A stretch of 57,731 bases of DNA, counting the filler, from Circinaria calcarea (taxonomy: Eukaryota), in NCBI GenBank assembly GCA_051942165.1. It is 6 parts of 6 records of this genome, joined end to end, with 100 filler letters (N's around TTAATTAATTAA, not from the genome) between each part and the next. Parts side by side here need not be neighbours in the genome. Positions count along the whole stretch, not along the records: positions 48,202 to 57,731 come from JAVECS010000920.1; 5 more parts are not named here. The stretch is one strand, 5' to 3'. Within the stretch, counting starts at the first letter, position 1. Every line of letters starts with the position of its first letter. Positions 1 through 57,731 of the stretch are shown here, in pieces. A model generated the notes under the pieces. The model saw only the letters and a list, made by a program, of their open reading frames with translations. It was not told where the DNA came from and ran no database searches. The position numbers and the translations under genes were made by a program.

Positions 1-1673
1 TAGCGGCGGACCAGCTGGCTTGATCTACAGCTTTTTGATAGTATGGGTTGGCACCATAGCAGTCTTTACAAGTCTAGGTGAGCTGGCTTCCATGTAAGTC
101 GATGCCCTAGATGTTTCGATGAAAGAGAAAGTGAGAGGTACTAGTAGGGCACCGACTTCCGGAGGTCAATATCATTGGGTATCAATGCTTACACCCAAGT
201 CTTGCCACAAGCTGTGTAGCTATATAACAGGCACGTTATCTTGGACCTCCAAATCTTCATTCCCATACCTAATCTAGTCAATTAGGATGGCTTACAGTTG
301 TTGGTTGGCAAGTCAACGTCACATTGACATCCTACGCCACCGGTACGGTTCTGCAAGGCTTGATTGAAATGATCTACCAGAATTATAGCCCGCGATCCTG
401 GCAAGGCACATTAATTTTCTACGGGGTTTTGTCCCTCTGCATATTTGTGAATACAGTTGTTGGCAAGGCTCTTCCAAAGATCGAAATCGCGCTGTTGATA
501 CTTTACCTCCTCGGCTTCTTTTGCTGCTTGGTTCCTCTGGTCTACTTGGCACCTCACAGTAACGCTCACTACGTATTCACGACTTTTCTCAACAATGGTG
601 GTTGGAGTTCCAAAGGATTGTCTTTCTTTGTAGGCTTGTCGACCGACGCTTTTACGTACCTCGGTATGACATTTCTCTCATCTAATGACGTAGGCTTCAT
701 ACTAATCATTTGTTCAGGTGCTGATGCCGTTTACCACGTATGAAGAATCTGGTTAGCTCACCGTTGTCCAAGCCGCTAATATTACCCCAGATGAGCGAAG
801 AGATACAGAATGCCGCCGTTGTGGTGCCATGGGCAACTATTATGAGTATACTACTGAACGGTATTGTGGGCTTTGCAATGTCTGTTGCTATTCTTTTCTG
901 CATTGGTGATCCGGATGCAATCTTTACTACCAGCTTCAGGTATCCTTTCATGGAGATTTTCTTACAAGCTACAAACTCCGTCGTGGGTAGCGCAATCATG
1001 ATATCGACTGTTATTACAGCGTGTGTAGGTCTTTCTATCAGATGCATGGCCGCTGCTTCTCGAATGCTGTGGGCCTTTGCTCGTGACCGCGGTGTTCCCG
1101 GATGACGATATATTCGTAAGGTAAGGCTTCCCTAAGCTTGTTAAATCAGGCATGATTCACGGGACGTTTTAGATCAACAAGAAAAGCTCGATACCGACTA
1201 TATCCATCCTCATCACCACTGCGTTCTCTATCTTAGTCGGCTTAATCAGTATTGGTTCTACTATGGTGTTTAAGGCGTTAGGGTCTGTGACTGTCGGAAG
1301 CTTCTATCTTTCCTACCTTTTAGTCTGCGCCTTACTCCTCTGGAGGCGCTGTAATGGCTCTATCAAGACACTGGCAGAGATTCCGCCATCCGCTTACAGA
1401 GCAAATACGAATCTGGCTGGAAGCGCTGGAAACCTGGTCTGGGGACCGTGGAGGATAAAAGGATGGTTTGGCACCGCTATCAACGCTTTTGCCTGCTTAT
1501 ACCTTCTTGTGATGCTGGGTTTCACATTTTGGCCATATGTGACACCTGTCACACTGTCAACCATGAACTACAGCAGCCTGGTGATAGCATCTATAGCGGT
1601 GTTCAGTGCGGCGTATTATGTCTTCTGGGCGCACACCACATACAAAGGACCAATCGTAGATTTGAATGCCTAA
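1..1673 (+). CDS. APC-superfamily amino acid/GABA/choline permease, 5'-truncated by contig start; contains an in-frame TGA (possible pseudogene)
   Basis: Spliced reading gives GGPAGLIYSF...LGELASMAPTSGGQYHW...SYITGWLTVVGWQ...GADAVYHMSEEIQNA...SRMLWAFARDRGVPG*RYIRKINKKSSIP...MNYSS, all typical APC motifs. Introns at ~93-147, 231-285 (GC-AG), ~664-717, ~738-790, 1121-1172. Confidence 0.9.
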
Positions 1674-2075
1674 CAACTCTTTGTTAGTCCTATATAGCTG
1701 AAGCAGGAGGGAGATTTTCTGATTCCTGGTGCCGTATATTTCAAACGCCATGGTCGGTCCTTCACTGGAGAAAGATCCTCGTTTATAATCATGGATACTA
1801 CCTTATCTTGGTATTTATGCTTTCCTTCATAAAGAGAAAGCAAGCTTAACGCCCGCATTTGAGTCAGTGTAATATCTGAAATGTCTTGAAAGATACATGG
1901 ATACGGTATTCAATGCATTCATAAATTGTTACAGCCGAGCCGAGGCCGTAAACAGGCTCTCGCCCTCTCTTCATGACTCATTTTCATCTACAATTATTTG
2001 ATTCTTGTTCCGCTGCCCTGTTAATACTGGGAGGCTCACTTCTTCTACTGATAGTACTTGGCCGTCTAAGTCAAC

Positions 2076-3224
2076 ATGCCTACGCAATCGTATTTCAGCC
2101 AGTTCCCCCTTTTTCCAGACAATGTGCCAACTGCTCATTTGCCATCTATCACCTACAAAAGGCTTCTGATGGGGGACATGGCTGAATCTATTGCATTGTT
2201 TGATGCCTTCAGAGCCACCGGGTTTTGTCTGCTTGATCTCCGAGGTTGCTCCGAAGGCGAAACCTTTCTAAATGAGGCTGAAAGCGTTTTCCGAGTAAAT
2301 CAAGACATCCACGACTTAGATCTGGAGGAGAAAATGAAATATGCCTTCCAACTACCCAAATCACTCTTCGGGTAGGTTGCTGAGCTTTGTTGTCCAAAAC
2401 TCTCCGGCTCGACCCTCTTTTAGGATTTTGGCGGTCGGCTAACATCGTGTCAACTTTCCAGCTACAAATGCGCTGGCGCCACCAAGATCGAGTCCGGCCG
2501 TCCTGACCGCTTTGAATTTTACAATACAGGCCAAGATGATATGCTTGGCAACGGACCACCACGGGCCAACCCAGCTCCAATCGAGAATAACCGCCAGTTG
2601 CTGAAATCTTATATGGTCCAGGCTTATTCGGTCGTAAAGGTGATTCTGTCTCATCTTGACTCCCACCTGGACCTCGCGCCTGGCACGCTTGCTTCTCTGC
2701 AACCGCAGACCAAACTCTCCGGCACAGCAGTCCGCCTTCTCCGCTATATGCCACAGCCTGCTGGAGACCGTCGGACCAGCCTGCTCGGCCACACCGACAT
2801 CGGGTCCGTCACCCTCCTCTTCAACGTCCTCGGCGGCTTACAGATTCTCCCGGCCGGACTCGACAACGTTGACGGAAATTGGCGTTACGTCAAGCCGCAG
2901 CCGGGTTGCGCGATCCTGAGTCTAGGCGATGCGATGGTCGAGTGGTCCGCGGGGATTCTACGTAGCAATCTGCATCGCGTCACCTATGCACCGGGTGAAC
3001 AGGCAAATACTCCGCGTTACAGCGTGGCCTATTTGGTCCGGCCGGAAGCGAGTGTGTCAATGAAAAGGCTAGGGGGCGGGGGCGTCATCCCGGCGCTGCA
3101 GGAAGGAGACGAGGATGTCGATATGGATGCGACAGAATGGGAAAGGCAAAAGGCGACGGCCATTCAATGCGGAAGGGACAATGCGAGAAGCCGAGGCGGG
3201 AGAGAGATTGGCGTACAGAGCTGA
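2076..3224 (+). CDS. 2-oxoglutarate/Fe(II)-dependent oxygenase (IPNS/DIOX_N + 2OG-FeII_Oxy type)
   Basis: Two exons (intron 2372-2461). HTD (GHTDIGSVT) ... H (SNLHRVT) iron triad and RYS 2OG-binding motif; N-terminal GFCLLDL. Confidence 0.92.
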
Positions 3225-4113
3225 TTTTAATCCTCGCAGAGCTTAATGCACGATAACAATAGTTCTACATAAGGGTGATCTCTACTTGGCGGATGTAGAG
3301 GCTTGTGCAGACAATTCGAGAAATGCTTACCCCTTTAACTTTCACCACTAGCTTCCAAAAAGTTGGCATTCATCGAGCAGCAAGTATTCAGGGCATACAT
3401 TCGCGGCTAAGTTCATAATTACCTATAGCTACCACCAAGTAGAAGAGCTTTTCCAAGAAATCATAAGTGAATGACCTCATACATCCATAGCTCCCACCTT
3501 CCTCCATAAATCCAATGCTTATCCAACACCTCGGTGCATTGTACGTCCCAAATTCTTGCCGTGGGAAGCCGCAAGAAGCGGAAGCGGGCCGCCACGATAG
3601 GATCTGGTGGTTAGTCTATCGGGGGTCCGTTGACGGGCGGGATGAACCCTATTCTAGCTGTAGGAGAAGACATATTTCTAGAGGTTTGTCTGGCGGATGG
3701 ATAAAGTCTGTGCTCTATCGCTAATGAAAAGGGGGGCACCTTGGTTTTTGGGGGGCTGTACCTTGGGCCTTTGACTGGATATGTGATGGTCGAAGGCATA
3801 GGGCTTACCGAGTCACGTGATGTAGTCTAGATATGACATGAGGTCTTTGCTCAACACACCGCCTATAAAAGCACTTTTTCGCTGTATAGTTGGGTTAGCT
3901 GGTTATACACATGGTAATGGATACATGCCACCACATATGGCTGCTCAACACTACCAAAGTTCGGCGTTAAGCCGCTCTCTCGTTTTGCTGATGAATATTG
4001 GGGGTTTTTTTTAAAAGGAAAAAAAAAAAAAAAACCAACGCGTCTCTAGTAGTATATCGCTTTTTCTTGGAACAGTTTCTTCTCACTTCATCCCACCGTT
4101 TCGATAAAAAATC

Positions 4114-7100
4114 CTATATACTCTCTATCCGTCTTCTCAAGTCGACATTACTCCGTCCCCGAGGTCCATCATGATAATGCCTTTCGATGCCCAGCCACTC
4201 GTTCCCATGTTCATCCTTAAAGACTCCCAATGCATATCTGCGGTCCAATTGCTCCAACTTCCGTATCTTAGCCTCTACCCCTTGTTCATTTTTCACCTCC
4301 TCTAAGTCTTCAATAAGGCCCGGCGAAAAGATTATGCACGGTATGAGTGCAGCCAACGTGTCGGGGGGCCGGCGCAAGAATATGCGCCTGCAGTACCGCC
4401 ACCCAGCTGCAAGGTTGACCAGCAGGACGAAAGCGATTAGAATGGTCGATACTCGCGCTGAGGTAAGATCACTCTCGAAGGAGGTGGCGCCATAGTACGA
4501 GGAAGAGAGCTGGAGTAAGCCCAGAAAGACGGTGTAGACAGCCATTGCCAGGGATCCGAGCAGGACGGAGCAGAGAAGGTAATGCCCGTTCTTATATGCG
4601 ACAAATACTTCATAGATGGGAATCCCTGATGAATAGTCCGTCCAAAGGATTCGTGGTGATTGGTAACCATGCCGTAGAGCTTCAAATACTGTTAGGCTGC
4701 GAATTTTATGTTCAAAGACATCAAAGATGGACTGTGAGATGTTAATGTATGGTTCGTAACAGAGATATGGTAGAGAACCAAAGTATGTAAAATTTGCCTC
4801 ACTTGAAGGGCCCTTCAACTGAGGCAAATGTTACACATCTGTTGCACTCACTAATAAGTACATACCTGAACAAACACACCAACTATAACAGAGATATCTG
4901 GTGAAAGAGGAATGGGGTAGTTCCATAGTTCCGCTTGAGCATTTCTGTTCATGGTTGTGACTATGCTTATCTCGAAAGCCAGCAACGTTAGTAGGAGGAG
5001 AAGCCAGGGAGTAAAGACAGCTCTCCTGAACAGGAAAAAATGGGGATAATTAATAAAACGGTCTAATCTTGAGTGGATAGACCGCTTTAACACCTCCAAA
5101 GAAGGCTTGTGCTTCGCCCATCGCCTCTGGATGGTGTTGTTAAAAGGGATGAAATTTTTTAAACTGTTCAAGAGCTGATACGATGATGTGGATGAATTGA
5201 CCGTTTCTAATTTCATATAACCTGTGTTCGCTTGATGACGAAGACGGAACGGAACCGAGCCGAGTCCTGAGCATAGGTCAGAGAAGGTCTGCCTATCAGC
5301 GTTCTCACTGAATTGTAGAGACATATAGTTTCCTCTCGGAATAAGGTCATGCATGCTCGCGATTCCTCGAGGATCCTCTATTAGCCCCGTTATCTGGCCC
5401 GGGAGTAGAATGAGCAAACCCAAAGAACACAGAAAGGTGACTATGAGTAAATACGTAAGAGTCAAGGACCAAGATGGCTCCGCGATAGCCACCACCCACG
5501 AATATGAATTAGGCCATGCGAGAGAACCCCCAGAATAGAGCTCCCAGACATAAACGTAACTCTGGATAACAGGAATGGCAATTGAAGCGAGGACATAGCC
5601 AGTACTGGAAAGCGCAACGGTCCAATGACGATATCGGATTGCTTGAAGGATGCTTAGCGGAGTCCAAAAGGAATGGTAGTTCAAGCACAATGATCTTCTA
5701 CCGGTGCATCCATTCTTCTTGAAGAGCCGGTAATATATGTCGATTCTCTTAATTTCATCGTCCAGGATTTTCCAAATTCGGCCATAGATGACGGCAATTA
5801 GGATGGGCATAATGTTAAACGCCATAAGTGCAAGGCTATCGAAGCGTTATGTGAAATTCTTTTGACTATACTTACCAGAGAGCCCTTGGTCGTAGTATGA
5901 TGAGAGAAGGCCTTGTGGCAATCGCCCTGATCCTGGAGATCGAATAAATCGTGATACAAATTTCTGGCCAATCCATGTTCCTGCAGAATCCAAGCCGCCG
6001 GTCCAGTCTATATATTAGTAGAGTCAGTGAGTTTGTTATGCCTTAATAAGTTCAGAAAATATGCAATTTTCTTACGTTCGGGATCTGGGTCTGGACGCTC
6101 GCTTATTTTATATAAGTAAACCACAGTTGCTATCAGAGAAATAGCCGTGAAGTTTACGAAAAGAAGGTAGGGATACTGCAGAGCCCAAGGCTTCCAATTG
6201 CTGGTTTTGCACTTGCTGATCTTGGCACTCAGGCATCTATTGACAGCGATATATACGCATGTGAGTAGTAAAGGCAGACAGAAAAGGATAGGTAGAACAA
6301 TCAGAGCCAGCCTGTCGTAGTAAAAGTTGCCCTGGTGACTTCGATGAAATGGAGGACGAAGTAAAGCTTGCAATTTGTGATTAGCAAAGGTACCGAACAT
6401 TGGACTGCTATGTAATGAACCGCCAAGATGGCTAAGCATTAAGTCAGTCGTGTTTCTCTGACGGATTGAGGTTTATAGGGTATTATACTCTCCGCCGATG
6501 ACGTCTGAGATATTTTGGGGAACAAAGTAGCCCATGGTGTGGTAGTTATAGGATTGCCAGCCAGGCTCGGTGACATCATACAGTAATGGATCGTATGAGT
6601 AGCTCATGCAAGGCTGGTAGGGGTTTTGGTCTTGAAAACAGCCTCCAAACATGAGCACATATCTTGAATTTAGTAAAATGCATGAATTCTCCGACTTTGG
6701 ACCATTTGTAGTATCTGGCAAGGGTACTTTAATCCATACGCCGCTGGAAACATTACGTATTAGGAAATATGACATTGCCTATATAATATTTTGCTAGACT
6801 TACGAAGGCAAGCTCAATGCCCATGCATCTGACACAGGATGGGTCTCATCCTGTCCTCCGAGGACGAATATATTATGGGAAGTCTTGTCTTGCGCGGAAC
6901 CAACGGTAGCACAGAAGTTAGATCTTTTGCGAGGTATCGCTATGGAGCGCTCAAATCCTAGCTTTTCATCCTCGATAGAGTCACCTTTTTCGTCAGTTAC
7001 CTTTTGTTCTGTCCATAACTTAGATAATATGTCGTATATGAATATTGAAGACAATGGAGCCTACGAATATCAGCTTCAGCGATTAGAAACAGAAACGTTG

Positions 7101-8007
7101 TAACTTACAACTGCGAGGCTCCCATTTTTCTCAGTGTACCCTCCTAAGGCAACCAAGGCGCCTTTATTGTTCCCGGTGTTTAAGAACACCAAGCTCTGGT
7201 TGATGACCGGTACAAAGTCTGGAACTTGCAGAAATGACAAGGTTTCGGTTTGCATATTAAACTCAATCAACAAATGCAGAAACGGCGGTCCGTATAATCC
7301 CATCTCGTCAGAGTTAGTTATAACACCAAGGTAATAGCCAGTTTGAAGATCGGGTATATTGCAACCAGCGCCGTTGCTCGGTCTACTACTGGACACGTTA
7401 TGGCCAATATCAATAGAAGTCCACTGATCGTCCACTTTACCAGGCTCAAAACGCCAGAGGGAATTCCGTAACAGGCTGTCCGCTTCGGATTTTCCGCCGA
7501 AGAGCCACGCACGGTCGATCAAATTGCTCCACATAACCCCATGAGACACAATAGGTACGCCCGAAGGTCTTGATTGTGGCTCGACAATTGGTCCCGGTGG
7601 TACATTGAAGTTATTTATCAAGTTGATACGGCTCAATGTAGGTACTATTGCGTTAGGGCTAGTCTAAGTAGTTACATTGCAACTTAAACATCATTAGCGA
7701 CGTAACCTTGGATGTAGTAGAGCCATCACAGTTCATACTGCACAACATAGCACCACAATCAATACAAGCAGTAGACAGTTAAGACGCACCTTTTGCGGGA
7801 ATAGAGCCATTAGGATTCTTATATTGGCCACCGTCAAGCCATAGTGTATCATTAATCTGGAAAGCTGGGTGCTGTTAGCATAAGAAGCAATGTTCAAGTC
7901 GATAAAATACCCTGAAGACCCACACGCCGCTGCCCACGAGCTATAGAGCAAAGGGCAGCAAGACAGAATAGCTTATAAACGAACAAATGGCCAGCGCGAA
8001 TAAACAT
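4114..8007 (-). CDS. Multi-exon membrane protein: signal peptide, kelch/galactose-oxidase-like beta-propeller, TM helix, then two DUF3433-like multi-TM repeats; one in-frame TAA or very short intron at 5847-5849
   Basis: ATG at 8007 (MFIRAGHLFVYKLFCLAALCSIARG). Kelch-like motifs TLWLDGG, AWLFGG, LVALGG, IFVLGG, DAWALSLPSGVW, VIGGDHLGG. DUF3433-type motifs WKPWALQYPYL, WKILDDEIKRIDIYYRL, RSLCLNY, AIRYRHW and a second FEHKIRSL...WTDY...AYKNGHY. Canonical introns join the pieces in frame. Confidence 0.75.
4786..4835. repeat. 50-bp near-perfect palindrome inside an intron
   Basis: TGTAAAATTTGCCTCACTTGAAGGG|CCCTTCAACTGAGGCAAATGTTACA: 25-bp arms, 2 mismatches, no loop; lies in intron 4732-4865. 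Confidence 0.9.
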
Positions 8008-8718
8008 ATTTCTGATAAAACGCTACCGCACTTGATTACTCGACCGAAGGCCTATAAAGCATCAGTGCAAAGACAAACGAAAACCCAATGTAATGCGTAG
8101 GTGGTTGAATCTAGCACAGCAGCGTGGCGTGAAATGGGCAGTTGTAGCAGAGCCCCAGGCAGCAAGTTTCGCCACACAAAGGAGGTGGCTGACTTTAGGT
8201 AGCGGCGTCCGAGACACTTCCGGATATTACCAAAGTTTCGTACTATCCGCTCCAATCAGCGCAGTACATTGAGTAACCCCTGGTACAGTCAAGGTAATAC
8301 TCTAGGCGGTAGCTTCTGATTATGCTCTTTCCTCGGATTTGCTTCTCATCCAACAGTCTATGACATCTCCAAGACACCGGAAGTCAAACTTTATGAGCAT
8401 ATCTTACTGTCTTCTCTTCCATTCACATCTGTCCTCTGTGCTTTGTTCCTCAGACCCATGAACGGTTTAGTAAGGAGGTTCGATAGAGCCATGGTGGTAA
8501 ACGTCCGGTGTTAATAGTCGAGGGTTGTTACAGCGAGGATAGGGCCGCTATATTCCACATGGATACCTCACATCGTAGGCGACTCCTAAATGCGCGTTCG
8601 ATTTGCCCTTCTGAAGAAGCATGGGTATCGAAACAAATCACCTAACCAAATTGTTAAAACGCCAGCGCTATGCTCTACCTTCCAATGACTTCCGCCCTAA
8701 TTCTTTGTTAATCTCATT

Positions 8719-9547
8719 CTACTCCTCCGGCTTATAAACAGCCTCCTTGCACAGCACCACCACCTTCTTAAAGAACCGCCTCCACTCCACTGGATCCCCC
8801 TTCACCTTGATGAAATTAACCTCCACCAAGCCCTCATCCATGCATTCCATCCTCTCCACCACAATATCTCCACTAAGAGCACAGTTACGCGCATCCATTG
8901 TCTTGACCTTTATCCACGCCGTAGTATCCTGTCCGTTAAGCGCTGACGGTGGGAGTGTAGGGACCGGCACGCCCAACCGATGTAAACTTTCAGAGATGGT
9001 TGGTAGGAGAGCGGGGAAAGCCCACAGGGAGAAGAAGCGGGTAAGGGAGTGCGAGGGGAGGATGTCGCGGAATTGGCGGGCGAATTGTGTGCGGCTCAAA
9101 GGGACGGAAGGAGTGGCGGAGAATTGCGAAAAGGATGGTTCCTCGGCAAGTCGGTCCTCTAGACTATCGTTGCGGTATAGACCTGTTGGTCTATCCGATG
9201 TAGGCTGACTGGCTGACACGCCTCCCGCTATGTAACGAGGTGGTTTCTCCCAATCGAACATGATGTCGCTGATCGGTGTCTCGGGCTGAGTGGATGCGAA
9301 TTTGGTATCCCAGTCCGGTTTGTCAACCTCCATAGCATCTGTCGACTTTTGTGGACGTTGTGAACCCATTGGATCCTGGGTAAAGTCTATCTTCATGTTC
9401 TCAAACATCTGAGTAGCTAGAGCAATAGGATTTGTGAGCTTGCCATTAGCGCCTAGGTACTGGTTTTTTCTGGTAAACCACGGATGCCTCCTCACATCAT
9501 CGAGGGAGAACCGGGCTTCAGGATTGATCTTCATCATTCCTCGTAGT
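8719..9547 (-). CDS. CHK1: Checkpoint kinase Chk1, C-terminal part (5' end lost at contig edge)
   Basis: End of kinase domain (INPEARFSLDDVRRHPWF), SQ/TQ-rich linker (ASTQP, SASQP, SQF), LTRFFS and KGDPVEWRRFFKKVV C-terminal KA1-type motifs. Confidence 0.9.
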
Positions 9548-9647
9548 NNNNNNNNNNNNNNNNNNNNNNNNNNNNNNNNNNNNNNNNNNNNTTAATTAAT
9601 TAANNNNNNNNNNNNNNNNNNNNNNNNNNNNNNNNNNNNNNNNNNNN
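9548..9647. other. Artificial contig linker (N-run/TTAATTAATTAA/N-run)
   Basis: 100 bp, stop codons in all six frames, identical at all five junctions. Confidence 0.98.
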
Positions 9648-11648
9648 TATCTAAATGGGTATCTCGCAGCATCTGCCAGGCGCCGACGGCGTACATGTCG
9701 TCTCGTGAGAGTGGGGAGCATTTCAGCCAGGTCGCACAACAGCCGTTCCCCCAGGCGAAAAAGAGAATCGCCTAGCAAGTCTCCGACATGCCGTTGGCGA
9801 TGGCTTTCCCACACCTGGCACCTAGAGTAGCCTGCAGGCTAGTCTTAGCCTGGAGGTACGGTAGGTGGGCCATAGGGTCGCCCCAGTGCCGCGCATATGG
9901 GAGGGTGAGCCCCGCTACTCCGTACCTTCAGGTCCAAGGGCGAGCTGCAGATCGCCTACACACGCTTCCGGGCGGTCGAAGCTAAGGAATGGCTAATAAT
10001 CGATTTATTCCTACCATCGCCGCAATTTGGATGGAGCAAAAGGGTCGGGTTGGGCTTGGTCGACCGTGGTTCCCCATGGCTCGGCTGCACAGCTCAGATG
10101 CAGCAAGTCGCAAGATGGTTTGCCCTTCCGGAGTACGGAGTAGGCTACACAAACGACAACCAGCCAAGACCACCAAAAGGAAAAAAGAGGGGGGGGTGTT
10201 GGGTAAGGCGCATATACCGTTCGTCTGCTTCATGGATGCCAATGATCCAGGAGCGATCACCCGATTGCAAATCTCGTACCGCAGAAAGCTGCATACCCTT
10301 TGACAATGCCCGGGATCTTGTAAGCGCTAGCTATCCGGGTGGCGGATGGAATGTTCTCTGTTTTAGTGGGTAGGAGCCGACGAGGCAACTATATGAAGGG
10401 CGAAAAGGCCTTCGGAAACCCCAGTTTCCCGATGCTCACTAACCTTTTGCTATCGGGGCCTCCTTCGGTCCAGCGGGCGGAACCAAACCGATTCTTATGG
10501 TGAAGCAATCGTCGTATGTCGCTTGACTGACCGGCCCTAGATAGCTGAAGAACCTTGCGCAGCGCATACTCTAGATCAAATCTCCACATTGGGGGTTCTC
10601 CACACTCATACTTTATCGAGATCGCCACTCTCTATTCTTAGCTACACTGTAAGTACTGTACCATATATCGTCTACTCAGACCCCAAGGGTGTTTCCATGG
10701 ACGAGTACTTGTGCTGATGATCCCGTCGGTTTTCTTCACTAATGGACCCTTTATACCTACACCTGCTTCTCCCGCTTCATCTCAAGGTCTCAGCATATTT
10801 GTGCGCCTACTCGTAGATCGCCACGACTGGGATCCTCTTAGTCAATGACCCAGGTAGCATACCCGATAACTCCATGGTGAGAATACCTACAGCACAGTTG
10901 TCGAAAATGCACATCAATGCAGACACAGAGTGCAGCGGGGTAAGGCGCATGATGCACATGTAGCATCTCTTTCAAGGAACGTGTTCTGGGAAGCCCATTG
11001 ATCGAGAGATCTCCTGTCACTTGGGATCCTCATCTATTAAGGGATAGGGTGTTACTGAGTGTTCAAACACCACTATTGCTAGCAAATTCGAGATGTGATC
11101 TCTTGCCGAAGGAAGATGGGCATTGGTGGTACATCTTTAGATATTTCATAATCTCGATAACCTCGAATATGCCTCCGAAGGTCGAGGGAAAAGATCGGGT
11201 ACAGTTAATGTGGCCTTCGAGCTTAGTATGCAAGCATTGGGAGGCCAACCGTGAAAGGTGTAGATGTAGCTAAGCTGGAGAACTCCATTGAAGACGGTAC
11301 TATGCGTCGAGGGAAAGCATGCTGGTTTGAAAGTAGACAGAGTGGCCTGACAAATGCCCCTATGGCTGCCACGAGTCTCTGCTCGCAAAAGGAACAAGAA
11401 GCTAAAATTTACAAAGTAGGTAGTGATGTGAGTCTGCAGCACGGCCATAGGACGCTGATTTAGCAACATACGTAGCAGATGGTTACACTTAGCAGACCCA
11501 TACTACATAGTCACGTGGTAGTGTGAAATCGACACACCAGAAGCTCGCTTAGGGTCTTTAGCGCATCCACAAACGAACCTCAGATCTTGAAGATGCAAAA
11601 TAAGTTCCATTTTGGAGACTCGATAACGACAACAACGTCCAACTGTAG

Positions 11649-11835
11649 GTGAGTGTTATCCATTGTCAGTAGAGCAATCGCTAATGCCATACCCATAGTT
11701 TTCAATAGGTAAGACATTCACTCCGGCAATTCTAGTGACCTACCTTTGAATTTCTCCTCCACTCCACATACCCATTTACCTACCTTATGAGACAATCGGT
11801 AATCCGGAGCAACCTTACACTAATTGGATCTCTAG
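11649..11835 (+). other. Two putative 5'-UTR introns of RPL3 flanking a 10-nt micro-exon
   Basis: GTGAGT(11649)...CTAAT...TAG(11698); TTTTCAATAG; GTAAGA(11709)...ACTAAT...TAG(11835); RPL3 ATG at 11860. Confidence 0.6.
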
Positions 11836-11859
11836 CTTCCTGTGTGAGAGGTCGTAGCA

Positions 11860-13254
11860 ATGTCGCACCGGTTGGTACCCCTGTCTGTGTAGTATTGTTA
11901 GTATGGTAACTGACAGCGTGGAAATAGAAAATTCGAAGCCCCGCGACATGGCTCGCTTGCATTCCTGCCGAGAAAGCGAGCTGCAAGACATAGGTTTGTC
12001 TCTGAATTGTATACGAGCGTTCAGAGATAGAGCTGACATGCCTTCGACAGGGGCAAGGTCAAGAGCTTTCCCAAGGACAACCCAAAGGAGCCAGTACATC
12101 TCACTGCAGCCATGGGTTACAAAGCTGGCATGACTACCATCGTCCGCGATCTTGACCGTCCGGGGGCGAAGATGCACAAGAAAGAGGTAGTCGAGGCTGT
12201 GACGGTCATCGAGACACCCCCTGTGCGTAGCCTTTCCCCTTTTTGTACAGTTTAAGCTAAACCTATTCAATAGATGATTGTGGTTGGTATCGTTGGCTAT
12301 ATCGAAACACCCCGGGGTCTGCGATCTCTCACAACTGTATGGGCCGAGCACCTCAGTGACGAAGTCAAGAGGCGTTTCTACAAGAACTGGTACAAATCAA
12401 AGAAGAAGGCCTTTACCAAATACGCCAAGAAGCATTCTGAAAATTCCGGCCAGTCAATCACCCGCGAACTTGAGCGCATCAAGAAATACTGCACTGTTGT
12501 CCGCGTCCTTGCTCACACCCAAATCCGCAAGACACCCCTTAAACAGAAGAAAGCACACTTGATGGAGATTCAAGTCAATGGGGGTAGCGTTGCGGATAAG
12601 GTCGAGTTCGGTCAAGGCCTCTTTGAGAAGGCGGTCAATATCGACAGCATCTTCGAACAGGATGAGATGGTCGACTGCATTGCTGTCACCAAGGGTCACG
12701 GGTTTCAGGGTGTTACGAGCAGATGGGGCACGAAGAAGCTTCCAAGGAAGACACACAAGGGTCTTCGGAAAGTTGCCTGTATCGGTGCTTGGCATCCATC
12801 TCACGTCCAGTGGACTGTTGCTCGCGCCGGTCAAGACGGATACCATCATCGTACATCAGTCAATCACAAAGTCTACCGTATCGGAAAGGGCAATGAGCCT
12901 GGCAATGCTTCAACAGAATTCGACGTTTCCAAGAAGCAGATCACTCCGTCAGTACAAAACTCAGCTTGTGGTATTATAGTACGCTAACCTACGTATAGCA
13001 TGGGTGGTTTCGTTCGGTACGGCGAGGTCAAGAATGACTTTGTCTTGCTCAAGGGCGCGGTTCCCGGTGTCAAGAAGCGTATCATTACTCTCCGCAAGTC
13101 AATGTTCGTTCACACAAGCCGTAAGGCATTGGAGAAGGTGGATCTCAAGTGGATCGACACGTCCTCGAAGTTTGGACATGGAGCTTACCAGACCCCAGCA
13201 GAGAAGAAGCAGGTGTTGGGCACCCTGAAGAAGGATCTTGCCGCTACTTCTTGA
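11860..13254 (+). CDS. RPL3: 60S ribosomal protein L3 (uL3)
   Basis: Spliced [35 protein letters not shown]...[18 protein letters not shown]...[11 protein letters not shown]; four coding introns. Confidence 0.99.
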
Positions 13255-13687
13255 TCTTGTTGTCTTCTGTACTTGCATGTGCGATTGAAGCTACGGGGTT
13301 TGCTAGCAGAAAATGATGTCCTCGAGCTAGAAGACAATAGTTTCAGCAGTATTCTCCTCCATCCAATATCTCTCATAACCTGTGAACTCATAAACCTTTC
13401 TGTGTATCCGAAATTTACGCCAACGAAGAAGTCAGAGTGCCTTATGTCATGTGCATCTGCTAAGGCAGCAAATTCATAAATCTGACAGAAAATGGTTGCC
13501 TTACCCCTCGCGTCCCCTACGTCATTGTTTATCCATGAAATTTGCTTTGCGCTCTACCCGTATAGAGTTTTTGACTATTCGTTGTAAACGGGACGCTGTC
13601 CACATCCCATCGAACATAGGCCGTCGACGCACGAGCTCTTGGCGTCATTTACCTGCCTATCGCGATATATACAAGGCTCGTCCGGGC

Positions 13688-14216
13688 ATGTCTTCAGACG
13701 AGGCCTACAGCTCCTTCTTGGATCAAGCAAACCAAGAGACAGGCGCAAGCAAAGCCTCGACGCAGTCTGGCATAGGCAGCACAAAAGTCATTGACACAGA
13801 CGTACCAGGGGCACTACGGAGTATTGAACATTACTACACATCGGATGCCGATGAGCCTTTCGAGCCCGTCAGCCTAAGATGGACCGGGCAGAATATGCCG
13901 TCCGAGAGTAGGTTGCTCCAACCCTTGGCGACTTTCTCGGAGTCGTTCTGCGTGCATTACTGATGACTGATGCTTCTCAGATGAATTCAAAGATCTAATC
14001 GGCCACACGGATGAAATCTCCACCCTCAGCACGAAAGAGTTCGACCCGAAAGGTCAATACAAAGAAGTTCTCGCAGCGGTGGAGAAGGTCGGAGACGGGA
14101 TGGTTAGGGTTTTCAGGGCGCATCATGGGAAAACGAGGGCGGAGTACTATGTTGTTGGATTCGACAAGGAGGGAAGGCGAATCGTGGGAATGAAGGCGAA
14201 GGCGGTAGAGAGTTGA
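13688..14216 (+). CDS. Small protein resembling nuclease A inhibitor (NuiA) fold
   Basis: Exons 13688-13907 and 13981-14216 give MSSDEAYSSFLDQAN...YYTSDADEPFEPVSLRW...EFKDLIGH...VRVFRAHHGKTRAEYYVVGFDKEGRRIVGMKAKAVES*. The gene model is solid; the NuiA resemblance is by eye. Confidence 0.75.
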
Positions 14217-15759
14217 TGGGATCGGTACCTCGGGGTAGTGATTGACGTTGTAGGAGGATCGTGAATGATAGGTTATTGCGATATCATGGTGGACAATGAG
14301 AATGGCACTGACAATTTGGGCACTGGGAAACATGAAGCCTATCGTACCAAACCAAGACACCCCCCCAGTTGCCTACACTTTAAGTGGGAGTTTGCGGCAG
14401 AGTCACATGTGTATCGCAGGTGGAGTATGGAGTATGATAGAGCCTGATATGGTTCGAACCTTTTCTGTACTCTTTCTGTACTCATAATATACACTCATGC
14501 ATTCCCATGCACGTGACTGAGAGCTTGCCAAGCTCCGGGAGACCAGAACACAACTAGAATCCGCAAAGCTGAAATAATACCGAGCAAGTGCCGGGCAAGG
14601 GGAAACCGAGACCCCTTTTTTCATTGGTTGCCGCCGAATTCATCGTTATCGCAACTGCAACCAAAATACATCATTCCGTAGGGTTAGTTAACGAACGGAA
14701 TCATGAATCGGGCGAGTCTGAGCTGGAAGACCATCAGGATATCAGGTTTGTTAGCTCGGATAAGTTGCTACTGTCATGTTAGCAGCCGTTTCGGGCATAG
14801 GGCGAGAATGATGTGGGGCGTGGGATTTCCAATCTTATCTCAGGGGCTCTTTGGACACTGAGGGACAAGTACCAGATCCCTCACTGCTGAAGGTCGTGCG
14901 GGAAGGGACTTCCTTTTGGCTTTGACCTCAACGCGACTACAAGAGAGACCAAACCTATTCCGTATTTCACAATAATCGACAAGAATAGAAAAAAAATTTA
15001 AACACGTAAGCCCACTGACGATCGGTCGCCACGGTTCATCCTTACCCTTATGGAGTGCCTGTTGTTGAGGGTCCGAAATGTGAAATTGTCGAATGAATTA
15101 GGATTCCGATTGGTGGACCGAGCCCGCACTAACCTGTTGTGGCTACTCCGTACTCTGTACTGTGGTGGTCGAAAGGGAAATAAGGAATACGGAGTAATGC
15201 AGGACGGGGTCTTTCCCGATCACCGTAACTGTGTCCCCCGTCGCCGGACAACGAGCTTCGTGACTACTTCGACTCTCTTCTGCCCATCACTCTACCCAGC
15301 CAGAATCAAAACGAACTGTGGTGGTGGAGCTCTTTAACTTTGATGTCTCTCGCTCAACTCTCCCTACCACCACACCGACCGGCCATTGACTTCCTTACCC
15401 TCTGTTCATTTCCACCGCACTCGCCAAATTGGATTGCAGGGCTCCCACTTCAATAGGAGAAGGATCGCGTACCCTTCCCACGACATTCCAAACCACCAAC
15501 CATTCCTTTGTTGATCTACACCGACGGCTACTGACCTGAGCACAAGTGTCCCTACCAGCTGATCGGTCTGGAGAACTTTCGTTGCTGGAGGATCAAGGCA
15601 GGAGGGGGAGGCTTCCATCTAAGAAATTTCGCGACCGCCACAACGACCCTCGCTATTTGAATTACATTACCTTCCGTCCACCACTCTGCTGTGTGGATCT
15701 ATCACATTCGCTTCGCGCTTTGTCTGAAAGGATTTGTCTGAGCCACCGTTCACGGATCA

Positions 15760-18076
15760 ATGTCGGAATCTTCCTCTGCGCGAGTGCCGCCTCACATCAG
15801 ACTGAACTCAGGTCAGGACGACATTCTTACACAAGGATCAACAACCGACAGGCCACCGGGTCCGCTCCGGAAAGATTCTTCGCGTTCTCTCATTCCGCAA
15901 AGGCCACAGACAGCCACTTCGATACAGAACCAACCGTCGAATCATGGACTTTATTCCCGCAGTATTGCCGAGTCGGCGGAAAGACTGCTGCCTCCACCAA
16001 GATCCAGGACGCACCGGTTTCGTGACGAAGAATCCCCGGTGGGTATTTCGGCAAGTCCAACCGGGTTCTCGTCGCGGAGAACGAGCTGGAGCTCCGAAGG
16101 GGGAAGCCGAGATAGTAGGATATATAGTCCAAACCCATTCGACGACTCGAGAGCTCCATCGAGGGCAGGTAGCGATGATGATAACGTTAACACGCAAACA
16201 GTCTCGGAAAAATACAATATATTACCTTCGGCAGGATTGCTCTTATTCCCGGAAGATGTGGAGAAGGACGATTGGCTTCACAACCCCGATCCAAACGAGA
16301 AGGAGAAACGAGAGTGTGATATTTTCACAAAGAGAGGCTTCGTCAACGTCGGAGGGCTTGCACTCCTGACACTAGGGGTGTTGACTCTGTTTATCGGATA
16401 CCCAGTATTGTATGTCCTGAACCACCTCCTGGATGCTAGCATTACGTGTTTGGACCATGTACTAACAACACATCCACAGAACCTTTGTTCGGAGAATCAC
16501 AGGACCTGTAGACCCATGTGCTGGGAATCCTGACTGTATCAATGTTGGCAAGATACCTTTACTCAATAATGTACGACATAGCCTCATTGATCCCGACACA
16601 CCGCAATCAGCCATGACGAAGAAGGCCTTTGATGGTACGGATTTGGAGCTAGTCGTACGTGTTTCATCATAAGAACTACGCTATATGAATCAGAGGCTTA
16701 TTCTGTTTTAGTTTTCGGATGAATTCAATACGGATGGTCGTACATTTTATCCGGACGACGATCCCTACTTTCTAGCTGTGGATCTCTGGTATGGCGTGAC
16801 GCAAGATTTAGAGGTATGTATTCGCTATCAAACCTGTTTTTCTCACTCCCAGCTAACGCCATGGTAGTGGTATGACCCTGATGCTGTAACGACCAAGGAT
16901 GGTGTTATGGAGATTCGTTTTGATGCTTTCCAAAATCATGGCTTAAACTATCGATCCGGAATGGTACAGTCCTGGAATCAGTTGTGTTTCACAGGCGGTC
17001 GCCTCGAAGCCTCCATCTCGTTGCCAGGACGCGGAGATACCATCGGATTTTGGCCGGGTTTCTGGTCTATGGGTAACCTTGGAAGGCCAGGTTATGCTGC
17101 AACTACAGACGGACTATGGCCCTATAGCTATGAGGATGTTTGCGATGCCGGAGTCACCAAGAACCAAAGCCAGACAGATGGCTTGAATCTTTTGCCAGGT
17201 ATGCGCTTGCCAGCTTGCACATGTGCGAATGAGGACCACCCGACTCCTGGCAAATCACGTTCAGCACCCGAAATCGATGTCATTGAAGGTTCTGTCGGAC
17301 CCTTGAATATCGATAATACCCTTCAGGTTGGAGTAGCTTCGCAAAGTTGCCAAATGGCCCCTTTTGATATCTGGTACCAACCAGACTATGGTATGAACAT
17401 TGAATGTTTCTTCAGCATAATCTGTTATCTTCAAAATTGACTTCTTGATAGACTTCATTGAATTATACGATCCGTCGATCACCATCATGAATGCATACCG
17501 AGGTGGTCCATACCAACAAGCTCTATCTGGAGTTTCAAATCTCAACAACCATTGGTACGATGGCAAATCGTACCAAAATTACGCCTTCGAGTACGTCCCT
17601 GGTACTGATGGCCGAATCGACTGGTTTATCGGAACTGACAAGACTTGGACGATGGATGCTCGATCTGTGCGACCCAATGGCAACATCGGCCAAAGGGTCA
17701 TTCCAACAGAACCCATGGCGGTGATCATGAACTTTGGCATATCCAGCAGTTTTGCAGAGTTGAACTTTACCGGTCTGGGACCTCTAATGCCGGCTACCAT
17801 GCGCTTTGATTACGTCCGGATATACCAGGACCCAGCTTCGTCCAGTAGTGTTACCTGCGATCCCCCTGGTATGGAAACTACCGGATATATCGCGGAGCAC
17901 TTGGACGCATATAACAATCCCAACAAGACCCTTTGGTGAGTACTTTTTCTGCAACAAACGGTACATACGCTTATACCATTCTTAGGGAACAGACATCCCA
18001 TTCGTGGCCGAAGAATGCTCTCGTCGATAGCTGTACTGCTGCCGATACCTCCGTACCTGTTAAACGTCCGTCATAG
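15760..18076 (+). CDS. KRE6: Beta-1,6-glucan synthesis-associated GH16 protein (KRE6/SKN1 family)
   Basis: EKDDWLHNPDP, type II TM (LFIGYPVL), LVFSDEF, NYRSGMVQSWNQLCFTGG, WPGFWSMGNLGRPGY, RSAPEIDVIE, MRFDYVRIYQ; final exon ends TAG 18076. Confidence 0.95.
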
Positions 18077-19189
18077 CGTCATGGCTTGGTCTGTCTCCAT
18101 TTGATAGACTTACTTTCCGGATTCTCTGTATAAATTACTGCATGCATAGTGGAACTGATGTCGTCACTTCCATCGGTCCACCATCTCGAGTCTTCCGTCT
18201 ACGCTCGCACTACTATCACCGTTCAACGAAATACCTCACGGCCCTCTAAATTTTAATTCGGCGGGTACACTGTACATAGCAGCCTTGAAGGCTTCTTAGT
18301 GTGATCGGCATTTAGCGTGTCTTTGCTGTGTATACCACCTACTTCTGCTTATATTGCATTGGGAAGGATCCTTTTTTGTTTTAGTCGGTCCGGGATCGAA
18401 ATACGGCTTTCGAGGTGCCGTTGGGCGTTTGCAAATACAGTATGTCAGCTGCATCATAGATATGAGGGCGGCGGACCCGGCGTCGTCTGCTGCCCGTATG
18501 GATAGCTTTAGACATAGGTTGAATACCGAGGCAAGAATTTAATCTTTATCCTGGTGGTCCCACGTCGAACGTGATGTGTCGAAAGTATTCAAAGGGACAA
18601 GTGACCATGGTTTAGGGATCAGGTCCACTCATCGTAGATGAATCTAGGGCCACTTGTACGTTACACAGAAGTATACGTATGATTACATATATTCCCCTGC
18701 TGAAGTTTACTCGCCTCACTCGAGCGTCCTTTGTGATGCTTCAGCGCGAGTAAATCAAGTTCAACTTTACTTTTGAGGGCGATCCTGGTGGCTTTTAACA
18801 ACTGTAAGTATGCAATGAACTCGAACTGTGAGAATGTTATGTCAAACCTGGAGCAAGCAATGAAGCACAAACCTCGAAACCCTCATGCCCGCGTACGGAG
18901 TGTTTCCGATCTCCTTCGAGCAGATGAGCCTTTTGTTCATACCACACCAAGAATCTATCCCTTTCGTCTCTTTTGGTTTCAAAAGTGGGTTCGATGTGGG
19001 AGCTCGAGCACAGAGATCCGATGCGCGTACACTGTACTTGGATGTGTGCTTGTTACTCATCACTGTCCGGCGAAAGAAAAAGATCAATATCCACTATTCC
19101 TTCATCTCCTTTCTAAATCCTCGACATCCCTCTGCTACTCTCCTACCATCTACCCCTTCCCCCCCTTTTCAATCTCTTCAAACAAGCCC

Positions 19190-19289
19190 NNNNNNNNNNN
19201 NNNNNNNNNNNNNNNNNNNNNNNNNNNNNNNNNTTAATTAATTAANNNNNNNNNNNNNNNNNNNNNNNNNNNNNNNNNNNNNNNNNNNN
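19190..19289. other. Artificial contig linker
   Basis: Same 100-bp N/TTAATTAATTAA/N block. Confidence 0.98.
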
Positions 19290-19816
19290 AAAGGGAAAAG
19301 TATGAGGACAGCAGCGATAAGGAGGATTACGAAATTGCAGTCGCTGGCATAATGAAGGTTTGTACAGGGAATAAATCTAAGTGATTACGTGCTGAAGCTT
19401 GGCAGCCTGATATCACCTTCTTTGGTGAGGCGCTCTCAGCAAAGTTCCATGACCGTGTCATGAAGCACGACCGGAAGCTCGTGGATCTCGTGATCGTAAT
19501 AGGGACCTCGCTCAAAGTTGCCCCTGTCTCTGAAGTCGTCGGGTTTCTCCCTCCTGATGTGCCTCAAGTGTATATCTCTCGAACGGTGAGCAGGCCCAGC
19601 ATCCGACAGTAGATTCTACTAATTTCATAGTAGCCGTGCTCACATGTCAATTTCGACGTCGATATGCTTGGTGACTGCGATGTAGTGGTCGCCGAGCTCT
19701 GCAAACGGGCAGGCTGGAAGCTCGATCACGAGATGATTCCCAAGAATCAAAGGATCGATGTACAGTTACAAGACGGTTATGATTCTCGTTATTCATTTAA
19801 GCCCATACCGGCATAA
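19290..19816 (+). CDS. SIR2: NAD-dependent histone deacetylase (Sir2/Hst1 class I sirtuin), 3' part only
   Basis: Spliced [14 protein letters not shown]...[15 protein letters not shown]...[37 protein letters not shown]; stop TAA 19814-19816. Missed by the ORF track. Confidence 0.93.
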
Positions 19817-21194
19817 CGTGGTTTTGAAACTGGCAAGCTAGGTGGCTTATTTCGTCATGTTGGCGTGTATACTTTCGAGATACCATGTTGAGATTCAGCG
19901 AGGCGTGGAGGGGTGGTTTATATTTATTTCGGGTAAAGCTAAGGGATACTTGGGGGAGAAGGCTCAATGTGACGGAATAAGCATAGGAGCTTGTGCATTG
20001 CAGATGTCAAACCGCAGGACTGTACACAAATAATTGGTAGAACCGGACCATGCATAGCATCCCCAACAACATACTCTGCGTGGCGGCTGCTCTATTCCTT
20101 CACATGTCTTGAGTTTTACTCCGTTGCTTTCCCTATCTTGTTATATACATTGCTAATGGATGCCTACTGAAAGAGGTGGACTCTGTCAGCCCTCACGAAC
20201 TCAGGGCTAACACTGAACCATGGCTTCTCCAATCACGAGGCTTGGAAGTCATACACTCTATTCTGATAAAGCTAAGCGAACTGTAGTTCGTAGTACCGAT
20301 GGCACGTGACTCATTAGCCCTATTAGTGGAGGAACTTGACTTGTAGATATGTGCTGAGATTATCGACAATATTTAATTAACTACAACTAGAACGCAGATG
20401 ATCGTCATGAGTGCGAGGCTAATCTTTAGTACGTTTATGCTACTCGCCCCAAGCTTGTCAAGATACAAGCCGTTTGCTTGCATTTCCTAGGTGTGCATAT
20501 TGTAGAATCAACGCAGCACCTCGCTTGGTTAGGTCTAGTGACTAATAATAGCTCAAAGCGCTTAGGCCGAGCTCCTAATGCCCTTTGCCTCCACCATTGC
20601 TTTCCATTTCCGTCTCGTTACTCACCCAACCATCCTCATCCTCGTTTATCCTTCTACGAACCTTTGCATACCATTCGAATCTGCTTCTACCGCTTCAAGT
20701 ACTGCAGCTTCACGGGTCCCCTACTCTACAAACATCATAACTCTACAGCTTTGGCCACGGCCTCTGTCAACTCCTCAGGTAAGTGACGGCGCTTCGGGAG
20801 TTCTGAACATTCGGTTTGAGGCGGTATTTATGAATCACTTATTTGGTATATTCTACGCACCTTCGATGATTTAGTGTTTCTGATCTTAGCTGTGGTGTGC
20901 AATGAGAATCCTCCTTATTTCTTAAGTCCTTTTCCACTCTATAATCAACTTACGAGCTGGAGGTTATGTTGAATGATATGGTGTTAGACCCTGACTAACT
21001 TGAGATGAGATTTAGGGTTCTTGATCTCCCCTAAGTTCCGTGTTGAAAGTCGGTTGCCTTGGGTCTCCTTACCACTCTTACAATCGTATTTCACGCGTCA
21101 ATTCGAATTGAGAAGAATAGGTAAACTGGGGCCTCTCCGCATCTCGGCATAATCTAACTATTATTAGCCGTTCCTAAGGCCTCAATAACTCAAG

Positions 21195-22116
21195 ATGTCG
21201 ATTCAGTTTAACAACACCCAGGGGAGCCTTCCAGCCAGGTATGCTGTATCTCTCTATATCTCCTAATTAGATTAGTCATATGACTGTCACTAACATTGTT
21301 TTTTCACGCAGCCAAGCATCTCGTCCTACGCTGGCTACCAATCAAACCACCCAGGTCGTAAACTCTTTCCCATACGATCGCCTACCAGTTGAGGTTCGAG
21401 TAATGATTCTCAAAGAAATCTTGGGAAACCGGGTAATTCACATCGCACGCCGCTCTGACCTCTGCAATCGGTACTTAGAGCATGATTGCTGGACACACGA
21501 TGGCCAAGATGAAAACCGATCATACAATACGTCTTGGGGAATGATCCCCAGTCTTCGATTATTTCATCCAATCCCGGATACTAGCATCCTCAAGACCTGT
21601 CGCGAGGTATCAATTGAAGGAAGCCGTATTCTATGGTCAACCTGTACTTTCGCATTTAGCATACCAAAGCTGTTTTCCCAGTTCATGAAGGTAACAGACT
21701 CCACCGAACGAAACTCCATCCGTCATCTTCGTCTAGTCCTTACAGAATATACCCCGCGGCCAGTCCGCTCCGAACCCATGACATGGAATAGGGTACTATC
21801 AACTGAAGCGATAAAGAGTCTTGGCAGCTTACAAACAGTCAAGGTGATTATGTGCGTCAGGAACTGGGGTAGTGTCTTGTCCCATATGGAATTTCAGGAT
21901 ACTTTCGTGGAGGGTTTGACCCGATTCTCAACGGTAAACCTGCAGCGCATCGAGGTCTCGGTAGAGGCCAGCCCAGGTTTCAATATCCAAACACCCGGCT
22001 TTGTGTCGCCTACGATAGTTTGGCCAAAGCGGCAGAGGGTTGAGTATGCTCAGATCATCAAGGATTCAATGACGTGGAAGAAGGAGCAACTGGAAGCTAC
22101 TTCGTCAACTACTTAG
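21195..22116 (+). CDS. Fungal hypothetical protein with F-box-like LPxE start (DUF7730/2EXR-like family)
   Basis: FPYDRLPVEVRVMILKEILGNRVIHI ... SILKTCREVSIEGSRILWSTCTFAF ... SIRHLRL; short first exon from ATG 21195. Confidence 0.7.
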
Positions 22117-23070
22117 GGGGGTAGTACGGTGAAAGGGCCATGGCATTGCGAAGGTCAGAGAGGAGGAGCGGGATTCATGAGCGTTTGCCTGCAAATCCAT
22201 AATGTGGGGGATACTTGCCGCGTAAGGATGGAAACAAGGGCTTGGTCCAATCCAATTTGTTCAGCATTGATTTCTCTTTGCATACGAATTCACGATTGTG
22301 AGCGGGAATGATGTACAGCAAGCTTAGATAATCGAAACATCAAATCAAAACACATGTCCGCACACGCATGTGGCACTATTTCGACCTCGTAATGCCTGAT
22401 TCATATGAATCTTTAAATCATAGTGCTCATGAAAAGGTCCCGGCAGCAGGAGCTTACCAGGAATTTAAAGTGGGATAATACCGACTCGATATGGTCGATT
22501 GGTTTTTCTGTCGTACTTTTGTGTTACACTTATACATCGGATTGCATCAAAATTCCCATCTTTTATGCGCGGAGCCTACCCACTAGAAGTATCTTACTAG
22601 GCCGATTGGCATTACCATTTCTAATGACCCTGCGGGGATTGATGCAGGTTATATTTCACATCACCATTTTGGTCTGCAAGGTGAGCAATCTCAGGATTTG
22701 AAAAGCAGCTTCAACGAGAGTTACAGGTGATTTATGGCTGAGAGTGCGGCATTAAGCAAATGCAGCAAGTCCTTCACTTTGATACATATGCGATGTTTAT
22801 TACCGCCCTCCCAGTTGCATCATAACGATCAGTCTGGTTTCCTTTCTCGACCCGTGAGTTTATGGTCCGCTTTTCCAAAACAATACAAATAACGGCTTGC
22901 TTATCAAAACACTATTCCATCTGAAGTCTCTTCCGAGGAATTACTTAGCATATCGTTTCGAAAACCCTTGTGAAAATCTGTCCTGAAATTCGTTGCTGTA
23001 GAAACTATTAACCATATCACCAACGATGTAAGAAAGGATTCCGCTTACAGCTATCGGCTTTCAACATCAA

Positions 23071-24076
23071 CTACTCGTCAGTTTCATGGTCTGTCGGCGT
23101 CCCCCGATCCCATGCACGCGCTCGAACAGTTCTGGGATCATCCCAGATAGTAATTGGATCAGCATCTTTCTTGAGGATGCAAATCTCGAGAAAGTATTCC
23201 AATTCCTCAATCTCCTCGGCAGACAGCCCGTGGTTAGGATTCGCTGCGCTCAGTTGATTCCAATTCAGTCGAGCATCCAGACACATGTTATCGGGCATTG
23301 TAGCTGGGTGCTGACTTAGTTGAACATCGACCAATCGCAAAAGAGGGAGCCCGCGAAGTTGAAACAGCCCCTTCACTCGCAAGTCGTCGTACACGCCATT
23401 TGTAAACAGAGATACCCATTGATCCCGTATTAAGATATTTCTTATATGAACCGTAAGCTTCTGGAGATGGCTAAATCGCCTCACTCGGTTCACGTGCAGA
23501 GCGTGTTCCCAGGCCATGGAGACCGAAGGTGTCATGCGGAACTGCAGACTCCTAATCTTTGCCTGCTGCCCGAAATTCGTATCGTCGCAGAATCTCACAA
23601 AGTCTCTCAGGCACTCGAATAAAAAGGTATTGGAGCCCCAAAAGATATCGCTCGCTTCTCTTGACACCTGGTGGTTGGCAAAGAACAAGTCGATATTCAT
23701 GGTTGCGGTGATTTCACAAGACTCGTGATGATAGTCAAAACCTGCTATTTGCTGTGGAGGTGGACCGCGGCAAACATGATGGCTTGCGGTGGGTCGGTAG
23801 TCAATGTTGAGATTATCCCAGTCGTACAGCTCTATTCCTTTATCTCGTAAAGTTTTTACGCAGATCAAATTGCCACCAAGTACTTCCTCATAGACTCTAT
23901 CACGGAGTTCCCTTGGTAGAGTAAGGAAGGGGTTTGAATTGGTAACGGCCGCCGATCTGCTTTTAGTCAGTAATGTGTTGTAAATCGAGGAAGAATATTA
24001 CCCACCCTTTCCCAGCGGTAGTGTTCGAGCGGCTTTGATGTCCCATCAATAAGCGGATATCAGTGGAGAGAGACAT
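23071..24076 (-). CDS. Fungal hypothetical protein, distant paralogue of 21195-22116 (DUF7730/2EXR-like)
   Basis: NPFLTLPRELRDRVYEEVLGGNLICV ... LFFANHQVSREASDIFWGSNTFLF ... KIRSLQF. First exon and start are approximate. Confidence 0.7.
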
Positions 24077-25062
24077 GGGAACCGACTGATATTTAATCCG
24101 TGGATTTGGAAAATGCTTAGAACGCTGATGTTAACGTAAGTGAAAAAGTGCAGCTCAGGAGTTCGAATCTAAATGAAAAGTGTAGGCAGAATTGCTAGAA
24201 CTGAGAGGTGTAGGTAGAGCAGATAGTTCTTTGATTGGGTTATAATCTCAGTGAATTGAAGCTAGTTGACAACTCTAACTTTCACTCAAGGGGTAGCTCA
24301 ATAAAGTGTTGATTTTATGAAACAAGCGAGATCTTAGCCCTGTAATGCCTATTTCGGATAATAAGGTAGTGTTCTAATCCGCTGTATCTTTTGTACAGTA
24401 TCACTTATATAGACTTTAGCTTGGGGATTTTATAGAAGAAACTGTGGACCGATCCGTGCTCCATATGCCTCGCGGTATTAAGAAGAAGTGTAAAAAAGCC
24501 AATATTAATGGTTACAAGCGACTCCAAAAAGTCGAGATCTAATGCCTTTAGTTTCTATGCCCTTTCTGAAGTTGTAAGTTTGAGCCCTCTGGCAGATGTT
24601 TGGACAGCTATTAAAACACGCGCTGATATAAAGTGTGCTGAGCAGCCAATCATCATCTGATACTAGCCGAGCTCTAGCTAGAGTACCTTGTCGAGATAGG
24701 GAATCGGTATTCAGTAAAGTTTTCACCGATAACCATAGCAGGAGGTACAACTGCTCTAATTAGTAAGGTGGTACAAGGCTCTATAATGTCTCATATATAC
24801 TCTCATCTTTCATGCAATGCCTCTAAGAAGTTATCATGGTCTCTTTTATCCGTCGCTACCTCAAGCTCTTTGACGAAGGTACCCATGGCAGCCAATAGAC
24901 ATTCGGCCTCAGACTTATAGGTACATTCACTTGCTATTAAATATGCCTTGAGAGTCTTGCTTTACCTACATTATAGTTACACATTTGGGAGGTTTGGTTA
25001 TTTTTTTTGTTATGCTCGGATGAAACAGCCCCCAAGCCTCGCGCCCAATCCGAAATCGTTAC

Positions 25063-25674
25063 CAGTCCCGGACCACCGATTCGCAATCACTAGCAATTCG
25101 CAACTCGAAAACTTAAAGTCTTGAAATATACCTATAAATGTCACACTTTCTTAATGATTTACTTTATAATGAAGATAGTGCATGATGTGCATTAAGTCTA
25201 GAACTCTATATTACTGTAAACACGTAGCTTATGGTGTTCTATCGTATAGACGCCATGCGCAATGAGCTCCTCCTAAGTAATTGCGCGTTTTGCCACTTCG
25301 CTGTCAATTACACGTATTTCGCTGCGCTGCGAATTCATGATTTTTTGCAGCTTTATGCCAGCCTTCGCTGCTTTTAATGCATTCAGGTATCTTTGAGCCT
25401 GAAATTCTGCTGATCGCTGTGCTTTATTTAATTCAATAAGCCTCCGCCCATTGCAGCTGATTTTAGACTTGGGTACATGTCTTTGCCAACTGAATTGATC
25501 GCACGTTTGATTCTGTCCTTTATGGGCCAAGTATCTGCCTCATTTTGCGCCATGATTTTACTTGTGGTTTATACTGGAGTTAGGTGCGCATGAAAGAATT
25601 AGGTGGGGTTTCGGAAAGATTTTAGGCTTTCGAGTTGCGAATCGCTAGTGATTGCAAATCGGTGGTCTGGACTA
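25063..25674. mobile_element. Non-autonomous TIR element (MITE-like), degenerate
   Basis: ~60-bp terminal inverted repeats at 25063-25122 and 25616-25674 (CAGTCCCGGACCACCGATTCGCAATCACTAGC...), 7 substitutions plus 1 indel; AT-rich non-coding interior. Confidence 0.8.
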
Positions 25675-28103
25675 ATAAGCAGACACCAGCCCCATCGCAG
25701 GTGAAAGACGATGTCGCAACCGCTTCGCTAGATTTCGCAGAATTTTCCTATTGGGATGCGGATTGTTAGAAAATGAAGAACATTAGCTCTGACCAATCCA
25801 CGACACTTGCCCTCTACCTGTCAAAGCATTACAAAGTGACAGAAATGCAAGAATCCCTTCCTTTTCTTATACTCTGATGTAGGGACGGTATTCCTCAGCA
25901 GGAAAAGAGACTCTTCTCAATTACCGGTTGTATTGCAGTGTGGCTGAATGAAAAGGATGCGGTTCCCGGGGATATCTCCATCGGCGATTGGGGCGAAAGT
26001 GACGAGATCACCATTGAAAATGACCTCGCTGCAGACCTTTGGCTACTCGAGCCAGAACCGGAGCTCAGAGTACGGTTATGTCTTGCAGCCGCATCTATAA
26101 GCCGCTGCTCGTGTGGTGTAATGGATTGATGTGCCCCTTGGGCGACCTCCAACATGATAAACTTCACACAAAGATAAATCGTTGCAATGCTGGCTGCGAT
26201 TCCTCCCTGGGATGCAGTGGAAGAAGATTAGCAAGTCCGATGGGTGTCGAAATGAAAGACATTGTATTTACACGAGGCTTCCGGACACTCGGAGTAAATT
26301 TACTGGTATGTATGTGAGAGACTGAGGCTCGTGGTCGGTAGCTCTTGACATTCAACCTGCTTTCCGTTGAGAGAAATTACGAAGGTATGGGTGAATTTGC
26401 GGAGAAGGGACAGGAGCGATGGTGTGGTACTAATGTTCGATGTATGAAGCCGTTTCCTAAGTCAGCAGGCCTTGCTCGAGACCCTACATGGACTAAGTAA
26501 TAACCTAGTATATCCTTTAAAATCTGACGCCGCGTTGAATTGCGAGCTCCATCAGATGACTTTTCACTCGTCCAAGCGTAGGCCTACTATCATCAGCTTC
26601 ATCTAACAAAGATTGCGGCACTCACGTCTTTGCTTTGATTGCACTATTGGTGTTCTGTTATGCCCAACTTATGAAATTGGCTGCATGAAGCCATATTCAA
26701 GATCCTATTAGCCACTAAACATAAACAGAGCCTATTCGGGGTTTTCTAGTGTTCTATTAGATGAAAGAAGCCTAAGAAAGCTAAGTGTAGGCAGGATGAT
26801 AGAGAAAGAAGTGAAAGTGGTAGAAATTAAGTTGTCAAGAAGCGAGTAGGACAGCCTAGGTAAAGCAGGCATTCATATATAATACAGCCCATTCCTCGAA
26901 TTGAAGAAACGTAGTGATAAGCAGAGAAACGACACTAGACTATTAAGTGTCATGGAAATGTGTTAACTAATGGTGAAAATAACATAGACTTAACTTCATC
27001 CTTAGATATGTCTCACCGGCAGTCGTTTACCCTAGGCCTTTTCCCATTTACCACACGAATACGTACGGCGCAGCTAGTCTAAGCCTTTGCCATACTCCTC
27101 ACGGACTGAACCTCTTTTCTTGCTGTTGGGCCAAAGCATTGGTGATTGAACATCATAATAGGATAGATGAAGACCATCCCGTGAAGCCTATACCTTTGTA
27201 AAACAGGGCAGATTCGAGAAGATAACCATAAATTAGTAGGCAGTACGTTTTTGTCGTCAACCAGGGGACCATCCTTCTTACAAACCTGCTATAGTACATC
27301 TTCCCCATACCAGGACCTGAATCACCCAATATTTCGACGTTCAAGGATAGCATCTCTCAGGATAGCAGTTTGCAGAAAGCAAATAGCACCACAAGCATCG
27401 CAGGGATATCACAATAAATATGGAGGCCAGAGCTCTCACAACGAGCACCAAAGAAACTCCGCATACACCGGGAGATGAAAAACCTGCCTGCCCCACTAAT
27501 TTCCCGCAAAACTCAGAATGACTTATTTACTTTCACGGAGCAGGGGCTAGATCGCAACTCTAGACAGAGAAAAAATGTCTTATGATATTTAACTGCGCGT
27601 CGCGGTTCAATTAAAGAAATCAGATCATAAATTCCCTCCACTTCCCCAAACCCGATTCCCAAACACAATCCGGAAAGCAAATGAGAGCAGCTGAACCTCA
27701 GACAGGTCGCAAACAGAATCAATATGAAAACGCTATGTACACCATAGTTACGCATTATGAGATCGCGGCAGGCTCCCCTAGCCATGTCACGCTACCTCAA
27801 ACACAGAATTCAAAAAACTTTGGGCGCATCACGCTCTCAGGAAAGTCCGCACGCGGAGGGTGCTGCATTATGTTATGTTCATCGCAATCCATACACTAGA
27901 AGCGGTTTGTTCATATAATGTTGCCAAATCCACTCCTTTGATCGTAGCGATAAACAAAAGTTCGTAGTCTCCTCAACCCCTGGTCATGACGTCGTCGCGT
28001 TTATTCATCGCGTCTCCGCGTCTACCAAATCGTCCTCCACTTCCCCAAATTCCCCTCACATCATCTTCAATCATCGACATCCTAAATCTCCCATCCAAGC
28101 TCA

Positions 28104-28455
28104 ATGCCCCTCCAGCCATCTCACTCACCTCACTGTCCCTTCTGCTCCATCGCCACATCTTCACCACCCTCCAGCTCCCTGACGTCAACTCCCTCACCCC
28201 CGCAAGCATACCTTCTCCTCTCCACGCCCCATATCATTGCCTTTCTCGACCACGCGCCAATATCCCGAGGCCATGTTCTCATAGCCACACGCCAGCACCG
28301 AGAAAAGCTGAGCGATGTGAGCGTAGAAGAGGGGAGGGCGCTCGGAGCTTGGATGGGCATCGTGTCGAGGGCGGTGGTAAAGGTTGTGCTTGGGGGAACA
28401 CGGGAAGTGAGAGAGGAGGGTGGCGTGGGGGATTGGAACGTGGTACAAAATAATG
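28104..28455 (+). CDS. HIT (histidine triad) family protein, Hnt1-like, first exon only
   Basis: CPFCSI ... IAFLDHAPISRGHVLIATRQHREKLSD ... DWNVVQNNG followed by donor GTAAGG. The HxHxH exon is not found before the contig end. Confidence 0.8.
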
Positions 28456-28830
28456 GTAAGGTGGCTACGGCCGGAAATTCTCCTAGCTTCGACGTTGTAA
28501 TTTGATACGGTGATTGATTGTATCCGGTTCCGGTCCGTACCATTTTCCCACACGGGGGATCTTTCTCGCCTCTCAGCGCTAGCCCTTTCACACAACACTG
28601 TGTTTTTTTTTTTTTTCGATAAAAAAAAACGGAAAGAAAGGCAAAAAGTAAATGCTCAACGGCGAATCGAACTCGGGACCTACTGCAAAAAAAAAGAGGC
28701 CAAATCCGTACGCGGGAACCTTCTCGTGTACCTGAAATAAACACCGAATGTAGAATTTGTGATGGGTACAGTCGTTGAACCTACTGCACCACCACCCTGG
28801 GGCGCCCACTCATACCTGGGCCATACGGAT

Positions 28831-28930
28831 NNNNNNNNNNNNNNNNNNNNNNNNNNNNNNNNNNNNNNNNNNNNTTAATTAATTAANNNNNNNNNNNNNN
28901 NNNNNNNNNNNNNNNNNNNNNNNNNNNNNN
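28831..28930. other. Artificial contig linker
   Basis: Same 100-bp block. Confidence 0.98.
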
Positions 28931-29745
28931 CTTTCCAACAATACTTGGATAGAAGGGACACGAGGATTTGACTCTTCTTTCTCATCAAACGGCCTACTTT
29001 TCGCCGGCTTTCCAGCCGGGAGTTTTTCTTTTCTTTGGGAGTCATATTCGGCACCAAAGACTTGTACAATAGCATCGAATGAACAAACACTCTCCATTAA
29101 AAAAAAAATGAACGTTCAAGTTCTTGTGTTAAGTTTCAAATGCTCCTATGGGCCATGCATGGTACATGATCCCATCAACTCGTTTCTCCATTTTGATTAC
29201 AGCTCTGAGTATGGTCGGCACGATCGAGCAAACAATCGTCGCCCGCCACTACCCCTTATTCTCATCTACTCTGATTGCTATTCCGACCTAGCGTACACGA
29301 CCCAACGTAAACAGATTGCCAGGTCCATGACTCCACCTCCACTATCACGAAACCAAATCCCCTGTCCGCCATGAAATGAAGTACCCAATCGAATACACCG
29401 TAGCGTAGATTTCATTGCCGTCGGCAGTCCGGAACCCAGAGTATCAACCGCCCCCTCGTTCCCCCCCTCTCCTTCCTCTGCCTTTTTGGGGAGAGTTCGT
29501 ACCCCATACTACGGACTTGGAAATTTTTCGTTCCATCAAAGACGCTTTGCGTCATTTATCGATCTTTGGGTTAATGATTTTTCATCTGTAGCATTCTGGT
29601 AGTGTTAGACGAGAGCTGCCTAGAAAACCCCCGCGAGGAAATTGGGGGTAGGGGGAATCGGGGAGAGTAAGGAGGAATTCACACTTCTTGGGAAAACGAT
29701 TTAGGATACATGTTGACGAGTAGAGGATCAAGAAATGATCGGTAA

Positions 29746-30875
29746 GGATCCTGATTCACACACCACCCGTAAGCGAAACCCTTAGCGCCGAAAATTTCTA
29801 TTATCTTCCAGACCATTTAGCGCTCGAGGTTCGATGATGGAGCAAGAAAACCTCAATTAGGCAATCGATTTACCTGCTTTTAAAAATAATAACGCTAATA
29901 ACGGTTTCGATAATAGGGCTTCATATTCATTTGCGAGCCCCGAAGCCGCCCAATAATGTAGGCAAGATAGTCGGGCAGGATCCCGGTCCAGTGCGCAAAC
30001 TGCAAAAATCGATGTGATTTATTGCTTCATACTGCACAGGGCTGCACGGTTTGGCGGTTTTTATAGCAGGTGTGGACTTTTGGACATCTTTTAGTGTCTT
30101 TTGCAACCGACGTTTAGTTTGTAAAATAAAGTTATAACAGTAAATAAGTCGTTTATTTGTTCTCTAGGGAAATAAGCAATTTGAGATTTGAGCAGGCTAC
30201 TATATTGAGGTGGAAGGTGTTGAGAATGCATTTGGGCTGATGATTCTGTAACATGGTAGGAGGATTTAAATTGTGGAGTCTGTGCCAGTCAGTGCAGTGT
30301 ATCATAGGCGGTAATAGAGGGTGAAGAGCAGACCAATGCAAATCAGTGCGGTGCAGACGATGCAGTCAGCGCAAGTAAAGAGACAATGTAATTAGTTAAG
30401 TAAGAGTTGCTGTAGCATGATTACACGAATCGAAACTTTGACCTACCCTCCCTTTTCTTCAACTCGCCCCTTAGCGGCCCTTAGCGGCGAAATTTGTATT
30501 ATTTTCCAGACCATTTAGCGCTCGAGGTTCGATGATGGAGCTGGAAAACCTCAAATAGGTTAATCGGCCGCTTTACTTGCCTCTAATATACGATAACCCT
30601 ATATAAGGGCAGGTGTGGCGAGTAGAGGCCTGGGAAATTGTATAAATGAAGGTTGGTTTCCTTCCTGTTCACATGAACCGTAAGCGAACCCTTAGCGCGA
30701 AGAATTTCTATTATTTTCTAGACCATTTAGCGCTCGAGGTTCGACGATGGAGCTGGAAAACCTCAAATAGGTTAATCAGCCGCTTCACTTTCCTCCAATA
30801 CGAAGCTACCCGGCTCCTAGGTAGGTGTGGCGAGTAGAGGCCCGGGAAATTGTAAATAGGGGTTCCTGTTCACAC
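29746..30875. repeat. Three copies of a non-coding direct repeat (two tandem ~211-bp units plus an upstream partial copy)
   Basis: Core AGACCATTTAGCGCTCGAGGTTCGAYGATGGAGC...AAAACCTCAA at ~29809, ~30508 and ~30720. CCCTTAGCG starts at 30478 and 30689 give the period. Confidence 0.9.
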
Positions 30876-31265
30876 AAGCGAGTGAGACGGCGGTGAATGG
30901 AGAGCGGGAAGGGAGTTGAAGCTGATGAGGGTTTGGTGAGTGAGCAATGAGATGCCATGCTGTGCTCGATCCATTTTTGTATTCGAAGTATTCACGGTAC
31001 GAATTCACTGCATATTCTCTTTCGAGCTTCAACCTACGCGTTTCGTCCTATTTCTCCACCTCCAGCATTTCCAACCGGCATCGGCCGGAAAGGGGTCCAT
31101 CAAATGAACAAGCCCTACTTCCAGTTTCTCCTTTCCGGCAATATCTACATGTCTTCAGTTAGCACACACTAGTCCTACCTATACGTTCTTGTCCCCTCCG
31201 ACCAACACCCAAAATCTCCTAAAGCAGCCGCCCACCACACCCCACACCACCAAAAGCCGCAAAGC

Positions 31266-31871
31266 ATGTCACTCAAACCTACCTCGCCCGCACGTCCCCA
31301 AACCCCGATCCCATCCCTCCAGCACACCGACCGCCTTCCCACCGACCGCACCCTCCTCGAGGGCCGTCTCAACACCCACGCCGCCGACCTCCAAAGCATA
31401 GCCAGGAACATGGACTGGCTCAACGAGCAGATCGAACTGCGAGTCATCGCTCTCCAGCGGCTCGAGCGCGACGCCAAAGAAGACGCCGCGCGATTCGCAA
31501 TCTGGGACAAGGAGCTCGCGTCCATGAAGACGAACGCCCAGAAAGCCGACGACGCAGGAAAAAGGACTCGGGCCGTGGGGGAAGGGAAGGGGAATGTGGC
31601 GGCGGGCAGTGGCTATATCAAAGGCGAACACACACCCGGAGACGAGAAGACGGCGGTGAATATGGGGATCAAGGAGATGAAGGGGCGCATCGTGGCGTTT
31701 AAGAAGCTGAAGAAGGCGTTGGAGAAGAGTACGATGTGGCAGTTGGAGGAGATGTGGAGGGTCGAGAAGGCGATGGGCAAGGAACCGGGGACTTGGATGA
31801 GCCTGGGGTTCGAGGGAGAGGAAGGAGAGGAGAAGGTCCTGCCGGATCGGAAGTGGTCAAAGGAAATGTAA
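31266..31871 (+). CDS. Hypothetical protein with predicted coiled coils
   Basis: 201-aa intronless ORF with GC3-rich coding-like codon use and heptad-like charged segments; no family recognised. Confidence 0.65.
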   Translation: MSLKPTSPARPQTPIPSLQHTDRLPTDRTLLEGRLNTHAADLQSIARNMDWLNEQIELRVIALQRLERDAKEDAARFAIWDKELASMKTNAQKADDAGKRTRAVGEGKGNVAAGSGYIKGEHTPGDEKTAVNMGIKEMKGRIVAFKKLKKALEKSTMWQLEEMWRVEKAMGKEPGTWMSLGFEGEEGEEKVLPDRKWSKEM

Positions 31872-32195
31872 GTGGTCATTCATCCAGTTGGGAATCTGTA
31901 TAGGCCCGTTCGAAAGCTGATCACTACGTACAGTGGTCGTTTGCCAACAAAGGAGGAGTGGCTGACCATGTTTCGTGATTAGCATTCGAGATATCATGAA
32001 TTCTCAGCCTGACTAGTCAAATTGGATAGGCCTGTGTGGCATAGATCCGATCGCAATGTAGGAAGAGGTATTTAGTAAAGGCGCATCCGGATCAGGCGGG
32101 GTATTATACAACGGAATACTGTGAAAAGGTCTGATATTTGCAGTGCAATCATGAAAATAACACGTACTACCGGGGTATCTTAATATCTTCCATGA

Positions 32196-34289
32196 TCAAT
32201 CACCGAACCCCTGAAACTCCTCAAGTTGATCCTCTTCTAGCTTCCTCCGCTTGACATTCTCAATCATGCGTTCGAGCTCGAGTTGTTTCTCACGCTCCAC
32301 GGGAGTCATTTTCTCCCACTTCTCTCGTTCCTTACGGATATGCTTCTTCTCTCTCTTCCTCTCTCGTTCGTCCCGTTGATCTAGCCTCTGACTCCATGCC
32401 CTTTTCCCTGGCTCTCGACTGAAAGGGTGATCGATGGTAGAAGTAGAACCTACAAGCCTTTCATGCAGTGCTTGCTTCCTCACCTGCTCCCTTTGCTTAT
32501 CCTTATACACATATGTCGAAAAATTCAATTCAACTCCTAGAGATTTATCTCCTTCCCAGCGTTTGAGTTCAGGCATCTTCGGAAGTTTCAACAAGCCCCA
32601 CGCTCTACCCGCGTCTTCCCAATCTATGTCCGCTACTCGAAAGATGCTGCTCGCCTGGTGCTTGCTATAAGCTCTGACCCAACTAACAAAACCGCGCTGA
32701 GCTTTGTCGTGCATGGCCCGATCTGTCAAAACGACTTTCCTCATTTTATCGGATGCCGAGCTTGCCTCGTCCTCTGTCATCGAGATTTGAGGCGTGGCGA
32801 GTAATGTTACAGGCGTCTTCCTTACTTCAAGGAACGTAAGATAGTCCTCCTCCCGGCCAGGCTGAATAAATATAACGCTTAATCCCTTTCGCCCGGCTCG
32901 TCCTGCTCGACCACAGCGATGTAAAAATACCTTGGGATCACTGGGGGGGTCAATCTGCATCACAAGATCAACCTGTGGGATATCAAGTCCCCGTGCTGCT
33001 ACGTCCGTAGTCAGAAGTATACTAGATGTCACGGCGTTCGTAAAACGAGTAAAGTTCTTCTGTCGAACATTTGGCGGATGCTTTCCGTGGAGTGGGATAA
33101 GTGAGAAGCTCTCTCCATCTCGAAATGGAAGAAGTGATGGAAGTACGTGTTGAAAGTAATCGACCGCAGCACAAGTTGATAAATATACGATGGACTTATT
33201 CGGTTTTGGAACCAATAATGACAATATTTTAGTGAGCGCTGGGAGTTTTTGAGACGCGGGCGTAAGCAGGTAACTCATTTGGAGACTTTTGAGATTATAT
33301 TAGTACGGATGGTCAACTGATTTAGGGAGCAGTGACACAGCTCACCTAGCGGGAGTTCTCTGATCCACTCCACCCGCAACGCCCTTGACCTTGACGGCAA
33401 TCTTCACTGGGTTTCGTAGGCCTACCCTTACAATCTGGTCTACTGCTTCACTTACACTGGCACTGAAAAGGCCTGTACGTCTCTGCTTGGGTAATCGACC
33501 TAAAATCTTCTGGAGGTCTTCCTTGAACCCTAAATCAAGTAACCTATCGGCTTCGTCGAGAACTAAAACCTCAAAAGAGGATTGGGGGCAATGCACGTGT
33601 GGAGATGAGAGTAATTCCAACAAGCGTCCAGGCGTTGAAATCAATAAATTGGGTGAAAGCTTTAGAAATTGACTTAAATCTTGTGCGGGTGTAGTAGAGC
33701 CTCCAAGGAGAAGCTGCGGTATCACTTTAAGAGAAGACTGTGGATATGCTGGGGTAGAGAGCACGGCTCCGATCCCATCTGTTTGCTCATCCCCTTCATT
33801 GAGTAACTGCCTTGCTGCGGCCGATGGGCCATGGAAAGCCAGTAAACCTTCGAGGACGCCAAAGATCTGTGTTGCCAGTTCCCTACTTGTATTAGCAGGA
33901 TAAGTCATGTTAGACTTTACGCATCAGTACCTTGTCGGAGATACTATAATCGCTCCAACATGATGTTTCCTAAGGGGCTCTTCTAATCGCAATAGTCTTT
34001 CAACGACCGGTATCAGAAAAGCCAACGTCTTCCCACTGCCCGTAACTGCCTTGTATGCTTCAGCTCGTTACCGTTTATGGCGGTAGGCAATATTTACCTC
34101 CACAACGACGTCTTTATGTGTCATGAATAGCGGAATTGTCGAAGCTTGCACAGGAGTCATGCGCTTGAACCCCATACTTGAGACAGCATCTATTATCCAT
34201 TCTGCTAATGCGGGAGTTAGGGCTTCCCAAGCTCGCGAGGAAGACGCTTTAGAGGGTTGAGATTTGGTTCCAGGAGTCTCTGCGGCCAT
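32196..34289 (-). CDS. SPB4: ATP-dependent rRNA DEAD-box helicase Spb4
   Basis: [106 protein letters not shown]. Confidence 0.95.
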
Positions 34290-34357
34290 AGTAGTAACGC
34301 TCTTAGTGACATGAATCTCCAAAATCCTTTTCTCAAATCGACTTCCATAAAGAAAAC

Positions 34358-34379
34358 CTTATCGTTATCGCCACGTGAC
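34358..34379. promoter_or_regulatory. Tandem CGATAA(G) motifs plus CACGTGAC E-box in the divergent SPB4/DGK1 promoter
   Basis: CTTATCGTTATCGCCACGTGAC ~70 bp upstream of the SPB4 ATG. CACGTG(A) also occurs upstream of RPL3 (~11512) and elsewhere. Function is inferred. Confidence 0.5.
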
Positions 34380-34730
34380 TTGATTTTTCCTGATTCTAGC
34401 CGTTGACTGTTCTGTCATCATCGTCGGCGCGTGAGACGTGGAAACCAGGGTTACAATCCAATGTTTCCTTGATTGACTACAAGTGCTGCTGAAGAGGTGT
34501 TGAAGTCGAGCGCAATTTCGATCCTTTGAATTTTCGACCTATCCTAGGCCATTTCTACTTTTCGAGGCTGAGCCTTGCTCACCGCAGAGCTGAAGGCGAC
34601 GGCCATCAACAGCTCCACCCCTTTCGAGTATACGTTCGTACAAATATATCTACTACCTCGCGATGTTGCAGGTCTGATTAGATCTGCACCTTTGCCGCCC
34701 TTCCGTATCATCCTGGGGAGATCTGCTATC

Positions 34731-35912
34731 ATGGCACAACAATACCAAATACCCAGTACACCAGGCATCATCGCGCCAACACCTACACAGTTAGATGTGC
34801 TAGAGCCAGGAGATACATACTTTGCCCCCATCACGCGGTCGGCTGCCGCGAAAAGACCGAATGCGCCTGATTCCATAGGTGAAGAAAAAGACTCCGACTC
34901 TGACCTCGACAAACGAGCTCGAACACGCAGTCGAAGTCCGAGATCTGCGAACAAGCGGGGGGGAGTTGGCGGCCTTCAGAGCGCCAACTTCAAACCTGGC
35001 GTACCACCTGTCCCTCCTGTCCCTACGAGCCGAACGTCTAAACCGAAGTCTGAGCCCGCTCGGCAGAACGGCTCTGCAAACGGACATCTCTCCCCATCAT
35101 CCGCCTCCTCTACCTTCTGGCGTGACTTTTCGCGATCCCCTAGTCCGCTAGGCCTGATACCAATCCATAGACATTGGCGCTCCTTCGTCCATCGACATGA
35201 AATACCAAGGAAGGCTCTGCATCTCTCCATTGGCTTCTTCACACTCCACCTCTATACTCGAGGAATTCAACCGGCAACTATACACCCATGGCTCCTTGGC
35301 GCACTCATTCCCATTGCAAGTACGGACTTCCTGCGACACCGGTCGGCTAGCTTCAACCGATTCTATGTCCGGGTGCTTGGCGCCTTCATGAGAGAAAGCG
35401 AAGTCAACGAGAGGTACAATGGGGTCATATGGTATCTACTCGGCGCTTGGGTGGCTTTAAGGTTTTTCCCCAAGGATGTCGGGGTCATGGGTGTGCTCTT
35501 GCTCAGTTGGTGCGATACTGCTGCGAGCACCGTTGGGAGGCTATACGGACGATACACACCTCGGATACGAAAAGGTAAAAGTTTAGCGGGAAGTGCTGCT
35601 GCCGCCGTAGTGGGTTTAATGACCGCAGGCTTGTTCTGGGGGATCATGGTGCCGAGATGGTGGGGGTTTGAAGAGGATTTCATGTTTCAGGGCCGGTTGA
35701 CTCTACCGCAACCTTCAAGGACATGGCTAGGACTGGTAGGGAATGAGCAAGGTACAGTCGGTGGCTGGCTCGCTCTAGGCGCTATGAGCCTGTGGAGTGG
35801 GTTGGCAGCGAGTGCGAGTGAACTTGTGGATATATGGGGTTTGGATGACAACCTTACGATCCCTATCTTGAGCGGGTTGGGCCTTTGGGGCTTCTTGAAG
35901 GTCTTTGGATGA
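34731..35912 (+). CDS. DGK1: CTP-dependent diacylglycerol kinase
   Basis: HEIPRKALHLSIGF, MRESEV..YNGVIWYLLG, LLLSWCDTAASTVGRLYG, GKSLAGS, LDDNLTIP. Confidence 0.93.
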   Translation: MAQQYQIPSTPGIIAPTPTQLDVLEPGDTYFAPITRSAAAKRPNAPDSIGEEKDSDSDLDKRARTRSRSPRSANKRGGVGGLQSANFKPGVPPVPPVPTSRTSKPKSEPARQNGSANGHLSPSSASSTFWRDFSRSPSPLGLIPIHRHWRSFVHRHEIPRKALHLSIGFFTLHLYTRGIQPATIHPWLLGALIPIASTDFLRHRSASFNRFYVRVLGAFMRESEVNERYNGVIWYLLGAWVALRFFPKDVGVMGVLLLSWCDTAASTVGRLYGRYTPRIRKGKSLAGSAAAAVVGLMTAGLFWGIMVPRWWGFEEDFMFQGRLTLPQPSRTWLGLVGNEQGTVGGWLALGAMSLWSGLAASASELVDIWGLDDNLTIPILSGLGLWGFLKVFG

Positions 35913-36054
35913 TAGTTTTGTGTCGCTGTGTTCCGTGATACCCTCCTCCCTTGCACATAATCTCTTTATATAGATATTGATATAAAATGGCTATGAATCA
36001 GTCCATTACGTGAGCTCCTTCCAAAATCTACCTTTTGACATGCAAAAGCCTATG

Positions 36055-37863
36055 CTATGCCCAAGCGCCCAGCGTCCACGGGACCTTCTCCGCTCCTCCA
36101 GAACGTGATACCCCAGCGCCAAAGCTCTGTCGCTGCTGCACCACACTGACATCCGCATCCCTCCTCGCGCCGGAAAGTCCATGCTGCAGATACGAATCCC
36201 TCTCAATCTCCACAATGCCCTTGACCTTCAACGCCGCGGCAAGACTCGCTCCCACCCACGCTCCGAGCGTCTCTACGCCGCGTATCTCCCCCGTAACGGT
36301 GGGTTTGCCGAGTGTGGCCTCGTTGCGGCGGAGTTTTTCCGCAATGGGGTCTGGGACTTGGGGTTCTTGGGCTGCGGGGTGCGAGCTGGCGGTGTCTGGG
36401 GGGCGGTCGGTGTTCTTCTCTGTGCTCTTTGTCGTTGAATGGGGTTTTGCCGCGGCGGACTGGCGGTTTATGTGGATTTCGGTGAGCCGTCGACGGCGTT
36501 CGTCTGCTGCTTTTCCCACGACAGGATCCCAGCCGCGTTGCTCGACGAGCCGGGAAAGTTCGCTTATGAGACGGGTTTTGAGACCGGGGATATTGGAACC
36601 GCCGCCTGTGATGATGATCCGAGACATGCATAGGCCGCGGAGATCTGGTGGTAGAGAAAGGAGGCTCTTGTAAATGAGCAGGGGGAGGCTTTGTTCGTGG
36701 TCGTCTAGATCGTGGAGAGACTGGTTTCTGGCAAAAAGGACGGTTTCGACAGGCTGGCTGAAGGTGGAAAAGGGGAGTTTCATTTGCGCAAATGAGGATG
36801 AATGTAACGACACAGGTATACTTGTATCTGACTTGATATCTCGTGGGGAAGACGGGTTATTGCTAGAAGAGACTTCGTCAATGTGAAGGGTGTGGAGACG
36901 AGCATCCATGTTATGATTTTGGTTATTTGGTACGCTGGCATCAGCGATATTTTGACACCATGCCAATCGGATTGTAACCTCCTCGGCATGCTCAAGATCC
37001 ACAAGAACTCGATCATCTGGTGATCCTGCCAAAGACTGATCTTGCCGTGCTTTAAGTTGACCTTGCTTCTTTTGCTCCTGTTGAAGAAGTTTAGCCATTT
37101 CCAGACTGACCAACCTCATTGCCCGCGTAGTCCGGCGATGGAGCATTTCACGATACTCGCATACACCCGTAACGACAGACTCGTTCCACCCAATATCGAC
37201 TACGAGGCCAGACCTCAATCCGGCAGCCATGACCGCCATACTTGGAGCAGAGAATAGGGTGATGGTTGGATTTTGGAAATTGGTGAATATGGTAGACAGA
37301 AGAGCCGAAAGCAACGGGTGCGGTAGAACGGAGGGCAAAACAAGAACTACGCGCCTTGACTTTGCGTCCAGAAGTAAATATTGATTACATGCTTCTCGTA
37401 CTGCCCTCTCCACTTTATCCTCTACCAGCCCGAGGTCTACCTCGCGGATGTCCATGCGCCACAATTGATAATCATTCCCCCATTCCTGTATACGGCAGGT
37501 CTTTCTGGGTCTTTCATTGTAGCCTGGTAGCCACCGTCGATAGTCCCCAACACGTCTCGACTCCTCCGGACCAAAGCCCAATGTACAACGCGGGGCGTTT
37601 TCCCCTGCAAAACCGGCGCGGAAGTACCGGCTGCCAAACTCGAATATCAAAGCATCTTCTTCCGTTCGATAACTTGTAGCCGGCGATGAGAAAGCGGAAG
37701 ATGTGCTACGTTGTGGTGTGTGCGGAGATGATGGGATGTCAGGTACCCGCTGAACTTGGGAAAGGCCTGGGCGAACGCTGGATGCGGGCTTGCGGTCAAA
37801 GTATGCTGCGGTGGTAGCCATTCTGCTACTGCTGTCACTCATCTGATGCCCTTCATCCTCCAT
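36055..37863 (-). CDS. ARP10: Actin-related protein Arp10 (RO7-like, dynactin)
   Basis: FEFGSRYFRAGFAGE, AAGLRSGLVVDIGWNES, IIITGGGSNIPGL, LGAWVGASL, WTLGAWA C-terminus. Confidence 0.88.
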   Translation of the reverse strand: MEDEGHQMSDSSSRMATTAAYFDRKPASSVRPGLSQVQRVPDIPSSPHTPQRSTSSAFSSPATSYRTEEDALIFEFGSRYFRAGFAGENAPRCTLGFGPEESRRVGDYRRWLPGYNERPRKTCRIQEWGNDYQLWRMDIREVDLGLVEDKVERAVREACNQYLLLDAKSRRVVLVLPSVLPHPLLSALLSTIFTNFQNPTITLFSAPSMAVMAAGLRSGLVVDIGWNESVVTGVCEYREMLHRRTTRAMRLVSLEMAKLLQQEQKKQGQLKARQDQSLAGSPDDRVLVDLEHAEEVTIRLAWCQNIADASVPNNQNHNMDARLHTLHIDEVSSSNNPSSPRDIKSDTSIPVSLHSSSFAQMKLPFSTFSQPVETVLFARNQSLHDLDDHEQSLPLLIYKSLLSLPPDLRGLCMSRIIITGGGSNIPGLKTRLISELSRLVEQRGWDPVVGKAADERRRRLTEIHINRQSAAAKPHSTTKSTEKNTDRPPDTASSHPAAQEPQVPDPIAEKLRRNEATLGKPTVTGEIRGVETLGAWVGASLAAALKVKGIVEIERDSYLQHGLSGARRDADVSVVQQRQSFGAGVSRSGGAEKVPWTLGAWA

Positions 37864-38066
37864 TCACTCAAGTGATCGATGATGGGTGATGTTTGACGGT
37901 GGTTGCCATGGAAACGAAATCTCGCCAATCAGATCGAGTTCTGACAGGTGTACAGAAACACTGGTAAACATGCAAAAAGATTGAGGATGTGCATGTCACG
38001 AGGTTGAAGAAAGTGCATATTGCTCGTGTTTTTTGTTGCTTTAGTTTTCTCTGGCATTGAGTTCCA

Positions 38067-38466
38067 ATGGGTATCAAGGGGTTTGTGCCTCTACTTTACA
38101 TTAACGGCTTTATTGTTGACGGTAAGACAGCATTTATGGCGAAATTGGCCCTGGTCAGCGAATAGCTCTATCAAAGCTTGCTGTTGAAAAGCTTGAAGAA
38201 ACTGGCCGACCGCTACGAATCGCCATCGACGTCTCCATATGGCAGTTCCAGGTACAATCTGGCAAAGGGGGCTCAAACCCTGCCTTGCGGACCCTGTACT
38301 ATCGACTACTACGCTTGCTATCTCTGTCCATAGAGCCCCTATTTGTATTCGATGGGCCCAACAAGCCACCTTTCAAACGAAATGTTCGGACCAGCCCTAA
38401 TATGGCATCACTTCCAAATTTACTTGCTAAACAAATGTTAAAACTTTTTGGATTTCCCTACCTGAC
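38067..38466 (+). CDS. YEN1: XPG/FEN-family Holliday junction resolvase Yen1/Gen1, N-terminal part
   Basis: Spliced MGIKGIYGEIGPGQRIALSKL...RPLRIAIDVSIWQFQVQSGKGGSNPALRTLYYRLLRLL...PLFVFDGPNKPPFKR; truncated by contig end. Confidence 0.88.
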
Positions 38467-38566
38467 NNNNNNNNNNNNNNNNNNNNNNNNNNNNNNNNNN
38501 NNNNNNNNNNTTAATTAATTAANNNNNNNNNNNNNNNNNNNNNNNNNNNNNNNNNNNNNNNNNNNN
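38467..38566. other. Artificial contig linker
   Basis: Same 100-bp block. Confidence 0.98.
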
Positions 38567-38596
38567 GAGAAGAAGAAGAAGAAGAAGAAGAAGAAG
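38567..38596. repeat. (GAA)n microsatellite at contig edge
   Basis: About ten GAA units, followed by C and A homopolymers. Confidence 0.9.
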
Positions 38597-39391
38597 CAAA
38601 AAGGACCCCCCCCCCCCCAAAAAAAACTACATATTAAACATTGAATTCAGCATACTATAATATAGGGACCGAATTCGGCCGAGGGACATAAAAGGTTCGG
38701 GCACAGCATTAACTGGCTGGCAACTACCATAGTAGTAACATTATATTGCAGAGTTTTTTCCTCTTGGTTTCGCACTCCCCCTCCCGAACCATACCATAGA
38801 ACCTACACACCACAAGCGAACACAGCGAACACGGCATAGCATAGCTTATGCACATTCCCATACCAAGTATTCCATTCGTTATTCGATGCCACTGTTGACC
38901 TGGTGATTTTAACACTACATGCAATACATCCGTTATGTTTTTGCAGTGGCGAAAAAAAGGGAAAAGGGGAGGGGGGGTTTCATTTGTAATCCAATCATTT
39001 AATCAGTCAGTCAGTCAATCAAATCAACCCTAATTGACCCCCCAATTGAACCACATTTGGGACATGTAACATCCACACGGCCGAGTTCTAGAAGTTTTTA
39101 GGGATCAACAACGATGGGGGATGGGGAATACCAGAGATAACTCTGCTCTAACTCTAGTCGCTTTATTTTCTACTTGCTATTTTTCTAATGCTGATGCCTA
39201 TTTTTTTCCAATCTTGGAGAAAAAAAATGAAAAAACCTCAATGATCACAAGCAAGTGGACAGAACACGCTCTAAAGGAGAAGGAGGGGGGAAAAGGCCAA
39301 CGTGCTGCGCGCACATACATATAAACCCCACCCCAGGGCCGGGGATTCCGCTTTCATGCCTGGATCATGTATCGGATTTTATATCGGATAA

Positions 39392-42300
39392 CTACCCCCC
39401 GGGAGTGTATCCCGGCCAACCCCACGATCGTGATACATCCTCGCCGAGAAAGTCGCCGTACCCCCCTTGCAGTGCGCCCCCTTGATAAGCGCTTTCGTCT
39501 CGTCCTTGCTCGCCCGGAATGGCTTGCGTCGAGGCTGGTCCGCGGGGTCCTACTTGCTCGTAAGGGTTCTGAAAGTATCCGTTGGGCTCTAGGACGTGCT
39601 CACCCGCCTGCCTAAAAGCAGAATCTTCCATGGAATGTCCGCCGTAGAAGGATTGTTCCTGGTTGTGGCCCATGACCGGTTCGTGCATTTCCGTATCAGG
39701 GCGTACGTGCGATTGATAGCCCGATAGCGCAGTATCAAGGCGTCCGTATGATGAGGTCCTCGGGAAAGCTAACTTCTCGGACGTCGACTCATAGCTACTG
39801 TTCTCTGGCTGGTAGTGAACACTGGCGGGTATTCCAAGTCCATAACCGAGACTCGGAAGCAAAGTGGCTTGGTCATCGCCTGTGACGCGCTCAACCTTTG
39901 TAGTAGGGAAGTCTGATGAGAATGGCGCTTCAGAAGTCGTTGGGCTAATCTCGAGTGGGCCGGCCTGCAAACCTTCAGTCATCCAGAGCCCGCTTGCCCG
40001 CCGTTGTTGTTGCTGTTGTTGTGATGAGGACAGGCGTTGCTTCAAAGACGGTTTCTTCACTGGTACTCGAGGCTTCAAACCCGAACCGGTCACAGTCTTT
40101 CGTTGGCGTTTCTTCCCGGCTGGCGGTGGAGGAGATGGTGAACCCAGTGATCTTTCAGCTGCTGTCGAACCACCAGCTCCCGATGCGGCCCAACCTGTAC
40201 CTGCGTTTGTAAAAGGAATAGAGCTACCGGCCATTTGAAAATTTAGCGGTGTGAAGCCACCCGGCAGAAATCCTTGGAGACCTGGGTCTTCAAGCAACAT
40301 CATGCCTTGCTTGCCCATGACCGTCTCCTTCGCCAATTCACCAGATTGAAACTCCTTCATTAGCCCCCCAAGCTTCTCGACTGCAGCACCTGCGAGCTTA
40401 TGTATACCTAATCGGTTCATCTCCAGGAAGGTACTGTAGGTCTGTTGAACAACCCCAAGATCCTGGGTATCTCCGGTTTCAAGCATGGACAAGGTAAGAA
40501 TCATGGCAGCATTGAAGGCTTGTTGACCCATGGTCCAGCAGATCATCGCAACGCGTAAACGGCTACGGAAAAATTCCATAGCGTCCAGTAAAGCACGACA
40601 AGACCGAAGGACTCGTTCTCGCCCTCGGGGGACTTGCTCCCTATCGCCGGATGAAAACTCTGTCATCAGGTCGACTGCCGAGTCCTTTTCATAATGCATG
40701 TTCCCCAATCGTTGTCGGTTGAGTAGGATCAAGAGATTATGAGTCTTTCCATAAAAGACGGCCGCTTGAGCGTCCAAGGGCCATGGTGGAAGAGGTTTCT
40801 GTTCATCGAGCCATGTCTTATCGAACAGGATCAGCTCGGGAAGAGTCTCTTTCAGGGCGAGTAGCTGGTCCGTATAGAGATCGATTTGATGGTTATTCAA
40901 GTACCCAGCAGACATTATCTGGCGGGATAGGATAGTAAACTGGCCAATGTAGTTGGACAGACTTTGGATGACCGGATTCGGAATCAATAGTTCCGGAGCT
41001 GGGCAGTCACCCATACTCGAAATCCCAAGAGGCCTACCCAAGGTCATTGAGTACTGCTGATCCATGTGAAGCATCCACCACCATATATTCTTTCGCGCCA
41101 TGACTTCCCCAAGAGGCGGAGGGGGATTTAATTGGCTTGGGTCACGATGTACTGGAGCTGTTAGAAAGAATGTTCTGGATCAGATATCGGCCTCGGTAGA
41201 TAACATACATCCAATACTTTGTGCCAACCGGACTGTAACACCGAACAACGCCCATGCATCGAGGAATTTGCCGCTATTCGTGAGATATGGACCGATCAAA
41301 ATCAGCGTTTCGACTGCCAGTAGCGACGGTCTGTTCATGAATGATGCCATCCGTAAAGCTTGCATGGCAGCAGCGACTAAGGAGATTAGCAAGGATTTGC
41401 AGGTGCTGGCTTTGGGATATCTCACTGTAGACGTCGCCCTTCTTCGACTCCTCCTCCATCGCCCCTGCCACCCACTTTCCTCCCGACCTGTCATACACTC
41501 CGTTCTGAGAACATTGAGCTAGCGTTGCAAACAGTAGAGCCAACATGTCCGGATGAACATGGGCGTTGTGTTGAATGTTGGCGAGAAACCGCTCGACCTC
41601 CTTCTTGGTACATTCCTCAGGCACGTGGGGGAATGAACATGACTGAACTCGATGGTGGAATATCTCCAGACCATCGATTATTTCATCCTTACTAGGTAGC
41701 AGCTCCACCAGTCCGGATACCCCGTCTTTGGCGGGCCAGAGCGTAGGGAACGGATGTGAGGTTGCCATCTGGAAGGCATAAATGTCCGTACTCCGTGGTA
41801 CCGAATGGGTAAGATTGGCCGCCTTCGGACCCACCGAAAGGTTTGCAAACTATGGCGGTCAAACGATGGCCCTGTAGGATCTAAAGGGAGTCACCAACCT
41901 CTTCAATCACACTGGCCATGCCGGGGGTCCCAAAGTAGATACTATCAGCAATTTCACCCTTGTTGAGTCGCTTCTGCCGAAGATTCACAGGTTTCTTCGG
42001 TACCTTTGGGACGGCACCCGCTTCCTGACCGGCATGCCCCGAAGGGCCATCCTCGGATTTGATGGATTGGCCACCACCGAGGATCTCGATCTGACGACGT
42101 AGGCGAGCGATTTCCTTGTCTTTCTCCCTCAGCGCTTCAGCTTGGAGGATTGGATGCCTCTCCGCTTCGGTCAGATCGTAATGGCAGCTGTCTGCTATCT
42201 GATGCAAAGAGCAGGCCGTACATGGCTGCACCCGGTCACACTGAACGCCGGATTAGACATGATGAGCCTGGGACCATCGTAGGGGACTGGGCTTACCTTG

Positions 42301-42449
42301 ACCTTGCGGGTTCTGCAGGGATTGCAGGACAGCTGAGGGCGTTTGGTTTTTTCTCGAGTTGGCTGAGTTTGCAACGACGGCCCTGTCTGTCCTCCAACAT
42401 CGTCTATAGGCGACGTGGAAGACGCAGCTTGCACGTCCGCAGCAGACAT
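39392..42449 (-). CDS. Zn(II)2Cys6 transcription factor with fungal TF middle homology region
   Basis: KRPQLSCNPCRTRKVK|CDRVQPCTACSLHQIADSCHY; AWALFGVTVRLAQSIG, RKNIWWWMLHMDQQYSMTLGRPLGI; several introns. Confidence 0.92.
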
Positions 42450-45400
42450 GATATTTTCTTTCTTAACAAAGAGCAGATAGAGGGAGATGGTAGCGAAGCT
42501 GGTATAGTATAAAGTCTTAATCGGCAAGTACACACATAGGAACCAGTACGCGCATCAATCAGGCTGAAAGACGATGGCAGACGGTGTGAAGAGATACACA
42601 GAGGACTCGACTGTTGCTTTATGGAGTTCCGATCATCTCTCGCATCCACCCTATTGAGGGAAAGGGAGGGATGATGGCCACTTTATGACGGACCATCGCG
42701 AGACCGTAATGAGGAATAAGGACAGCGCAGGGGTGTGGCGGACCTTTGATTAGACGGTAGGACCCCTGAGAAGCGATTGGTGGGCCGGGACTGGGTCCGG
42801 GGGTAGATGCATGTCTGTCGATCGTTTGGCGAAAGTGTGGAGCGTCAACAACCGATCTTTGGTTCCCTAGCTTGCACTTGGAGTTATCGCTCTTGCTCGC
42901 CGGATATTTATCACACTGTACCTTGTCGGCCCCTGCCAGTACCGCGTCTACAGTAACGGGGAGAGTGGGCAGTGAGGGTCACGCGGCACACGGCGGTCTG
43001 TGTTGCAGATACGGGAGCTTAGATCGGATCTGAGAGAGGTAGCTGATGAAGGGCCTCGGTGGCTTGCATCGGTGGCAGATCATGTCGAAGGAGTGGTCAC
43101 ACCCGGGATCCGCTCCCTCTACCCACATCCAGTATGATACAGGTCACACCGCGCATGGCCCCAGATCATATTAGGAGCGCCGATGCCTTTCTCTCATCAT
43201 GTATGTGTAAGCGCTTGGTAAGTCGGCGTGGGACAAGACAGCAGCTATGAAACGCAACTTCGATCCGAGACTTGTGACTGACAATTCCCCATTCCAGCTC
43301 TCCTGCCGAGATTGAAACCTTGGCGGATTGCGTGATGGGAGGGAGCTTGGATATCAGACGCTGCCCCCCAAACAAACATGAACACGAATACATCTCAACC
43401 TTAATGCTGCCACCATGACGGAAAAAAAGCGCCTTCCAGCTTGGCTAACTTCCAAGTAGTGCAGAAGGAAGCCAGCACGGCCTCCGATCATTCGACGCCC
43501 CTCGCAGAATTTGCCCGGTTTGAGATGCAGCGGCTTGAGGGCATTAACAGATTTCGAAGCTACCCGTTTTTATGCTAGAAGGCAAGGGGCTTTTGGGTGA
43601 TGTCAAGCCGATCGTTCAGCACCTTGCCACAGCCGGTAAGTTCGCTGCTAGGGCAGGCTCGTTATGCGGGCGCCATGTGAGAGTGGTGGAATAAAGCTTG
43701 AAGATAGTGAGTTTGCGCGTTGCGCTTGTAAAAACATAGCGGGCACTTACGGGTGCTGCCGAGGGGACTGATTGGACCGCGTCCAGACCCTCGAGCGAGC
43801 AGGCATCACCACTGTATACTGATTGACCATTTAGACAGTAAGTCGAGTATCTGAGCAGAGAACAGTGTCTCAGTCAGAAACCGGAGTTTACATGTGTGTA
43901 TCACCGCTCGAGATTGGCGTTTGTGGCGGTTGACCTCGTAAGCATCACCAATCAACATTGGGACAATGATTAGAGGTACAGTAACGAGAAGGGGGCAAGC
44001 TGAAAAACGCCTGGCCCAAATCGTCCGAAGGATTATACGACCGAATAGATTCAGCTGTCAAAGTACCGATTCGGTGCTTCGACCATGTCACCTTGACGCC
44101 CTTCATGTGCGCGAGCGGATTGCGCCTCAGGACAGCGCTCGCATTGGTCATTGAACGAAGTGATTTGTCACCGGTCTTTTGCCTGCATGAAGGAAGTAGT
44201 AGGTATCACCAGTAGTTTTCGAGCGCAGATTCTGATCTCGAGTCTCGCCGATGTGCCATTTACGGTTGGCTGATGGTGAATCCACTCATGTCGGTCTCCC
44301 TTGCTGTCAGCGGCCACCTTTCAGGTCGTGATCCGCTGTTATCGTTGTCGCCGAGTCTCTGGCGGAGCTGAAAGTAAGCAAACCGCGCAAGCCACGATGG
44401 ATCGAGATGCATGATATACCCACGGACAATGGCTCCGGCGGCAGCCAGTAGAGATTCGTCCATGCTTTCTGAAGCTATGAACCCGGCATGAATGTACAAA
44501 AAGACGAAGCGAAACCACACAGAGGCAGTGCCGGTGATGGCTGCAAGGTCGACCTAACAACCCTGCAGCTGCGTTTAAGCAACCGGAAACCCGACTACCA
44601 GGTCCAGCTTCCCACCATCAAGATAATGCAGGATTCGGAAAACGAGATTTGTGCGACTCCAAACGACCGCCAAAGCAGACTAAAAGGTCACCCTGGACGC
44701 TCAGGGGCAATTGGATCGGATCATTCCGAAGAGGAGACGGGACATCCAGATCTGACCAGACAATTTTAGCTTTAGCGCCAGATCTTGCATGAAACTGGGC
44801 GTCCCCTAAGGTACGGAGCAGAGGAGGATATCTCGCTGCACGCATCTGACAACTGCTGGGTACGAGATGATTATCGAGTTTTGTTCAGAAGCAAACCGTC
44901 ATCACGCTAGTTCTATGAGAACGAGGAAACAGGTGCGGGGAGATAGTCCTCGGATTGCCTCTCATGTACGCACTAGTAGAACCATGCCCGTGATTGCCCT
45001 CCTGCAAACTACAAGCCCTACTCCGTAGGATCATTCCCCTCCGACATGTACTGTGGAGCCACTGGCCAAGGTAATCCGAGGACAACTCTTCAGTACCATC
45101 TACAAAAAACACACTGTACAGTGTCCTTGCAATTCCCCAGAGGACACTTGGTGGGAATACCGTCTCGACACCAGCGCACAGCTTCCCTCAGCGACGTGGA
45201 TGTGCTAATCCCTCGCTAGGGATTCAGATTGGTCAGTTCTCCGGGGAGTGCTCCGCCCAGTGGGGAAAAGGGCGTGTCATTACCCCCCCTTTCCTGGTAG
45301 GACGTACAAGGGTCCATTTGTGCGTAAGTGGGAGGAGGGGGGGGGATCGGATGTTTGTGAGCACGACTGCTTGTTTAGCGGGGTAAGGTAGGTATCACAC

Positions 45401-46273
45401 TCACTTCTGCATCCTTATCGGTCGATGTATCCTGCACAGAGTGGTCTGGCCGAGCCTTCTGTACTGAACCGTGAAAAGGGCATGGGAGACCGTGCATTGG
45501 TACTTTTGGCTGCGTCCGAGTGCGCTCCCAAACGTCCCTCTCGAATCCTTTAAAGATCTGCGGTGGGGGGAGACACGCCTATGGCAGCATCTCTTCATCT
45601 ATGAACCTGTACGGTTTGGCGGTGAGCTCCCGATATGATTGGTTGATCGGGTTGCCCACGTGTCTACCGCTGCACTTTCAATATGAATGACCTCATGTAC
45701 TAGCCCATGGGCTGGCTGGCTAGTTTTGCCATGTAGGGAAAGCTGAGGCTATGGAGCGGGGAGTAAGCTCGGGTGTGGGGGTACGAGGGCTGGCTGAGCG
45801 GAAGAAAGTGCGGAGACTAACAGGTGGGGCCGGCAGAGTGTGGGGCCTCAGAGTGGCTCTAAAGGATAGTAGTGGGTGGAAATACAATACGACAGCATGA
45901 TGTGCAGCCGCCATTTCCTAGCAACCATGATTGCCCCAAGGGCGCTGTTTGTTTCATCCTCTCGGCCGCTGTCCGGATCTCGGATAGAGCAAACTTGGCA
46001 TCTTGGGGAAGTTTGGCTTGGCTAGGTGTGCTATATCTGATCATGTGATGAACCGGCGGGGTGGTGTTGTTGGACTACCTTTGTAGTAAAAGGCTATATG
46101 GCCCAATCGCGGAAGCTCTGCCGTAAGCCGTGTTAGAAGGATTACTGTGGATTACCAGTTGACCGGACCGTAAAGTATTCGGATCTTAATTAGACGGATG
46201 AAGGCCCAAAGAGCCGTCGGATAACAATCTGACTTCCCTCCCTTTTCGCCCCATCCCTACCATTCTCTACAGT

Positions 46274-46873
46274 TTACAAGCCTGGCGGCAACGTCTCAAA
46301 CGTCTCTGCAACCTCCTTCTCCCATCCCAACCTCACCTTGCCGTAAATCTCCGCGCCAGGTTCAAACTTCTGCCCTCCATCCAGCAAGATCGTGCGAGCA
46401 ATAACTTTGTCTCCGAGCACGGTTTGGTGGTGGTAGACGTGAGTGGTGCAGTTGGGGCAGTAGTAGCAATGGACGGGTTTGCCTGGTTGAAATGTCAGCG
46501 AGATATCCGAGAGAAGGACGATCGGGGGATGACGTTGGGGAAAATGAGAAAAGCTGGATGGGGGAGGGGGGAGTTACCAGAGTCTCCGTTGTACGTGTAG
46601 CATTTGAGAGCGTCTTTGCCCTTTGTGATGGTGAGGTCGTCTTTGGGAATTATTTGGTTGAGAGTGTAGGCACCCCCGCCAAGGGTCTTGCAGGTGTTGC
46701 AATGGCTATTGGAAGGAAGGGTGGTCAGCGTATATGGTGTGATGGATGTGGTGAGCTGGGTTTGGGAGAGGGGGGAGAATGAGGATGGCTCACCAGAGGA
46801 CGTGGGCGGTCGTGTCAAGCTTGGCGGTCCATTCGGTTTGACCACAATGGCATTTCCCGTTAAAGGTCGTCAT
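46274..46873 (-). CDS. GFA/CENP-V (Mss4-like) zinc-binding protein
   Basis: Three exons: MTTFNGKCHCGQTEW...HVLCHCNTCK...YNGDSGKPVHCYYCPNCTTHVYH...AEIYGKVRLGW...LPPGL*. Confidence 0.9.
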
Positions 46874-47716
46874 TGTGAGAGATTCGAGTGTTCTTTTTGG
46901 AGAATCAGGTGGGATGAGAATAGTACAAAGCTTTTCGTTCAAATCAGGAGAGAGGCGGGAAGAAGAAAGATGGAAGTAGGAGAGGGACCATGATGGATAT
47001 ATAAAAGGTCCCAAGCACTGAACAGCAAGGTCCCTTATTTAGCAGCCATCCCCACCTCTGGTAAGCAGTAATACGTCAGAAGTCCCGGCGCCATGGTTTT
47101 AGCTCATCCTCCGACTCCTTAAATCACGACTGTCACCAGAATCCCGAGTACAATTGCCCTAACGTGGCTCTTGTGTGATGACCAGCCAGGGGCTTGATTC
47201 GTCCATGGTGAATCTCGGTAGATTTTAACAAAGTCCATGCTCTCCGCTAAGGAAGGCTGACTCTACATACGGTAAGCGTAGCCGATGGAAAGCGACGGCA
47301 CAATTCCAAATACATTCCAAATCCTGTGCTGGTGCTAGCCCTCGAAGGAGCTGGGAATCCTCACCAAAGGTATAGAAGCCACCGCGATTGGTGCTACCTC
47401 TGTTCAATTGGACCGCCAGGGCTCGGCTAAAGTGTTCCGAGCCGTTCTGTTGACACAGGCTGGACATCTCTATGTGTTTACAGATTGGACGACTGGGGTC
47501 CATCTACCCGGGCGACGAAGACGGAATGTTAGTGTTGAGGAGTGTGGCCGGTAGTATGATGGCTTGGACCCGGGTTGTGTGAGAGGTGGTGGAGGAGAGC
47601 TTGTGAGTTAGGGGACAGGTTGGAGGGATGATCGGGCTGCTACGACCAAGCAAGAAAATAACAGATGTGGTGGAGAACGGAGGGCTTCCTACGGATACAG
47701 TTATACAGGTACATAT

Positions 47717-48101
47717 TCATACCAACAGTCCCCATTCACCATTGCTCTTCTTGGTGTCAAACACGGCCTCTTCCTCCAACCTCGCCACTAACCTCACCGG
47801 ATGCATAACAAGCCGCCTTGTGTACAGGTCGATCTCCTTAATCCGACACTCCCACCAGTCGCCAAGCTGAATGCCCCCCTCCCGCTTGCTGACCTCATCG
47901 TCGAACAGCGTCGCATCTGTGTGCGTCTCCCTTAGAATCCCAACTCTCGTCGGGGCGACGATGAAGATGTGAAAAGGATCGGGTAGTGTTGCCTCTTGGA
48001 AATAGTGTGCTCGAAAGATTAACTGCAGGGTCCAGTGTCGGTGAGAACTGCGTTTGGCCAGGGTGACCATGCGCTCGCGTTCCGAAATGCGCGGAATCAT
48101 G
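47717..48101 (-). CDS. Probable C-terminus of mitochondrial RNB-family exoribonuclease (Cyt-4/Dss1-like)
   Basis: HWTLQLIFRAHYFQEATLPDPF ... GDWWECRIKEIDL resembles the Pezizomycotina Cyt-4 tail as I recall it; the catalytic region lies beyond the contig edge. Confidence 0.6.
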
Positions 48102-48201
48102 NNNNNNNNNNNNNNNNNNNNNNNNNNNNNNNNNNNNNNNNNNNNTTAATTAATTAANNNNNNNNNNNNNNNNNNNNNNNNNNNNNNNNNNNNNNNNNNN
48201 N
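48102..48201. other. Artificial contig linker
   Basis: Same 100-bp block. Confidence 0.98.
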
Positions 48202-48260
48202 CCCCCCCCCCTTTTTTATCTCCTTCCGCTTCGCTCCTGTATCTGCTAACATGTTAGCAG

Positions 48261-50741
48261 GCCTGGTGCGCGACGCAGAACTTCGGCCGTCCTGCGTCCG
48301 GCTCGGCATATCTTTCCGGTGACTTGGTCGACGAGGGGAAGCTCTTGTTCTTTATTAAAGAGCATGTTGTTGAACGAGCCCCCCGCTCTGGCGCGCGTCT
48401 CGCGGCGGAAAAGAAGAGGAGGAAACAAAAGAAGGAAGAGGAGCGCCTGGTGGCGAAGAAAAGACGGGTTTCCGCCCTTCCTGGAAGAGCAGTGGCCGTG
48501 GGGGAGGAGTGGGTGGAAGAGGAAGAGGAGGACGCTGGCTTGAGCGCAGAGACTCCCTCCGAATTGTATTTGCAATATAATACAATTCGGGGTTATGTCT
48601 CTGCGATTCTGGGGCTGTATAATCGCCAGGTTTCGGCCAGGGTGAATTGCGCTCCTTGCCCGACTGGAGTTGCCTTAAAGGCACTCAAGTCCAGCGTCTC
48701 GCGCAGCGAGTTCCGTCGTCGCAGGTCCGAGTACGTGGACCGCGGCGTCGGCAACATGAAAGACGGGTATACTGCTGCGCAGGTGCCCGATGTCGCTGCC
48801 GCTGCCTACGGCTGGAAAAAAGAGAAGTCGATCGAGGCCGCGTTGCGTACCTGGGTCGACTTTTTACTAGGGCATTCGATGCTAATGCGATTAGGTAACC
48901 GGCTTATGCTAGAGTTACCCGATCTATTTATGATGTCCTTACCTCGCGAAGGTCCGCCCAGCAGTAGCTACGAAGCTTAGTACCTCGTTGCTCAAATGGA
49001 TCACGGTAGTACCCCCTTTTCTTTCGTTTGGACTGGTGTTCTAGCTAACTATATACAGGTAAAACTAACCAGCACGGCCGCATCGAGTACGGTGCGGCCT
49101 TGCGACATCGCAACCTCCTGGCTTGCCCCGTCGGGGCTTTATCGCTCTTCTTGTTCTGGAGGTGGCATTGCTCCGGGGAGCCCTTCCCTTGCTTTCGTAC
49201 CAGTCGTGACTGGTACGATATAAAGCTTCTAAAAAGGGACAATGCCCACCTCACAACCCGCCTTTCGGACCCTACGGCAGGGACCTGGATCCACCGCATC
49301 TATAATGCGAGTGGTGTCGTCGCCTCCCGAACAGGGCACGCCCCTCGGCGAACTGCGCCGAAGCATGGGGAGGATGTCGGAGTGACGGAGGACCAAGTAA
49401 GTCTTCCTTCTTGTATTTGTGTTGGCTAGATACATACTAACTACGTCTATAGATACGTCGTGCGGGACGTTGGAATGCAGACCAGATGACTGGCTGCTAT
49501 CTAACGTCTTTTGCCACGGCAATGGATGCGCGGGGATAGCGGATTTCGATCCTGACTATCCTGGCTCCTACTTTTTGCCTCGGGCGACCGTCGTTCCTCC
49601 GCCCTCCCTCCAGCAATGTGTCTGGCCCGCCCTGAACGGGTGGAGAGCTGCGCACATGCAGCTTTCAGGAGCAAGAGAGGTGGTGGAGCCGAACCTGGCG
49701 GCTGGTGCGTTTCTGGAGCTTCTTTCGAAGCTTAGAGAGGTGTTTTTACAGGTAAGTATGCCTTCTTTTCCGTTGGTTTTAATGATTGATTCAGCTAACT
49801 ACTTTATATAGGATTCTGTCTTCTTTCTGGAGGCTTTTCCCGGCCACCCCCTCTTCCGCCACCCCCTTTTCGCCTCCTCGGAGTATCTTGCCTTCGCCCA
49901 GGCAGTGAAGCGAGCTGTCGAGCTCGTGAAAAAGGAGGACCCACACTCGATCATGGTAGAGAAGGCGATGCCTGCCGTTGCCGAGCGTCTGCGGACCTTC
50001 TCTGGCATCATGCAGACAGGACTCACCTGCCTGAACGCGAGGCTTGAGTCCATGGAAGAGAAGGTAAGTTGCTGCTGCTTTCTTCTGCTAATCTACTTGT
50101 ACTAACTAAGTGCTAGTTCCAGGCTGTGCAAGCCTCCGTGGAGGACAGCCTCGGAGGTCAACTGACCCTGACCTTCTCTCCTGGTCGGACGAGGCTGCTT
50201 CCGCAAGGGTACGACAGAACCCCTTGCGCAGCAGCGAGAGAGGTCTTCCTCCCCTGCCCCTGGTACGGTACGGATCCCACTCCGCCCTACCTTCCAACCG
50301 GTCCTCTCTCCCTCGTCCTCCGTTCCTGGTCCTGGTCCTGCCTCTGCTGTGCCCATGGCTCCGCCCCTGACGCTGGCCGGACCTGCTCCCCTCGCTCCTT
50401 TGCCGATTGTCGCTCTCGCCGCTGCGAGCCAGGCACCCTCGTACAAACTGTCGAGGGAGGTCCGCGACATCCTCTCGCTGTGGAAAGAGTGGACGGTGGG
50501 CTTTGCAGGGCTCCCGTCCGTGGACGAGCTGGACAGGAGGTGGGGCTCGGCCTGGAGGGCTCCCTCGGAGCGGCAGTACTATAGTACTCGCCGCACCATT
50601 ATTGACGAGATTCGGAGGCGGGCAGGGGACTCGGAAGACTACGCTGGGGTGGTGAGAGGGATGGAGCCTGAGCGGAAGGCCTCTAAGGCGTCGCTGGATA
50701 AGGTCTTTAAGGCCTTGCGAAAGGACAGAAAGGGGGCATGA
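48261..50741 (+). mobile_element. Crypton (CryptonF-type) tyrosine recombinase gene, Ndc10-II-like YR + C-terminal GCR1_C domain; disrupted, 5' end missing
   Basis: Catalytic set LMR, GKTNQHGR, HAPR, AGRW, GCY; LACPVGALSLFLFWRW, WYDIKLL; GCR1_C-type LWKEWTVG...DELDRRWGSAWR...YYSTRRTIIDEI. In-frame TAG at 48978-48980 and +1 frameshift in T-run 49509-49512. Confidence 0.9.
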
Positions 50742-52280
50742 TTCTGTATATAATTATTAATTTAGATTTAGATCTAGATTAACTATAGACAAATAAAAGA
50801 CAGTATCTCCGCCTATTTACACGTAAATTTGCCCGTAGAACCGCGAGAAAAAGTCCTTGTTAAATAACCCCTAAGGTGTTCCGCCTCTAAAAGCTCGACG
50901 AAAACTTTACGAATTTACTGCGCACGCAATTCTGGACCGATTTGGCTCAAATTAACATATTCTATTGATTAATAGTATTATTTATTATCTAAATTATGAG
51001 ACTCTAATGCCTTGATGCGCGTGCTGGAATCAAGTGCACGAAGGTTTATTGTAATATTACGGGCGGATGACACTTTAGGGCGGTCATCCGCGGATCATCC
51101 ACGCTATTTGACCTACGATATCCTTCTGATATTATCTGGGGCTTCTATGTGCAAGGCATTATCCGGAGGGGAAGCTACTTAGTATGAGCGGAGGGGTCTC
51201 CCAGATTATTTATCAGGAGCGAGGGCAAAGGTCAGTAATACACTTAATATTAGCTCTTGAAACTGATCTCTCGGTTATATATAAGGTACATTCTTCACGT
51301 TCTATAACCAACCACAGTGATGCCTCCTAAACAAGAAATGCCCCTTCGAACGCATCTTTCAGGATTCTAATCACACACGCTCTCTTTGCGTTTCAATAGA
51401 TCATAAATTCACGTTCCTACAAAACACACGCCACGGTCGATCCACGGCGGGATCCCCGAGTCAAAATCCTACCAACGAGAAGATTATGGGATCCACATTA
51501 GAAACCTCTCTGGTGAATTGCAAGTTGTTGGAATCGTCGATACAGCTATCTAAAAAGCGCTGCTGCTATTGCCGATGGTAGAAATCACGGTATTGCGGCT
51601 CAAGCAGAGCACCGGCGTATTCAGTTTGAGTTGACTCTGTAGCATACATAACAGAGGAAAAATGGCCAAATACATCTTTAGTATGAGTACGACTGGTTGG
51701 AGAGGGAATTGGGTGTTGTCAGTAGATGTTTTTGTCTTTGAGTATGGTTTATTTCTCAAACTGCTGTACATCCTCTAGTTACAGATGGTTGGTTGGAGCA
51801 GGGTGGACAAGAAGATTAATATGTGCCCACCTTGGTCCTTCTCTTCCGAAGATTGCCGCCAATGACTAGCAGATAGATCCCCATAACATAAGGCGATTTC
51901 CCAATTGCTCCTCCACTTCCTAAAGTCTGATAACATTGGTGCAACTCGAAGTAGATAATCCGAATCCACCAAAGGATTTACACACATATGATCGATTCAG
52001 CCTCTCTTTATCCCCAGACTCCAAGCATAACAACCAGCTTCAGCCTAATCAAGATCCGGAAAATACAACAGCTGAAACACCAGCGGATTACATCATGGTA
52101 ACCTACAAAGCATGCTTGTCAGGGTCCGTGCGATCGCTGCAGTGCCGCACATATTCCGTAAGCTCAACCAAAGAAGCGATGTTTATCGAAGCCTCCTCGA
52201 CTCGGCGAGTTGACCACGAACGATGGTTGTGGTATCGATTGGAGGAGAGGATAGTTCAGGCCGATCGGCTGATATGGCCA

Positions 52281-55200
52281 TCATATTACTGGGTCAACCT
52301 CAAAACACCCGAGCAGAAGGTCGGAGTCTAGCTGTTCACCGATGATCACATTGTGATTCATGCTTTCCAGCTTCAGCTTTGGACCAGCACCTCCAGTGAA
52401 AATCTGCTTGTGCAGCCCTGCCTGACGACAGAGAGAGCTAAATCTGGGGCGTAGCTGCTTCAGCGCGTCTATGAAGACTTTTAGTTTATCACCTTCCAGT
52501 TCAAAATACCTAAAGCAATGTCATTACGTTATGATGATAAAACCCAAATAAATAAACTTAGCATACTGTTCGGTTTTTACCATCGTATCATCATCGAAAG
52601 CACTCTTTATGTTTCTCATGGGTAGAAGAGTCCATCCATTCTCATCCCCAATCTCTGATAGCCGCTCATTGAAGTCGAAAAGCTTTTTGCCCCTATCTTT
52701 TATTTTCCTTATTTTCTCTCGTCGGGAAACGTATTTTGCAGCGTTGCTTTCGTACTCTTGTAGTGTTATCTGCAGACAATCAATAACGAGACTATCCAAT
52801 GCACAGGTAGCGATTTTTTGATTTTTTCCCGCAATCTTCTTAGGAGCACTCCGAGGTTTTTCTTCATTTTTCCGCTTGTTGATGCGATGATATTCATATC
52901 GCCATAAAAAATGATCGTAAAGCGCCATTTCTAATAGACGCCGTTGAACATCAAGACAAGCCATTTTGACGTCGTTTACCACGTATAGCTGATATATGCT
53001 GCGGGCTTGGTTTGTACCAAATTCCTGAAACTGATTTGGATATCGACACAAGACGGAAAGGTCAATTAGAACTTGATGACCGCCAATAACGGAAGCAAGA
53101 GTAAGGATTTTATAAATATCAGCAGCTTGCAGAGTGGTGGACTGAACCTGGCAGTCGTAAAAGCGGACCCACTGTGGATTGAATACTTCCAAGTTCCGGC
53201 GGTGACCGTGCTGCTTCGATCCCGTGGTTTGATGTGGGTTAACAGGCAGTGTCCATCTTGTTATTGACTGGTTATCGTCGCTCTCCCATGACCGCTTTCT
53301 CAAAGTAGATTCGGAGATATCGTCAAGGTAAGATGAAATCCAAATTTGTTCGTGGAACGGCTGAAGCAGCTTTGCGATATATCTCGCTCGGAGTTTTGAG
53401 ATGTCAGTTATGGTAAGAACATCAGGATCCAGAAGCGACTCAGCCCTAAGAATAGTAAATAGCCCACAATTCCACGTATCAGCGTCTGCATTATATAGCT
53501 GTTATTAGAAGTATTAGTGATGTTGAAATTCAAACAACAATTTAATAATGACGTACCTCTTTAGTTTCGCGTCTTATGTTAGGGTAAACCTCTGAAAAGC
53601 AGTCATACACGAATTGTGTTCTCTCGTCGAATTTATCGGTTGTATTGTACACAGTAAAGGTGAAGTCTACGGTATCAACCACAATAAGGCACCAGTGATT
53701 TTCGTAGTGACAAGGTAAAAGGATTAAGTTGACTTCATCGGAACATATGAGCCGTGTAGAGTCTCTCTGATCATGGGCAGCTTGAGTTACTAAAGAGTCA
53801 ATAACCACCCACGCACGTTCAGACTGCCGAAAAAGCAATCGAATCGTATCAATTACAATAGTGTCACTGAGCCAAGAGTCACTAAGAGGAGACTTTTCTG
53901 GCAGAAACCTTTGAAGGTCGAGACGAACTTGCTCAGAATTAGAAAACGATGATATGAATGGTATTTTAGCCTTCGTATCAAGCTTTGAAAAGTTTTTTGT
54001 AGCAAAGTCAATCCACCATTGAATTATGTCAACGAATGGCACGCTGTTTAATGGAGGACTTAGAGATAATAGCGGCGGCTTGTCTGCTGTAGGCGAACGC
54101 ACGAGCATAGCAGTACCACTACCTGTGGAAGTCTCCGGCGCCTTCTCGGCACCCACTGGTCCCGATCCTGGTTGCTGCAAAATAGCGGCCGGAGAAGAAG
54201 GTTCGGATATAACTGGTAAGCTAGTTTGGCTGGCATTTGACGGTTTATCTGTGGGATCTGTCCCTGAGAGCATTACCGATGTGGGATCTGTATCTGAGAG
54301 CGCTACCGATGTTGGATCTATCTCTGAGAGCATTACCGATGTGGGATCTATCTCTGAAAGCATTACCGATATAGGATTTGTATCTGAGAGCACTACCGAT
54401 TCGTCGCTCGATACTGAAGCAGTATCAAAATTTGCATTACTCTTTGACGTAAGGTTCTTTCGTGGAGTAATGACCATTTTTTTGATACCGGCCTTGGACT
54501 CGTTCACTACCGTCTTCGCAATGGCTGAACTTGGTAATGAAGCTTTTTGGGTGTGCGAATTAGCGAGTCGAGCCGAGCAACGAACGGGATGTATTTCCGG
54601 AACCTTGATCAAGCCCTTTTTCGACGTCCTAGTCATCTTCGGGGAATCCTCCCATGATATATCGATATCGAGTAGCCTCGGGGTCTCTATCTTCATGTCG
54701 ATTACACACATAGGCTTTACATTGGGGCATAATCCAATGCTCTGACGACACTCGAGATAAAAGGGATCCACAACCCAATCATCTTGCGAGTAGTTGATTG
54801 CCTCTGCCATGTTGGCTTCGAGATTTATGCCCCAGTGGTAGGCATCTGACTGAAGTAATACCAAGTCTCCTGGCTTTTGAAGGATAATTTTGAACTTAAC
54901 CTTCCAACTGCGGAGTAGAGACGGTGAGGGAACCAATCCATAATGGCGGAGAAACTGACTGCACTCCGGTTTTTTAATTCGAAGTTTCTCAATCAATCGG
55001 CTCTCTAACTGAGATTTTGATCTGGGGTCGACAACAATCCAAAGTTTGGCTCCAAAGTACAGCAGATTGGCTGACTTTAAGTAAAAGTCCTCGACGTGAA
55101 GTGGAAACACTGAGCTGGATGAGGTTGAAATGTATACGAAACTTGAATGAATACCAGGAAAATGCTTGGCTGTACTTAGTAAATGTACGCCCGGCTGAAG

Positions 55201-55930
55201 TCCCGGTTCAGGAAGGCCGAGGTTGCTCCGAACTTCAGATCTATGCGCCGTCACGTTTAGGTATTCATGTACTGCATTGCTGCTTGCGAGTTCTGCTAGG
55301 CGTAACTCAAAAAGGTCCTCATGATCCGTCTTCCTATAGTCAATGTTTGTGTCTGAGAATGGGGGTATTATAAACGATTCTTCCGATTCAGCCAACTCCT
55401 TTCTCACGCCTTCCTGCACAACCAATATGTCATACTGTTCAGTAGAATATGTCTGTTGCAGCACGCTTCCTCGAGTCAGTGGCATCCTTAGTGCATCTTT
55501 AGCGGTAGCCCCGGTTCTGATGTGGAAGAATCCGAAGGGCGTTGGTGATAGCCCACTTTCGAGTTGGAAGAGATCAGTGAAACTCGCATGAGGGATATTG
55601 TAAACCTCATTGTGATGGTTTGCCTGCTCTGAAGTTGGTGGTGTGGGTAATGGCGATGTTCCTTGGAAAAACGACTCGTCACTGATAATACCGGATGACT
55701 CAAGCTGAGCTACACATGGCGTATTCTTTCGAACGCTGGAACCCTCAGAGGAGATAGCCCCAACATCGAGCTCGCGGAGCAGCTCATGTCGTATTAATTT
55801 GAATTCATTGGGGGAGGAGGTTTTCTTTATATGCGACAAAAGGGCTTTAATCTGGCGAGATAGTTAGTACAAGAAAGCTAGGTATAAAACCATCGATTCC
55901 TACTTCTTGCAGTTTAGTATCTTGAGCCAT
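52281..55930 (-). CDS. JmjC (KDM4-like) demethylase + Ulp1-like (C48) cysteine protease fusion with unknown C-terminal helical domain, ~1150 aa
   Basis: Four exons joined in frame by canonical introns (~55853-55903, 53499-~53555, ~52510-52566). JmjC: FPLHVED, SAN, GAKLW, CSQFLRH, QKPGDLV, YHWGIN, AEAINY. Protease: WLSDTIV, IDSL, LLPC..NHWCLIVVD, YNT, WNCGLF. No internal stops found. Confidence 0.85.
54251..54400 (-). repeat. Coding tandem repeat, 5 x 30 bp
   Basis: Encodes SVVLSDTNPI SVMLSEIDPT SVMLSEIDPT SVALSDTDPT SVMLSGTDPT. Confidence 0.95.
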
Positions 55931-56025
55931 CTCACCGGAGGTTCAGTATATCATTGATTGAAGATTAATTGAAAAGTAGATTTTACACCGAAGTATTCGA
56001 CGTGAAATAATTCTCTAACTAATAA

Positions 56026-56081
56026 GGGTTTAGCGTGCAGAGCTCAAGGTAAAACCACCGTGAGCTCTGCACGCTAAACCC
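56026..56081. repeat. Perfect 21-bp inverted repeat with 14-nt loop
   Basis: GGGTTTAGCGTGCAGAGCTCA-AGGTAAAACCACCG-TGAGCTCTGCACGCTAAACCC. Confidence 0.97.
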
Positions 56082-56201
56082 GTTCCTTATTGGCGCCACC
56101 AACCATAAAGCGAAAACAAAGGACATATGCTCTTTACTTTCTGTCTATTCTTTTTCCTCTTTTACTTTCCTACAAGCTGCTACTCCTTCTTGGTCTTGAG
56201 G

Positions 56202-57731
56202 TTACGGTAGCTTTTCCTTTTTTACCGCCTGATCCTGAGCAGCTTTCGAATGCGCCCCTAAGGGTGTTGAATTTGAGAGGGAAGACGTGCTATGAGCATG
56301 ACGCCGAGTCTGTTCTTCAAGGATATGCCGCTGCCGTTCTATTTCTTGTTCTTTTCCCTCTAATTTGCTTTGATCCTCAACAAGCTTTCGGCGGGTGTTC
56401 TCCTGTTCTCGCCTTCGGCTCTCCAACGCCAGTTTCTCTGACTCAAGCTGTCGAAGATGTTCTTGGGCTTCATTATTCTGTGCAGATAAATGTTGTTGTA
56501 GCTGCTCCGGGATATCTTGCATCGGTGTGTCTCTCGAAGGCTCGTCCCCAGTGGGTTGTCTCGATGGCGGTGACGAAACCATATTAATATTTGATGTAGC
56601 TGTCGACCTGCAACTGATTATTGCCTGGACAGCATCGTCTTGCTCTGGCACGCCGAAAAAGCTCAAGTACCAACATCTCAGGCGGAACATAGAGGTGATC
56701 TGCTTGCCTTGCTCCTCTCTTCTATCATGAAGATGGCGAAGGAACAAATACTTACGGTCTTCTTCATAAGTGGAAGTAAGCGGTATACCACACCTTTTAT
56801 TCGACGTTATCTCGTAATCATCCGTTACGAGAAGTGGCTGCTGAGGTTCTATTAACCCGATTTCGCTCTCATCCTTGGAATACTGCCTCAAGGCTTCTAT
56901 TTCAGGGGACTCAAATCCCAATTGATAAGTAAGATCGGCCATGTTGCGAAGAGCTTTGGTATTTATTGCGGCCGGTAGCTTCGCTAGAACTATTCTCCCA
57001 CTTGGCTTTTTGGGGATTTCACGGTGGTGTCGTAGAGCATACGCGCAAAGTGTTCGGTAGCCTAGGTTTTTGATGTCACTTGAGCCAGCTGGCATAGGAG
57101 TTAATCTTGACTCTGTTTCCTGTATCAAGATCAAGCCTTTTGTCTGGTTTACCCCTGTGTATATTCCCTCGATGGCCGTCCGCAGGGTATCACGGGAACC
57201 TATGGATACCAGCCACTTAAGGCAGTCCGAGATGGCATAGAGGAGAGCAACGTCTTTATGAAAAGTAATTAGGGAGGGCATTAGTCGCCTAAAATCTAAT
57301 AGTTTAATTAGAATTCTTTCGCGCTCTTGGCCGGTGAAGTTTTAGAAAATTTCCCCGCTAAGAACCTTATTACGTATAGTTTTTGCGTCGGCTATAGATG
57401 CCCAGGGAGCTTTAAGCTCTAACGCCTTAACTGTTATAGAATCAACCTTCGCCATCGCAGCCTTATCATTATGGAGAATGACACTCCAGGTTTTTTCGAT
57501 ATGTTCGACGAGGTAATGAGAAATCTCCTAGGATTAAATCAGTATAGGTGAAAAATCTGCAAAACGGAAAATTAACTTACCTCATCGCATCTAGAAGCGG
57601 AGTCTTTATGGGAAGTACTAATTTTCATTCCCGCTATGATTCCGGGTATCTCTCGTAGCGAATCATATGCAGCAGCGCGGTCTTTATGTTTCGTAATATT
57701 CTTTAGATTACGGGCCCTGTGAGGAGATAAA
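56202..57731 (-). pseudogene. DUF3723-family gene (Starship-associated), 5' end outside the window, in-frame stop
   Basis: IPGI..GMKI..HK....CDEEISHYL, KVDSITVKALELKAPWAS, MPSLITFHKD, YALRHH, LGFESPEI, KRCGIP...YEEDRKYLFL, ITSMFRLRCWYLSFFG, then coiled coil. In-frame TAA at 57342-57344; intron ~57528-57580. Confidence 0.82.

Follow-up and report, generated by a model that had tools for sequence, protein, structure and literature searches.

A dead CryptonF element and a JmjC-Ulp1 gene in probable Starship-type DNA of Circinaria calcarea

CryptonF elements are defined by a tyrosine recombinase (YR) that carries a GCR1_C domain and by 6-bp terminal direct repeats, and are modelled as excising and integrating by way of a circle; in one oomycete member, CryptonF-2_PS, a C48 peptidase is encoded next to the YR (PMC3212892). 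Starships, the giant mobile elements of fungi, include DUF3723 among their auxiliary genes, and Table S7 of their published inventory lists both JmjC genes (38 rows from 33 Starships, 15 of them of the Arwing family, the most frequent carrier) and genes combining NDC10_II with GCR1_C (3 rows), such that Crypton-type genes inside Starships are already known (PMC11162782). The tabulated JmjC genes lie within bounded Starships of five families, and the same table pairs JmjC with Peptidase_C48 in none of its 38 JmjC rows and none of its 16 Peptidase_C48 rows (PMC11162782). As for JmjC enzymes themselves, KdmA, the KDM4 protein of the fungus A. nidulans, is reported to be an H3K36me3 demethylase (PMC4949671). 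How giant fungal elements escape heterochromatin has been described as an open question (10.64898/2026.01.28.702382).

The window analyzed here is a stretch of 57,731 nucleotides made of six contigs joined by N-linkers, the last of which, contig G000:C920 (hereafter C920), is present in its entirety at 48202-57731; it measures 9.5 kb in an assembly of 5,512 contigs, and its 3' end falls inside a DUF3723 gene. Pfam searches of 11 ORFs on this contig returned no housekeeping family, bearing out an earlier note that had described a YR, a chromatin enzyme and a DUF3723 gene together on one contig free of housekeeping genes. In what follows, the auxiliary gene set used to recognize Starships comprises DUF3723, FRE, PLP and NLR, and a captain is a DUF3435 gene that stands first in its element.

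The Crypton copy and its boundaries

The Crypton occupies the left part of the contig, with the following features:

48202-51131, plus strand: right-hand 2.93 kb of a CryptonF element (aligned termini, contig overlaps)
48261-50741, plus strand: tyrosine recombinase pseudogene, exons 2-6, with NDC10_II and GCR1_C (Pfam, homology)
48981-48983, plus strand: premature TAG, a RIP-type change; TGG in copy C1956 and in run X1
49508-49536, plus strand: two 1-bp insertions in homopolymer runs (near 49509 and 49532), just past the presumed catalytic Tyr motif; absent from C150 and C205
51065-51131, plus strand: right terminus, three TCATCC/GGATGA motifs and then the 6-bp core CTGATA (51126-51131), stopping at the same base as the right ends of C205, C3755 and C3520

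Pfam detects NDC10_II in four successive plus-strand ORFs (best E = 2.4e-16) and GCR1_C at 1e-17, together spanning 48258-50741; with both domains matched, the YR is of the Crypton type that the earlier note had assigned to it. Alignment to an 812-aa relative (P0174) yields four blocks of 43-76% identity that cover residues 78-807, and the window YR retains the R, K, HxxR, W and Y motifs seen in its intact relatives, which we take to be catalytic. This copy is nonetheless dead and non-autonomous, because its reading frame is broken by one stop and three 1-bp insertions, the third of which lies near 50220; X1 contigs are free of all three insertions. The C205 copy likewise has TAG at the position of the stop. 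RIP is the putative source of that stop, judging solely by which way the bases changed from copy to copy, and the RIP indices of the window Crypton are near neutral (CRI 0.05).

The left 0.50-0.53 kb of the element lies on an adjoining contig, giving a total of 3,429-3,463 bp (approximately 3.45 kb). Both C369 and C3211 overlap the start of C920 by 141 identical bases, and the search for a single upstream contig left the two undivided. Within this genome, the core reads CTGRTR at four of four right ends and (C/T)TGGTR at six of six left ends; the two ends of the window copy fall on different contigs, and its own left and right cores are hence unpaired. A core of CTGRTR together with subterminal TCATCC/GGATGA motifs marks these copies as a new CryptonF family. 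Among longer sequences related to YR exon 2, 6 of the best 12 reside on contigs of 3.16-3.46 kb, about the size of the element, and the summed depth of X1 contigs over the Crypton runs at 37-62 in the bins from 48520 to 51063 and falls to 10 and then 0 in the two bins that follow; runs X2 and X3 contributed a single short piece each along the window. The Crypton is thus a self-contained element that ends at 51131 and carries no cargo.

Flanking sequences differ from copy to copy. Across 21 flank pairs of the family, local alignment scores of 17-30 compare with shuffled maxima of 20-31, and the 1-kb flanks of the four right ends, compared in all six pairs, score at about the shuffled level, so that the idea of YR copies flanked by the same genes fails for the three other right ends. 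Base composition also changes, as had been noticed by eye: the YR exons have a GC content of 59.4%, the JmjC-Ulp1 coding sequence 45.0% and the DUF3723 gene 46.4%, with seven host ORFs on the other window contigs at 45-54%.

Domains of the JmjC-Ulp1 gene

Downstream of the Crypton lies a multidomain gene on the opposite strand:

52281-55930, minus strand: JmjC-Ulp1-helical-domain gene, four exons, 1,163 aa (homology-based exon model)
55930-55904, 55851-53557, 53498-52558 and 52509-52281, minus strand: predicted exons of this gene, with GT-AG introns and no internal stops
54793-55122, minus strand: KDM4/Rph1-like JmjC domain, iron ligands His261, Glu263 and His348
53450-53900, minus strand: Ulp1/C48-like protease domain, split by intron 2, bounds approximate (local profile)
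52558-53250, minus strand: all-helical C-terminal domain, bounds approximate (local profiles; model pLDDT 79.5)
54250-54400, no strand: 30-bp tandem repeat of about five units in the linker (repeat search)
56026-56081, no strand: hairpin, its 25-bp arms showing 96% complementarity, in the interval from the DUF3723 gene to the start of JmjC-Ulp1 (repeat search)

As modelled, the gene appears intact, and its product aligns with a 1,305-aa relative (P0012) at 50% identity over residues 93-440 and at 39% over residues 584-1159. In the minus-strand ORF at 53545-55863, Pfam matches JmjC (7.7e-18) and, weakly and under the cut-off, Peptidase_C48 (0.008); both families are matched in 13 of 68 scanned relatives. 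The closest solved structures to the JmjC domain are yeast Rph1 (E = 1.2e-13) and KDM4D, with which the HxE...H ligands and the adjacent S-x-N and K motif align. Pfam finds no JmjN domain in the window protein or in the 68 relatives, a result that leaves room for a diverged JmjN.

Ulp1/SENP proteases use a canonical His-Asp-Cys triad and an oxyanion Gln. The window protein presents His728, Asn745 and Cys785, with asparagine where aspartate is expected, and among relatives this position varies between D, N and E. A regular expression for the Ulp1 cysteine matched four of 12 long proteins, a count that is uninformative because six of the non-matching proteins were predicted from a single exon and stop before the exon encoding the cysteine.

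Local profiles identify the helical domain as common to the window gene and to the JmjC genes on C363 and C745. Independent evidence comes from the profile of each seed group, which recruited members of the other; the hhalign probability of 99.9 between the two alignments is too high, since both had members in common once grown. Searches for its fold gave no clear match (none in Foldseek with a limit of E = 0.001; in VIA-align a top Z of 4.4, with an rmsd of 4.7 and 87 aligned; in Atlas a top score of 0.85), an absence that says nothing about novelty of the fold, and a word-based search of longer proteins matched nothing.

Read from its sequence, the protein is rather likely to have demethylase activity, most plausibly as an Fe(II)/2-oxoglutarate enzyme acting on H3K9 and/or H3K36 methyl marks, and would also bear a degenerate SUMO/ubiquitin-like protease and a helical binding domain. 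H3K9 is not assured as its substrate, because KdmA is reported to act on H3K36me3 (PMC4949671).

The probable Starship-type setting of the locus

Two further features lie outside the Crypton:

56202-57731, minus strand: DUF3723 gene, truncated in its 5' part where the contig ends, with an in-frame TAA at 57342-57344 (Pfam)
51305-51772, minus strand: remnant of a decayed gene, with 74% identity to a portion of one on C492

DUF3723 is matched at E = 3.5e-41 in the minus-strand ORF at 56205-57341. A paralog on C745, 94-97% identical, has CAA in place of the TAA and is followed by a different JmjC gene (32% identity), indicating that the pairing of DUF3723 with JmjC-Ulp1 is not fixed. The last 282 bases of C920 occur only there and in C745, and no contig was found that continues it rightwards. 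The decayed fragment matches no Pfam family; its homolog on C492 follows a truncated DUF3435 gene at a distance of 1.0-1.5 kb. An assignment of the fragment to the end of a DUF3435 captain was considered and rejected, because what it matches on C492 is the gene that follows the captain fragment, and C920 has no DUF3435 profile match. The captain search proposed in the earlier note, run genome-wide with the profile, gave matches on 13 other contigs and none on C920. The DUF3435 remnant on the candidate neighbor C369 points away from C920, and the left flanks of C369 and C3211 match neither the right flank nor the C492 homolog. In this assembly of 5,512 contigs, neither C920 nor sequence joined to it revealed a captain, a boundary of a Starship or an empty site.

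The best explanation of the locus, to which we assign a probability of about 0.75, is a dead CryptonF superimposed on Starship-type DNA. A CryptonF of approximately 3.45 kb would have entered a CTGRTR site through tyrosine recombination, leaving one copy of the core at each end, with its YR and GCR1_C domains probably bound to the subterminal repeats, and would then have died through a C-to-T mutation and small insertions. The surrounding DNA, which probably belongs to a Starship, would be the interior or remnant of such an element or of a Starship-like accessory region, its content being the broken DUF3723 gene, the intact JmjC-Ulp1 gene and the decayed fragment. The nesting favored by the earlier note therefore stands as to the Crypton, which has a boundary of its own; its Starship half is indirect, with neither captain nor boundary in evidence.

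A markedly less probable reading treats the flank as a transposon-rich accessory region of shuffled Starship debris, in which JmjC-Ulp1 was kept for the benefit of the host. Such a history would fit a locus where DUF3723 is broken and JmjC-Ulp1 intact, and where X1 contigs diverge from the window at 56102, 56115 and 56288, implying that neighbors vary; most DUF3435 matches in the genome are fragments, many with stops, and metagenome loci L109, L111 and L112 share a downstream flank with no Starship marker. The wider distribution of the genes argues the other way. Four of ten accessory-type JmjC loci (C920, C745, C363 and C185) share a contig with DUF3435 or DUF3723, as do none of the five other JmjC loci of the genome; against membership of a Starship, no such marker is seen at the remaining six or at five of six metagenome loci, although several of these contigs are short. 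Captains pair with JmjC genes at two independent loci, less than 0.9 kb away on C363 and, in the metagenome, 2.8 kb from the full JmjC-Ulp1 gene of L108, while C185 combines DUF3723 with a patatin-TPR gene and published JmjC genes sit in bounded Starships of five families.

It is very improbable that JmjC-Ulp1 is a core demethylase of the host that merely adjoins mobile DNA. Its intactness and signs of purifying selection agree with such a role: JmjC dN/dS is 0.15 between L108 and L109 (0.55-0.72 in the Ulp1-like part, about the same as in the linker), and 9 of 13 X1 differences in the exons, among the best-supported ones listed, are synonymous. However, the host has Rph1 (C952), KDM5 (C856) and two other JmjC genes elsewhere, and a quick tree places the window JmjC apart from the Rph1/KDM5 group, within a diverse accessory family (the tree leaves out C966, C2371 and nine library proteins, which had short or no domain matches, and P0013, excluded beforehand). 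Some members of this family have SET or Zn-cluster domains, and its distribution is patchy: a profile search with a limit of E = 1e-30 recovered representatives of 134 clusters formed at 50% identity, and of the 30 clusters whose size was checked, 28 hold one or two members and two hold three.

Least credible of all is a cargo element with the Crypton-type YR as captain, moving JmjC-Ulp1 and DUF3723: the captain-like orientation of the YR towards the other two genes, the C48 peptidase beside the YR of CryptonF-2_PS (PMC3212892) and the right ends of C3755 and C3520, to which no YR gene is linked and which might in principle mark distant termini, all speak for it, but it is refuted by a right end at 51131, 1.15 kb before the end of the JmjC gene and ahead of all cargo, and by other copies of the family, whose flanks are unrelated (C205, for one, is followed by FAD-oxidoreductase, SDR and MBOAT genes), and is further opposed by a 14-point GC step across the boundary and by six metagenome loci with JmjC-Ulp1 relatives and no Crypton YR. 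The novel cargo carrier envisaged in the earlier note thus falls away, JmjC and DUF3723 both lying outside the element.

Implications and comparison with known systems

With the proposed new element class absent, the locus taken together is unremarkable, amounting to a dead Crypton within Starship-type DNA, and its useful residue is the JmjC-Ulp1 gene family. JmjC-Ulp1 may help such elements escape silencing; its likeliest role would be to keep the chromatin of the element open, and we put forward this anti-silencing role tentatively. It is a similarly speculative proposal that Starships carry an anti-silencing module of their own, in the form of a KDM4-derived family that strips repressive histone marks. 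That module, a JmjC domain with the shared helical domain and often an Ulp1-like protease, would be fast-evolving and could conceivably form a fifth class of auxiliary gene. If true, the proposal would suggest how Starships of the Arwing family come to have the low H3K9me3 reported for them, an element-borne histone demethylase being a concrete candidate for heterochromatin avoidance. Compared by accession with the JmjC entries of Table S7, the named members of 30 clusters of the window family share none, and a literature search, which covered chiefly open-access papers and no bioRxiv supplements, turned up no paper that discusses JmjC genes as Starship cargo or the fusion of JmjC with Ulp1.

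Like the CryptonF elements described by Kojima and Jurka (2011, PMC3212892), the family has one intron-containing gene for an NDC10_II YR with GCR1_C, a 6-bp direct-repeat core at both ends without long terminal inverted repeats, and dispersed copies accompanied by short, internally deleted derivatives. It differs in its CTGRTR core and subterminal TCATCC/GGATGA motifs, and the window copy is a pseudogene; unlike in CryptonF-2_PS (PMC3212892), the nearby C48-like domain sits outside the element. With Starships (PMC11162782; 10.1101/2021.12.13.472469; PMC10104507) the locus shares a DUF3723 auxiliary gene and a nested transposon, as well as JmjC cargo and Crypton-type passengers (PMC11162782), whereas C920 has no demonstrated captain, boundary or empty site, and the JmjC and C48 fusion is not among the JmjC or Peptidase_C48 rows of their table (PMC11162782).

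The Ulp1-like domain keeps the WLxD motif, the His-Trp strand and the Cys-Gly motif of Ulp1/SENP (C48) proteases at the expected spacing, but scores under the Pfam cut-off, has Asn for Asp and no Gln before the Cys, and is weakly constrained. KDM4/Rph1/KdmA demethylases provide the best solved relatives of the JmjC domain and share its HxE...H iron ligands; the window protein, in contrast, has no JmjN, PHD or zinc-finger match, falls on a branch separate from the host's own Rph1, and adds the Ulp1-like and helical domains.

The contig and its three genes

The window was built from six unrelated contigs of about 9.5 kb each, joined by artificial linkers (44 N, 12 bases and 44 N, at 9548-9647, 19190-19289, 28831-28930, 38467-38566 and 48102-48201), so that adjacency across the linkers is without meaning. 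The five contigs in 1-48101 carry what we take to be ordinary-looking fungal genes, such as those for a ribosomal protein, checkpoint kinase, DEAD-box helicase and actin-related protein. The sixth, C920, comes from a fungal assembly (31.5 Mb, 5,512 contigs), and the named relatives of its genes are filamentous ascomycetes (Candelina, Vezdaea, Xylographa, Glutinoglossum, Cladophialophora, Verruconis, Neofusicoccum, Lasiodiplodia and Hirsutella). Pfam searches of its ORFs recovered all three genes proposed in the earlier note:

48202-51131 (+), right-hand part of a CryptonF element with its tyrosine recombinase (YR) gene (NDC10_II and GCR1_C)
52281-55930 (-), JmjC-Ulp1 gene, predicted histone demethylase
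56202-57731 (-), DUF3723 gene, cut by the contig end

A self-contained and decayed CryptonF

The YR is indeed GC-richer than its neighbors (59.4% in exons versus 45.0% and 46.4%), and further pieces of its family lie on seven other contigs of the assembly (C205, C150, C1956, C3211, C369, C1835 and C1525). All four occurrences of the right-end pattern finish in the hexamer CTGRTR (51126-51131 in the window). The left-end pattern was matched nine times, on seven contigs; six of these were aligned, with C3733 omitted for want of further similarity, and all six begin with (C/T)TGGTR. The contig start overlaps C369 and C3211 by 141 bases each, and these alternative left neighbors give an element of 3,463 or 3,429 bp; contigs 3.16-3.46 kb long carry six of the 12 best longer relatives of YR exon 2. 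The YR is part of a self-contained CryptonF, whose right end is reached 1.15 kb ahead of the end of the JmjC gene, so that the element holds no cargo. If the YR recombined a circular element with a CTGRTR target, one core copy would be expected at either end; such ends are observed here, and the circular intermediate is taken from the literature.

These boundaries bear on two proposals for the locus, a Crypton nested in Starship-type DNA or a cargo-carrying element driven by a Crypton-type YR. The former is supported by the element's own terminus at 51131 and by copies elsewhere with unrelated flanks. The latter is refuted, and we give it almost no credence: the cargo lies outside the right end, and flank pairs of family copies (six right, 15 left) reach scores of 17-30, compared with maxima of 20-31 for shuffled sequence.

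The window copy is dead. C1956 and sequencing run X1 have TGG in place of its TAG stop at 48981-48983. Single-base insertions near 49509 and 49532 are missing from C150 and C205, and X1 has neither of them, nor a third one near 50220. In C205, relative to the window copy, 268 of 336 substitutions are C-to-T or G-to-A, as expected for RIP. The motifs seen in intact YR relatives (R, K, HxxR, W and Y), which we take to be catalytic, are still legible.

Several further features accompany the family. Three copies of TCATCC/GGATGA, which presumably resembles the yeast Gcr1 site CWTCC, fall at 51065-51100, within the final 67 bp of the element, and two to four lie near each left end (C369, C3211, C64 and C1835), against a window background of 0.87 per kb; the motif may be the GCR1_C binding site. 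Internally deleted short derivatives lie on C1835 (L021:2971-3662) and C1525 (L022:2398-2769); next to or near both there is a separate repeated element, about 220 bp long, which is also present on C205, C3755 and C713. C713 (L101:1855-3319) carries a second CryptonF-type gene (NDC10_II, E 4e-52, plus GCR1_C) whose DNA is not similar to that of the window element. C150, with a Crypton fragment (L014:4896-7824; L015:8400-10000) and ferric reductase and DUF3723 genes, is a second case of this family within Starship-type DNA.

The flanking DNA

The DNA flanking the Crypton looks Starship-derived. C920 has no match to DUF3435, the Starship captain, which gave 21 matches on 13 other contigs genome-wide; DUF3723 is one of four auxiliary Starship families (PMC11162782). 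An in-frame TAA in the window DUF3723 gene is CAA in a 94-97% identical paralog on C745, after which come a retrotransposon and a JmjC gene other than the window's. A remnant at 51305-51772 matches a C492 gene that lies immediately downstream of a DUF3435 fragment. On C363, a DUF3435 gene lies less than 0.9 kb from a JmjC ORF, and C185 carries a JmjC fragment (C185:7079-7309) together with DUF3723 and patatin-TPR genes.

Of 15 JmjC matches genome-wide, 10 are classed as accessory-type from their best BLAST match or their place in the tree, and four of these have DUF3435 or DUF3723 on the same contig (three of nine without C920), versus none of the five others. About 1% of contigs of at least 9 kb carry a marker, assuming that contig numbers follow length, and three of eight at that rate has a probability of 5e-5; this excess indicates co-residence only, because accessory genes cluster anyway. 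A metagenome search returned 29 loci, among them six close relatives of the JmjC-Ulp1 gene, and in one (L108) the full gene lies 2.8 kb from a DUF3435 gene. Pfam searches of 79 of the 110 ORFs on these six loci found no Crypton YR, and no Starship marker on the other five, four of which are shorter than 8 kb.

Separately, the C745 paralog (L052:1892) and an X1 contig both depart from the window DUF3723 exactly at 56288, which indicates two alternative 3' ends, and a MITE-like insertion of 440 bp, bearing long terminal inverted repeats, splits the paralog (L052:424-862). The C185 patatin-TPR gene adjoins DUF3723 (C185:12685-19307; L096-L097), a textbook Starship auxiliary pair. A hairpin with 25-bp arms (56026-56081) lies upstream of the JmjC-Ulp1 start; it has no copy in the other loci compared, and 56102 and 56115 are points of divergence for X1 contigs.

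The JmjC-Ulp1 gene and known Starship cargo

The intact JmjC-Ulp1 gene, modelled in four exons, encodes 1,163 amino acids without a stop, and matches a 1,305-residue library protein (P0012) in two blocks. Among solved structures, Rph1 and KDM4D are nearest to its JmjC domain, which keeps His261, Glu263 and His348; by homology, the protein is a predicted Fe(II)/2-oxoglutarate demethylase of H3K9me or H3K36me. Between the metagenome loci L108 and L109, dN/dS is 0.15 for JmjC and 0.32 for the C-terminal exon, but 0.56 for the linker and 0.55 for the opening portion of the Ulp1-like domain; the predicted demethylase domain is constrained, the protease-like domain much less so. The C-terminal domain, modelled as helices, had no clear match in fold libraries and also occurs in the C363/C745 JmjC type. 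This helical domain of about 200 residues (52558-53250; L089:3532-4290; L052:7930-8646), common to accessory JmjC proteins whether or not they carry Ulp1, is a candidate targeting domain.

A quick tree of 159 JmjC domains places host Rph1 and KDM5 in a separate group (SH-aLRT 93). The window domain belongs to a different group, with 86 members (SH-aLRT 96), and those of C363 and C745 to yet another; as the deepest split lacks support, it does not follow that the accessory groups arose only once. A profile search gave 134 cluster representatives (E up to 1e-30), a few being ordinary Rph1 or KDM5 proteins. JmjC and Peptidase_C48 were both matched in 13 of 68 scanned relatives, JmjN and PHD in none; a local profile of the Ulp1 region hit 54 of about 160 proteins, and by a crude motif test 112 of 139 have both iron-ligand motifs. 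Chromatin domains are shuffled within the family: P0083 (Verruconis gallopava) has the order Ulp1, JmjC, SET, and P0103 and P0108 an extra Zn-cluster domain.

The likeliest purpose of this cargo would be keeping the element unsilenced, a putative role that we advance tentatively and consider rather doubtful. H3K36me3 is the reported target of A. nidulans KdmA (PMC4949671), and Pyricularia Arwing elements have less H3K9me3 (10.64898/2026.01.28.702382, whose main text has no mention of Jmj or demethylase); only two of six Pyricularia Arwing elements in Table S9 have a JmjC row (PMC11162782), which limits any link between JmjC cargo and the lower H3K9me3. Literature searches, with preprint supplements and most subscription papers outside their scope, found no discussion of JmjC or JmjC-Ulp1 cargo; JmjC and Ulp1 are absent from the main text of 10.1101/2021.12.13.472469, and Jumonji, Ulp1 and histones from the Tangerine preprint (related work: PMC10104507, PMC13465315, 10.1101/2025.11.25.690456, PMC8421071).

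Among published Starships, the 13,693 rows of Table S7, matched by annotation term, include three genes with GCR1_C and NDC10_II inside Starships, 38 JmjC rows in 33 Starships (by term, family membership aside) and 16 Peptidase_C48 rows, with JmjC and Peptidase_C48 together in none (PMC11162782). The parts of Table S9 covered place 31 of the 33 JmjC carriers: 15 in Arwing (of 63 listed), eight in Galactica, four in Prometheus and two each in Enterprise and Voyager; being mostly Fusarium, these carriers are not independent. Transposons are present in 75% of 522 Starships (PMC13004909). The C920 locus overall is a known arrangement, with a nested Crypton supported; its one new variant is the JmjC-Ulp1 fusion, from an accessory family of predicted demethylases that is apparently so far undescribed.

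Follow-up and report, generated by a model that had tools for sequence, protein, structure and literature searches.

Invading and repeated DNA in fungi is silenced by H3K9me3-based heterochromatin. How giant cargo-carrying elements remain active, or keep their cargo expressed, after horizontal transfer is the question raised by a gene in the 57,731-nucleotide stretch of Circinaria calcarea DNA analysed here (the window; assembly GCA_051942165.1). The window consists of six joined parts, which are not necessarily neighbours in the genome; positions 48,202 to 57,731 come from JAVECS010000920.1. The first-pass annotation had placed between 52281 and 55930 one reading frame encoding a fusion of a JmjC demethylase and an Ulp1-like protease, and had proposed that this "double eraser" strips both methyl and SUMO silencing marks to keep a mobile element active.

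These limits coincide exactly with the coding sequence, which lies on the minus strand. Instead of one reading frame, however, we found four exons separated by three introns of 52, 58 and 57 nt, every one bounded by GT..AG (Table 1). The spliced protein has 1160 amino acids, with a stop codon only at its end. Splicing of exon 1 restores an N-terminus homologous to MSDILDQAIESLL, which is unspliced in relatives. Residues 584-1156 can be aligned with residues 704-1304 of a full-length relative, the 1305-aa NCBI protein P0013 (40% identity, E 1e-127), and the alignment runs without gaps over the last two splice junctions. As the first-pass annotation had noted, the cysteine exon comes to light through splicing: WNCG is in exon 3, and the model is collinear with P0013. 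The motif region of exon 4 is kept in P0013, P0020, P0028 and P0036. The gene carries no RIP signature (TpA/ApT 0.78), and its GC content is 44%, versus 57% in the Crypton-type gene of the same record. It is an intact fungal gene encoding a KDM4-type demethylase, an Ulp1/SENP-type domain and a helical domain.

Table 1. Positions of the fusion gene, its domains and its neighbours, counted along the whole window
Feature	Position	Strand	Evidence or remarks
Fusion gene, coding sequence	52281..55930	-	ATG at 55930, TGA at 52283-52281
Exon 1 (ATG and 8 codons)	55904..55930	-	GTAGGA donor, CTAAC branch, CAG acceptor
Exon 2 (765 codons): KDM4-like catalytic core, linker, N-terminal two thirds of C48	53557..55851	-
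Exon 3: Cys box WNC785G, short disordered stretch, family-specific helical domain	52567..53498	-
Exon 4: end of helical domain (LRPxL..LC...LDSxLLLxCF) and stop codon	52281..52509	-
JmjC domain (Pfam PF02373)	54793..55122	-	E 7.6e-18, 65.5 bits (cut-off 24)
Disordered linker rich in Ser/Thr/Pro/Asp, approximate limits	54052..54654	-	pLDDT below 50, exon-2 residues 346-607
30-nt tandem repeat within linker	54250..54400	-	repeat family D1; units spaced by 30 nt and 85-89% identical
C48, N-terminal part, with WLSD box, His728-Trp729 and, where Asp is expected, Asn745	53557..54039	-
Palindrome, perfect 21-bp stem	56026..56081	.	-31.8 kcal/mol, z -9.9, 0/200 shuffles fold as well
DUF3723 gene, runs off the window end	56202..57731	-	Pfam PF12520 3.5e-41, 3e-16 and 9.4e-7 in three consecutive ORFs
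Crypton-type tyrosine-recombinase-like gene	48258..50741	+	NDC10_II 2.4e-16, GCR1_C 1e-17

Judged by sequence comparison, the N-terminal 400 residues form a KDM4/Rph1-type JmjC core with a complete Fe(II)/2-oxoglutarate site. PF02373 was found in the window protein and in all 15 scanned relatives that contain the JmjC region. In sequence and in fold this core comes closest to the KDM4/JMJD2 demethylases of H3K9me3/H3K36me3, human KDM4A-E and yeast Rph1: phmmer with the fusion protein gave Rph1 at 1.2e-13 and KDM4D at 5.5e-13, and a profile of the family matched 2w2i (8.8e-30), KDM4D/C (about 4e-29) and Rph1 (9e-25), then rice Os05g0196500 (4.7e-20), JMJ14 (2.1e-18) and KDM5 (about 1e-13). A low-confidence structural model of the window protein superposed on the Rph1 core with Z 10.1 (model residues 106-349, chain residues 10-333).

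The catalytic residues named in the first-pass annotation (HVE...YH, N and K) are all in place. In spliced numbering the Fe ligands are His261, Glu263 and His348, which align with the H-x-E and Y-H of Rph1/KDM4D, and Asn271 and Lys278 correspond to the 2-oxoglutarate-binding N and K of the KDM4D/E segment SINYLHFGEPK. For a putative structural Zn site of the KDM4 type, Cys306 and His312 match the KDM4 segment C..FLRH, and Cys377 and Cys384 are invariant, their register with the KDM4 C-x-C being approximate. The His, Glu, His, Asn, Lys and Trp residues and the four candidate Zn-site positions are conserved in 18/18 family sequences, as is Tyr206, a candidate 2-oxoglutarate Tyr that lies outside the aligned stretch and is equated with its KDM4 counterpart by presumption. 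With a dN/dS of 0.21 the JmjC domain is under the strongest purifying selection within the protein, and its site looks competent.

The N-terminal core is only about 30% identical to KDM4 across roughly 130 aligned residues. In agreement with the earlier observation, Pfam searches of the window protein and 15 relatives, with E values of up to 0.05-0.1 admitted, found no JmjN (PF02375), PHD, Tudor or C2H2 domain. The low-confidence model begins to align at residue 95-106 with residue 10-19 of Rph1/KDM4A, so a diverged JmjN equivalent may exist. Where KDM4A-C carry PHD and Tudor domains and Rph1 carries C2H2 fingers, the fusion protein has C48 and an orphan helical domain at its C-terminus, and the distribution of its family is patchy, not universal. 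The JmjC core would remove trimethyl marks on histone H3, H3K9me3 being the likelier substrate, since KDM4D/E have in the alignments exactly the AEAIN motif that is invariant in the family. This putative assignment, like that of SUMO discussed below, is based on residue comparisons with the KDM4 and SENP literature.

Behind the JmjC core lies the expected low-complexity linker with its tandem repeat, whose units encode ten amino acids (SVMLSEIDPT-like); the sequence and length of the linker vary among relatives.

The C48-like core proposed in the first-pass annotation is real in fold, so the absence of a C48 fold, named there as a refuting outcome, did not occur. Exon 2 of the window gene scored below the PF02902 cut-off (E 0.012, 15.9 bits, cut-off 20.7), the domain being split by an intron, and the cut-off was passed in three relatives only (P0006 21.6, P0010 21.5, P0013 20.8). 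A profile of the family nevertheless matched SENP1 at 7.2e-9, with W-L-N-D, H-W, D and C aligned, and the window's own model of the N-terminal part gave Z 9.6 to NEDP1, 9.2 to SENP3 and 8.8 to Ulp1. Structural evidence for the complete fold comes from an AF2 model of P0013 (residues 742-1305, pLDDT 81.9), a protein 40% identical to that of the window. In Foldseek its best matches were SENP1, SENP3, Ulp1 and NEDP1 (E 4e-6 to 2e-5), among 46 matches with E<=0.001, and VIA-align gave Z 15.8 to SENP3, 15.6 to Ulp1, 15.0 to SENP1 and 14.9 to NEDP1 over 168-194 aligned residues. In the model the His stands at the start of a strand, the acid at the end of the one after it, and the Cys within the first turn of helix 174-187. 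The WLND and HW boxes, the acid of the following strand and the Cys that starts the helix all align between the family and SENP1, and the modelled fold places the domain with Ulp1/SENP and NEDP1/SENP8 (MEROPS C48, clan CE). The domain is a true CE-clan C48 fold with catalytic His and Cys.

The motifs WLSD, HW and VYNT of the window protein come from exon 2, whereas WNCG comes from exon 3; His728 of HW and Cys785 of NCG align with the catalytic His and Cys of SENP1. Across the family, window protein included, the His is present in 16/16 sequences and the Cys in 11/12 (Ser in P0027); the Trp of the WLxD box and that of the HW box are invariant. The catalytic-Asp position is occupied by Asp in 13/16, by Asn in two (Asn745 of the window and P0001) and by Glu in P0013. 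The oxyanion Gln six residues before the Cys is absent from the window protein (D-A-D-T-W-N-C), and in the family profile G-t stands where SENP1 has Q-Q; some relatives have a Gln at shifting offsets from the Cys (-3, -5, -6, -7). The caution expressed earlier about Asn for Asp and the missing Gln was therefore justified, and with these two changes the C48 of the window protein would act at most as a slow or atypical isopeptidase; it may do no more than bind the modifier. Compared with Ulp1/SENP enzymes, which have the Asp and the Gln, the fusion C48 is also intron-split, placed behind a demethylase, optional in its family and under relaxed constraint.

This last point rests on dN/dS values of 0.48-1.40 for the N-terminal part of C48, noisy estimates from about 151 codons of close copies in a small sample of one subclade; among these copies the evolution of C48 is almost neutral. 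P0015, P0026 and P0039 have no C48 at all, yet retain the JmjC and the C-terminal helical domain. C48 would thus be an optional module recognising a Gly-Gly ubiquitin-like modifier, with SUMO as the best guess from sequence. By the same token, the helical domain is the constant partner of JmjC. It is all-helical, as the first-pass annotation had indicated, has no detectable relatives, is conserved in the family, and evolves with a dN/dS of 0.31-0.45; it may target the demethylase or bind a partner. Beyond its CF[DE] motif the C-terminal tails vary throughout the family. The first-pass annotation had treated this domain as an afterthought.

The distribution of the family differs from that of conserved single-copy core genes. 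A search with exon 3 returned 35 representatives among 1.84 billion, so the family is small; it is also patchy. It belongs to filamentous ascomycetes, and its named members are from lichen-forming fungi. The relatives at L001 and L002 are 89.8% identical in nucleotide sequence over 4.1 kb, a stretch limited to the gene, with upstream fragments adding some 0.15 kb; their flanks are unrelated. L003 and L004 are diverged copies from one assembly, 92.8% identical over 7.5 kb; this assembly is a metagenome, and the copies might belong to two organisms. At least 4.6 kb of downstream flank is common to L002-L004.

Directly upstream of the fusion gene is the DUF3723 gene, in which the window ends, 1.8 kb past the fusion gene. 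The palindrome lies between the two: 120 nt separate it from the DUF3723 stop on its upstream side, and 96 nt from the fusion ATG on its downstream side. On the far side of the fusion gene, the Crypton-type gene runs towards it (convergent) and is 1.5 kb away from the fusion stop codon. At L001 a DUF3435 gene (3.9e-54) is located 2.8 kb downstream of the fusion relative, also in convergent orientation. Starship-type genes are therefore close by in two of the three contexts inspected (DUF3723 in the window, DUF3435 at L001); in the L002/L003/L004 context no Starship marker was seen within 10 kb. DUF3723 is described as a Starship-associated family, and FRE, PLP and NLR genes as further Starship accessory genes, in the main text of Gluck-Thaler et al. 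(2022, PMC9156397). The fusion gene resembles such accessory genes in adjoining DUF3723 and, at L001, in lying near DUF3435; in contrast, its family is absent from the conserved cargo listed in that main text, which is silent on JmjC, protease, SUMO and histone. FRE, PLP and NLR genes were not seen beside the fusion gene. In the window we found no DUF3435 captain, TIR, TSD or element boundary, and a repeat search over 51000-57731 revealed no terminal repeats. Up to about 48 kb the window contains ordinary genes (RPL3, KRE6, SPB4, an actin-related protein, GFA).

The link of the fusion gene to mobile elements is circumstantial: the suggestion of a mobile element made in the first-pass annotation agrees with the Starship-type genes, but a bounded element was not found in the window. 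The gene is probably an accessory gene carried by a mobile element. The reading that we favour, by a modest leaning, is that its product serves filamentous ascomycetes as an accessory chromatin enzyme, and that the gene is probably among the cargo of giant tyrosine-recombinase elements, in Starship-like or Crypton-associated regions. On such an element it would keep the element or H3K9me3-marked DNA transcriptionally open; since the family tends to adjoin genes of giant mobile elements, it may help these elements to resist silencing.

Part of the same evidence would fit an ordinary lineage-specific host regulator, a diverged KDM4 paralogue with added domains serving, for example, secondary metabolism or stress, with transposon-type neighbours present by coincidence in a repeat-rich accessory region. 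The gene is intact, free of RIP and under purifying selection, housekeeping genes occur within 10 kb in the window, element boundaries were not found there, the L002-L004 context has no Starship marker, and NCBI annotators named one family member 'Lysine-specific demethylase 4B'. We regard this explanation as unlikely, given DUF3723 or DUF3435 within 3 kb in two of three contexts, copies about 90% identical between unrelated flanks, and the small and patchy family. Those same copies could also be read as a selfish, gene-sized unit in which the ORF and a short segment upstream of it, together about 4.1-4.6 kb, move independently, possibly by means of the helical domain. The L001/L002 identity begins within 0.55 kb upstream of the ATG, its long block opening at an imperfect palindrome, and ends a few codons before the stop, so that each tail is read from its own flank; the family-wide differences after CF[DE] and the strong palindrome at the equivalent upstream place in the window fit this picture. 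We hold it to be very improbable, however: searches of the fusion protein revealed no fold of a transposase, recombinase, nuclease or Rep protein, no TIR or TSD was seen at the L001/L002 block, the palindromes there are not significant (z -1.8 and -2.4), and only one pair of contexts was compared. In addition, the flank shared by L002-L004 implies that the gene there moves or duplicates within something larger.

A different uncertainty concerns the protease, which could be dead: a decaying, structural or binding pseudo-enzyme attached to a demethylase that owes its specificity to the helical domain, perhaps with SUMO binding. The protein would then be a single eraser, acting through JmjC. The substitutions at the Asp and Gln positions of the window protein, the Ser of P0027, the absence of C48 from three relatives and its high dN/dS relative to JmjC all speak for this. 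They have to be set against the conservation of His, Cys and both Trp residues, the retention of Asp in most sequences, and the small, single-subclade sample behind the dN/dS values. Cys-His-Asn triads, moreover, work in other cysteine proteases. We consider a dead protease quite possible, though on the lower side of even. Of the "double eraser", accordingly, the demethylase half is plausible, with a complete JmjC site under purifying selection, and the protease half is doubtful (Asn for Asp, Gln absent, dN/dS 0.5-1.4). As an extension of the cargo reading, and with considerable doubt, the protein might be the first histone-mark eraser on a eukaryotic mobile element, an H3K9me3 demethylase tethered through a SUMO-recognising C48 and a helical targeting domain. 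Its task would be to clear heterochromatin off the element itself, or off the genome that receives it by transfer.

Each half of such a fusion has a precedent on mobile DNA. Transposon-encoded TET/JBP dioxygenases of fungi were reportedly described by Iyer and colleagues in 2014. According to Kojima (2025, PMC12730594), fungal transposons encode TET/JBP enzymes. The features that they would share with the fusion protein are a 2OG/Fe(II) oxygenase erasing a silencing mark, residence on fungal mobile DNA and a proposed escape from silencing. They differ in acting on methylated DNA bases and in lying inside defined DNA transposons with transposases (PMC12730594), whereas the fusion has a histone-type JmjC, a putative carrier, and hosts in a Pezizomycotina lineage with lichen-forming members. 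Transposases of the Ginger1 and Mutator kinds can bear Ulp1 domains, as outlined by Bao et al. (2010, PMC2836005). In those elements C48 likewise travels with mobile DNA and has at most a putative function, but its fusion partner is the transposase; in the present family the partner is a demethylase, and a transposase domain is absent. Searches of PMC/bioRxiv full text returned no description of the fusion architecture, of Starship with JmjC, or of JmjC with Ulp1, transposon and fungi, and, judged mostly from titles and abstracts, nothing relevant for Starships with demethylase or JmjC with Peptidase_C48. The combination of JmjC, C48 and helical domain is an undescribed architecture of known enzyme folds.

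If the cargo reading is true, an element-borne demethylase would be a concrete and testable counter-silencing mechanism, and the case of the transposon TET/JBP DNA demethylases would extend to histone marks. Even without the mobile link, the family presents a three-domain architecture that unites two well-studied enzyme classes, and a conserved helical domain without known relative. Its series of members with C48 present, degenerate or absent offers a natural test of the idea that a demethylase may be guided by a module resembling a SUMO protease.

The interval 52281-55930 coincides exactly with a protein-coding gene that is read from the minus strand. The first-pass annotation had described one reading frame here; its coordinates held, and the single frame gave way to four exons, which were placed by reading the splice junctions. 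Consecutive minus-strand stop-to-stop frames comprise 773, 325 and 79 amino acids, and the three introns (52, 58 and 57 nt) each have GT..AG borders and a branch-like motif, a pattern known from filamentous ascomycetes. After splicing, the coding sequence of 3483 nt encodes 1160 amino acids and has a single, terminal stop codon. The four-exon model was validated by homology to P0013, a hypothetical protein of 1305 amino acids deposited at NCBI from a lichen-fungus MAG. P0013 aligns with residues 93-440 (50% identity, E = 4e-93) and with residues 584-1156 (40% identity, E = 1e-127), the latter alignment crossing both 3' junctions without a gap and reaching the CF-E motif at the C-terminus. Exon 1 restores the N-terminus, which is intron-free in the coding sequence of the relatives. 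The tandem repeat in the low-complexity linker, also noticed at first pass, was located as a 30-nt repeat. An Rfam search over 42000-57731 gave no match. Among the sequencing runs listed for the sequence there was one DNA run, with 0.05 of the sampled words, and no RNA run, a result that has no bearing on expression.

Coordinates of features in the window and in the related metagenome loci L001 and L002
Sequence	Feature	Position	Strand	Remark
Window	Exon 1	55930-55904	-	junction reading; nine codons
Window	Exon 2	55851-53557	-	junction reading
Window	Exon 3	53498-52567	-	junction reading
Window	Exon 4	52509-52281	-	junction reading
Window	Linker tandem repeat	54250-54400		30-nt repeat
Window	Crypton-type tyrosine-recombinase-like gene	48258-50741	+	NDC10_II + GCR1_C; convergent with fusion gene
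Window	Palindrome	56026-56081		21-bp stem, 14-nt interior
Window	OB-fold match, cyt-4-like	47717-48100	-	
Window	Paired 44-N runs	9548-9647, 19190-19289, 28831-28930, 38467-38566, 48102-48201		12 bases between the runs
L001	Block shared with L002	9871-13942		
L002	Block shared with L001	9644-13722		
L001	DUF3435 gene	16747-19997	-	
L002	Conserved downstream neighbour	13905-17032	-	also in L003, L004

The JmjC domain of the window protein was recognized by Pfam with an E-value of 7.6e-18. In a search of PDB sequences the best match was Rph1 (1.2e-13), followed by KDM4D/E/C/B/A. A profile built from 11 family sequences matched 2w2i (8.8e-30), KDM4D/C (about 4e-29) and Rph1 (9e-25), and more weakly rice Os05g0196500 (4.7e-20), JMJ14 (2.1e-18) and KDM5 (about 1e-13). 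When aligned to KDM4/Rph1, the iron ligands (H-x-E and Y-H), the 2-oxoglutarate-binding Asn and Lys and the zinc-site Cys/His residues all coincide; the iron, 2-oxoglutarate and zinc-site positions and two further cysteines are unchanged in all 18 family sequences compared. The AEAIN motif past the second His is that of KDM4D/E in printed alignments. KDM4A has Ser-Thr at the corresponding pair, which sways the preference between K9 and K36. From this comparison H3K9me3 is the better guess for the substrate. Pfam detected neither a JmjN domain nor PHD, Tudor or C2H2 modules in the window protein or in 15 relatives, in line with the first-pass reading. AlphaFold2 modelling of exon 2 with 11 sequences gave a poor model (pLDDT 47). 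The best VIA-align match of this weak model was the Rph1 core (Z 10.1 over 188 residues, model 106-349 versus chain 10-333), followed by KDM4A (Z 8.6, model 95-391 versus chain 19-327). Since the alignments begin at chain residues 10 and 19, a diverged JmjN-like segment may exist in the window protein.

The second domain is interrupted by an intron, which takes the Cys box out of the exon 2 frame, so that the Cys exon is seen only after splicing, as had been proposed; the alignment with P0013 backs this model. Exon 2 alone, with the Cys box cut off, matched Peptidase_C48 below the Pfam threshold (E = 0.012). The same sub-threshold match was found at the same place in nine of ten unspliced relatives, and three relatives scored above the Pfam cut-off. 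The family profile matched SENP1 (7.2e-9), SENP5 (1e-6), SENP2 (6e-5) and SENP8 (5e-3), and its alignment with SENP1 takes in the WLND motif, the His-containing HW box and both the Asp and the Cys positions. Residues 742-1305 of P0013 were modelled with AlphaFold from a 32-row alignment checked by eye (pLDDT 81.9). With this model Foldseek retrieved CE-clan proteases exclusively (46 matches at E<=0.001), with SENP1, SENP3, Ulp1 and NEDP1 leading (E 4e-6 to 2e-5). VIA-align against 48,161 chains ranked SENP3 (Z 15.8), Ulp1 (15.6), SENP5 (15.1), SENP1 (15.0) and NEDP1 (14.9). In the model one strand begins with the His, the next strand ends with the acid, and a helix has the Cys in its first turn. 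The N-terminal part of the window's own C48 domain, taken from the weak exon 2 model, matched NEDP1, SENP3 and Ulp1 at Z 9.6-8.8. Judged by profile and predicted structure, the C48 domain is real: Foldseek, VIA-align and the SENP1 profile agree on the C48-like protease core read at first pass, and the contrary case of no C48 fold fell away.

The catalytic residues of the C48 domain were compared across the family; these counts take in the close relatives L001-L004 (loci on metagenome contigs) and P0005-P0010 and are thus not independent. All 16 sequences have the His, and 11 of 12 have the Cys, P0027 having Ser instead. At the acid position 13 of 16 sequences have Asp, one has Glu and two have Asn, namely the window protein and its closest relative, P0001; the Asn in place of the catalytic Asp reported at first pass is genuine. 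At the position of the SENP1 oxyanion Gln, which had likewise not been evident, the family profile has Gly/Thr. Some relatives have a Gln at shifting offsets, and the window protein has none. On the whole the signs of catalytic competence are mixed. The C48 domain of the window protein may act as a slow or atypical isopeptidase, or may do no more than bind a Gly-Gly modifier. By sequence SENP1/2/3/5 outscore SENP8, which makes SUMO the best candidate for the modifier.

The last ~330 residues form the further helical domain that had been postulated, and it is conserved family-wide. Longer relatives of exon 3 escaped a word-based search; an exhaustive HMMER search recovered them, with 35 representatives of the helical domain among 1.84 billion, 19 of them at E<=1e-10. 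The domain had no match in Pfam or the ESM Atlas, and the best E-value among PDB sequences was 0.4. A fold search dominated by the C48 domain gave it no match beyond about Z 5. Since it constantly accompanies the JmjC core, the helical domain would target the enzyme or bind a partner.

Up to about 48 kb the window carries ordinary genes (RPL3, KRE6, SPB4 helicase, an actin-related protein and GFA). Beyond them lies the Crypton-type gene, which is split over several frames and has a GC content of 57%, its neighbours having about 44%. The fusion gene is followed immediately upstream by a DUF3723 gene, which runs off the window end; two papers name DUF3723 as one of the conserved Starship genes (PMC9156397, PMC10104507). 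A palindrome with a perfect stem lies between the DUF3723 stop codon and the fusion-gene ATG. It occurs once in the window and, folded as DNA, has an energy of -31.8 kcal/mol (z -9.9). The fusion gene has no RIP signature. Near 48 kb the OB-fold domain of mitochondrial cyt-4 has a lone match (5.6e-10); downstream of it no RNB catalytic part was detected, and the stretch may represent a truncated piece of a gene bordering the transposon-type region. One pair of N runs obscures the beginning of the Crypton-type gene region. A scaffold gap near 48.1 kb was considered and dropped, as the same runs recur every ~9.64 kb, which indicates masking.

The four metagenome loci L001-L004 have the full architecture, with introns placed as in the window gene. 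In L001 a gene for a DUF3435 (Starship captain-type) tyrosine recombinase (3.9e-54) lies 2.8 kb downstream of the fusion gene and is convergent with it. This gene extends over four stop-to-stop frames; two same-frame pieces are separated by a single stop codon (18337), corresponding to an intron or a premature stop. L001 and L002 share 89.8% identity over 4.1 kb, which comprises the gene only, and upstream fragments totalling about 150 bp, and their other flanks are unrelated at both the DNA and the protein level. The identity breaks off a few codons short of the stop codon, each copy reading a different short tail from its own flank; tails past the CF[DE] motif vary across the family. At its left edge the shared block has an imperfect palindrome; this was not significant (z -1.8, -2.4) and is not counted as a counterpart of the window palindrome. 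L003 and L004 come from one assembly and have 92.8% identity over 7.5 kb. Their contigs start and end at the same homologous L002 positions (10695, 18355), as expected if a repeated segment had interrupted the assembly at its borders. In L002, L003 and L004 a conserved neighbour downstream of the fusion gene, without a Pfam match, contains an 'LPSKHEGGD...VSH' stretch that by eye resembles a 2OG/Fe(II) oxygenase motif.

The DUF3723, Crypton-type and DUF3435 neighbours, together with the unrelated flanks of the ~90% identical copies, argue for an accessory gene that mobile elements carry, and against a conserved single-copy core gene. The latter, named at first pass as an outcome that would speak against the proposal, is thus disfavoured; a bounded element was not seen, the window showing no captain, element boundary or TSD, and one of the three contexts inspected had no Starship marker. 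That the gene is an ordinary lineage-specific regulator we consider unlikely. A selfish unit of the size of the gene itself is very improbable.

Constraint on the C48 module was judged from the four close copies L001-L004. The dN/dS ratio was 0.21 for JmjC, 0.31-0.45 for the Cys-plus-helical exon and 0.48-1.40 for the C48 N-terminal part, the last being noisy with ~151 codons. In P0015, P0026 and P0039 the JmjC and C-terminal helical domains are intact and C48 is wholly absent. From these comparisons we concluded that the C48 module is optional and weakly constrained in the family. That the window protein is a single eraser whose protease is dead is possible, if still somewhat doubtful, and this description overlaps our own reading.

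The JmjC and C48 folds are textbook; their combination, with the orphan domain, appears to be undescribed. Family members stand in public databases under generic names. In the full-text literature we found no account of JmjC on Starships, nor of JmjC with Ulp1 on fungal transposons; supplementary cargo tables could list such genes. Judging by titles and the start of abstracts, the papers retrieved for Starships and demethylase were not relevant, one of them having the term solely in a reference title on sterol demethylase, and JmjC with Peptidase_C48 returned unrelated gene lists. Close conceptual precedents are the TET/JBP dioxygenases borne by fungal transposons (PMC12730594) and the Ulp1 domains carried by the Ginger1 and Mutator transposases (PMC2836005).

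In the reading that we prefer, the protein would be a chromatin enzyme whose working part is the KDM4-type demethylase. The helical domain, and C48 where present, would bring the enzyme to its substrate, possibly SUMO-marked heterochromatin. The interest of the fusion gene hinges on a link to mobile elements that is circumstantial; on such an element the demethylase would oppose H3K9me3 silencing.
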